From Iphione sp. A-MEVVRFRX5 (Eukaryota): 64,000 bases of DNA. Shown piece by piece: positions 1-64,000 of this stretch. The notes under the pieces are model-generated. The model searched no databases and had not been told where the DNA came from. It was given only the letters and a program-made list of their open reading frames with translations. Within the stretch, counting starts at the first letter, position 1; each line of letters starts with the position of its first letter. The stretch is from NCBI GenBank assembly GCA_976226885.1, contig OZ320313.1:46500001-46564000 (forward strand). The letters are read 5' to 3'. A program made the position numbers and the translations under genes.

Positions 1-310
1 ATTACTAAAAACAAGGGCAAGAAGAAACCTAGCAAGGACGCTCAGGCAAGACGTCCTGACGCCATAAAAGGTGCCGGACAAAATAGCCCTCCGAAGAAAA
101 TGGAAAATAAGGAGGAGAAACTGACCACGACAGCACCACAGATGTTAAGCGCTTCAGCTGCAAACGCTACAAACTCGACGGTCACAAATGGCATAGGGAA
201 GCGTTATGATCAAGCTATCACTACCACGCGCATGAAGGTGCCACTCTGGACCCAGGGCCAGCCTGAACAAGCCGCCGTATTCTACAAGAAAATCTCCGAT
301 ACAATGAGGA
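1..310 (+). CDS. Gene A, stalk exon (5' part outside window); Lys/Thr-rich extracellular stalk
   Basis: Frame 1 is open from base 1 (ITKNKGKKKP...TTTAPQML...SDTMR) and ends at a phase-1 donor A|gtaagt (310/311) that fits the next exon. Confidence 0.8.
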
Positions 311-556
311 GTAAGTGTCCATAATTATATATGAAAGCATGTGTATGTCTTACTTATGTGATATAAATCTTAACGTGAATAAGAAAACACTGACCTGTAA
401 CGATGAGACGACGACCAGCACATGAAAATATAAAGAGAGAAAAATGTATATTAGAACCAAATGTCTATATGTGCAGTGTACAAAGTGCATAATTATGATG
501 CGTATATGTGTGCGGAAATAGACAAACTGCATAGCTGTCACTGATGCTTTATTCAG

Positions 557-632
557 GAGGGATTGTCGGTGGAGCCGGTGGCTGTCTGGTTTTGGTGTTG
601 GGCATTATCGTTCTAGTTATTCTGATTAAAAG
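557..632 (+). CDS. Gene A, transmembrane exon
   Basis: Acceptor tttattcag| and donor AG|gtaaga; encodes GIVGGAGGCLVLVLGIIVLVILIKR (hydrophobic helix plus basic stop-transfer); phase 1 in, phase 2 out. Confidence 0.85.
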
Positions 633-1069
633 GTAAGATTCAATTACACATCTTTTTCTTTGCTTTTGCATTGCCTGGATGATACAACGTTTTAGTGAGA
701 AAAATAGAATGCAGTTCTCTTTCAGTCTTGTATCCGTTATCCAGGTATGATTCACTAACATGAAAACAGAGTAAGTGCTTTAACCTTAAGTCCGATTCCT
801 TTCAATATAAAACGTTCTACCCACCAGCTGCATATGCGCACTTCATAGAAATATTACATATAGCTGTAACTCAACTTCGCTTGGTACTTTCCAGTTTTAT
901 ATAATTATTCATATCACTAATACAGTTATTATAAGCCTACATTCAGAAACCGATAGACAAAGAATTCATCTAGACCACTGATTGCTAGGTTAGGCAATGT
1001 CTCAAAGTACCATTCCTGCTTCTTTCTTTTACTCATGCAACTATGTTCAGCACCAAATGAATCTTTAAG

Positions 1070-1946
1070 GTATCAGGTGAATGACCAGCACGGCCTCCAT
1101 AGGCGATTAACACAAGTGCTTTCCATTATCAACAGACGTCGTAACAAAAAGGACATCGCGCCACCGCTGCCCCCTGGTGTGAAGCCGGAGAACTATGACG
1201 ACATCATCCTGGCCTATGGTTCGAACGAAACGTCGCGCGGCTTTATCAACGTGGGCTTCGAGAACGAGTCCGTGCAGGACTTCTCGATGGACGCCACCAG
1301 TCAGGGTAGCGGGTCGCTGTCGTCGGGCGGCTGGGGCGGCACCATCGGCTCATGGCGCGGCCTGAACCCCATCGACGAAGGGCCCGAGATAGTCTACATG
1401 GACGCCAAGACGGCGGCGCCGCGCGACAAGCGTCGGACGCCGCCTCAAAGCGGAAGAGGCGCCGGCAGCGGCAAGGCCAAGTGGGTCAAGTCAAAGAGCC
1501 TGGACGACATTCGCCACACCATCCGCTACACACAGAGACAGATGGGGCGAGGCGGCGCTCGGCGAGTCAAGGACCAGGACCGCGAACCCTTCACTCTCTC
1601 CATGGCCTCCCTGGAGGACGACGTCCTGGACCGTCCCTCCTCAGCCAGCCCACCATCCAGTCTCAAGGCGCCTCGCCTCCAGGGCGAACTAGTCACTGGA
1701 GGAGGCCGACAGTACAGCACGCTCACCAATCTCACCCTGGAGGCCTGCCTGGCTCAGTCCGAGACGACGCTCTACTCCAACCCCTCGACCACCTACGAGA
1801 GTCCGGCCCTGAATCGACTCAACCTCGCCTGCCTGACTGAGGGCCATGCTGATGACGTCAGCAAAAACGGGGAGGCTGGGAGCAGCAGGGGCGACTCGCC
1901 CTACGAGACTGTGCACTTCCACCATCAGGAGGAGGTGGCCCTGTGA
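1070..1946 (+). CDS. Gene A, terminal exon; Tyr-motif-rich cytoplasmic tail ending EEVAL
   Basis: Long GC-rich ORF with stop at 1944-1946. The only nearby acceptor I found that matches the phase-2 TM exon is ctttaag|G at 1069/1070; exact start less certain than the ORF. Confidence 0.8.
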
Positions 1947-3492
1947 GGGAGAGGGCTGCCATGCACGCCATGCCCCCCTACCCCCCCCCCTGTACTGCCT
2001 CCGATCATAGATGAAAAGACAGTCATTCTATGTATATGTGCCAAATTTGAAGAGAAGACATGACTAATTACGCGTCTTTGACCTATTCCACTGTGCAGTC
2101 AAGGCTTCGCATGGTTAAAACTTGTGACATAATCACAGACTCAAAAACTCGTGCTAAAACAAAAGCGCGGCAAGGAGAAAATGACGTTATTATCATGTAG
2201 AAAACAACGCTGTCCTAGTCAATGCTTTTTTTCTCCGACTATGTACCCCTATTAATCTTAATCTTACAAGTTATCATACATATTAACATTTGCACGGTAA
2301 ATGTTACATTATACATTATGTATAAATGATATTAGACATTTCTACATTTTGTCTGGGACAATTACTTCTACTGCTTTACTTTTTTCATCATTCTCTATTG
2401 TTTATCAAGGCAGTCTGTTGATTCGCTACTTGTTGACATGTATACCAATTAATCAGATGTACTGAAGGTAAAGGCATGTACTCCAGTGTTCTCTGTGCGA
2501 AGAGTATATGCTGATGTAAATATGAAATATTTAGCTGGAATACTAGCATAGTCAACTTATATCCTCTCACTTTATGTTCTCCATGTCTGTCCGGCACGGG
2601 AAGAATCCTTAAAAGGGTTTTCTTTAAATGCAATCGGATCGACAAATCCTGCTCATCTTTGAATAAAACATTCTGCACTGTTTTAAGCATCCATCTTGTT
2701 AATACAATCAAATTGAAAAGTGTAATCTGTACGACTGCTACGATTGCAATCTTTCACTGAAGAAACAAACGTACTTTATTCCCGGAAACTTTGGAGGTTA
2801 ATGCCCGTGGGAGATTACGGGAAATCGTCTTACTGAGAATGTCAATGAACACGGTAAAATTTGTATAAAAACATAGATGCTTTAGACACGTAGTGTGGAG
2901 TAAGTTTTCAAGGCGGCCAAGCCCGTACTGTATGCCAGTCATGATTAACTTCAGAGAGAGGCGATGAATACTCCTGGAGCATTTGAAAACATTTCAAGAT
3001 CGTAAAATGATATCGTTCATAAAATTAGAAATATTTTGCCTTCTGCCATGAATCCAATTTCTTTCGTCGAATTCGAAAAAAAACATGGAAAATAAAACTG
3101 TTCGACTCACTTTAAAACGTTATTAACGAACCATTTCGTTGCTTCTATCGCGAATACACCTGCACCCGTAACCAAAATGACAATACGATGTCCTACATCG
3201 CAGCAGGTAAATGCTAACACACATATAGGTTGCACTACTTTAATTCATTAAGCAGCACGATCATGCAGCTATTACGGCCGAGGACACTGGAGGCCTCCGG
3301 GCGTGTCACATCGACGAGGGATGCTCGGTGGAGACAGGTTAGGTAGCACATGACGGGAAGCGGAAGTCGGCCGCTAAACGATGGTCGCCTCAAGCCTAAC
3401 CACACTGATGTAAGGCGGAGAAGGTGAAAGCAGCGTGGAGCGGCAAGAGGGGCCCCTCATAGACGAGGCAACTACACCCGATACGGCACCTC

Positions 3493-3583
3493 ATGACGGC
3501 GTTCAAGAGTTCACCAGCTGATACATGGAGGCTCTTTTTACTCATTTCACTTATTGGCGGTACCCAAGTCCTTGTCAGCAGAG
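3493..3583 (+). CDS. Gene B, exon 1; predicted signal peptide
   Basis: ATG preceded by an in-frame TAG (3460-3462); MTAFKSSPADTWRLFLLISLIGGTQVLVSR has a hydrophobic core; phase-1 donor G|gtaact matches the phase-1 SUEL exon. Not in the ORF track. Confidence 0.65.
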
Positions 3584-6500
3584 GTAACTACAAATCGACT
3601 TTTTTCTGTCTCGCTTACATTGGGGCAAAACTCTCCGACAAGTAATGGCGTTCGATCGCCAATTCATGACTCAGGTCTCTTGGTAGTGGTTATAACACCA
3701 GACGCATGCACGGGTACTAATCTTGATGTCGAAATTCACGCGAGGTTCGACAACAAACTGACGGACAAGATTTTTTTTTAAACTCACTCAAGTAGGCTTG
3801 GCTGACGTGATGATATCCATTAACATTACCGTGTCAATTGTTAATAAATGTTGTTTAGTGATCAAAAATTATCAAGTGCATGAAAAAAATGTTACGAAAA
3901 CATTTCTGAAACGCCTAACAGAGTTTGACTTTACCTGAATGATAAACTCTGTGGTTGAGAAAATCTTGAAGTGCTGCATAGCGTTTCCACCAAACTCTCC
4001 TGCCTGTGACTTTGTAAGCGTAAACATTTTTTTTCGCATCTTTACTCCGATATTACACGGTAAAAACCCCTTGCGCGATATTGAAAATAAATAACTAAGC
4101 TAAAATGTTCATCTTTTAACTCGGTCCAATAAATTACCTATCCAGTTCAACGGTGTTATTTTCGAAACCGACCAATCAAGTTCGCAATATTTTTGCAGTG
4201 AATTTTGCTATTTGCCTATTTATGTGTACATGTGCACTCATGTAAGGTCGGTGTACATGTATACTGTTACACTTTACATGAGAACAAATGTAGGAAAATA
4301 GAAGAATTCCCGTCTCACTCTGGACGCTGAACGAGCAAAGTATTTTTCCTGCATATTTTTCCATAGTCACCTAAGGATGACCACTACGTTAAGTACATCA
4401 ATTTTTATCACAGTGCACCTGCTGTCAATGTTATTATACAGTACACGTGTTTCGTGTATTCACAATACTCTTGTGCAGAACTTTCCTTCTATACACAATG
4501 CGAGAAAATGGCTTTTAAAAGAACAGGGCTATCTTCGATATCAATATGGAGTGTTGGTACGGCTTCTTATGAGTCATGGTTTTACTACAACTTTTCGGCG
4601 GAGCGTAAAACGACCATAATAGTCTTTAAGGACGTTAACCTTACAACTACCAAATTGACCTTAAAGCGGATGTTCTCAGCCTTAAAAACTTGTCACATCT
4701 GGCTAACGTGGCCTGATACTGCTCAGCAACGTAGCGATCTTAACGGGAGTTTTTTCCCCAGATCTAAGTATCTGTTGCAATGACATTCCCGTGGCATTGT
4801 TGAAATACGAACAACATATTCTCCATATCAAAATACCTCATGCGACCCCATTACTGAGATGTTATTAATACAGCGGCGGAATTCATACATGTACGTCGTG
4901 TCAGTAGCCTCCGGCCATTCACGGCCTTAAGACGTTCGGTGATTACGTGACGCATTACGGCAATGTGTTCATCTTTTAACTGTAAACGCTAAAGAAAATG
5001 TAGCTCATGGCCGTGCTTCAAGCCAAACTACTTCCAAATATATGTATACCATCTCTACATAATAACTGTGCAGAATATGCTGCGTTTACATGTAATAACC
5101 TGACCGCAAGGTATAATTCTATCGCGTTGATGCTGAGGACATTTAAAAACATACTAATTGACTACCTGGAGGCCCTCATTTATATCAAAAGGGTGGGTGG
5201 GGCGTTATTCAAGGTATGGATTACTAATTACATTTCTCTCTGTGTCTGGCATTTCCTTATTAAGCGCTATTAGCCGGGGCCAACGCTGTGTCATCAATAT
5301 CAGTGACATCGCACGGCACGGTTGGCTGGACCAGAGCCCAACGACCATTGTTCCTCCATACTTCATTCGAAACCAGCAGGGGGCGCACTGTTTTCTACCC
5401 CCTTCAGTCAGCATTATGGGTGTATATGGCGACGGTATCAAGGTTATGTCGAGGAATGACACATTACTCTTGCTCGTTTTACATCTTTGCCTATAATGCA
5501 TTCCGTATCATCGTCCGGTGGGAGATCAAGATGAAACAATGCTATTAACTTCTAGATGGATGTCTGGAAGGAGTATCTCCCCCCCCCCATCCCCCACAAC
5601 ATCTCTAAAGGCCATGGAGGCGGCAAAGGCAGCATTTCAACGGCGATCGGACTGATTCTGTGAAGGTCTACCAGTGGGAACTGGGAAGTCATTATTACAT
5701 ATTATTTTTTGTTTAGTTTGTGTTTCTGGCTCCATGTCGTCTAAAGAAGTCCATGGAAACAATACGTCTACTATAAGGGCTTGTAACAGCACCAAAATAA
5801 AACGCTTTAGTTTTCCAGCGTTTCCTGGTTAGATTTTGTCTTGAAATTTTGTTCTATTTATTTGTTGTTTTCATTTATATGCCCGCGATATATATATTTC
5901 ATTTATATGCTCCCCGAACGGGAAGCTGGCTCTTCTGAACCGCCTGTGGGGATGACAGCTTTCAGTACACAGAAACCAAGCATTCCTCTAAGCGCCAAAC
6001 TCGTAGACAAGAACCCTGGTCACAGAAATCTCCAGATTTCGCACAATTTTGTCCCATACCCGATTAAACTGACACGACGAACCTGTTAACCTTGCAGCCC
6101 TAAAGCATATTGTAAAAAAATTGCAGAAGACTCTTTTCCAAATGCTTGGACGAAAATGGATCGCAATTCATACTGATAAGTCCTTCCACGCAGGTTACGT
6201 CTGGAACTATTGAGAATGTTACCTTCTATAATAGCTAATGGGGTGCAGACAAAAGTCCATGGGTCTCTATCGATGTAGTGGATGCAGATGAATCGTGATG
6301 GTCATTACTGACAAGAAGCTGATAACTATGGTCAAGGTTTCCTCGACACAAACAGTATATGATTTCTCAGTAGTCTCACTGCAACAACAGGGAGAAAAAC
6401 AGAAATACCACTTCTATACATACTGCTTTAAGAGTCTATACTACACACCTCGAAGTGCTAGCTGTCTTCCTATGTTCTCACGCCAGCGGTGCTGGAACAA

Positions 6501-7921
6501 TAACCATTTAATTGTATAAACGTAAGCATTATGTACATATGCTGTACACAGAACCATAACACGGCGCTTATGCACTGAGGCTATACTTAACGACAGCAGA
6601 CCTCGAGGGTTCTTGGCTGTGTCGGACGGTCTTACCGTACAGTTTTACTTTCGACACACATAAATTGTTTACGTAGCGGAATATAAATTATATGCATCTT
6701 TTTTTCAGAGAAAGTCATTGTAAGAACGAGAAAATGCCTACATGTATCCCTCCGGATACGTCTTTCATGGATACAACTATGCCAGCGTTGAGCTCCTATG
6801 ACAAGGGCTGACCATTTCGGTCGAAACTCTCCATGCGTACCTAATGGCGAGGAACATTACATGTAAATGGAAACGATCGTATTACAAAAAAACTAAACAT
6901 TTTCTTGAATAATCATAGAAAACATCAAAAAGACAGATAACATGTGGACTGCCCCAGGGACACCTCCTGGACAAGTTGCTGTTCTCTGCTTTATATGACA
7001 AAAATGTCAAAAGAGAATGCAGAAAACTCAACGCTCGTGTCTCACGGGGAATGTCACAACATGTGTAAAAACGACGATCTTAAAACTGATAAAGAACTTG
7101 AATAACTTCTCCTGGAAAGCAAATTACAGCAATCCAAACAGGCTCAAATTTCTAAGGTAGTAAAAAAAGGAAGAAAGATGTTGTCTGCGATACCAACTTA
7201 CCAAAAAAGACTGCGTTAGGTTTGTTTCTATTTGATCAGGATAACAGACAGAGAAATATAAAGATGTTACGGTGGTTATTTAGGTGATGATATAACCAAT
7301 CGCATCGCGCGACAAACCTAACATCGACAAAAAAGACCAAACAGATTGCACACTCCAGTTTATGTAAATTGGAATTACCAGTGTATGATTGAAACGGAAT
7401 TAGGGGGTTGGGGGAGGTCGACATGGAGTATAGAAATGTATATGCGGCCGGACGGCAAATAAGTAGGGAACCAACAAAAGGGCGTCTGTTTGTATAAGAA
7501 ATACGCAAAAATTAGAAAGTTGAGTTGAGATGGTTCCTTGGGATTGGGAGGGGGCGGGCTTAAGATAGTTCTGATAAGCTAAAAGTTTAACTTCATTTGT
7601 ACTTTTTACACGAGGAAATGATGTGAAAACGTACAGTAATATGAGGAGGATACTACGACTAATATTGGTTTGGAAACCAAAATAAAGAAGAAATTGTTAA
7701 TATAACATACTTGCAAATCTCTAATAATACATAAACCTTGTCAAATTGTATCGACATGTATTTAGATGTATTAGCTTTATTGAATGCCTGGAGTATTTTT
7801 GACTAATTTTAGATCAGTCTTTAGGTTGTTTTTAGTTTAGTATAATAGAATAACAGTATTACTGCTGCTTTAAGTGTCAACACTGTATGTACAGCCCTGG
7901 TTGTAAACCAGCCTGTTGGCT

Positions 7922-7997
7922 GATGCCAGGTTCCTGTTTTAAAGAAATAAATATATACCAGATGCCAGGTTCCTGTTTTAAAGAAATAAATATATAC
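7922..7997. repeat. Tandem duplication, 37-bp identical unit, period 39
   Basis: gatgccaggttcctgttttaaagaaataaatatatac at 7922-7958 and 7961-7997. Confidence 0.9.
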
Positions 7998-10359
7998 ATA
8001 TGTATGTCAAGAATTATGTAGGATTCAATCTGTTATTTTCATATTGAAAGAGTACGAAGGTGAGTAGAAATAACTTAGCTATAGATTAAAGTGACCTCAA
8101 TACTGTACCAGAGAGGACTTTGTTACTACGGGCCTGTCTTTTACATTCTTCACATCAAACGTACACGAATTGGTTTAAAGTCGAAATTCTCCATCCTGCT
8201 CAGTGGTTACTCATACGTTTTTTTTTAACCTGACGGGCAAGAATAACTAGATCAAAATTTCACATAAACTAGAAGACGGTGCTACAAGTAAGAGATCAAA
8301 ATGGTGCATTTAAATTGTGATCGACACATGGTGCTGACCGAATCCTGGTGCTGGTAATACAAATAATCTCTGTATCACTAGTTCTGTAGCTTTATAGCAA
8401 GTACATTGTCCCCATATGTAAATGTTCTCTCGTACCCTGAAAAGGGGCCTTTAGAGAAATAAAATCATTGTCATTGTCACTACATATAGGTTGTTGACCG
8501 GTAACCTATTGATCACACTCTCCTAGAGTGATTTTACAGGTCCTTTCCGCTACAAGTATACGAAGCCTAAAACCGTCTGGAAAAAATTAAGTCCTGATAA
8601 TATAATTCTGTTTCGATACCTGGTATATTTGCTAACAGTTTTACTAGTGAACATCGCCAAACACCCAATGGAAGCTCCAAGAAGTTTTCCTTTAACGAAA
8701 TTTACTTCAGTTCTCTCCTCAAAATAACACTGCAAGTACATTGTATAAGCCATATGAGCGACAACACCAACGAAGACCATTCATTGATTGTTTTACAAAC
8801 ATCATCTATTGGACAACGATCCTGGTGATTAGCCAGATATCCTAACCAGACATCATGGATCAAAGAGGCTGCTAGCACGTGCTTCATACAGCCCCCTATA
8901 GTCATACGTAAATGTACATACAAATGTAAAATTCATCTAATCAATCCCTCATCGTCGTAATAAGACAGGCTACTCTTAACCAATGTGGCAGGCGGCCTAT
9001 TGGTCGATGCAGCGTCAAACATCCGGCTCCAAAAAAAGCCTTTCACTGCTGGAAGGTTGCTCCATGGTGGGATGACTGTCCTGTCGTGGACTTTTTTGTC
9101 TTGGCATTCAAACAAGACTACATTAGCAGATTTAAGACTGTTAAATCTGTTTCGGACATGCATATGCAAATTGAGAATGTCAGTACAGCTACGAGCCTCT
9201 TAAACAGAACGCCAAACACGGCGATAGGAGAGGCGGGCTGCCCGTTAGCTCATTGGCGCGTCGGGCTCCTCTTTCAGCGTCTTTCATGTTTCTCATTAGT
9301 TCAAGTCACCTCTAGGATACACTGTTGGACAAACACTATCTGAAGAACATATCAAATTGTACTGTTCGCGTAGCTTCTGTTACAAGACATACTTCGAGGT
9401 GTACGTGCGGCTGCCCCTATCCTCTGTGACACACAAGAAATATGTAATGTGAATGGTGCACGAGATGACTGGTTCGGCTCAGCTTCTTACTACCACCTCT
9501 AGTATGTGACAGCTTGATAGTCTCACCGCCACAACATGCAAACGAAACAAATGAAACTGTTATCCTCTCTGTTTCCATATTTAGTGTGTCTATAGCTTCT
9601 AGATATATCCACTTAAGGCAACTGTAGAAATGAAAAGCCCGTGTGTGCTGCACAGCACTCGTTCTTTTGGTTTTCACGGAAGTGGGTTGACTGTTTGAAA
9701 GATGGAGGGTCAGAACGTAGTTTTCTTACTTTCCACCTTTCCAAGAGGTGAGGGAGCAACAAAGAGTTTCAACAATCAAGCAAGAAGTTCCCCCCTCCAT
9801 CTAAACATCTCATTCTCACTGCAGCGATGTTAACTCTACTCATTACCAAGCAACACGAATGTATGTACTGTAGATAACGGTTTCAAATTTCCTCTTTATG
9901 TAGTCCAATATATGCAGTTGTTTACTCAACCGAAACACACCTTTACTGATCTGACGTTGTGACTGTAGCGCACAGACAAGGTTATTCATCCTCACACAAA
10001 TGGTGCATTTAGCTAAAATGCACTGCCTTAACATTTGATAGGCAGAGAGTTATAAGCACGAAAAGGTTTATTTCGTTGCGATAGTTATTTTCAGTACATC
10101 CTACTGACTGCCTTTATTTACCTAATTTTTTATCTTTTTCTGTGTCTGGCACTATCTTTAAGTCTATAAACCATAAATATGTTAATTTCATTAGGGGGAA
10201 GAAATGTCTATTTTTTTAAAAAAAGTATGTCTTGAGGCATAAGAACATAGGCATTGTTCAGGCGGAGATACAATCTTTAGTTTGCCGCAAAAATCAGAAC
10301 AGTATCTTTACAGATGCGAACAACACTTAACATCACTTTATGTTTGCTTCTGAATGCAG

Positions 10360-10647
10360 CTGATGACAGGCAAAAGCCCGCACCACCTGATGTCCTGGAA
10401 AGGCGTCAGTGTGTTGGAAGGATGTTGAAGCTGGGATGCGCATCAGACAGTCTCATTCAAGTCACACGCATGTGGTATGGGCGCGCTCCCTCGGACTGTG
10501 AACGCGGCCACGAGGTGTGCGGCGCCCTGAACAAAGGCTTCCACCCATGCTCCGGCCTCCGAGCCTGCCTGTGGGCAGTGCCCATCAAAGTCCTGCCAGG
10601 CTGCGGGCGAGCTGACTACATAACAGTCACTTACACGTGTGTAAAGG
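10360..10647 (+). CDS. Gene B, exon 2; SUEL/Gal-lectin (rhamnose-binding-lectin fold) domain, divergent
   Basis: Acceptor tgaatgcag| and donor G|gtaagt; 8-Cys pattern QCVG..LGC..WYGR..DC..VC..PCSG..AC..GC..YITVTYTC. Confidence 0.85.
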
Positions 10648-11030
10648 GTAAGTGTGTGACAACATCACAGTCACTCACACATGTAAGAAAGGGAAAGTGT
10701 ACACCTACTGGACAGTCTTTTATACATGTATAAAAAGTAAGTGCACAAATACATGGCAACCATATACATGTGTATAAGAAGTAAGCACATACCTTCATCA
10801 TATAGACCTGCTCATATAAAGGTAAGTATGTAAGGTACATGTGAGATTACATTACAGCCACTTAAATGTGTGAAAGGTAAGTGTATGACGACATTACAGC
10901 CACTTACACATGTATAAAAGGTAGGTTAGTGATTTCATTAACATCACTTCCACATTTGTGAAAGGTAACAATAGAAATACATGACAGCACTTGCATATGT
11001 ATACAAGGGAAGTATATGTAAGTAAAGGTA
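10618..11030 (+). repeat. Degenerate ~44-bp minisatellite derived from the SUEL exon end plus 5' splice site
   Basis: About 9 units resembling acat(a/c/t)acag(t/c)cacttacacatgt(g/a)taaa(g)ggtaagtgt..; unit 1 is the real exon/intron junction. Confidence 0.8.
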
Positions 11031-12966
11031 CAGGAGTCGTCCCTTACACAAGTACAAGTAGTTCCTTAGAAATTCTAAAGGGTTGTGTATGAATAGGTGC
11101 TTACATAAGTATAGCAGGTGAGATTATGAATCTTTCCTAAATATGTATACAAGTCAACCGCAGTGTATATGAAGTCTCTTCCACATATATAAAATGTAAC
11201 TACACGTACATGTGTATGAATCGTTCTTTACAATGTAAGTGTAGCAACTGCAGTGCATGTATATGTATTTCTTTAAACGTATCAATGGAAATAGTAGTCT
11301 TAGTATCAGAATAGCGACCTCACAAATCAGGTTACGATGGTAACGTACGAAGGCATTTGGAATACGTGGAGACGAAACCAAAACAAATTCTCACAGAGAG
11401 AGACACAAAGACAAACAGACATACAGAAAGACAGAAACACGAAGACAAATAGAGTCAAAGAATGAAAAGGGTGACATGACCAATATTTCAGTTCTATGGA
11501 TCTCCACCAGAAACATCTCGGCAGGTTGTTTCCAATACCAGTAGCTCTATCATCCCCCTTCATAGGGCACGTCAATATATTTGCATGGCAAAGGCTTAGG
11601 ATCATCATAAATACTGTCGATTTCTGTGAGTAAGTGAGGTTCCTCTTACATAAAAACTAAGAACACAATCTCTGTGTACAATATATAGCAGACGTTCTAC
11701 TGACAACGTGATATAAAAACTGGACATCTCGATTGGTTCTGAAAATGGTGGGAGAAAATTGGACGGAATAGGTAATCTGGTTAACGGTGAAGCGAATTTG
11801 TATAATTAAACGAAAGAATGTTTCCGCCGAAGTAAAAAAAATGTAAGAGCGAAGTGATGTTGAGTTAATATGTATTAATGAAATTGAAGTCAGCTGTCAA
11901 ACGCTTCATCCAAAGGAGAAAGGAATAGAAGCCTATGCTGTCACAGCTGCTGTTAGAATGATGCATCATGAGATGATGTGGAGACCATGTGGTGCATTTA
12001 ATTACTGTGAGGCCGACTAAACATGGCAGGCTTTTCCACTAGGGTTACCGCAGCAAGTTTAATGCTTTATCAGATTAAGCTAAAGACGTTCTTGTCTGAG
12101 ATCGTTCGAATATATATACATAATTAATTTGTGTAGCTCGCCTGATGTGAAATTGAATGGGCGTCAGACAAGCTTAAATAAGATTATCAAAATCTATCCA
12201 GAAAACCGGTCTGAGATTAATTTACACTTAAGGCTCCTCCTCCTCCTCCTCCTCATGATAATCTGGCCAGCCACGCACCGTGAAGGAAGGAGTATTCAAG
12301 CCTGTTGGATGTAGATCACACTCCGCTTAAAAAGTAAAGGAAAACTCCGTCTAGGGGGAGGCAGATCGAGGCTAGACATGTATGCAATTCGACGCATGAA
12401 CTTTCTCACGCGATCTAATGACACAACTGACGCCGGTGATCACTGGGTCTACGCACACAGCTGTGATGCCGGAGTGGCTCACCAGGTGGCAGCATAATCC
12501 CAAGTGTCAGACCACCGGTCAAGGCTGGTCATCCGGCCTCCATGGCCTCTCCAGGTGAGCCACCAGACCCTTCTGACCCCCTGCCATGGTTGAACGTCAT
12601 GCCACATCCAACCACACTACTCTAGCTTCCTAGAGAAGCGCGTGTAAGCACACAGTTCAGGATCTAGCTGGTTTACCGTAGGTTCCTTGGAATACTTCAA
12701 TTAATTGGGATTTTGAAATGTGATAACATCCTGCAGGAGAATAGGCAACATCTAACTGGGTTATCCCTCTGAAAAACAGCTACTGACTTCCGCGATATCA
12801 GAGAATCAATACAGCTACTGACGACTTCGAAATGTGTTACTTAACCACAAACATATTTTTTATGAACAAGTAAGGCCCTACGGTTAAATACCAGGTTAAA
12901 TGAAATTGTGTCCTACCATCCCCACTTAAGACTCTTTATTTGCTTTTCTTTCCAATCCCCTACCAG

Positions 12967-13350
12967 TAAACCAGATCGTAGACATATGCAGCGCGAGCGG
13001 CGAAGATCCCGATGGAATGCTGAAGACAGAGCGTGCTGGCTACATCGCCTCGCCGCGCTACCCACACCTCCTGTCGTCGGGCGCGCTGCACTGCGCTGTG
13101 CGTATCGCCGTGGCGGGCGCCGGCAAGGGTGTGCGCCTCTATGTGCGACACCTGGGGCGCGGCGACTGTCGCGGCACTATAGAGGTGACCGGGCCCGCGG
13201 GACGCGACCGCAAGAAGGTCCGTCTCTGCCCAACGACCCTGCCGTCGTCCGAGGAGGAGATATACAGGAGCAGCAGTGCCGAGTTCCAAGTGACCTACAC
13301 TCAGGGGGCCCGGGCCGCTCCGGCGAAGGCATTCCTGCTCTATTTCATAG
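12967..13350 (+). CDS. Gene B, exon 3; CUB domain
   Basis: Acceptor cccctaccag| and donor G|gtaaag; DIC...GYIASPRYP...HCAVRI...FQVTY...FLLYF is a CUB signature; phase 1-1. Confidence 0.85.
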
Positions 13351-13625
13351 GTAAAGCCTTCACACTTTTAAACACAATGAAGCAACGTTGTCTTTCAGTC
13401 CGTCTAGACATATACACGTGCAAGTTCTTTTTGCCAACAATTACATGTATACTATTACAAATCTCTCTTCGAGAATGATTCTCGTACAATTACAAGCAAA
13501 TGCACAGCAGCCACTGCATTTAATTTTTATGTGAAGAACTCCACAGGCTTTGATTCGATGCCCTAATCCCGTATTCCCCGGGTTTCTCTGAAATTATCCC
13601 GATCAATTGCCTTCTCATTTGAAAG

Positions 13626-14246
13626 GTGACAGCGACGAACCGCTGGAGTCGGCAAGATTTGAAGGAAATGACAAGGAAACATCGACAGTCACATCACTAA
13701 TGACGTTAAAGAAGGGGGTTGCAGCGCAGGACAGATCATCCACGGGGTCAGGTTCTGCTACGAGTCGGCCATCGGTGTCTACGGTACGAACTGCAACTGG
13801 GGAAAATCCAACAGCCCATGGGCCTGAGGACTCGCATGTCAGATCTGCTACTCTCGAAAGACCAGTCAATACTGGGCCTCAACAAGGGAAGCCGAGATAC
13901 CCTTCTTCGGGCTCATCAGAGGCCAGTGGTCGCGCCACTTCCACTTCCACTTGGTCTCATCCTTCGACAAACCCGACCAATATGACTACCTATACTCAAA
14001 CAATCACGGCCAGAAGCAAAATCACAATTGCTAAAGTGATGGCCATAGCCAACCTATACACAAAGGCCACTCTCATGTCAAAATTTTACACGACTGCCGC
14101 CCAAGCTTCCCATCGGACTGCAAGGACTACGACGACCGAGGTGATGCCCACGTCAGGACTCGTATCTAACAACGAGACTTTCAGCGAGACGCTGCAGAAC
14201 GAGAATTCCTTCAACAGCGAGAGGACACGCAACGCGGAACCTTGGG
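13626..14246 (+). CDS. Gene B, exon 4; Ser/Thr-rich mucin-like stalk
   Basis: Acceptor catttgaaag|; S/T-rich ORF; phase-1 donor TGG G|gtgaga just before the ORF stop at 14282-14284. Confidence 0.75.
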
Positions 14247-14599
14247 GTGAGACCCTTTCCAATGCCATACAGACACAAATGTAGTGATGGACATGTATTT
14301 TCATCTGACAGAACATAGAGTCTACTTACAATTCCTGTCTTTGCAGTCTCCCATGTTTTCTCATGCTAAAGAAATTGTGTGCTGGCTGGGTAAACAAGGC
14401 TCTTTAAGGGCCTTGTGACTGGAATAATGATAGACCGCGGTAGAGACGTTTGATACTTGGAGATTTTGTGAACCCACTGTCGCATGTCAATGCCAAATAA
14501 CATGTTATCTCTAGTGAAATGTTTGATATGCTCCAATTTACATCAATTATATCCTAATAACAAATTATCCTTTCCTTTTATGTCCTTCCACTTTTACAG

Positions 14600-15399
14600 C
14601 CGCTGCCGTCGGAGGTATAATAGCCAGCATCGCAGGGATTCTACTCTTAATCTTAATTGGTATCATGATATGGGAGAAACACAAGAAGAAAAGCGCCCGA
14701 ACTCGTGTTTACGACGAGGTAGCCTTTGGCCAGCACCCGCAATGCATACCCACTCAGAGCGGGCAGAGGCGACCCAAGATCGCCGCGCCGGGAAACAGGG
14801 TTTACGAGAACGTCCAAATTAATGGCGGCTTCTTGCCAGATATTGAAAGCCGCCTTCGGAACTGTTCGCCGAACGGGCGCAGTCTCAGCAACGGCGGCGT
14901 CTCTGCAGGGACGACAACGTCGTTTGGAGACGGAGCGAAGGGGTGTCGTGCAAAGAAAACGTCGGCTCGACAGAAGGACCGACTGGGAGGCGACGGTCAT
15001 AGCCAGCAACTGTCACATGCTGACGATGACGAGCCCGACCAGTCATCTTTAAATAGACCGATACCAGCTAAAAGGCTTAGCCTGTCCTTGACCAGATCAG
15101 TATATCCACCGGGAGCAGACGACGTCTACTATGAGGTAAACGACAACTTGGACGCCGAGTCTATCCCGGCGCCGCCCGAAAGAAACAGCAGTCGTCAAAT
15201 GACGCCGGCATCAAAACAACCTCAACTGAAACCCCCTCTTAAGCCTAAGCCGAAGGTTGGGAGCCTGAAGAAATGGCTTGGGAAAGCCACCAGCCGGCAA
15301 AAAAGAGAAACGACCGAGCCAACTTCGCCCGATGCATTGATTGACGTGCAAATGGTTGACAACGATGTTTACGAGTCTGAAGAAGTTAAAAGGATTTAA
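14600..15399 (+). CDS. Gene B, terminal exon; TM plus cytoplasmic tail
   Basis: Acceptor ccacttttacag|; AAVGGIIASIAGILLLILIGIMIW then EKHKKK, in frame with ORF 14665-15399. Spliced CDS is 2184 nt = 727 aa plus stop. Confidence 0.85.
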
Positions 15400-17918
15400 A
15401 GTCGTGCACCATCCGCTTCGTCTACTCAAGTGAATAGCAGAGCATATGAAAGTTATACCGGAAGGAAATTTATTAAAGACACTTTTGTACATTTGATTTC
15501 CATATCCCCGAACCCATATGCGCTGGTAGCAAAATGCACTTGTTATATATTTTCTAAAAGGCTTATTATCCATAAGATCATATAATCTAACAAAAATGGA
15601 CAGTGAATACGTTTTTGTATAATTCGGTGTTCGGGACCAAATACTGGGTTCAATATACAAGTCCACTCTTGATTCACTGAATGCAACATATCATTATGAA
15701 AATACGAAAACCAGCAAGATTAAGGGACATGCATAACTTCTGTGTATAAATCTGTAACTAAATAAAACCATATATATCCAATATGTGTAACTATAATTCT
15801 TGACGTCATTTGATAAATAAATGCCATCTGTGGCAAATTTTCTCGTACGATTTACTTTACATTTATTAAATTCTGCCAACGTGTAGTTGAAATTCCTAAA
15901 GTTCACACTTCTTGATTAATATATACAGGCATACGTTTAAATGTAATTATCAGCACACACTGACTTACACGTGTGTGCAACATAACAAACAGAAATCTAT
16001 ATTCTAGAACGTGCTGTACATGTACCTCTGTAATCAAGGCTATGCAATTCTTGCTTGGCATGGTAAAATGGCGTTCACGAATTGCAAGCTGCATCGAGGA
16101 TGAATTACAAGATTAGAACTGACATTTCCCTCTCAGCGTTATATGAGTAACATTTGGAGGATGCTCGTATGCCCGGCTCCCTTTTATTACCACGCACATA
16201 GTAGCTACTAATATTGCCGCTACGGGAATTGATTGGCCTCCATGACCCGCGTGCTTCGACCTCCGACTCACCAAACGCACCAGAAGGGACTGTATGTGAT
16301 TCATTAGCTTTGACGGGGGAAAGAAAAACAAAATCGGAAAGTGCCTACCTTGCTTCTGGCTGTAATCATAATATTTTTTCTCTAGAGCTACTAGTTTTCC
16401 TTGCATAAAGCAGCTTCTCCATCGTTTTTTATGCTTTAGGCCAAGGAGCTCCAAGGCAATCGTGTCATTTTAAAAAAGTGAAATGTTAAAAGAACGACTG
16501 ATTCCCTTACTCTGTAACAAGTCTGATTCGGAAGGGAATTAAATTGAAAGTGAGGCCGTGATTAAAATAATACTTGACTGACTGAACAGGAAAGTTTCTT
16601 GTGTCAGACGAGATGAAGGAGGAGCGGTCAAAACTCACTGGAGGGCAGCACATACTTAATGTCATTACGTTCATCGTTACCAACAGGCGTCGTTGATGGC
16701 TGCTATGCAAAATCCACGGGGCAGGAAACGAGTGAGAAAACAACTTTTTAGAAAGGTCCCTTCTTTACCCTTCAGTGCTAATCAACCGATGTGTTTCTAG
16801 TAAAAGCACACAGACAAGAGCGGTAATTCAAAGGAGAAAAATAAAAAAACAGTGGATACACAAAACTACCCTCTTTACAAGAATATGAAGAATGGGCTTC
16901 ACGATACCTGGGTGTGTAGAAGAAATAATTTGAGCAAAATGTACTAATTATTGGTTAACGGAACCACGAAAAGAGACTTTATCAGAAAGACACTATCATT
17001 ACTACGTTTTCGTAATAGTTGGAAAAGATAACTTTCACGTTAAGCACGTGGTGGTATTAGCACAGCGCTGACAAGATATTACTTTAATAAAAGAGGGAAG
17101 ATGAGAACTGAACTTTCGAATGCAATTGTGTGAAAACAACTCGAGGTACCGACAGGAAGGGTGCTTTCTTGTTTTGGTCTTTTTCTTTCTTTTTTTAAGT
17201 GACGCGAGAACAGGTTTCGAGTTAATCATTCAAAGTAAAATAATCGCGTGGGTTAGGGGCGTTTCTGAATGAGTTGACTGGTACATATTAAAAAAACAAA
17301 GATTAATCTGAGTTATTAGCATTTTATCCCCGCCCCTAAGAAAACAAGGAATACAAATCTTTCATACAACCGACCGGAAAGCGGGAACAGCATGTCATAG
17401 CTGATTGCGCAAACGCTGTCGAGGCCAAATCCAGATTTGTTCATGTCAATCAGAATGTGTCTCATCAGCCGGGGAATAAGTCTGTCCGAGTTTCTCTATG
17501 CATAAATGGACATTTTATGCATAAAAAATGATAAAACCCAAGGGCTTTCTCTTGTCTCAGGAAGATAATTTCAGAACCTACACTTGTACTACATGTTAAA
17601 CAAGGAATAATCATCCCTCCTCGTGGGGTGCAACAGATTCACCTTTTCACATTATTTAATGATCAGTACAAGTAGGCAGGGCGGGACCTGGACGGGGTTA
17701 GTTTTTGTTTTGAGAGGTTAAATCTATCCATGGTGAGTGTATGTAGAAGTGACCATTCGCTAATAAAAAGCTTGGCCAGACATCACATGCGGGATCTATA
17801 AAAGGATCAAATCACCCGACCTCCTTCCTTTATATCGGTAGCCACGAGACTGACTGGCTAAGCCAAAGGACGTGATGTTTTCGTCAAAGAACACAAAGCA
17901 ACCATTACAGAAATGATT

Positions 17919-17919
<1 letters not shown>

Positions 17920-17970
<51 letters not shown>

Positions 17971-18014
17971 CGTAGTAGTCGTCGTCGTAGAAGTAGAAGT
18001 AGTAGTATAGTAGT
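17920..18014. repeat. (AGT)n microsatellite
   Basis: Long agt run with a few cgt/aga variants. Confidence 0.95.
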
Positions 18015-18423
18015 GCTTATCATTGATTTTACATTCGAAAGACAGTAGAAGAAGGTGATAGAAACGTTACAAAATCCTTAAAAACTTTGTAACCTTAAAT
18101 TCATAAACAACGTACATATATAAAAGGAGTGACCAAGTGTGATCACATTATGTGAAGATCAAGGCAAAGGGAAATTCTGTAAAACATAAATGAACATAGA
18201 TTTCATCATATTCAGGAATAATGTTCATACAAAAGCGCCCCCAAATGATTCTCATTGTCATATGCATGATAGTTTTATTATTTTCTCTTTATATAATGTT
18301 GCTACTTTGTAAATATCACATATAGGTAAATAATGAAATTTACATTTCTATATTATTCCAACTCATACACAAATGAAGACTTTCACTGAAGGTAACTAAA
18401 ATGGATTTGTTCAATCTCTTGCA

Positions 18424-18770
18424 ANNNNNNNNNNNNNNNNNNNNNNNNNNNNNNNNNNNNNNNNNNNNNNNNNNNNNNNNNNNNNNNNNNNNNNNNNNNN
18501 NNNNNNNNNNNNNNNNNNNNNNNNNNNNNNNNNNNNNNNNNNNNNNNNNNNNNNNNNNNNNNNNNNNNNNNNNNNNNNNNNNNNNNNNNNNNNNNNNNNN
18601 NNNNNNNNNNNNNNNNNNNNNNNNNNNNNNNNNNNNNNNNNNNNNNNNNNNNNNNNNNNNNNNNNNNNNNNNNNNNNNNNNNNNNNNNNNNNNNNNNNNN
18701 NNNNNNNNNNNNNNNNNNNNNNNNNNNNNNNNNNNNNNNNNNNNNNNNNNNNNNNNNNNNNNNNNNNNNN
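18424..18770. other. Assembly gap
   Basis: N run. Confidence 0.99.
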
Positions 18771-20592
18771 AATCTACGGCTCCTTACCTAAGTCCATTTA
18801 GTAAAGACATTGGAGCTTATACAGTACACAGATGCGTTGACCAACCTTTACGGGAATCATTTATTTCCCGTTTTTGAAGCAAACATACTCAATATTCCCA
18901 AGGTCACTTTACTGCATCTAACAGGCAGGTGGTCACCTCTTCATGCTGGCCTTTATGAAGGATAGTCCCTTTATGAACACCTGTTATAATAATGTGCCTG
19001 ATAAATTAGGCTCATTTCTCGTATCTCCTTTCCGGATAAACTGACTAGCAAATAAACGGGTATCAATTTACTGGACGGCCTACTATTCTGGGCGCCCTGC
19101 CAAAGGCTGACAGCAATCTGACACTAGCAGGGCTAGTGTACATGTAAGCCTTACTATCCGAAGGACCGGCCATCATAATATATACACCTCCCCGAATCCA
19201 CACGATTTCTTGCAAACAATGCGATCATATCATTCTTATTATTGTTATTAAAAATCTTTGAAACTCATAACCTCAAGCTGACACGAAGGAAGATGTCATT
19301 ATTATCGCTACTCTTATTCCAGAAAAGAAAATCCTACACCACTTACAAATTATGACAACGTAATTCCCAATAAGCCAATACACTACAGAGTGCAGCAGGT
19401 TCACTGTTGCCAGACGTCCATAACGTATACCTTCAGTTCTCTATCACGCTTTAAATCTTAAGTTCTCACTGACAAATTTTGCATACTACCTCAGCTGTAT
19501 TGTGATGATGCGGTTTGAAATGGACAGTGAAAGAAATGTTTCTTCTTCTGATTTCTCAGATTAAAAACAGTGAAAAAAGTTACCTCAAGGCTACACGGTA
19601 AATGTAAGTGTAAGGAACAGATGGCAATCAGCTGTTAAGTACTGTTTTAAAAAAGTGAATATCTGAGATGTAATTTCTTACAGAATATCTTTCACGCCTC
19701 CTTTTCTTGCGGTACTGGACGTAACCATGACTAAGCTCTGCAGGGCCTGAGATTGCTTCAAAGATATGCTCGGTATGGAAACTTCGAGGGAAGGAATTTC
19801 GAAGTAATGAATAAAAATCAATAAACGTTAGAATTTTATACAGCTATCATTAAGGGCACGACATGCTCGAAACAACATGCGACCACCAGCTGTTGACAGC
19901 TGAGCACATTCCGTCGTCGACCTTGAAATGACCTGAGCGTACGTGGCCAGCCCCCCCAGCTGTGACTATCTTGTTTACCCATCCGCCTGGCCACCCATCC
20001 AGACTGTCGCAGAGCTTTCACCTGGTGACGGCTCGCTGGCGCCGGTCGGCCACAATAGGCCGGATGGGCCCAGATTATCTCGCGCCGCCTTGAGCCGGCC
20101 GAAACGCGGAGAATCTGAGGCAGGACTGAGTAAAGTCACCCATCGAATGTAGACCGCAAATTAACAGAAGACATTGGCGAGGAGAGGCAGGCGAAGTGGC
20201 ATGGATGGAATATGCGATTTCAATATCTCGGCATTCAGTCATGAATATTAGAATGTACTGCTGTCATAAGTTCATCTAATTCATCATTTTTCATGCACAT
20301 CGACATTCACTTCTCTGGTGAAATCAACAGTGGGTTTAAACTTAACTTAAGGACTTAAAACTCAACTGTAAAGGAAATTTTCTTATGGACAACTACTGCG
20401 GCGCCACATGGATGTTAGATACACGAGACGGAACAATGCCTCGTAAAACTGCGGGCGGTTTAGCTGAGTAAATCAACTGTCAATAAGCACAAGCGCGATG
20501 GCTTACATGAAATATCTCACGGACTGTTATGATCTTCTCGAGATTACGTAGAGCAACGTAGACCTCAACCTAACCTATGAGACAGAGACACC

Positions 20593-21022
20593 ATGGCCAC
20601 GCGCAACCGGCGCCATCGAGCTCACAGGATGCGGCCCCAAGGGCAGGTCGTGTTCGCAACGCCCCGCAACGACAGAGGCAGTTTGCTCGGGCTGGTCCCC
20701 CTGATGTTGATCCTCAGTTTGGCCGGCCACACGATCGACACCAGCGAAGTGGCCGTCATGCACTACGGCCACTTCGGGGGTCTCAGCCTGACGTGTAAGC
20801 GCGACGAGCTGATTCTCATGGACTCGGAGGTGCTCGGCTACTCGACCAACCGTGGCTGCGCCCCTCAGCCGCTGTGCTCAGTGCCCTACACGCTTGCCAA
20901 GTGGTACTGCCGCGGCAAGAGCACTTGTGGAGGTATGCAGGTGGAGCGGCGTCCTCTACACAAACGCACTTGCGGCTCCGAGTTCACCAACTGCCTGCGA
21001 GTGGAGTATCAGTGCGTGCCTA
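20593..21022 (+). CDS. Gene C, exon 1; signal peptide plus divergent SUEL/Gal-lectin domain
   Basis: Hydrophobic SLLGLVPLMLILSLAG followed by LSLTC..LGYS..GC..LC..YCRGKSTC..TC..NCLRVEYQC; phase-1 donor A|gtgagt. The start ATG could be 20593 or 20629. Confidence 0.85.
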
Positions 21023-21876
21023 GTGAGTAGACTCTGTTATTATTTCTCTATATTATAAGAATATCAAGAGTGGGAGTGACTTTGTATGGCTTAGTCACGA
21101 TATTATGTTCACGAGCTAACCCCTAAGGTTCCTACAATAAATATGTGAATACCTGTACAGGCATATTCACGTCATGTGGCAATGCACGTTTCACTATGAG
21201 AGATCAAAATTTGTAATAACTTGGTGTCGCAATTTTATATGAACCAGGAGCAAACTGTATCGCTTCCTTTAATTAAAAAAAAACAGTAGCAAATGAAAGG
21301 GTTCTGCCAATAACCTTTTAATGTGTCGTTTGAAAACGATGTGAACTTTGGAGCAGATGGAAATCAAATTCTCAACGATCAAAAAATGTTTGTTCAAAAT
21401 GCAAATGGTCCTAAATTACTGTGATTCATAGCAACAGCAGTCTGCTCGGAACTTGAAGTACTCCCTTAGATGTTTCCCATTTGCTCCACATGACCTCTAC
21501 ATAATGCCCATTTTTGAAACTGATACTGAAACTGACACAATATTGATTTCATGAAGGGACAGTAAGCTCTGAAACCACAACGCTATTTTCTGGATTCCAA
21601 AAGTCTAGTCTATCAAATGGAAATACTATCGTCACAAGTATACATGTGCCACCAGGCATGAGTTCAATGACTTAACGATTCAATGTGGAAACACGTGTAC
21701 TTGCACGCCAATTCAACGGGGAATCTTACCTGGCAAATGTAGGTCAGTGCAGTTCTCGAGTGGTTTGAAATTATTGAGTGTCTCGACAACGACATCATAA
21801 AAAAATGAGTTATGCCTTAAAAAACAACAAAACTGCAAAGCATCATTTCAGTTTCAAATCTTCCGGTCGGTTTTAG

Positions 21877-22278
21877 CGTCCAAGTTGACCGACGTGTGCA
21901 CCGATACGGTCTACGAGGCGGCCGCCGGTTACATCAGCTCGCCCTCCTTCCCGGAAATGTACCCACCCGACCGGAACTGCACGTGCGTCCTGAGCGCGCC
22001 CTCTGGTGGCCACGTGCAGATCGACACCGCCTTCTTCCTGCTCAAGTCGACACGGCCATGTCGTGACTGGCTGCGCGTCACCGTCGACGATGCTGACGGT
22101 GACGGTCGGGGCGGCGTACGCGGTGCTAATGGAGCGAGCGGCGGCGGCGGCGGCGGCGACCCGGCGGCGCGTTGCGGCTACGTGCCGGAGCAGCGGCGCT
22201 TTATCGGCCGTCACGTCAACCTTAATTTCGTGTCGGACTCGCACGGTACAGAAATGGGATTCTGGCTGCGGTTCTCTG
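21877..22278 (+). CDS. Gene C, exon 2; CUB domain with Gly-rich insertion
   Basis: Acceptor ggttttag| and donor G|gtaaga; DVC...GYISSPSFPEMYPPDRNCTC...DWL...LNFVSD...GFWLRFS. Confidence 0.9.
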
Positions 22279-22505
22279 GTAAGAGCAACGTAGGTAAAAA
22301 CCGCCGCCTTTAAGACTACGCGCCGCACATTTCCGACAGGGAAAGTGCCTTCCTAAATGGTTTTAGAAAATTGATGTGAATGGATTTTTAACTGCTCATT
22401 CTTCTACGGTGCCATCTAGTCTGTCAAGTTCACCTGCCACTGTATGAAGACGATAATACGAACCACTAAGAATAATCCCTGAGTTTCATTTCATTTTATT
22501 TTCAG

Positions 22506-24941
22506 GAACGAGTGGCGATGCCGTCAAGATTAGATGCGGGAGGTATGTTAACACAGACGACAGCGTGACACCATTTCCAAAAACACTACGTCCGCCGACA
22601 AGTGGTCGATATAGGCGGTCATCTATGAAACCCTTCACGACAACTCCTGCGACAACGACGACTCAAGCGGAAGGAGCTTCACCCGACATTAGTGCGCCAT
22701 CATACGAGCCAATTTCTGGGGAAACGGAATCTACGAACTCGCGATTGAACGGCACGAGACCTGCTAAAGTGGCAGCTACCGTCCGGAAAACTACACGACC
22801 AGATACCCGTCACTACACAGCCAGTAATACAAGGGGGAAGTTATCATCCAGGAAGAGCACCACCGCGTTTTATGGCGGCAACAAGTTCCCTGGCGTTTCA
22901 ACGGCTGCTGAACCACCAAGTCCAACAGCAGTAACTCCTGATGAACGCCTCACCAGCCCAGATCCTCCTCTAACGAGTACATACTGGCCAGCCATTGCCA
23001 TTACACAGCGGACGGGACTGTCGCTTGATGATGAACTACTGACTACCGATGCAAACAGGGTTCTTGTGAAGGACAAGAGTACAGATACGACAGAAGACGA
23101 TGATATTCCAAATGTTTATCCCCCAAATGATGAAACCGAGATGTCTGCGCCTGTAGAGACTCGGAATGGTGATCCATTGGCTGGTCAAGAGAGCAGCAGT
23201 GAAGTTGGCAAACAGAGCGGGCAGAACCTTAATGAAGACAAAGAAGTCGGCTTCCCTTCAAGCAGTAGGGCAAGCGTAATAGGGACAGGCTATGAAGAAA
23301 TCAGTAATGACCTTCGACACAACGCTGTAGTAGAACTGAATTACGAGCAAGATGAACAGGAAAAGAAGGAAGAAGAGAACAATATGATAGAAGTAAACTT
23401 CATTGATTATGAATCGTATACCGAGGCTGTTCCGCCCTTTGAGGAATATACCAAAAGAGTACCTTCTACAATTTTCAACACAGACGAGAAGATGAGATTG
23501 CTGAAGAACAGTGATTTTGACCGGATTTCGGAGGGAAAGAGCTTTTGGACCAGCTCGGAATACGTGGATCTTGACGCCGACTACGACAAGGAGTACCTGG
23601 TGGGTGAGGACGCCCTGACGCCCATTGTCATGACAACCCCACCAGCTGCAATACCCACGCGAACATCGAGTCAGGCACCACTTCCGGAAATGCCGATGGC
23701 GGCGGCGACGACGGCGACAACCGTTTCGATGACGAAGACGACGGCGAGGGCGAAGACAACGGCGACGACGACGACGGACGAGCCTTTAATTCATTTTGTG
23801 CATGCGGAGGTAACTACCAATGAACCTTCGAGAGAGGTTGGTGGCGCGACAGTAACGAACAGACCACTCAAACCGCTCGACTTAATGGACTCTGGCATTG
23901 AGGAGGCTCTGCCCGAGCCAGCGGAAGGAACAACGCTACTAGATATATTATCGCCATCACTAGACGACATGGCCACAGAAACTGACGTTGCAGTTAAAGG
24001 TCAATGGGAAGGACGGGCAGGGCCACTGAGTGAACGACACGAGGAGAGTCATGTTCTACCAGGCGACCGAGTAGCACCGACACAGTCAGGGGAACACGTC
24101 ACCCGACAAGGCAAGAGGAATGACTTTAAAGACACACCGATGGATAACGATATATCCGAGAAGCACACTACAGACCATCGTTTATTTTCGCCATCAGAGG
24201 GGTCTAATAGCAGGCTGGGACCTCTGGATAATAGGATCCCTGCCGCTCCGATCGGTGAGGAAGCTTGGGTCGAAGAGCGCGACTTTTCGTTAGAAACAGA
24301 TATGGAAAGAGATTACCAGTTGCATCCAACAGGTATTCATGACTGGCGACTCACACTGTCCAGAGCCGGCTTTTCCTACTCCGAAATAACGACAGACAGA
24401 ATGAAAGCCAGCAGCACACCCGACGAACTGCTGCACTACGTTTACTCGGGCCGGCCGGCCGGCACACGCCCGTCCATTGCCACCGGAGAGTTCCAGCCAG
24501 GTGGCGACATTATCTCATTGATAGACGAGCAGGATCTGACAACAACGCCAATGACAACCGCTAAGTCGACGACAACCACTACTACGCAGCCCCCGGAGAT
24601 TGTGACACTGTTCGGCCGCTTGGCTCCTGACCGGCCAATCAACACTCTGGGCCAGAAACCGGCCGTGCTGCTTCCTGCCAGGCGCCTGACCCGACCTCAC
24701 CCTGTCAGCACCCGTCGGCCACCCACCGACATGCGCACTATGATCGTCGCTCCCCCGGACATGGTATGGGAATATGGGGAAACACCCTGGAGGAATCTTG
24801 GCCTCAATACAAGCTGGATCCCACCTCCTCCAGAAACAACAAATGAGCTTGCCCCTTGGGACGAGCAACCACAAGACAAGGTATCCTTAACGAATCCTGC
24901 CGCTGTCAAAGCAAAAACCGCAAATAAGGATTTGATGTGGG
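22506..24941 (+). CDS. Gene C, exon 3; 812-codon Thr/Pro/acidic mucin-like stalk
   Basis: Acceptor ttttattttcag|, in frame with the 800-aa ORF; phase-1 donor TGG G|gtgcgt at 24941/24942 matches the TM exon. Confidence 0.8.
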
Positions 24942-25389
24942 GTGCGTATACATTGAATTCTACCTAGGTTGAAGTCCCACACTACTCATTAGCAAACCTG
25001 TGGGAGGGCACCAGTGTAAAAACACGCAGAAGCAACCTAGCTATGCACTAGACAATGCTTGTCTATCCCCCAGTTCGGTCTCAGTAGGCAACATTTACAT
25101 AGAGGGTTAAATGTGATTTATTCTCAGAAATCATGATCTCTCTCAAAGTTGGATCCCCTCTGTGATACGGTCTTCAACTGGGTCCTTACTCTAGACCCAT
25201 TCAATTTCCGTTTCATAAACATCAACGTTAGCTGACTAGTAAATTTACAGCCCGAATTCTTTGTGTCTTTTATACAGGCATGTCTTTTAACAGTCACTGA
25301 TTTGTGACAAGTATAAAGACATGCAAAGAACAATACTTACACGTCTCATCACACAATGATGGTATGCTAACATTATCTTCTTTTTACAG

Positions 25390-25462
25390 TTCTCATAGTA
25401 ATTGCGATAGTACTCTGGGTTGTCTTCGTTGCTTTGCTCGCGCTACTCATTTATCACAGAAG
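25390..25462 (+). CDS. Gene C, exon 4; transmembrane helix
   Basis: Acceptor tctttttacag| and donor AG|gtaagc; encodes VLIVIAIVLWVVFVALLALLIYHRR; phase 1 in, phase 2 out. Confidence 0.85.
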
Positions 25463-25651
25463 GTAAGCGTTATAAGATCACCCTTTCCAATTTCCCCCCT
25501 TTCAAAGGTCATTAAGATGATGTAATTTTGAGGAAAGGAGTCCTTTGAACTAATCCCCTAATTCACTTCGTTACAATATAGATTGCATTCATCAGAAAGA
25601 AGCCATCTCATGTTCCTTCGAGTTACAATAATTTTTATCATTTCTTTTCAG

Positions 25652-26859
25652 GCGGCGGCTTGCATGTTTCCGTGGGCAGACTACAACGCACCGGGAAATG
25701 CAGGATGTTCCTATTTCAAAAGACAAGTGGTCTCCATCGCTGTCTGCACCTTTGACACCCGGCATCCGCCCTCACCACTCGTCACCTGAGCACAGCCACA
25801 TGGCTACCCAGACGGGCCGGAGTCGTCTTCGCTCGGGCCCGCGCAATGAGAGTAGCGCAGGCAGGATGAGAACGAACTCTGTGCTCAGCTGGGGCAGTGT
25901 GGCCAGCCTTCAGCGGGAGCTTGCTGAGCGTAGCCTCTCCGACTGGTCGTTGCCCAGCGCCCATTTAAACGTGTCAGTAGGCCGGGCGTTGTCACCATCT
26001 CCCTGCGAACGGGCTGACTCCACCCAGACGCTGGTTTCAAGCGGCGGACACCAGCTCATGAGCAGCTCGGCACAGACGGACGTGAGCGGCACATTGAGCA
26101 AACGCTTCCGTCGGTCGGCGATCAAGACTCGGCCTTCGTCTGGCGTAGCTTCTCCCGACCAGGTGTCCCTAGGCAGCGTCTCCTTTGATCCTGTAGTCTA
26201 CACCGACTCACGAATGGGTACCTGTGAACGTGGTGCGAGCAGCTCCGACCGACAGGTGGCAGGATCATCGCTACCCAGGGCTGAGGTGGTTGATGAGCAG
26301 CATAGGAGAGACGGAGACCCGAAGAGAAGCCTGCGTCACGTGCCCCCGGCGCGCCACGTCCACACCATCCTACGAAACACACCGGGCTCTACGCGGCAAC
26401 CCGACGCGCGCCCCCAGGTGGGCCTCTCTAACTCGAACGAGCGGCGCGCTAGCGTGTCATCGGTGGGTCGCGTGTCACTTCCGCCTCCGGGAAGCGGCGT
26501 CCAAATGCGACCGAAGCAGCGTCTCGCTAGCCGCTCTGGGCGACGGTGCAGTGACATTTCCCTGCCACCGCCTCCGCTCCCGCCCGACTGCTTCACCGTG
26601 CCTCTACCCACAGCCCCTGCGTCCGGCGCCGCCGAAACCCAGGACAAGTCCTACACGACGATCCGCCCGCGCCATCGCCCGCGCGCCGGCTCCATCAGCG
26701 CCCAGTTACAGAGCGAGGTGGACAACTGGCGCTCAAGTCTGGCCAGTCTCTACACAGCGAACGACGTCAGCAGCAGCGCCGAAACAGGCTCCGAGCCAGC
26801 AGGAGATCAACTGCCCGACAGTACAGTGGTCTGCCATGACGACGTCGCTAACAGCCAAG
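25652..26859 (+). CDS. Gene C, exon 5; Ser/Arg/Pro-rich cytoplasmic region
   Basis: Acceptor tttcttttcag|, phase 2, in frame with ORF 25698-26891; phase-1 donor G|gtacgt. Confidence 0.8.
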
Positions 26860-27038
26860 GTACGTCCGTACCTTTACCGATATATTTCTAGCTAACCGTC
26901 CGCGTGGCTATTAATCAGTTGGTATCCAGGAGGTTATAATACATGTTATGAGGACCCCACCCCGATGTTATGATGTATTAAAATAATGCAACCCACAGCA
27001 TCTTTAAAAAGTGCCTTTTCCTTTACACTTTCATTAAG

Positions 27039-27550
27039 GTCGGGAGATGGTCGACGATTCAACGGCTCCTCCCGAATTGCTAAGACAGCCTCCTTTGCTT
27101 AGCTTCCCACCACCACCACCCCCGTCCCCTCTAAACCCACCGCATCCGCCGACCCCGCCCACTCCACCACCTCTACCAGAGCGCCGCCTTTCCGTCCAGA
27201 GTGATAGACAGCAGGCAAGGAAAAGCAACAAGAGCGAAGACCCGGACGACCTGCAGGAGACACCTCCAGGGAGGGAGGATTTAGCTGGAGACGGCCAACT
27301 GACCTTGACTCTGGCCCGAGTTAAGTCGTCCCCAAATGTGAGTGGTCCGCATCAGCTGGAGGAAGGAGCTGACAATGGGGAATTACGGCGCGGCGAGTCC
27401 GCCCCCGACATGAACAAAGACAGCTGCCCCGAGGAAAAGCTCAAGGGGTTGGTGCCACAGCAGGCATTCTTCTTTAACGATAAGGTGCAGCCCGAGCTGC
27501 GGCGCATCCTCTCCAAACGGCGGTTCAGTCACCTGGCTGTTGAGGTGTAG
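27039..27550 (+). CDS. Gene C, terminal exon; poly-Pro segment, ends HLAVEV
   Basis: Acceptor ctttcattaag|, phase 1, in frame with ORF 27047-27550. Spliced CDS is 5061 nt = 1686 aa plus stop. Confidence 0.8.
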
Positions 27551-28676
27551 AGATCAAATCACCCACAACTAGCACGAGGGCGTGTCAAATATCGTGAGCT
27601 GTCGGGTAATTACCCGCCATTATCTCGTTAATATCGTACTTACTGCTGAATGATGGTCTCCATAATTATATAACAAATAATATCATATCATATCCGTCTC
27701 AAAAAGGCACGAAGATCCAACGCAAATGCTAGTTAGGCCCTAAATTCAACGACAATCAATACCAGGTACTATTATTATTATCCATACGCTAACATAACGG
27801 TAATATACTTATGTATTATATAAGCGAACTATGAAACACGTGATATTTATGCTTCGGTAATAGGAATCAAGCGCACTTTCCCAGAAAAAAAACACAAGTA
27901 GAACGTCATTTGTCAACCATGCACTTGGGTACTCCCCTCTTCAATGAGTATATAGAATATAACGTTATTATGGTTGCTTTAAGGTCTTTAAATAGAGGGT
28001 GCTCCAAGTTTTTATAAACAAAGTAGAAAGCTTTTCATTTAGGCAATGGTGCTGCATATAAGTTGATATGTTCACAAATTGTATGTATATTTTTAACAGG
28101 CACATAGAGGTAGACATTAGGTGTATATTTGATGGAAAAGCACTATATATTATAGAAACATATTCTTAAATCCCTCTCGCAGCCCTGACCTATCAAGCTA
28201 GTTATGGGCCCAGTATTATGCAGCAGCTATATGGTATGTCTGTGACATCCATTACTTAAATATGAATGGATAGTATATTCGGAAATAACTACAAGTATGG
28301 TAAAAATACAACTATTTATCGCCGCTGTTACAAATGTTTACAGACATGGAATGTGTTTATACGCGCCTTAATCTGCTATCTATTTCTTGGAAGTTTCTCA
28401 CCATACAGCTACATATATGTACTGTGTATCTCAAACAGCCCCAAAAGCTGACTTTCATATCGTCGGAAATGATCGTAAATGGAGATGTAAAATTTGGGTC
28501 CAGGCTGCCGATATAAATACACTTCGTTGTCGTTCTGTCCTCTATCTTCCTCCCGATTTCCCCCTTTAAAAATTCATAGTGACATCCATGTGTATGTTCA
28601 TCATTATCAGTCTTCCTCGGACACACAAACACAAAGCACACTCAAACCTATCACCCTCCACACCAAGCCCGGCCAC

Positions 28677-28726
28677 GTACGGCAAGAGGCCGTTATTCGG
28701 TACGGCAAGAGGCCGTTATTCGGTAC
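28677..28726. repeat. 23-bp tandem duplication
   Basis: gtacggcaagaggccgttattcg twice, plus gtac. Confidence 0.9.
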
Positions 28727-28874
28727 ATCCATCAGCTCCATAATGCTGCTAATGCAGTGGCAATCAGGACGCCCCGCCTGCTGCTTCCCCCTCCCCATCT
28801 GCTCGGCGGCTAGTGGCCACTACGACTAATGGAGCCGCCGCCGCTAGGTGGCAGAGCGCGCAGTCCGCACTGAC

Positions 28875-29000
28875 CTGGGGTTCATGACGAGCCGACGGAA
28901 GAAGTACGTCCACGTGATGTAATCCATGGCATCCTGCTTGGAGGAGATGGTGCCCGCCACGATCTCGGCGTTGAGGTGCTCCGGTAGCACCTCCAGTAGG
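28875..29000 (-). CDS. ASCC3: ASCC3 internal exon (winged-helix region preceding the second Sec63 domain)
   Basis: [41 protein letters not shown]; acceptor tacccgcag| and donor AG|gtcagt; phase 2-2. Confidence 0.92.
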
Positions 29001-29338
29001 CTGCGGGTATAAGACAAGGCGGGCGATAGCACAAAGGCAGACTGTAACAAATAACGGGCGGCGTAATTGGCTACTCTGATGGAATCCTGCGCCGCACACG
29101 GCGGCATAACAGCGCAGATGCTGTACATTGACTGCTTCTGTTCATTCGACTTCTCTCAGCCAGAGAGAGAGAGGGATTTTTTTTTTGCATATTAACAAAG
29201 TTATTCAAATGGCACAAATGAATCCTTACGAAACAATTTGTTAGGTTTTTTGCGAGACTATTTGACTAAAATTGATACAGATGATGTAAACGGCCTCCCC
29301 GGTTCCCTGTAGTATTTGACGCTTATCAAGGGACTCAC

Positions 29339-29471
29339 TTCGATTCAACAGGGAACGGCTCATAGAGGAATTTCTTGTAGAAGTGTTTTTTAATGTCGTG
29401 AACGAGAATGACAGCTTTTCCTTGATCATCGAACTGAGGCCGGCCAGCTCGACCCATCATCTGCAACACGT
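29339..29471 (-). CDS. ASCC3: ASCC3 internal exon (helicase motif VI)
   Basis: [44 protein letters not shown]; acceptor ttctgcag| and donor AA|gtgagt; phase 1-2. Confidence 0.92.
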
Positions 29472-29879
29472 CTGCAGAAAATATTTCAGTACAGTGTAGT
29501 TAAAAAAACAAACAAACTTCTAAAAAGACACTGCGATGCAGACAGCCTCTCAATATATATTGAAGACAAACGTTTGGGAGTAAAGTTATATAAGATCTTG
29601 ACAAAATTATCGTGACCGTCTGTTGTAATTTCATTACGTACGCAGAAATTACTGTTCGAAATATACGGCAATACCAGGTGTATGGGGTGGAGAAAATATG
29701 TTATGGGTACGTATATCTAGTGATCTCAACCTTTTGGTAGCAGTAGCTAATTCGACCAATTTAGTTGGCAAAGGATGACCTAGGTGAATATACTTGACAT
29801 TTATGCAGGGACGGTTTTTCTCCAAAAGCTGAGGAGGAAATGAGAGCAGACAAGATGACATAAACTGGTAGGACGTTAC

Positions 29880-30000
29880 CTGTAATTGGGAAGTCCACGT
29901 AGCGCCTGGTCTTTCCATCGTAGTACTCAGTTCCTTTGACGACCACTAGGTGGGCGGGGAAGTTGACACCCCAGGCCAACGTGCTTGTTGCTACTAACAC
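29880..30000 (-). CDS. ASCC3: ASCC3 internal exon (helicase motif V region)
   Basis: [40 protein letters not shown]; AG/GT boundaries; phase 0-1. Confidence 0.92.
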
Positions 30001-30767
30001 CTATACGTTTGTATGAACCGTCAACAATAAAAACAAATTGTGAAAATGGAATTTCGTTTAAAGAGGGCATTTATACGTAACACATTTTTAACGATCAAAC
30101 GGATACAAATAACTGAAGAGACACTCTTAAATTCATGTTGTGTTTAGATCTAAACAATGATAGTCAACCGTGTATTAATCAGAGAACTAATGCACAGGTA
30201 CGGTTTATAATAACATATTGTACTGGAAAAGGGAAACGTAAGAAGAGAGAATGGATTCCTGATCTGAACAAAATAAGATGTATCTGTTCACAGTAACCAT
30301 CAATTCTACACTTCAACAAATACAGAAAGTGGTCACGTGATCACCAACAGCCAATCAAATCAGTCTTTTCATTTCAAGGTTGACTCTGTTGGAATGCAGA
30401 CAACACATCTGATTTAGCATGCAGATCTCATTAAAAATACAGTATGTCGGTATTTACCAATTTTCATCGTCAAAACACACTTTAAGAATACATGTACTTC
30501 TACACACCTGGGGTGGATTAACACATCAAAATTTGGTCTTAAAGTGATCGTCATCCAACAATTCTTCTGATCATAATAACAATTTAAAAAGTTTTGTTTG
30601 CCTGAAATGAAGCCACGGGTGGGGTTTGATCCCTTCACTACATCAATGATTTTGGAAAGGGTTCATGGATTTTAACAAAGAAAAAATTTCATGCATCGTT
30701 TTCTCTGAATGACAATCACTTCCAAATAAATGGCAAGTATTCGACCCTACTGGCTCAACCACCTAAC

Positions 30768-30905
30768 CTGGATCTTGGAATTTACGAAGAGCTCCTCTAC
30801 TGTTTTGCGATCGCGTTCCTGAAGACCGGCGTGGTGCAGACCGATACCGAAGGCCAGAGTGAGCTTCAGATTGCTGTCTCGGATATCCGAGATGAGCAGC
30901 TCCAT
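30768..30905 (-). CDS. ASCC3: ASCC3 (Ski2-like helicase) internal exon, second helicase cassette
   Basis: MELLISDIRDSNLKLTLAFGIGLHHAGLQERDRKTVEELFVNSKIQ; acceptor cttgcag| and donor CAG|gttagg; phase 0-0. Confidence 0.9.
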
Positions 30906-31003
30906 CTGCAAGCAAAGCCCAGATAGATATCTACATTAATGTGTCACTGTGATGAACTAGAAGGCAACTGCTTACCGACAACATCGACGTGACATAAGCT
31001 AGC

Positions 31004-31306
31004 NNNNNNNNNNNNNNNNNNNNNNNNNNNNNNNNNNNNNNNNNNNNNNNNNNNNNNNNNNNNNNNNNNNNNNNNNNNNNNNNNNNNNNNNNNNNNNNNN
31101 NNNNNNNNNNNNNNNNNNNNNNNNNNNNNNNNNNNNNNNNNNNNNNNNNNNNNNNNNNNNNNNNNNNNNNNNNNNNNNNNNNNNNNNNNNNNNNNNNNNN
31201 NNNNNNNNNNNNNNNNNNNNNNNNNNNNNNNNNNNNNNNNNNNNNNNNNNNNNNNNNNNNNNNNNNNNNNNNNNNNNNNNNNNNNNNNNNNNNNNNNNNN
31301 NNNNNN
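31004..31306. other. Assembly gap
   Basis: N run. Confidence 0.99.
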
Positions 31307-34300
31307 CAGACCTAAACAAATGGAGAAAGCCTAGTCTATCAAGGTATCTAATTAACCTCAGGATAAGAAAGGAACATGGTGACTGTGTACACTGCAAATA
31401 AATGCTTAATAGAGAGAGCTCAGCAGTTTGGCGTTTCACATAGCCAATGTCTACGCTGTCCTTTAATGTTAACCAAGCCCGCATCTGAGCCTCCCTCCTG
31501 CGTAGGGCCCATCACTGCCAAATGGGCAAATAATGCTGGCTCAGTATGATATAGATTGTGAAATCGAGATCACGTGGCTGATTTTTGTGTTATATTTTGT
31601 GTATTTTTTTAAAGATAATTCAATAATTTGTAAATGCAGCACTGTCCCAATGCACTTCGCATCGATTTGTTTATATGCCTACGTATTCGGGAAAATTACG
31701 TTGCTACAGCATCTGTATCCACTTAGTGGATGAAGTAATGTTATATCCAGCCCTGACCGCACTATGCAATGAAATGAAACTAGCCTCGTCATAAAACCTA
31801 AACTTACGCATAAAATGACAAGAGCAATCTCTAGTCCCCCGCCTATACACACAATACCATGGCATTTTGACGACATTTTTGCAATCCTTGAAGATATCGA
31901 TGGTATATTTACTCTGTAAGGGGGTATTCACATGTACACGTAGGATTTCTGGGCGGAAAATACGTCTACGGGTACGGAGACGTAAAAGATCCCCTGTGGA
32001 ACGTATGTTACTTGTTAGAGGACAGAGGCTGAGACTTAACAAAAGTCAGAGATACAGATTCAATCTGAGGGAAACATTTTACATCAAGATGCCTTATTCG
32101 CTCATCATCCATTTAAAATCACAAGAAAATGGATTTGGTCCCATATACAGAGTACGTCTTTACCTATCTCATCTCATTCTCTACACGAGACTCCGTCAAA
32201 ACGACAACGAATCGCTTCGCGGACGTGGCAATTAATCAAATGTCCCATAAGCTAGCGATATAATCTATCATAATCGCTCTTCTCTGTATTGTGAACCGTA
32301 CTGTGGTATGTGCGCGGATGCATCTGTGCCTGCATGTAGGCATGCCCCCTTCCCTACTCCCTCACGCAAACCCATCTCCCCCCTTCCAGACAGCCACACA
32401 TGACCAGTTCTTATCCGGCCAAGATCAAAGCCTGATTGGCGGCTGCTACGTTCACATCCTCGGCGTGCTCTGGGATCAGACATTGGCGGGCCGTGCAGGT
32501 GCGTGGTGGAGGGCGCGAGTGGATTTGCTGTGGTGGTCCCATCTGTGCTGGAAGGCTGCGCTGATGGCGGGGGTGCACGGCTCCCAGTGCGGTCGATGCG
32601 CCACTGTGGCGGCCCGACGTGAGCACCTCATTGAGAGTCTCGGCAGACGAGGCGGGTGTGCCGCTCATTAGGCCCGTGGGTAGGTAACGGTGTGTACTGA
32701 TTGGCACTCAGATCCATTCAAACCCAGCACCGTTTGTAGCCCATCACCCCCAGGGACAGTGCGAGAGGAACTGTGAGCAAAGAGATGCAAGATAACGACG
32801 GACATAGATCACTCGAACAGTAGGCTTTGAATACAGCGGACCCGCATGTGGAGAAAATGCTCTTTTTTAAGAAAACAGAAAAAGAAAGAGATAAAAGTCG
32901 AACAATACCGAGAGGATGCGAAGGACGGCCGAGCAGAAACTCGACATCAGAAACAAAGACAGCGCTGTGCATGACAATGAAACTGACGAGAAATATTTTA
33001 TTGACATGAGGGAATAGTGTTTGAGTAACTAGAGAACCCGGAATGTTAACTCTTACTCCGAAAATAAAAATGATACAGAAACTTCTGCCCATGCACTTAT
33101 GTAGGCGTGACCACCGCTTGGTGACTGTCTGAACTCATTGTTCGGATAGCTTGAAATTCAAGTCCTAACACAAAGTAACAATTTCATTCAGGCCCCACCG
33201 AAGGCAGCATTTACAAAAACAACGGTCGTCTTCTAACCAGCTATTCCACACGGCAGCATTCTCGCAGGCTAAAAGCTTTTGGATGTGGTGTTGAGCTACT
33301 CCTTATCTGAAACCATGAGAAAGGCGCTCCTCTTATCGCTCACTATCATCTATTCATCTGCCTATCGTGCTCTGTCTATTTACCGGTCTGAACGCTCTAT
33401 CTGCTTGTCCTCACGAGTCCGATCCTTTGTCGAACACTCTCTGAAGTCGAGAGGCGTGTCAGTTTTCAGGTTTCGCTCCGTGTCTCTATCTGTGACATTA
33501 GGTGAAGTATTGAGCGGGTCTTCATCTATATGCATTTTCCGGAAAGATTTAGTCAATGGAAACTATCTGGACATCCATCCAAACCTTTCCTATCATATTA
33601 CAGTGATGCATTATTCACTGAATATGAGCACCTATCTAGACACCAGGTTCTTTCCATCTTAAAACGCATACGAATGATACTTCGCGAATAAAATAGCCCA
33701 GACGGTGATAACTGCGCATCTCTGGACCAAGCAGGTATATAAAACATTCTTATCCACTTCCAAAGAAATTTGCGGGGATAGTGCTAGGGGCAGTTGGCTG
33801 GGAATGTAGCAGGCTCGCGAAGGTGATGGTTTCCCTTTTAAATGTTTATGACAGAGAAGTAAACTGCATTGTCAAATATAAGAGACCGACAAGCATATCT
33901 CCTTCGTCAAATCATAATGAAAGCCCTTCCCTTCAGAAAGCGGGAATCAGGCGAGACTGCTAACGCTACTATGTATTAAAAGTGCCACATTACAAGATAC
34001 AGTAATTTGTATCCGGCTGTGGAAGCCAGTTACTTGCTCTAGGCTAGTGGGTAACTGTTGGTTACTCTCATTCCAATTAAGTGCGTCATTAAGTAACTTT
34101 CGATTAGTTAACGTATATAATTGAAATGGACGTGATTAAAGCCGACGGCGCCCTTATATGCTGAAGTAAATCGCTCTCTCTAGGAGCCGCCATATGTTCC
34201 ATTTGTGGACACCCTTTAATATTCAAAGACAATTTATGTCATGTTGCGTGTCCCAAGGTGAACGCTATGCATTATGCATGATTCACCTTTTTCTGTCTCA

Positions 34301-37300
34301 GACCACAGCATTGGCTTGGGGGAGTATAATCAAAACTCTTGTCGAGACAAAAGAATATTGAATCAATAACTTTCATGCAAATCTAGTTAGGGCGTTTCAG
34401 TCCTTCCCACCCTCACCCCCACCCCCACCAATCCTTCATAAGAAGCCATTTTCAACTGCGTTGCCTTTTACTATCAACATAAGGTTATCCGCCATGCATT
34501 TTGATGGACCAATCTCAAGTTTCGTTAAACTAAAATTTCCAGCGAGTAGATGTGGAAGTAGATATCCTTCGAAAGTTAAGAACGTGGATCGAGCCATACA
34601 TGAGAAGCGATCCATAATTTGGGTTCTATCCAACAATCTTAAAACCAAAGTGCCATTAAATTACTGCTAGATGGACGTCTAATTAAAGAAGGCATTGAAA
34701 ACACTGCACACAATCCTCAATGTTACATAGCAGTTTGAATAGATTTGACATCTTCCTTAACAAGAAAGCTAAATTACACGATAATAACATCAACTTTTTG
34801 GTAAGTCGACATCGAACAATTCCGACTTTACACACACGGACTTTTACTGCTATCCACCAGAAAGGTTCCATTGTTGAGATCGTATTATCAATAAAAGAGT
34901 CGTCAGAGCCGAGTAATGCAGTCCTCTGATTGCTCTCTAGGAGTCGATGCTGACAACTAATTAGAACTTTAGATCCAGTAGACAGAAGTCTCACTTACGA
35001 AATCCCCAACTATGCAAAGAGAAAGCGCTGCTGTTGTGTAGAAATAGATAAATACAAAACCTAACGTATTGATATGATAGACTTAAAATAAAATAGCTAG
35101 ACAGATGTAAAAAAAATCAATACCTTATCAAAGCTTTCATACACGTCAGGAGAAAAAGAAAGACTAACAGTTCATTTCCACTTTTGCATATCTACATGAA
35201 ATTCACATATATATTAATAGCTGTTTTGTCGATGCTCGAGATATGCCGATCGATGCTTAAGATATGACCCCAAAAAAGGCTACCAAACACCGGTTTATCT
35301 ACCCCAAAGAAGGCGACACCTTTAGATTCATAAATAAATACTGTAAACTACTGGCTTAAATATAACATAGCGCTCAGGGTAAATATGTTTTCGACAAATG
35401 GGTATTATGATGGCTTTCAAGTTGTATTTAATATAGTTCTTTTGTATTTTTGTTAACACATCTTCCTTTTTATACTGTTGTGACTATAACTTTAATATTT
35501 TCTTTTAAAAGAAAAACGTCATGTGCACGCTAACTGGACGTTTCTTGCTTGTTCTCTAGGTTTGTAAATACGTGTACATACAGTGCAATAAAGCACAACT
35601 CATCTTTAGTGTCTGAGTGCATTTATGCACAACTCATCCATGCTAATGAGGGGTGCTCCTATGCATTACCAGGCTTTCAATGGTTAATTTAGTGAAACGA
35701 ACTTGCACCTAAATGTAACCGCCAGGATATACACAGAGACTAAATGCAACGAATCAAATCGATTCTTCCCCACACTGAATTCTTCCGAAATCAAATTAGT
35801 CTAACTGTTGCTCGAGCATTCAACCACACGCTGATGAACACAGAAGAGCCTGCGCCAAGGTGACAACTGACATCGACTAAGCCACGTGTTCGTAATAACT
35901 GTCCAAACTTCGCCAATTTTAAATGCTAGCAGTTGGGCGGTTGAAGGACAACACCGTCTGGACACATGCATGGTATAATTCCAATAAAACCCAACTCGTT
36001 ATCAGATGACTTCACGACCATATCCGTCCATAAATTCTCACTCTAGCCAGGATTCCAGCGCAAGCTGTCATTCCGCCAAAAACACGTCGAAAAATTCCAT
36101 TCTTGAGGTCTGAGATGCAATCTAGGACGAGGTATCATTTGCTGGTAATGGCACTGTCTGGGGACTTCGATGTCGATGAGAGGTCGCGAGACATCAGACG
36201 GCTGCATTGGAAACAGCTGAGTAACTAGAGAGCGGCTGAGCGCCCCCCCCCTCGGATGAGTAGCTGTACGTCATACGATGAGAAGCATCAGCCTGTGGGA
36301 TTTAAGCGAACGGCGCTCTGCCTTTCCCGATGCGGCTGCCGTGACTCTCATAGACGAGGTGGAGGACATGCTACATAAATGAAGAACGACACAGACTGAT
36401 CGCGACAAATTTTCGAAAATGACCTTGTATTGCCTAAAAATAATGCTGTAGTCCGAAGCTATCTTATTTTCACGCGTCATACTAATACGACCCACGTCCT
36501 GCTGATGTATGTGGTATAGAGAAGCCAACAGCTTAATGATTTCAGCAGGCTGGTAAAGAAAATATTCATAAAGGCGCCTTAAAACTTCATCATTTCAAAA
36601 TAAGCACAAAACTATAGGCCACATCGAATGAAGCGCCGGTAGGTGATAACTACTGCGTGTGTTGTCCTACCCTTAGTTCCACTTCACTCTTATTCTCTGT
36701 GGTTTTAGTTGGAGGCCTTGGTTATATAATACACCGGCAAGTATACACTGCACTTTTTATGGTTGCCAGGTAGATATCGTGGTGATCATAACTACAGGCA
36801 AATCGAAGTACATATATTCCGCACCCAAGTACATGTAGTTAAGGTGCCGTTCAGCTCAGAACAATATTAGGCTGTGTACTTTTCTCAGATTAGCTATACC
36901 CTGGAAGTTTTATGTGACCTGATCATCCCCATGTGTTCCTTGGTATCAAATAGTATATTAATGTAAGTTGGGCCTACATATTGGCGCTGCCTTCAGTTCA
37001 CCATAAATATGGAATATCACGGAGATAAGGAACGATAGCGCTGTTTGTGTATATACTGGCAGATAATAACTCTTAGTAAATATAATTTTGACTGATGCAG
37101 CAGGAATCTTCGTAAAAAGTATCGCTGAATGATTTTTAAATGGCTCAACATTGTTATATCTAACTCGACCTGGACTCGAGATTGAATTAGGCAAATTGAC
37201 AACGACGAAGTCACTGCCGTCCCGAAACACATCTAATTTATGTCACCTACAAGTACTTCTGTCCAGAAGCTCTCTACAATACATACAGTGTTGACGATGG

Positions 37301-38399
37301 CTATTATCTTTATGACAGGAATTCACCATTATCTGAGATGTTTGATATGTACGCCAGTGTCGGGCATTATCTTCAAGAGCATCGGTCGACACGAATATAT
37401 TGGTGACATTATCTCTGCTCCTATCATAACGCCCGAACTTAGGTAAATAAAGCACAAACTCCTGTCATTGTGAGCCACATTGCTCAGCACAGGATACAAC
37501 TGAGGGGGAAATCCATGGCAGAATGGGTCAAATATCTGAGATATCGTTGTATCGTTTCCAGAAGTAATTTAACCCAAACACTTCCAGCGTAGCCTACGGT
37601 TTGGAGGTTCTAGACTTCACCTAGATAAAACTACGTCATATTTACTCAGAAAGACATACCCTAGCATGAATTAGTAGTTTTTTGGTTTTGTTGCATGTAT
37701 GTTTGTGGGCGTGTTAGCAAAGGAATAAGTTGACATAATTTCTCCTTTAAAATACTTGTATTACTAAAATTCCCTGGTGCCATGGGTCCATATACATGTA
37801 TACGTATTATATATCTAAATCAGTTCATTTGACCAAAGAATTTGAGAGTTATAAGAACCACAAGAGTGTGACAGAGGGTCAGACAGCCAGCAGCATTCCT
37901 AAGGTCCTGCCCTCTGTATGAGGCGGGGGACAAAAAAGGATTTCAGAACACCAATGGTCCTGATATCTCATTTTAGAAGCTTAAACCTTGCAAAGAAAAT
38001 ATTTTCCTGCTCACTCACTAGATCCAAATAAATCCGCAATATAAAGTAATGCAGACGCCAGAGAACTCTCCAAGAACCTCAGACTCCTGCAAGCGTGGCA
38101 GATCCGACCACACCAGACCTAAGGGCACAAGCCTTTCCAGCACACTACACACAAGGCCAAGAGCTCTTTCCAGCCGCAATCTTAGCGCCAAACAGTCCCC
38201 GTGGCGACTGCGATTGGACAGCTCCCTTCAACGTTATTAACCAAGCTGATTGTCCCCCAAAATCCTTCCTGTAGGCTTTGTCTAAGGCAGAGAAGATTCG
38301 GCTAACATACCAAATGTCAAGTCAGCCAAACCTTCATGTATTACATGTATTAATAGCACGCAACCCGTCTTAGCAAACTTCCTCAGGGTGTTGAGTGCC

Positions 38400-38950
38400 A
38401 CTACTATGATGGCAATGACAAGTAGTCCTGTCTCAGTAGAGGAACTCGCTATTTTGTCCACTGGTCTTACCTTTATCACACACCTGCTAATGTGAGGAAG
38501 GCCTCTGTCCGACACAATCGGGACTACTTCCCCTGCAAGCTAACCTTAAAATGGTTTGTTGGTGAACGGAATCCAGATGACCCGCTCGGCGCCACCTCCA
38601 ATCTCCATCTCAATCCACAACAGCTTCAAGTCAAACGAATGGCCAAACAGCGGCAAGACTCGTAGATGCCCTCGGGCGGAAGCCATCCTTCCGTGGGTGG
38701 AAACTTCTGCGACGAACCTACCCCTTTACAATGCTTGACTGTGAACAGCACCAAGAAAGACCCTCCGAACAAACCTATTAGGGATCCTATATGATAAGCA
38801 GATTCTTCGATGCCTGGCAGCGAAGAGGACATTGTCATGAAGCGGATAGACAAAGCTGGTTCTGACGTTACCATGGATACTGCCTGCCACCAACAGGGTC
38901 TCAAGGCAGCTTACCAAGAAAACGTAGTACCGAAAGCAACCAAACAACCT
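38400..38950 (+). mobile_element. Decayed Penelope-like retroelement remnant (N-terminal/pre-RT region)
   Basis: Frameshifted pieces SSPVSVEELAILSTGLTFI (38421-38477; cf. Penelope LS..E..LLSKGLxF) and EDIVMKRIDKAGSDVTMD (38825-38878; cf. DIVIKPADKGxxVVxMD), in the expected order. Confidence 0.6.
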
Positions 38951-40505
38951 AACCTACACCTCCAGTCGGGAAAGTAACCTTTTGTTGGCATAAAAAACGC
39001 CAGTAGAGACAGATAACGTTGACACGTTGTAACTAATGCGAAGGCATTTGACATCTGCTGCTACTCTTAGAATCGGAGCCAGGAAAGTACTTCTTTACAT
39101 CAGTCAATTAATAGGGGTTATCGGTTTGCAACTATGCACAGAACAGTCTATACTGCACCAAATGTAAATAAATGAAGAATCACTGAGCAATGACAATGCA
39201 TAATGGACACGATCTTGATTACCCATTAAGCGGTACCGGATTTAGTGAAGTTGGTTTCCGTTTTTCAAATAAGATTTATCTTATCTACAATTCTAACACC
39301 GTCTGTAAAGGCGCGGCTATCCCATGATACAATGCTTTAAGTTAGATATAGAATGTGTTCAGAGTTGTGCGTGAAATATTGCTTGGTAGAGATTAAAGAG
39401 GCGCAACAGTGTTTCAAGTACTGCCCCTAACATACACTGTATACATAACATGTCATACCGTATATTTTTATCTTCAAAATTTGTATTAACTTGTGGGAAC
39501 ACTGACTAATGTAAATATACCCTAACAGAGGTGATAAATAACTAAACCTACCATGGGTGTGATGGAACCACCCATAAGGACCAGATAAGGGCTTATAGAT
39601 ACTTCATAAGCCTTTGGGGTGAATCACACCCCATGAGATATGGATGTCAAATTAGGTGTTCATCAACATCCAGACGTGGATGCTACATTTAACCAAATTT
39701 CAATTGTTGACAGTTGATATGGTTACATATCCACATGTGATGACACATGTCTCCAAGACAACCTCTGTGTCATATGGAAGGTTTCAATGAAAACCTTCAG
39801 TTAGATCACGGTCGCATCACTGAGTGGAAGCTTCGCAGCGTTTAACATATATCTAATCATATATTATATGTATATATATGCTCTCTGGTACCACAATTAA
39901 TCTAGCTTCCATAACCACGACCACGACAGGAATGGAAACGGTGGCTGTGCTTGAAAGGACGCGTTGAGAGACTGAGACGTCTGCTAGCAACCCTACTCCA
40001 AACGGCAGCCCCCAGCTGGGTTCGACGTCAAGATTAACCTCAGGTCACTACTGCTGTTCTTTTCAATGAAGCAGCTTAGCGGGTGGCTCCCAAAAGTCCC
40101 CAAAGAATAAGCAAGGAAACCCATTCAGATTTTCTGAAGAATGGGGTGAAATTTGGCTACGGATGCATACTGCCCTGTGTTGGGCTGAGAAATAAGCTGA
40201 ATGACAAGGACAGTAGGGATCACGAAACGCTGTCCGGTTACTCTAGCTAAAAGGGTGCTAGCCATACCTTCTGGTTCATACGTCAACCAAGAAGGACAAG
40301 CCCATAGGCAAGGTCAGTGTTTAGCGTGCATGTGGCACAAGTTTGAATGACCTTTCCGAATGTAAGTGCTCTTTAGTCAAGTGTTTCCATTTAAAGTAAC
40401 TCATTATGTGAAGCCTCAATAGAAAGCTATTGGCTACGTTTTCAAGGCCCGGGTGTGCACGAAGTACTTGCATACACCTGTGCGGTGTTCAAACCAGACC
40501 TGAGG

Positions 40506-40510
<5 letters not shown>

Positions 40511-40583
<73 letters not shown>
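40511..40583. repeat. Compound (TC)n(TA)n microsatellite
   Basis: Directly visible. Confidence 0.95.
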
Positions 40584-40585
<2 letters not shown>

Positions 40586-41129
40586 CAGTACATTAGATAC
40601 ACTAAAAAACAGTGGTTCTACTAGAAGGAAACTGTAGCTGCACAACTGCATGGCGATGGTCTTGCGTTCACTGACCAAGTACCTAATATCTTCTGGCCTG
40701 AGTATGTCATAGTCAAACTCTTTATCATTTGTATCATAAACGATTCATTTGAGAACTGGAGTTTAAAGGCCTCAGATAAGGATGAATAAAGTCCTAAAAC
40801 AATTCAAAACAAGAGAAAACAGAGCAAAACTATAAACTGAGGGTGATGGCGTGCGCCAAAATCACACACACCCTCCCGAACCCCACCGATACAAAGACAG
40901 GTTCTACAACCACCTTCTTACCAACGAGTTAGAGATCTTATCGAATGGGCAGGCGGGTGAGAGCTGGGACAAGGTGCTTTAAACCGTACATAAGGGAAAA
41001 GGACGCAACAGTATTTAAGAAAACCTCACGGAGAAGGCAGCACGTGCCTGACACGCTCTGGACATGCCATTGCCTGTTCAGGAAGCCTGCCTCTCCTCGG
41101 CCACCTAAGGACTGCTAACCTTAGCCGAA

Positions 41130-42170
41130 CCACGTCCTATAAGTGCAGTTGATGTGGCATCAGCGTATTGTTCTGCCCCTATCTCGCCAGAGCACTGGGG
41201 ATATTAGGGTCTCTCCTGGCCAGGCGGGAGGAAACAATATTATCTGTTAGACGGCCGTACGTGATTCGGTCTCTTATACGCCCTTATATATATACATATA
41301 TATTCATTTTCCTCTCCGCTGCTTTTTTTGGTGGTAGTCCCTGCATAGTCTCGGAAAGTTAACAATATCTGTGTTATTTACACAATATTTATTGTGTCCT
41401 TTGGATAAGATTGGGCAGTTATACAAGAGACGTTTGCATGTATTCAGGTTATTTGCTTCCTAGGAGCTTTGGGTTTTGCATAACACGGTGGTGTACTTTT
41501 TGCGGTATACAGTGTAGCTTAAATTCTAATGTATCAACTGTCTCAATCCCAGGCGAGACTGAGTCTCGTGTGGTAGCCTTGAGGCTCGGTTCAGCGGGGA
41601 CAGTGTCTCACTATGTCGTCCAGCGGCTGACGACCCCCAAGACTTCTACTGCTGAGCCAGATCTGGAGCAAAAGTTTCCGCTAGGTGCTTCCATGTAAGC
41701 TTTTCTTATAAGAAATCACACATCCTCTAAAACACTCCGTCTCCGACGTCCAATGGTGGATGTGCCATCGAAACAGGAGTACCTCACCATGCATGATCCC
41801 ACTCCCCACTCCTACAATATCTGGGGCCCTCAAACTATCTGTGCAGATGTCCACCACTTCAAGTGTCCCACCTGGCAGGATTTCAACGATGTTTACGCTC
41901 AACGGCACCAGAACCGTTAGGAATACGAAGAGTGCAATTTGACCAGAACCACTAGATCCACTGGCTTCATAATGAAATGCCCTAGAACTTTAAGACATTG
42001 CCATATACTGTGAATATCAAAAGCATACATCTGGGCCCTTCTCCAGCCACAGGCTCTAAACCATTCTCTTGCCAGGATTGTCGCATTCCTTTCCCTAGTT
42101 CCTTTTCCGACTGTTCACTGAATCCCAGGGAATGCTAACGGGGAGGGGCCTTTGCAATCTAGCATTGCGT
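41130..42170 (+). mobile_element. Decayed DIRS/Ngaro-like retrotransposon RT-RNaseH remnant
   Basis: SAVDVASAYCSAPISPEHWGY*GLSWP (41142-41222; cf. KxDxxSAYxxVPIHPxxWxxLGxxW), VPPGR near 41865 and LFTESQG near 42110 (cf. LFTDASG), collinear but with stops and frameshifts. Confidence 0.5.
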
Positions 42171-42788
42171 AGTCTTTCCCAAAGGATACATCGTTTAGCT
42201 TTAGCCAAAGACTGAAACCTTTAGGGATGTAACTTTATGCAAGACACTTTTAATTAACCGGTGATCCAGCAAAGACATATCAATGTGTATATAACTCTGT
42301 AGTTCAGGACATAGACACCAAGAGACGCATAGTTGGCAGTATGCGAGGAAAGGGTAACTTAAAATGTCAGATCATGTCTTTTTGCTTCAAGTGACAGTGT
42401 AATTTCCCTCCTACAGTTAAAGAGGGTAGGACTACAGCTCAGGGTCGCATTCGCGCAAGTCTATCTTTTGACAGACATATCGGTCAAAACTACTACGGGC
42501 TCTATACAAGTTGTATCGGGCTTCTTTTGTAGATACTGGAATTCTCCTAGATTTTCAAACAACTGCCAAACTGTTCTGTCTTTTAACCTGACTAAAAGGT
42601 ACACATTGTGCCGCACTTTCGATAAAATGGAGCTTTGGTGGGGAAAACAGTTTAATTCTGCAGTCACCTGGGTTGATTTATCACAGGTAGACTCATCTCT
42701 GAGGCACCGCTTATATCTTTATGTTTGCACTGTAATTGTCTCTTTACTTTAAAACAAATTGTTTTCTAAACGAATGTGGACGAATGTT

Positions 42789-42820
42789 CAAAATCCAAGT
42801 GGACAAAATCCAAGTGGACA
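42789..42820. repeat. 15-bp tandem duplication
   Basis: caaaatccaagtgga twice. Confidence 0.85.
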
Positions 42821-45449
42821 TGTATATCGTCTCTAGCTAAAAGAAATGAAGGAAAACATCAGTAGAGTTCTACCCAATATGGCAATCTGAGCAAGCCTGA
42901 TATCAGATGGGCGGGCGCCGTTATGGCAAACATTCCCTTCCGTGCGCGGTTAACAAGAGGTGGTTCCCTGTGGAGTGCTGCACGAGGTCCATTTTAAAGC
43001 AAGTCACTCATTAGTTGCGACTTACACCTCTCTCATCATATTGGGAACAGCAGACTGTTTCACGGTACCTCTGATAAGTACCAGTAATATTAATGGCCTT
43101 GTGCTGAGCAATACTACTGCCATTAAATATTCAAGAACTACATGATTAAAAAAAATGAACCCTTGCAGATTAAGACACGAATAATTATAGGGACGGTTCC
43201 TTCTGTATGTGTCCTAATTCATAGATACAAAAACTGAATATATAATTCTGATGGTCGTAGAAAATAAGAGCCTGTACAACAAACTCGCATACTATTGAAA
43301 CTAATGAAACGGAATATTTGCTCTGGCATCACTGGGTTTACAAGAAAGGCTCGGCACAAAGCATTCTCCACCGTCTCCATCACAGACCATATTTTTCACT
43401 TCCAATATCACAAATTTGAAATTCCCTACGGGTCACCTCCTTGCATGCCTCCTGCTTTGCCTTCCGAAAGCATTAACACTTCGATTCTGATCGCCGCGAA
43501 GCTAAAAAAAACTTTCTCATGAAATTCTGTTATCCTCTCCCCATTCCTTAGAATTTCTTCCGATAAAGACTTATAGCCTCACCGATTTATTGCCATATTC
43601 AGGCTTCTTTAACGTTTAGTTCAGACTTCTGAAAACAAGACATATTTATCAAAGAGGAATAAGGTTAACCCATTTGCAAATACATGTGTCCTTTTTAAAA
43701 TCAAGCCTTCTGTCAAAGGCAAAAAAACAGGCACCGTCAAAAACATTCCATTTTCAGAAACGGGCGCAATATGAATAATTCACTTGAGTGTTGAGTACAC
43801 TTAAAACACAAAATGGAACCACCATTTTTCACCGTCAATTTAAGGCTCATCACAAGAGTGTTCAGATGAGGCTGCAAGTTTTAACCGCGCCAATATTCAT
43901 TTGCTCCTCTGAAACGGGGATTGGAATGCGGAACGTATCTTCTTCGTAAATTCATTTCAAGCAGGGCAACAGAATCACGCATTACTCGATCAATAACTTT
44001 AATTGTGCAGATTCGGACGCATGAGAACTTCGTATAATCACATATATTGACATATTCAATGTTCTATTAGCATTTCAATGCGTTCCTTGCACACGTACAT
44101 GATCCACTTCTAATCCTGATAACGCACATTGTCCGTTGAAGCACTACAAATAGGTTTTGAGGATTACTTTGACACTACACGATGTAATGAAGTTACAGTA
44201 AAACTTGGGCGGAAGGTAATCAAATACTGTCTAGCAAAGCTGATGACTTTGCAAACCGCTTCCTACATGGTGTCTGACCCCCGAAGGATCGATACATGCA
44301 TCGATGTCGGAGTTGGTTTAACTAGCCAGCGCGCGTGGACGAGGAAGACTGGCTTGGCTACCGCATGGTTTATGTTCTCACCGATCGGATTATACTCGCG
44401 CTCCTCCATCAGGAGCCATCATTTGCGGCGACGCTATGATCTAGGCGGCCGTTACGCTACAGAGAGGGTTACCGTTATTCAATCGGGTCGCTTCTCGCGA
44501 TCTATGGCCCATTGGACAGCTTTCTCTACAGAGTTCTGGCCACGTAGGTCTGCTTCCAATCTGGTTAATAAAAGATACGGAAGGCACCCTCAACCCACAC
44601 AACGTAACTAACTAGTACATGGACAGGTAGCAAACTCAATTCAATTCTAGCACACGACCTTTCCTTTCTTATTATCTAAGACATGATGGATTAGTATTGA
44701 CGGGCCACACCTATGTGACGTTTCATTTTGACGACTTTGATTACAGCTAAAATGTTGTTAAATAACCAGTGTTAACCAACAAACGCCGCCCACATGAACA
44801 CCGACGTGATCAATATAATGAGTACATGTGTATTTTTAATATGAGGCAGCCCTAACAAGCTGGGGCCCGACCCAGGTTGATAGGCAGGAACGTGGAATCC
44901 CACTTGAGATAAAGCTTTACAATAGCGATACCAGTATCGAAGGATTAAATGAACAATCATATCAATAGAACTAAGCGGCGTTCGGTCCTCGTGGTCACGG
45001 AACAATTACGCAATGTCGACTTTTCGTATCTGACACCGTTCTCTTCTCTGAAGGACAGACTCGCAAGGACACACTGTTAGGACGGAGAGTAGGGAAGGGG
45101 GGAGACGGGAGGACAGGACGGAGAACAGGTATCGTGAGGGTCAGTGGTTATGAGAGGTCCATGTGTTCAACAGTACACGCCATTAAGTAGATGGAAGCCT
45201 GAGCTGTGGCTAAGTGATCATTAGCCGAGCACCTCACCAGCTGCTCCTCGGGACCAGCTCGCAGCATAGCACCGGTCGAGCCGCTGGCATTGAGTAAAGA
45301 CAGGCCAATAAATTCCCATGATCACTTTCCACAGCACACAGCACAAAGAAAGGGAATTCTTTCGGTTACTGAACTACATGTACATTGTATATATACATGT
45401 CTAATTTTCTGAATCATTATATATCCTTTGAAATGCCGTGGTAGATAAT

Positions 45450-45744
45450 NNNNNNNNNNNNNNNNNNNNNNNNNNNNNNNNNNNNNNNNNNNNNNNNNNN
45501 NNNNNNNNNNNNNNNNNNNNNNNNNNNNNNNNNNNNNNNNNNNNNNNNNNNNNNNNNNNNNNNNNNNNNNNNNNNNNNNNNNNNNNNNNNNNNNNNNNNN
45601 NNNNNNNNNNNNNNNNNNNNNNNNNNNNNNNNNNNNNNNNNNNNNNNNNNNNNNNNNNNNNNNNNNNNNNNNNNNNNNNNNNNNNNNNNNNNNNNNNNNN
45701 NNNNNNNNNNNNNNNNNNNNNNNNNNNNNNNNNNNNNNNNNNNN
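45450..45744. other. Assembly gap
   Basis: N run. Confidence 0.99.
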
Positions 45745-47254
45745 AGCAGCAGTATGAATCGGGAGTCTTGAAGGACAATTACATAGAACTTGGCAGTTCA
45801 GACTGCTTTCATTTCAAAAACGACCCCCTGAGGTACCGGTAGGGAACAAGGAAGTGCTTATAAAATAAAACTATTTTTAGTGTACCTAACCTCTGACAAA
45901 GGAGTATATATTTTAGAGAGATCGCTGTGGCTAAAACAAGATCTGGTCTCAGGGTATTCGCAGCAGTCTATCCTGGGGGAAAATTGGCAATAAGTGGCAT
46001 CATACCTTTACAACCTTGTTTAGGAAATGTGTAAAATATAACCAGACATTTATACTTACTACAGTGCAGTGACGTTAAACCGACCCTTCTTTGGTTATTT
46101 GTGGCGAAAATTCAATACACTAAGGGAGAGGTAACCCATTGTTGCCTGTCTTTTTGGTGCCATCTTAGGAACAAAATGTTGAATGGCCTACAAAGTAAAA
46201 GTAAATCTCTCGTTCTTTCTCACCATTTAAAGTTTCATGAAAGTCAGCGTTCAGGAGAATGCCATCGTTCACTCGGTATCGCATTTAGAACCGAGACTGC
46301 CAAAAGGGATCGGCATTTGAACTCATACCATCGGTTTTTCCTGTGAGCAGGCCACAGATTGTCATCACTCTTACCTGCACCCTGCTGCACTCATTACGGG
46401 CTAAGGCGGCTCGTCTGCGTGAACCTTCCTCCCTGCTGATCAATCCTTAAAATCGGGAGCTCGGGAAGATGAAGACAGTGGCCGAAGCATAGGTGACGAC
46501 ACCAGGAATGTACAGGGGTTGGGGGTAGCGGCTTTCCACAAGTTACCTACTACACAAAGAAGGATGGCATTGAAAGTGGGATTGGCTTGACAAATGAACC
46601 GAAATGTAGAAGGCCTAGAGCGAGAAAAGTAAACTAGACATGCGTGTATCCTATTAAACAGACCTGAACGCATTAGGATTCCACTGAAAAGAGTAGCGCT
46701 TATCTTGAAGTAACTTGCCAGGCCATTACATGTGTCTCTAAAACGGGGGCCTCTTCCCACCGTCTAGCGCGGTGACACCCACTTGCAAACTTAGTGCGCG
46801 CGAAGATAGAGGTCTGCAGTATCAACGGGTGACATAAAGCGCGGAGGGGGGGGGGGTCTTAGGTGCTACCTATGACAGACTAACAAGAGAGACAGATATG
46901 TAGACGAAAAGGAAAGGGGAAGGGAGGAAAGCCAGGCCACGAAGGGATTGCTCGGGCGTCTAATGGGACGCAGCCTATTAGAAGAATCTAGTGTTTTCTG
47001 CCGGCGCTTCCCCTACCGCGGCCGTGAGCCATTCGGTGGATTCAATTACTCAAGAGCTGCTCGAGATCCATGTCACGTCCCCTTGCGAGACGCCTGCAGG
47101 GGGGGGGGGTAGTGGAACGTAGTCCCCAGACATGGGAACCGGCAGAACCATCGAGTTACTACTGGAGGAAAGCCACAGCAGCGGAGCAAACAGAGCAAAG
47201 CCAACGTTACTTGTCTTTGTGCGTCGCGTGTTCGACTGTATCTGGCGTGCGGGC

Positions 47255-47270
47255 GTGTACGCGCGCGCGC

Positions 47271-47301
<31 letters not shown>

Positions 47302-47311
47302 CGTGCGTGCG
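47255..47311. repeat. (GC)n/(GT)n/(GCGT)n alternating purine-pyrimidine microsatellite
   Basis: Directly visible. Confidence 0.9.
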
Positions 47312-50300
47312 AGCATGTGTGCTTACGTATATCTGGCGTACAGGCGTCTTGCGTGTGTTGATGTCCATGCGAGTGTGTGGATTTGCTTCGATGTAAATTT
47401 AAGCATGGTTTTGTACTGGAAGGATTTTATTGTGGTGTACAGTGAAAGCTGATGAGAGAAGTCAGAGATGTCAAGGAGGCAAATGGCCAACTGGCACGAT
47501 TTCATGTGCCACAGGTAAGGAAAGCGTGGATATTAAGTGACAATAAATGGGGAGGCAACGATGTCTGAAACGGCCAAATGGGGAATGGAAGAACTCATGA
47601 GTAGAAGGGATCGGGTGTATGTTGGGGTATGAGTGTTTCCATCACCAATTCTATTCCTGCCGCTGCCATCGATTGTTCGGGAGGATGTGCTGGTATCCTT
47701 TGGCCGATCCCTGTGTGGCGCCCCCGGCACTAGCCATTAGGTTTACAAAACGATCTCCGCTTCCAGGAAAAAATACCAAGTAAAAAGCAATTCCATCCAA
47801 ATATTGACCGCAACGTACGATTGGAGATTTAATATAGTACGCGTGCCACATTTTTATGCTGTGGCCACCCACGGGCGATCTATTTTTAGCATCTTTAATT
47901 CCATCCTGTAGTTCCCGGCCACCAGCAGCACACCATCAGTTCCACTTCTTAAGGCAGTAGGTAAAAATATTGACCGCTTCATATACAATAAGGCAAATTC
48001 CCTTCGATTAGATACCAGCCATTCTGCTTACTAATGCCAATTTCGTGTAAAGTATGTTCGTTATGTCATTTTTTTAAAGCCACGTGTTGATAAAGGTATA
48101 TTTATGTCAGATATTGTTGGAGAAAACACCCGCTTTTAAAACAGGTGACCAGTACCGGTCTATATATCTTGTTGATATTGTGGTGATGCTGAATAAGCGT
48201 AGTCCTGCAACGAGCCAGAACGGCTATAACGCCTACAAGAGTCTATCTGTCTCTCGGGAAGGCCAATCTCATTTATCGCTGCAACTGCTCGGGTGAGCTC
48301 ACCCTTAATCTTGTTTCGAGATAATATTTACAACATGAAATGACTAGTTCAAACACAATACCACGACTGCAAAAGCATTAAGTGAGTGACTGTATCCGCC
48401 AGATGAACGTAATTCAATTTTTCTGCAATACAAATGGCTACGTGACGTGGATTTCGTCGTGTTGTTATCTACCACGAGCAAACATACAAACGGGCACGCG
48501 GCCAGACGGTGGAAAAGCATACCGTTTGTTTACAAGGTGAGACTTCATTAATTTCCACGTGTGTAAGGCACTGGATCTGGTCCTCAGGACAGGAATATGG
48601 CACAGCAGTTACTTTATGTGCAGGGGTAACAGCATGAAATCTGGGCCCGTGATATAGACGAATACTAAGCTACAATAAGAAGCTTTGTGATGAACGCTTT
48701 CCTGCGTATGTTCCATACAGGCTACCCTGTTTCCTGTAAGCCGCTTATGGCTCAACTTGGAGGGGAAAGATTGGTTTATTATAGTCAGATTCACCTTGGT
48801 CCTTGGGTGGTGGTCACCATTTGAATGGACCTGGCCACAGGACACCGTCCACTGGGTGTGAGGTAAGATGTATGTCGCCTCTTCTTCCCCCGCCTGGTCG
48901 CGTGGGTGAAGCCAGAACCCATCCTTCCTGTTTCCTCACCCCCCCCCCAGTAATCTGATAATGGTGCTGTGGCCTAGCTAACGGCCATCGTGGAGCCGGC
49001 CCAACCACCACCCACCCACCCAACAGAGCAGCTAAGCCCTGCCAGCTACGAACCCCCTCCTCCTTCCACCACCTGGCTGGCACAGGCATCAAACCTTCCA
49101 ATCAACCTTCTTCAACGATCGCGAATTGATGCTGAAATCGTATGCACCTATCGGTTTAAAAGAATTGTGGTAGGCTCACTTCAGGTAAAGACGTACTACG
49201 CAAAACACATAATACTTTGCTAGTAAACTGCCTAAAATGAATACCTACGACCTGAAACGAAGACCATGTCATATCCCTTAAAGTCGTTTACAATGCATAC
49301 TTCATCGTTAACCGACCTGAAAAAATTCCTGAAAGATACGGTTGCTGTCGTTGTCTAGACAATAACAATTATTTTGTCTGTGGTCGCATGACCGCCTAGC
49401 ATGCCACATGTTCGCATATGAGTGTCATTACATATGATGTACATGGATATATATTGTAAATGAATATCGAATAAAATAAAAAGCAATGCTCAGTCGAAAC
49501 AATGTTGACTCTATTGAAAAGTTCAAAATTAATATAAAAAGAAATGGCATGAAATCAGGCCTCCTTATATACAGCAACTTAACTATAATATATGTAGACA
49601 GAACCTTTCACAGAACCTTTCTAAATTGTCTAATAATATGTATATGCTATGCTTGTCAGCTATCCTCTAAGTCGTCTCGACATCATGAATTATTTAGACT
49701 CTACTATTTATAGTTACTGAAACTAACATACATGCATTATAATTGTCCCATCAATACTGTTAATAACTCTACATGTTACATGTTGTACACGTGATATATT
49801 TGATATGTTTTTGTTGGCTGATAACCAACCTAGGCTGATGCCAACATTTATTAGTTATCACTCCAAAATAACTCCGGACTACAAATGGGATGAGCTGTAC
49901 TAATAGGGGAATTACGTGTCTAAACAAAGGGTAAGGAATATTATATGTGTTGCGATTAACGAAGTCACAGTTCAAAAGTAACACAAAGACCTAGGCCTGC
50001 TCCTATTGTTTGAGAAAGAATGGATGCACGACCTCCATTGCAGATATATCATTTACTGGTGAGACGTCAGCTCAGAAGTTGCCCATAAACCACGTAGGTA
50101 GTAGTACACAAGACGGGCCACTGCTACAGGCACGTTGTCCCCGTCCAAATATGTTATCCTTAAATAGGTTTTTTATGGTAATATTCTGTTGTGTCTCTGT
50201 GCAAAGAATATTATATATTACACCTGCTGTGTGTAAAATCATACATAACATCTGTAACTCATCTCCAAGCGAAAGTAAATCCAGGAAGTAACACCTTAAA

Positions 50301-53300
50301 CATAGAAGAGAAGGTCAGCGTCTATAGATACCGTATACACTGAATGAAATCTGAGCTGCTGATTTTTTTAAATGATTAAGATTGCTGAAGTGTGGTGTTC
50401 CCTTAGGAGCTCCCAAAGTTACTGACACAAATAAACACATGTATGCACACAAGCAAGCAGATACACGCACACGCCACACAATCTTATGTCTACATAGTGA
50501 GTCAACACCAATACACGCAACGCATGAAGAGTAATGAATAAAATACACGTATAAAGGGAAACATACGACTGACTTACAAGCACAAAAAAACTATCAAGCC
50601 ATGCCATGTCAACCCTTAGCTATTCTTAAAAAAACAAACACACAGTAATAACAGTAATATGACATGCCACATCATTCGATTAGAGGACCGAATGGATAGA
50701 ACAATGAGGATGCATCACAAAATACGCACAAGGGAATAGTGAAACATAATTCTCACACTTATGAAACCGTCGCAACTATTACGACCATAGTATACATTTG
50801 AGTGCTACATGACTACTCTGATTATTCATATAATTTGTACCAAGTAATTTCCAAAATGCAATGATAAATATGAAAATTAAAATATTAATTGTCCCTAACG
50901 GTGTTGTTGATAGTAATTGTAAGATTGCTGCCATTTCAGTAGTGATACTAAATGGAGATCTGTTTTGTTAAACACCATCGCAGGTCAAGATGAGCACATT
51001 TGACTGTTAAACACCACTGCTTGTGGCCACATGTAACACTGTCACATTCTGTATGGGTCTACTTTCCGTTCTACTTCCCATGATCACCTTTTTAAAATTT
51101 AAATTGGAAAGACCGGTTCATGGAAAGGTATTCTGCTCGTAATCTATTCCATATGTCTGGTCAGATCCCGTATTACCCAAAGGTAAGAATCTTGTAACTG
51201 AGACACTGAGTCAAATATGACACCCAAGAAGATTTAGACTAGGGCGCTTTATTCTCCATCGATTCACAAAGAACACATCCAAGCAAGCAAAAAGATGTTC
51301 TCAGCATGATTCTTCTAAACAAGTACACGCACATCCATATGTACGAGTATGAAGAGTAAAGAGGACTGGGTTCATGGTGGAAACCGTAAAGATGCTCCAG
51401 TGCCGCAAGCCAGTTATCAAGCCTAATCTATTCAGCCGAACTGGATATAACCCATGCAGAAATCCTTTAGGGTAACTGCGTCGGCTACAATGAAATAACA
51501 AATGCTTCTGTGTGAATGTTTCCTGCGCAACAGTGTTCAAATGGCGTCGGTCCTCTCTGCCACAAACAGCTAATTATGGTCTTTCAGCTTCTATTTCATT
51601 TCATCGACTCCCCCAAGGTTTCCAACTGAGGTGAATAATTCCAGAACAAATACGTTCAATAATAACTCTATGCAGCTGGGCATAAAGCCAATGAGGTACG
51701 GCGTGGGCCAGGTCGGGCTAACTGTTAGCGTATCCATGAGTCGCTTAGTGCAAGTGACGTGACAAACACTGAAATTTGTATCTATAAAGGTGCCTTCAAT
51801 GATTGCGCCGGGATTTTTTAAAACTATAAATATACAGGAAGCACCGACGCCCACAAGGGTAATCACATCTGCACAGATGGTTTGACAATAATAGCGAAAT
51901 GACAGCTGACAGTCACAATGTTACTGAATTTTATTCAGCGTTACTACAGATGGGCTATCGATCCTCAGTGAATGCCACAAATCATTCATTTACGATCGAA
52001 AAACCCATCTGTCCTGTCACCGAATGCTACTAGTTTACTGATAACGTGGGTGTACCTAAGGGTTTCTTTGAGTGCTTGTGGCGATGAAATGTACTGTATT
52101 TGTATTCAAATCTCTCTCGGTGAACTTAGACAGCATATGGCTGGGTATGCCAAGAGAGAAACTGAGGTGTTTTTCTTTTTATCAAAGCGACTCAGAACAG
52201 ACGATTTCCATAAACCGTAATCCATAACCTCTAATTACACACAAGAATTGCTAAATTAATGATAAACAAAAACTTTTAAAGAGTTCGCTCTATTTTCTGT
52301 TACCAAGCACAAAGCTTACACTTCTATAATAAAGACGTCCCTTTTCCCTGGACCTCCAAGGACTTCTTACAAAGTGCTCCTTGCAAAGAAAAGGGGCTCC
52401 CTTGAGTACTCCTTTCTCAGAAATGTTTATTGTGCCACACCCGCGAAGACATGTATGTATATGTGCTGTTAATAGTAAGATCAGTATCCATTCCAGCATT
52501 TTCTTTCCTCATAGCTAGCTCCGTCTCCCAGTTCATACGATGTTCTTGTGGCATTGACAAAAAATCAAAAAGAGGGGGGGGGGGGGGGACCTGGCTTGTC
52601 ACAAAAGAGATTTGTCCAATTTTGGCTGTGCACTATCCGAACTAGGGGTGTTTCTTTTAAAATTATTTGGTACAGTCTCATTCAGATAAGGAAACTCATA
52701 AATGATTTTAATCAAATTATTCCTTTTCAATGCATCGGGATGAGGTGAATTTATACGGTGGACTGTTTAGTAGGCGCCCGCTCACTGTATTTTTCCTGTA
52801 GGAAAATTGACACAGTAGGAGGGTTTTACATGGTAAAACACCATACAAAAACTATTGCATTTGACAGAATGATTCGGAAGCTAAGAGAGGTAGGGAATCT
52901 ATGACACTCGGAAGTACGGAACACTGATTAATAACAAACACCAAAAAAACGGAGAGATCATAATGTTTCCTGGACACACAACCAGGCAGTGGACTATGCT
53001 TAGAAAACTAGGATGTGGGGACAACAGACTATATGTACGTGTTGAGCACCACGGCCCAGGTTCCCACAGTACCAAACATGTATCACAGAATAAAAATTCA
53101 ATGCAATGACGTTATGCGGGTAGAAACGTTGCGCTTTCTGTTCTGACTCCTAACTCTTCAATATAAACCGGCGCCGGACATCCATTGGATGGCAGAGTTT
53201 ATGTTAATTTTCAGAACTCTTGGTCTCTTTGTATCAAAATTACAAAGTCCACAAGGTTCAGACAGACAGTCAGCACGTTGGAAGATGAGAGGGTCGGCCA

Positions 53301-53799
53301 GCGCTATTTCTCTGCTCTCCAACAAAAGGAGATATGCTTTAGCCGTTTTCTTCAAACAGGGAATAAGTAAAAACCAATATGTTGCACCATTTAGGTATAT
53401 ATGATCTTCCACTTTGGCCTTTACCTGAGATGTTTCTTGCAAAATTATAGAAAGGCTAACTTTAACCTCTGAAAGAAAGACATGTTGAGGTTACTAAATT
53501 AAAATAAAGTCAAAGACATCACCATGGTTACAACATCGATTAGGTGTTTACATATGAAAGAATTATCAACAAAAGATTAAGAGGTCTATGCTGTTTTACA
53601 AGAGAACCTCCAGGAAGAAGGAGCTTAAACTCAAGACCTCTCTTGCAAAAGTGCCTACCTTTGAATAGCCTTATCAGCTTTAGCCTCTCCAAGGTACCTC
53701 AACATAAGTGACCAATGAAATATATATTTAACGGAGATTTGGGGCGTGTTACTTCCTTCCGCCCTCAGCTGTCATAAGAAGGTTAATTTGTTTCGCAAT

Positions 53800-54400
53800 T
53801 GCAACTTGGGTCATAATAACGCCACGCATCACCGTCCAACCATGTACATCACTATTTAATGTACTCTTATCATGAGGGTTTCAGCAAATGCAAGGAGGCT
53901 ATGAAGCATGCTAGAGCATTTCAAAGGGGTAGATAGGTCCTGTCTTAAGCAATTGCGTTCATAAGTATCATCCCTTGTTAATTCTACGTACTGTAAGATG
54001 TATATTTGAAACAAGTCATTCTTCATAAACTAGTCTATATACTTTCTTAGAGGAGGATACATCTCCAAGGGTTCAGATACTTGAGGTATAACAAGAGTAC
54101 AATTGCAAATGGCTACGATCTATGCAATAACGAATAAAGCAGCGTTTTGGTTGCATCTTCGTGGGCTCAAAGATGTGTGACTTCGCTAATCAAGACAGGT
54201 TCCGAAAAAGATCTTTTATCTGTGGTGGGAAGCCAGATGACAATAAGAGAGATCCGCTCCTACTTCTCGTGGAGGCAACACTTCGTCCTGGCAAAAAAGG
54301 CCACGTGTTAGCGATGTCGGAGTCAGGGTCGAGCAAGGAAGCATCCTGGGCCCCATTAGTTCTTAATAATGATTCATATAAAAGTGTGGCTTCAGAACAA
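53800..54400 (+). mobile_element. Decayed non-LTR (CR1/L2-like) reverse transcriptase remnant
   Basis: EIRSYFSWRQHFV (~54250-54290; cf. WFxSYLSNRxQxV) followed by GVRVEQGSILGPI (~54318-54357; cf. GVPQGSILGP); frames broken. Confidence 0.6.
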
Positions 54401-57400
54401 CGACTTTAATGAAACCTGAAAAGGAAAACAGAGTAGATTCCTACTGGTTAGACAAGAAAATTATATCTAGATATAATACTGGAGCCGAAGATGATACAGC
54501 TAGTATCAAACTCTCCTTTGTGGGATACGTCGTCGATGCTGGATTACTATGACAACCTATAACAAAGAACAAAGCCTGTAGGATCAGCTGCAGTATCCAG
54601 AAAATATTAAAAGTCGAGCACTTCTGTAAACAGAGATTCACACGTCGATCTTTACACCAACTTAAAACATCTCATCACTTTATAGAGGAGGCAGATCGCC
54701 AAATAAACCTGATCCAACTGAGACATAAACAAATACCTTAACCCAATGAAGGCGGCAGGTAACAATAGTATATTCCCTGTGCTTTGTAAGGTACAGGGTA
54801 TCAGAAGGTGAAGCTTTCACACAGGGACAACATTGTTCTAAGTACATTTATTATATATAAAATAAAATGATAATATGTTACTATATTGACAAAGAACAAC
54901 ATCCTTTCTATTTGTCATTATAAGGTGTGTCTCTTTGGGTATTATTGTGTGCATGTATATCATTTTGCTGAAATACAATATAAATAAATGCCTGGAGGCA
55001 TAAACTGCCCTTTACATGGTAATACCTACAGCCATACATCGCCCTATACATGATTGTGCCTATAGGCATACATTGCCTTCACTAGGTTAAGCTGCCTTGG
55101 TTCTACAACACCACGAGGAAACATCTTGTAGTCATCCGATTGCCACAACAAAGACACGCTACCATCAATCATGAAAATATTAACTCTAACTATAGGTGCA
55201 CCTGCTCCGAAGGGCTTCCCTCGGCTAAGTCAAGCGTCATTCCATCATGAAAATAAGGTAAGTACACATATCTATGAAAGCTAATCTTATTGTTTGTATA
55301 CATATAAAGTGGAACCCCTCTACAGCAGACATTGGAGGGACTTGGGTCAAAGTGTCCGTAGTGTCCGCAGTAGCAGATGTAACGCTTATTCCTCTCTAAC
55401 CAAAATATAGACATTGTATTACAAATATTGGTAAGAGTCCTTAAAGTGCTGAATGTTACGAGTAAGAATCCCAAAAGTGTTGATTAGTAAGAGTCAAATT
55501 TTCAGTACCTGTGGTATAAACTTGCCCATTCATGGTATAAACCCACTAATTTGCGAGGACATCTTAGAATTCAGGCCAGCGCCTCTACCCACACACTATA
55601 CAATGAATAACCCGTCAACGCACTGAGCTAGGACATCTTAGTGGTCGCTGTGACACATATGCTTGCACTTAGATCCTATCCTCCAGGGTGTCAGGCGTTG
55701 GGGGTCCATTGTAAACCCTGTAAATTAAGGTTTTGAGACTGTCAAATGAGTGTCCTGAGGTGAGTGTCTGCAGTGGCCGGGCAAGGCTAAACTTGATATG
55801 AAGAGTTTTTGTTTGGGACTGGACTAAATCCATCCATTGTAAGGGTTTTCTGAAGTGGCCAGGCATCCGTAGACAGAGGTTTCACTGTACATGTAGATAC
55901 TTTTAACATGACACTTGTTACATGAAATTGGTGCAGTATTGGTGCCCCCACCCCAATTTCTTTTAAACTTCAGTAATAGAAAAGCCTGTATAATGTACAT
56001 CACAGAACCACGAATAACTAATGAAATCACTGATATGATTATTACTTTTCACTGTTAGTTCCTATAGTCTGGCCAGAAACTAACTGACAATCACCATATA
56101 GAAGGAGGTGGTTCTCTTGACTGAGTAGAAATCTACTGTACACGTTCCAAGATTCTACTTTGTCTTATCAAGTACATATCCAACGATAATGCCAATGTTA
56201 CGGCTACTTAAACAGCATAAATCAGAAGCATAAACAGTTTCTCCAAGGCTAGTTATCATACAATTATACAATCTTCATACTGATCTTTGATGTTTTCTTG
56301 CTGCCTTGAAATGTTGCTACTCCATATTTCATACTGCTGATATTTCTTCAAGTGATATTATAACCATGTTCATAATTTTATGACCCTGTTAATGATGTAA
56401 TTAATTTCAGGTGTAATAATTTATAGAGACTGTGATTAAGATTGTTATAACCAATAACACTTATCCCAGGACATTTCATAACTTACATTCAGGAAACATT
56501 TTACACCAGTAACGCAGGTTCCTTTTGCGCATGACTATCCTCCCACTGAGTATGACTACCTGTGTTACATGTTCCCAAGAACCCCAATCCTATCATGTTT
56601 AGAGGATAATGCCTTCCTTCCTCAATGGAATAGTTGTGATTACCTCTCCCTCTGGTCTAATTATACATATAATCCATTAGGCTTTATTTCTATATATGTG
56701 TTTTCACAGCTGTGACTGTGTGTTTTCATGGTGGAAACTGGGGACTAGGCTTATCATAATGAGTGCGTTCATGCATATGCACAGCATGTAAAGTGTAGCA
56801 TGTCTGTGTGTACTGCATTTTCAGTTTGGGAAAGTTCCCAATCTCCCATGTTTTCATGGCCATGACATATTTTGCTAATCTACTGGGGTGTTACATGAGG
56901 AACACACTACACATGCATGTATGCAAGCATGGCAAAAGGGTCATACTTTTCACAGTGTTCCATGGCCACCAAACACACTCCACGCTTTCACGGAAGATTA
57001 AGCCCTGAGGCAGAGTTACTTTTCGCTAGTGGTACATAAATGAAATATGAAGAAAGTCAATAATCAATTTTGTTCATACAATTGTAAAATGGTCAAAACA
57101 AGAGAGGATCTTGTTAAAAAGCAGACTCTGGCTCCAAATGAAATTTATAAGCCGTCGAAAAAAGCTGAAAAAAGCCAGTTGAGAGACGAAGTAAGTCACG
57201 TCGAAATCATTAATATATAAAGAGGAAAAATCAAATGGACTAAGCCGGCGTCAAGGAATCATTGTTTTTTTGTGTGTGTTTTTTAAGGGACAGGTAAATT
57301 TCTGAACGGCAAAGCTAAATTAGCATTAAAGTATTCATTATTTTACGGATTTAATATCTAGACACTTAGACACGGACACGACAGAAGGCAACTTCGGGTC

Positions 57401-59041
57401 CTTCTCTCCGCGACAGACACTAAAACATGCGAAGTCAATAAACGTCAGGAGCTTGGACGATTCACACAAAAGCAGCTCACACCTTCGCATCTGAAGAACT
57501 TATGTAATTCTAGGATCCTCTACACATGTGGAGTGCATGGGGGAACTTATTGGTATTTATTTCCTCAAAATATCACGTGGATCCACGGATTAGACCCTGA
57601 GGTACAAACGTCTGAATCGGCGACGGCTTAAGTACGTTATTGTGAGTGTCAGTCATGGTGGGAATTGGTTACGGTATGAATTATCCTCTTCCTTAATCCT
57701 AACTTTCCACTCCCTGTCTCTACAGCAAACATCTCATATACAAGAATAACATATTGACAAGGACATATATCTAGAGAAAAATCTACGTACAAGGAACTCT
57801 TAACACATATTTAAACCCGGCAGGCGATACTCCAAGGAGAATCATCAAGGCTTAGGCCAACTGGCAATACCACGTCATGGTAAAACCCAGCAGGCAGGGT
57901 AGGTCTCACTTGATATACATGTACATGTATACAAAAGTCATACCATTCGGTCATACCTTCCCCTCTCTTTAAAATGAGTATTTCTAATACCATCGAAACA
58001 TATGCACGCATTGGAGCAACTACCACAAGCTTAACATTATCAATGTGAGAAAGACTCCAGTTAGAGTCGATTTGTTCATGTCAATCAAAGCCTAGGAGGA
58101 ACCTCTTGCAACTGATCTGAAATGCAGAATGCTTGAATCATACCTTGAACTGAAGGGGGTACAGGCACCAATATAGCAGACGACATCTAGAGACAAACGT
58201 TATTACTTTTCCATTTAGACTAAATCCAACAGATTTCTATCCACTGTCTTGTCATTCCACGTCACCTTAAGACAAAAGAATGTTTAATGAAAACGAATCG
58301 TCTGAAATAACCCCGTATTAAGCCTTGGGCCGTGAGACAATACTGAAACGTTAACGCCATGTCTGAAAAACATAACCCTCCAGGGGAGACTCTCAAATGT
58401 CAGCAAGGGCATTTCTCACGTTACTTCCACACCTCTAGATTACATGTTCAGATGAATGCTTAGTTTGATAAGCTTGTTTCTGTATGTTTTTAGAGAAACA
58501 GAAAATCCGAAGACAATAAGAGCCTACACACTCAAACTGAGGATATTATCAAAGTAGAAAGATTCATAACAGAGAAATTCTAAAACGTCTTCATCTATCA
58601 AGGGATCTTAGTTCAATTTCTCCTCAAAGTATCAATTTAGAATGACAAAACCAATTTTAAATGAAGCTCTTATAATCAGCATATAACAAAAAGGTTATTC
58701 GTTGAAAGGTATGCGTCACAGATACAAGCCAGCTTGACACAGAAAGAAAGGGGGCGATAAAGATCGGGATACAGAAAGACAGAGGGAAATAAAAAGGGAT
58801 AAAAAGGAAGATGATTGATACATTCATCAACATTATAGTAAGTTTCCAAGATTCATCCGAAATATGCACGGATTCACCAAATGTGGAGTACTGACAAAGG
58901 TTTTTTTTGATATGCAAGGATTTACAAACATTACAGTTCCCCCTGAAAGTTCCTGAGGCATATCCTTTCCTCATTAGAGTGGGTAGCAAAGAGGAGGTAT
59001 GCCAGCAACTGGCATCTTGATGACATACATATAGCTGCATA

Positions 59042-59214
59042 CAGTAGAAACTCAGAATTTAGACCAACAATGGGACCACAAAACTGCCCTTATCTGCGAG
59101 TTGCCCTCCTATCTGAGTTATATTATAGAAAATATACAATTGGGACCAACCAAACTTGCCCACAATCCTGAGTTGCCCTCCTAGTTAAGTTGCCCTCAAG
59201 GTGAGCTGCTACTG
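59042..59214. mobile_element. Tc1/mariner-type MITE
   Basis: TA flanks at 59040-59041 and 59215-59216; imperfect TIRs CAGTAGAAACTC / CAGTAGCAGCTC; internal repeated agttgccctc and tgggacca motifs; no ORF. Confidence 0.65.
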
Positions 59215-62200
59215 TATGTACATTTATAAAGGGAAAACTTCTGTTGCAGACTGCCGCTCTTGGAGTATAAATTCCTCGTTATGCTATTGAAGATATATAT
59301 GGAAGTCATTTACGGTGAATTGTGTCAGAGAGGTGAACTGTTAGTAGCGCAGCAGGAGGGTTTATTCCGGGGTGATTGTATACCTGTACAGGGCATGGCA
59401 GCAACAGGAAGTATTTTAACACAAAATGTCAATTATTTCTCAAGCAAAACGACATCTAAGAACACATATTGATACCAAAAAAATGATTTTATTCAACAAT
59501 AGAAACATCTTGGCATAACAGGTGTACATACTGTCAGATTAAACAAACAGGGCAGGCTCTTGCCTGTTGCCTGTTATGGACGTACGATTCAATACCATTT
59601 TTTAATAATTTTTCCTGTAACTGTACTTAGCATCAGGCTGTGAGGTGTCCATTCTTCAGAAATACATGTTCATTTGCACAAGAAATTCGCCCGATTTCTT
59701 TAATTCAGAACCCTTGCTTTACTCTTCGGGTGCCCTTTACAAAAGTTAAATCTGACAGGAACATTGCCCTGGTAATCCAGGTAAACCGTAAAGCAAATGT
59801 TGCAGAGGTCGATAAGACCTCAATATGCCACATAGAAATCCTCGTTACCTTCCGCCACGTTAAACGAAATTCACCTCTACCTCTACTGTTATGAAATGGC
59901 AATACATTTTCACTACGGTCCAATAACAATTACAGATGCAAACAGGGGCGGGTGGCGCGACCTTTGGCTGGCACGGCTCGATCGAAATTCTTTATTAAAT
60001 TTTGCTATCAGTAAGGAAATGCTGGTGACAGTAATTTCAATGACTGTGACATATTATTCATATATGTAAAGTGGTCTATTATATGGATGCATCACCGGGA
60101 ATACCAGATCCAGCCGTCACTGCCGGGATAATACACAATTTGCACCGCCATCAGGCCAAGTGAGTGCCCATCAATCACAGAAATACCGAGTGAAGCGGAA
60201 GTCAATCGGCCTGGCTGGGGAGCTGTTAAAACGGGCACATGTTGCGACGAAAAGGAGGGGACACTGCCGGCCTTTCTAGGGCCAGATCTATGTGTGAATG
60301 CTTATTAAATCCCCGCCATTTATCAGCACACAGTATCTCACGTTACCTCGTTGGAAACGCCAGGTACAGCGTTAGATCGCTGGGGTGGGGTGCCATTAGG
60401 CGGCTTCGCTGACTTAATAAGCCACTAGCAACGCAGAAAAGAAAGGAAGATGCATAGAGGGCTGGTGTATAATGAAATTAAACAATATACACGAGGCCTT
60501 CGTTCGGACCTCTAGCAGCGTTTGAACTGTTTGGTGTGAAGGGGAAAAGAATCACCAATAACACCAAACTTTGGACTAGTCATTATTTGTCTCTCCCACT
60601 GGTTTGGCTTCTACCTGGGAAAGTTTTTTTCCACGATAGGTTGTGATATATAAATTAACCACGTATTTTCAAAATGATACATTATAACTTCACTTAAGGA
60701 AGAATCTACAAGGACGCTAAAGCTTGCAACTCGGTTGTTTTCATGGCGAGGTTCCAAATAAACCCGATATTTGGACTTTTATCCCGCATTATAAAATAGG
60801 AGACTGCCATAACTAGTATTAGAATAGAACACCACTGAGACTACAGTTGGAGGACTTTGGGCCACACCTCCATCTGGTATCAGCAGCGTGTGAAATTATC
60901 CACGTGGTACTGGACAACAGCAAGGTAGGCGGGCCATATCACACAGTTGATTCCTCGAGCCAGTTGATCAGGTAGACAGGAAACTTGTTGGGTTCTTTTT
61001 GAACAATGGTCTCTCAAATTTGAGTTGTTCTGATAAGGGTGTGCTTTTTCGTGCGTTGCTACTGTAACTAGCATTTATAACAAGGATACACATATAAAAA
61101 TATATGTGACATATCGCTTATGTTTTATGTGGTCAACACTGTTCCTTTTTCAAAAGCTCCTTATTCAGTGTGCAGCAAAGAAGTGTATGCTTGAACGTAT
61201 GCAAGATAATGCTGACACTGTTTACGGGGAAAAGGGGGAAACGCGGGACACTGTTGCTATCGAGGCGACCCAATATAACACAAATATAAACGACATGTTT
61301 ATGCTGTGCAGTGAGCAGATGAAGAAGGAAACACGCAATATTCGATACTCTCTCGATACCCAAGAGCAACGGTCAGGTCAGCGTTTCCCATGCTGTTGTC
61401 CAAAGGAAGCTTACGTTTGTTTGAGAACTTTGCAACACGTATGCCTACCATGTAATAACACCTCTATCGACCGGCTCGTGTGCCGACCAGCCGACCAGCC
61501 TCTAGTGCGTGAGGCTGGCAGCTGTTTGAAGTACTTCACATCCGGGTCATCGCCTGCCATACACACACAAGCTACCCATGAATTAATGACGTCATGTAGC
61601 CCCCCACCACCACCAACAAACAAAAACCTCCCCTGCTACATTCATTTTAACTTGCATGCAACACAGGCATTACAGCAAGACTGCTAGCAAAATGCGGTCA
61701 CCTTCAACCCTTCCTGGACCCAGGGGACTTGGAGCTCCAAAAGCACATGGGTCAAAGTTGCCCTTATTTATCATTTCCTATAGGCTAAAAGTTCCCTAAC
61801 AATAGTTCCTGCAAAGTGCCAACGCCAAATAAATATTTCCTAGGGTGGTCGGCACCGGTCCCACTACAAGCCACACAATAGATCACTTAAGGCTTAACAG
61901 ATGAGCCCGTTATTAAACTTTCAGGTGGGAAAACGAGGTTCAAAACGCCAAATGCCAGTAGCAGCCACATAGGCTGATCCTTTTTTGACTTCGTTTGATA
62001 AACATACGTTGCTCATAGCCGCTTCTACCAGCAGCCCAACACATTTTCATGCTATTTTTTGGGCGATTCGGTTTTTTACTGACTTGTGATATCATAATTT
62101 CACTGCAGCTATCAGCGAAGATCGGCAATTTGAGAACAAATATAAATTGAAATTTCAATACGTAATGAAGAATCTTAATACAGCAACTGAAACTTTCAAT

Positions 62201-63479
62201 TCGACGTGCTTCAATCGATCGAATGTGCTTGGCAGGTACATAAATGGACATCATGCAGGAAAAGAAGGATTTCATCTTATGGCCATTCGAATACGGTGCT
62301 GATAATACTGAACAAGATATTCACATGGGCGGAGGTGTCATTACCGGCACTACACTGGAAGTTTCTCGAAAATAAGATTAAAAACATTAATCACGGGTAA
62401 ATATTAGCCACCTACTTTAAATTCCAAAGCTTCATGGCAGTTTTATTTGCACTCACAGGGCGGGGGGAGAGGGAGTAAGAAGCCTTTACACAAGCAAAGA
62501 AAAGGGAAACCCTTGAGGATCTGGTGACGGTTTCTTGCAGAGGCAATTGCACAGGCGCTCCCATGGCAGGTATCTGCTGCATTTTGATAACAGTTCGGGC
62601 CTAATTTGGTGTTACTATCAGTGGCGCCAGCGCCAAAAGCCCACGGCCGGCTACCTTCCGGCGCAGGTTCGGATCTCGCTGGCAGCTCCTACTAGTCTGC
62701 TGCATTTATTGCCCCCAGAGCAACTCGCCAGGGATACAGCGACAAAACATGGCAAGGAGTGGGAGTAAATAACATTTACTCTGGCTGTATTTACGTGGTA
62801 GTCGGGGAAGGAGGGATGCTCTGAAAGGACACGCCGCACTGGGAGTCGGGCGCCTGCGCTTCCATATAGGCAGACACAATGTGGGAATATTGGAGTGCAC
62901 GAGTGACCCCAAAAAGTTGTGACTGGTAATGAAGATTAAAAATTCATAGTGATACTTGATGACGGCATAAGGAATGAAGGATTCCACAGTCGGAGGCCCT
63001 TGGGATTAATATGTTTCTCTCTCGAGATGTCGTTTCTGGAAATCAACAGAACTTTGTTTTTTCCTACAGCGTACCATGGAATTTGAATGCACTACATGCA
63101 AGAAAAAATATCAGTGTAAAAATTTCGTAACTGCTGCAATTTCGAAATATTTGCTTTTTGGGGAAGGGTGTGAGTTCAGGTCGACAAGAGCTGCTGGATG
63201 AAAGCAGTTACATGTATCACGGCAGTGAATCCACAATCACTAGAATATGCACCACGCGGGGCAAATCAGCACCAGACCCTTTTACAAACTACCTGGACAC
63301 AAGTGAGGCTAATGATGCTTTGTTATTCTAATGAAGTGTGCAAGGTATATAAATTGGCGGTGAGATAGGTTAGAGAACGACCATTGTCTTACTGAAACTC
63401 ATTTAAATGCACGAAATCGAGGCAAACGACGTGGAATGGCGCCATTCGGTCTGGAGACAGACCGAGGGGGGAATTGTGG

Positions 63480-64000
63480 TTAGGTCAAGGCAGAATCCCC
63501 CAACGCTTTGGTGAAATGTCGCGTGCGTAATGCAATGCCGCTGCTCAAAGCACGCCCCTTCGGCTGGCCTGAGGCGGTGCCGGCTGACCCGCGGGCTGCA
63601 GGTCGGCCATCAACCGAGATCTGCAGATTTCATTAGCGGAAGCCGTCTGACTGATGTAGCAATAAGCACAAGTGAGCTGCTCTCATTGGCCGCTCGCCGC
63701 CCGCCCGTTTCGAGTAGCTCGCCGAGGCCGCCGCCCGCACCTAATTCTATTTGTGTTCACTGTAAACGGCTGCACCTGGGTCTATGTTCGGTGGGTGACG
63801 TGCAAGAAGTTGCAGGAAATAAGAGGAAGCGAGGCGGGCTGGCAAAGAAGCCGGCGCCAGGGCGCGCGGCTGAGTGGGAAAATGTGGCGGCGGCGGTAGC
63901 GGTCGTAGGAGTTCACCGAGGTAGAATGCCATCTATGATTGGCTGATCCAGCGGCGGTCAATGGAGCGGACGCCAGGGTACGCCATCTGATGATCTGTCA
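63480..64000. promoter_or_regulatory. CpG-rich promoter-like island with CCAAT boxes
   Basis: Sharp rise in GC/CpG; ATTGG at ~63684 and ~63938; GC-box-like cgcccgccc; no convincing coding frame. Confidence 0.5.

What the first reader, a model, noticed from the sequence alone, without database searches (positions are those of the whole stretch)
28875..30905. Four pristine ASCC3 exons with no visible neighbours: receptors nested antisense in a giant intron, or an orphan fragment
Seen: 4 exons, intact frame and splice sites, about 173 codons. Known: ASCC3 continues after MNPS with a second Sec63 domain (several hundred aa) and has well over 1000 aa upstream. I found no Sec63-like exon on the - strand in 1-28874, and there is no gap between this exon and gene C. 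I also found no [17 protein letters not shown]-type upstream exon in 31307-64000. Inference: (a) gene C, and perhaps all three receptors, lie antisense within a >28 kb ASCC3 intron; (b) a recent partial duplication or transposon-captured fragment; or (c) misassembly at the 31004 gap. Short exons could have escaped a by-eye scan.
Basis: partly seen in the sequence, partly recalled or inferred. Interest (0 to 1): 0.7.

Follow-up and report, generated by a model that had tools for sequence, protein, structure and literature searches.

The report
ASCC3 exon island between giant introns
The four exons are a genuine, single-copy piece of an intact ASCC3 helicase gene whose neighbouring exons lie 83 kb upstream and 379 kb downstream, so the lectin-CUB receptor genes sit backwards inside one enormous ASCC3 intron; this is a striking but known kind of gene nesting.

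Summary
Four minus-strand exons (30905-30768, 30000-29880, 29471-29339, 29000-28875; 518 nt) have canonical splice sites and an open frame. They encode part of the second helicase cassette of ASCC3, matching positions 1200-1372 of the solved human chain 8alz_B.

The neighbouring exons exist, outside the window:
- The "[17 protein letters not shown]" exon is at C1:46613696-46613838, which would be window coordinate 113,696. It ends at chain position 1199.
- The "(S)YYNL..." exon is at C1:46149286-46149397 and starts at chain position 1373.

Both lie on the same strand, in the right order and with matching codon phases, and both occur once in the 1.18 Gb genome. The flanking introns are therefore 82,790 and 379,477 bp, against 0.3-0.8 kb for the introns inside the island. 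The ASCC3 stop codon is at C1:46142071, so the gene spans at least 481 kb.

At least 14 SUEL-lectin/CUB loci, all on the plus strand, fall inside the 379 kb intron. The 83 kb intron holds a single-exon GT92 glycosyltransferase ORF on the same strand as ASCC3.

An orphan fragment is effectively excluded. Earlier follow-ups on this same genome (s1-325156, s1-351993) reached the nesting conclusion from the receptor side.

The parts
30768..30905 (-). ASCC3 exon A, 46 codons (MELLISDIRDSNLKL...SKIQ), at the start of the second RecA-like domain of the C-terminal helicase cassette. Phase 0 at both ends.
   Evidence: maps it to 8alz_B positions 1200-1245 (E 1e-23). It occurs once in the genome.
29880..30000 (-). 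ASCC3 exon B, 40 codons plus 1 nt ([17 protein letters not shown]...DFPIT), carrying helicase motif V.
   Evidence: maps it to 8alz_B positions 1247-1285 (E 6e-33).
29339..29471 (-). ASCC3 exon C, 2 nt plus 43 codons plus 2 nt ([15 protein letters not shown]...PVES), carrying helicase motif VI.
   Evidence: maps it to 8alz_B positions 1287-1329, with 42 of 43 residues identical. It occurs once in the genome.
28875..29000 (-). ASCC3 exon D, 1 nt plus 41 codons plus 2 nt ([13 protein letters not shown]...RRLVMNP), the first half of the winged-helix domain. Its donor opens the 379,477 bp intron.
   Evidence: One search matches PF23445 profile positions 5-44 (E 6e-16). maps it to 8alz_B positions 1331-1371.
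1..28874 (-). The first 28.9 kb, in the direction of transcription, of the 379,477 bp ASCC3 intron. It runs on to C1:46149398, outside the window. This part holds the three plus-strand SUEL-lectin/CUB/mucin receptor genes; the last one, gene C, has its stop codon at 27550.
   Evidence: The next exon, E, is at C1:46149286-46149397. No ASCC3-like exon was found in this stretch. The plus-strand ORFs are listed.
30906..64000 (-). The last 33 kb, in the direction of transcription, of the 82,790 bp ASCC3 intron. That intron starts at C1:46613695, which would be window coordinate 113,695.
   Evidence: The upstream exon U is at C1:46613696-46613838. No ASCC3-like exon was found in 30906-64000, and no Rfam family matches there.
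31004..31306 (.). A run of 303 N lying 98 nt upstream of exon A, inside the 82.8 kb intron. No coding residues are missing across it.
   Evidence: Coding continuity (chain position 1199 followed by 1200) comes.

Best explanation
The four exons are constitutive internal exons of one intact, single-copy ASCC3 gene on the minus strand of chromosome-scale contig C1. ASCC3 is the dual-cassette Ski2-like helicase of the ASC-1/RQT complex.

The exons encode the second RecA-like domain (motifs V and VI) and the first half of the winged-helix domain of the C-terminal cassette. They look orphaned only because they form a 2 kb island between two very large introns, one of 82,790 bp upstream and one of 379,477 bp downstream. 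The 64 kb window covers only parts of both introns.

The downstream intron contains a tandem array of at least 14 SUEL-lectin/CUB receptor loci, all transcribed antisense to ASCC3. The three receptors in the window are the end of that array nearest the island. The upstream intron contains a single-exon GT92 glycosyltransferase ORF in the sense orientation.

Shown here: the exon order, strand, codon phase, residue-level continuity and single-copy status.

Inferred: Pol II transcribes across the whole array, which at the usual 2-4 kb/min would take about 2-3 h. The exon D donor at 28875 is then spliced to the acceptor at C1:46149397. Tandem duplication of a nested guest gene is what inflated the intron.
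For: Position of the gene:
- The window is C1:46500001-46564000.
- On the minus strand of the same contig, the first Sec63 domain is at 46616611-46618860 and the second at 46142155-46148843.
- The DEAD-domain starts of the two cassettes are at 46623173-46623298 and 46616045-46616173.
- The winged-helix family PF23445 is split between exon D (profile positions 3-45) and C1:46149289-46149399 (positions 45-81).

Downstream neighbour, exon E:
- It reads tttgcag|C TAC TAC AAC...TCG GAG|gtac.
- With the AG left over from exon D this gives S-YYNLDDTDHD..., which maps to 8alz_B positions 1373-1409.

Upstream neighbour, exon U:
- It encodes ...[40 protein letters not shown] and ends GAG|gtaagt.
- It maps to 8alz_B positions 1150-1199, directly before exon A at position 1200.

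Copy number and gene ends:
- The DNA of the finding, exons A and C, and exons U and E each occur once in the genome. The only other hits are the weaker paralogous cassettes.
- The terminal exon ends ...LADLELDD* with its stop at C1:46142071.
- A tblastn seeded with SNRNP200 open-frame pieces places the remaining cassette exons in two compact clusters, 46613693-46623322 and 46142131-46148870, with only exons A-D in between.

Guest genes:
- SUEL hits and CUB hits between 46160985 and 46496909 are all on the plus strand.
- No such hit falls in the 82.8 kb intron.
Against:
It was examined only through genome-wide family searches, which score only the best candidates.
- An N run lies 98 nt upstream of exon A.
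- The N-terminal exons of ASCC3 (roughly the first 400 residues) were not mapped.
Confidence: 0.9

Rival explanations
1. Assembly or scaffolding artefact. The gene is intact, but one or both giant introns are inflated, or the receptor array is wrongly placed inside ASCC3 by a misjoin, for example at the N run at 31004-31306.
For: An N run of 303 nt lies 98 nt upstream of exon A, and two more lie in the window. No read-level check was possible.
Against: - Exons A-D and receptor gene C lie on one stretch with no N (18771-31003), so the antisense adjacency does not depend on any join.
- Exon E and the 10.6 kb of intron next to it (to 46160000) also contain no N.
- Both flanks have the correct strand and order. 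The coding sequence resumes at exactly the next residue on each side.
- The N runs have irregular lengths of about 300 nt, and none occurs in the adjacent 90 kb that was fetched.
- The operators state that N runs may be deliberate masking.
Confidence: 0.06
2. Orphan fragment. A recent partial duplication or a transposon-captured piece of ASCC3 sits among the receptors, while the functional gene is elsewhere.
Against: - The DNA is single copy, and the exon peptides hit only themselves plus distant paralogous cassettes.
- The rest of the ASCC3 locus lacks exactly chain positions 1200-1372 and abuts them on both sides, with matching phases.
- The frame is intact and identity to human ASCC3 is very high, for example 42 of 43 residues in exon C.
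Confidence: 0.01
3. The locus is transcribed as separate units rather than one pre-mRNA of about 480 kb. The pieces would be joined by trans-splicing, or the island would be used only in a minor isoform.
For: - The intron is extremely long and holds many antisense promoters, which should collide with the host polymerase.
- Exon A happens to begin with ATG.
Against: - Exon boundaries fall in the middle of domains and no piece ends in a stop codon.
- Reading through the exon D donor meets a stop after 11 codons, by my own reading of the sequence.
- The ATG is also a methionine in human ASCC3.
- A helicase lacking motifs V and VI of the C-terminal cassette would be non-functional.
Confidence: 0.03

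Closest known systems
ASCC3 (human; yeast Slh1), the dual-cassette Ski2-like helicase of the ASC-1 / RQT complex (PDB 8alz; PMC10076317; PMC9938168)
   Same: The exons align residue for residue with the C-terminal cassette of human ASCC3 and score above SNRNP200/Brr2 and Slh1. The locus has the full layout of two DEAD starts, two winged-helix domains and two Sec63 domains on one strand.
   Different: Nothing differs at the protein level in the parts examined. The gene structure here has two introns that are 100 to 1000 times longer than their neighbours.
Opposite-strand nested genes in large conserved introns, for example LRRTM1-3 inside the alpha-catenin genes CTNNA2/1/3 (PMC3933685)
   Same: Genes for single-pass cell-surface proteins lie antisense within one large intron of a housekeeping-type host gene.
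   Different: In that case there is one guest per host intron. Here a tandem array of at least 14 guest loci fills a single intron, and a second intron holds an unrelated sense-strand guest (GT92).
SNRNP200/Brr2, the paralogue in the same genome (C15:67.51-67.54 Mb)
   Same: It has the same dual-cassette architecture. Its open-frame pieces detect the ASCC3 exons at 37-60% identity.
   Different: It is compact: its Sec63, WH and DEAD family hits span about 32 kb (67510234-67542270), with open frames of up to 534 aa. It is a clearly worse match to the four exons than ASCC3.

Membership tests
ASCC3 (Ski2-like dual-cassette helicase) | The best match is to ASCC3 rather than to Brr2/SNRNP200 or other Ski2-like helicases. 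| tested here: met
   For exons U, A, B, C, D and E the top solved-structure hit is 8alz_B (ASCC3) at 40-111 bits. SNRNP200 scores 19-71 bits.
ASCC3 (Ski2-like dual-cassette helicase) | Helicase motifs V and VI of the second RecA-like domain are intact in the C-terminal cassette. | tested here: met
   [13 protein letters not shown] and [12 protein letters not shown] are identical to the human chain in the printed alignments. The motif names come from my own knowledge of SF2 helicases.
ASCC3 (Ski2-like dual-cassette helicase) | Two tandem cassettes, each with a DEAD/RecA domain, a winged helix and a Sec63 domain, lie on one strand in order. | tested here: met
   Pfam PF00270, PF23445 and PF02889 each hit twice on C1 minus strand between 46142155 and 46623298, in the expected order.
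ASCC3 (Ski2-like dual-cassette helicase) | The N-terminal ASCC2-binding region is present. | not tested
   No referenceable full-length orthologue was available, so the exons upstream of C1:46623322 were not mapped.
Nested (intronic) gene arrangement | Host exons that are consecutive in the coding sequence flank the guest genes on one strand. | tested here: met
   Exon D ends at chain position 1372 and exon E starts at 1373 with complementary phases. Both are single copy and lie 379,477 bp apart.
Nested (intronic) gene arrangement | The guest genes lie wholly within the intron and on the opposite strand. | tested here: met
   All SUEL and CUB hits on C1 between 46149398 and 46528874 are on the plus strand, from 46160985 to 46496909, plus the three genes in the window. 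The count is a lower bound because only the best candidates are scored.
Nested (intronic) gene arrangement | Host and guests are both transcribed, and the host is spliced across the guests. | not testable with these tools
Duplicated or captured gene fragment (pseudogene) | A parent copy carrying the same exons exists elsewhere in the genome. | tested here: not met
   There is one DNA match in the genome. The peptides match only themselves and distant paralogous cassettes.

The most novel reading that the evidence does not exclude
One ASCC3 intron has served as a sheltered site for a lineage-specific tandem expansion of antisense lectin-CUB receptor genes, starting from a single ancestral nested guest. 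An earlier agent reports such a guest in molluscs; that was not tested here. Transcription of the ribosome-rescue helicase through the roughly 380 kb array would then be coupled to receptor expression by transcriptional interference, so that activating the array throttles ASCC3 or the reverse.
Probability: 0.1. Interest if true: 0.6.

Novelty: new member of a known kind. Interest (0 to 1): 0.3.

Why it matters
The result settles an apparent anomaly: the exons are not a stray fragment or an assembly error, and the ASCC3 gene is intact.

The gene architecture is extreme for an invertebrate. One intron of 379 kb holds at least 14 antisense genes, next to an 83 kb intron holding a sense-strand glycosyltransferase ORF, while the other introns examined in the gene are under 1 kb.

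That makes the locus a useful natural case for three questions:
- How a very long intron is transcribed and spliced.
- How convergent transcription between host and guests is tolerated.
- How tandem duplication of a nested gene inflates its host intron.

It also matters for annotation. Gene predictors with a maximum intron length will split this ASCC3 into two or three fragments.

Tried and rejected
- **Sequencing runs:** No reads were laid and there is no RNA or depth evidence. The message said to go on with other tools and did not call the stretch human-like, so I kept using the exons by reference in the structure and own-genome searches.
- **DEAD family search:** PF00270 over the genome was swamped by other helicases and gave only the first exon of each cassette. 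I mapped the rest with tblastn seeded with stop-to-stop open-frame pieces of the SNRNP200 paralogue, plus a motif scan.
- **Pfam on single exons:** exons A, B and C gave no significant hit. B had only a chance MgtT match at E 0.09. Only exon D hit a family, PF23445.
- **Other open frames in the 82.8 kb intron:** the four tested besides GT92 had no Pfam match. No Rfam family matched in 27000-64000.
- **Literature:** a search for ASCC3 together with "nested" found nothing on nested genes in ASCC3 among the listed papers.
  - The big protein search was not used because the protein's identity was not in doubt, so no full-length orthologue was available for a one-shot exon map or a cross-species synteny check.
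  - The N runs were not filled or looked up.

Full report
**Observation.** On the minus strand of the window there are four exons: A 30905-30768, B 30000-29880, C 29471-29339 and D 29000-28875. Each follows a pyrimidine tract and an AG, and each is followed by a GT. Their in-frame translations contain no stops.

**Identity.** Each exon was searched separately, by reference, against the chains of solved structures. The best hit is always human ASCC3, chain 8alz_B:
- A: positions 1200-1245
- B: positions 1246/7-1285
- C: positions 1287-1329, 42 of 43 residues identical
- D: positions 1331-1371

The three codons split across introns account for positions 1286, 1330 and 1372. SNRNP200/Brr2 and yeast Slh1 always score lower. 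Exon D also matches the winged-helix family PF23445, at profile positions 5-44.

The exons therefore encode the second RecA-like domain (motifs V and VI) and the first half of the winged helix of the C-terminal cassette. PMC10076317 describes the tandem-cassette architecture of ASCC3.

**Where the rest of the gene is.** The window is C1:46500001-46564000 of a 1.18 Gb assembly in 89 contigs. Genome-wide family searches place the following on the same contig and the same minus strand:
- The first Sec63 domain at 46616611-46618860 and the second at 46142155-46148843.
- The DEAD starts of the two cassettes at 46623173-46623298 and 46616045-46616173.
- PF23445 split between exon D (profile positions 3-45) and C1:46149289-46149399 (positions 45-81).

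*Downstream neighbour.* Reading that last place shows an exon E at C1:46149286-46149397: tttgcag|C TAC TAC AAC ... TCG GAG|gtac. The AG left at the end of exon D plus this C makes a serine codon. The peptide YYNLDDTDHDVVNKYL... then maps to 8alz_B positions 1373-1409.

*Upstream neighbour.* I ran tblastn with stop-to-stop open-frame pieces of the SNRNP200 paralogue (C15:67.51-67.54 Mb) against the contiguous sequence 46500001-46654000. It found compact exon clusters at 46613693-46623322 and, downstream, at 46142131-46148870. Only exons A-D lie in between. It is at C1:46613696-46613838 and ends GAG|gtaagt. It maps to 8alz_B positions 1150-1199, directly before exon A's position 1200.

*Intron sizes and gene span.* Phases fit at both junctions, 0/0 upstream and 2/1 downstream. 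The introns are 82,790 bp (U to A) and 379,477 bp (D to E). The introns inside the island are 0.3-0.8 kb. The last exon ends ...LADLELDD* with its stop at C1:46142071, so the helicase-coding part of the gene spans at least 481 kb.

**Copy number.** Each of the following has exactly one strong match in the genome; the remaining hits are the first cassette of ASCC3, the two cassettes of SNRNP200 and a third Sec63-type helicase locus at C1:101.4 Mb:
- The 2,031 bp of the finding.
- The peptides of exons A and C.
- The peptides of exons U and E.

No second ASCC3 exists. The other refutation criterion, adjacent exons between 27551 and 28874 or just beyond the gap, is not fulfilled either.

**What fills the introns.**
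- SUEL-lectin hits and CUB hits on C1 between 46160985 and 46496909 are all on the plus strand. They often occur as a SUEL exon followed about 0.5-1.6 kb later by a CUB exon.
- Counting distinct loci gives 11 outside the window plus the three genes in the window. That makes at least 14, a lower bound because only the best candidates are scored. None lies in the 82.8 kb intron or beyond exon E.
- This agrees with the earlier follow-up notes on this genome, s1-325156 and s1-351993, which report 16-17 genes. I confirmed the nesting from the host-gene side.
- Their claim about limpets and abalone was not tested.
- The 82.8 kb intron contains a 541-codon open frame on the minus strand at C1:46586320-46587942, with a strong Glyco_transf_92 match (E 8e-38).

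**Misassembly.** The window has three N runs of 346, 303 and 295 nt. The 90 kb fetched upstream and the 30 kb around the 3' end have none. Four points argue against a misjoin:
- The run at 31004-31306 is intronic, and no residue is missing across that intron.
- Exons A-D and receptor gene C lie on one stretch without N.
- Exon E and its adjacent 10.6 kb of intron are also free of N.
- Order, strand and phase are right on both sides.

**Mechanism.**
- *Shown:* one gene, with exons in order on one strand and guests antisense within one intron.
- *Inferred from general knowledge:* the host pre-mRNA must be transcribed across about 480 kb, which takes hours at 2-4 kb/min. The 28875 donor must pair with an acceptor 379 kb away. 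Convergent transcription with the array could cause interference. Gene C stops at 27550, and no AATAAA or ATTAAA occurs on the plus strand before 30026, so its 3' end may overlap exons B-D antisense. The most economical origin is tandem duplication of a nested guest gene, which inflated the intron.

**Comparison and novelty.** Opposite-strand nested genes in large conserved introns are well known, for example LRRTM genes in alpha-catenin genes (PMC3933685). An array of 14 or more guests in one intron of ASCC3 was not found in the literature searched. I rate it a new member of a known kind. It is of moderate interest as genome architecture and as a caution for annotation, and it is not a new mechanism.

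Noticed in passing
L025:2320-3942 (-) = C1:46586320-46587942, inside the 82.8 kb ASCC3 intron (window-equivalent 86320-87942): A single-exon 541-codon open frame has its first Met at codon 22 and a hydrophobic N-terminus. It matches Glyco_transf_92 strongly (PF01697, E 8e-38). It is a second, unrelated guest gene, in the same orientation as ASCC3.
   Followed up: partly
window 27551-30026 (+): After the stop codon of receptor gene C (27550) there is no AATAAA or ATTAAA on the plus strand until 30026. That position lies inside the ASCC3 intron between exons A and B. Gene C's 3' UTR may therefore run antisense across ASCC3 exons D to B, or it may use a variant signal.
   Followed up: partly
window 28677-28726: A perfect 23 nt unit (GTACGGCAAGAGGCCGTTATTCG) is present in 2.2 tandem copies, in the 1.3 kb between gene C and exon D.
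   Followed up: no
window 18425-18770, 31004-31306, 45450-45744: There are three N runs of irregular length (346, 303 and 295 nt) in the window. The adjacent 90 kb and the 30 kb at the gene's 3' end have none. They look more like masking than fixed-size scaffold gaps. They were left untouched.
   Followed up: no
C1:101415303-101488449 (-): A third locus has Sec63, winged-helix (PF23445) and DEAD hits on one strand. It is probably another Ski2-like helicase with a single cassette, and it also spreads over more than 70 kb.
   Followed up: no
L024:3678-4108 and L024/L025 around window-equivalent 83288-84152: Long GA/CT and GT/CA dinucleotide microsatellites lie inside the 82.8 kb intron. They show up as artificial open frames of (RE)n, (LS)n and (CV)n.
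   Followed up: no
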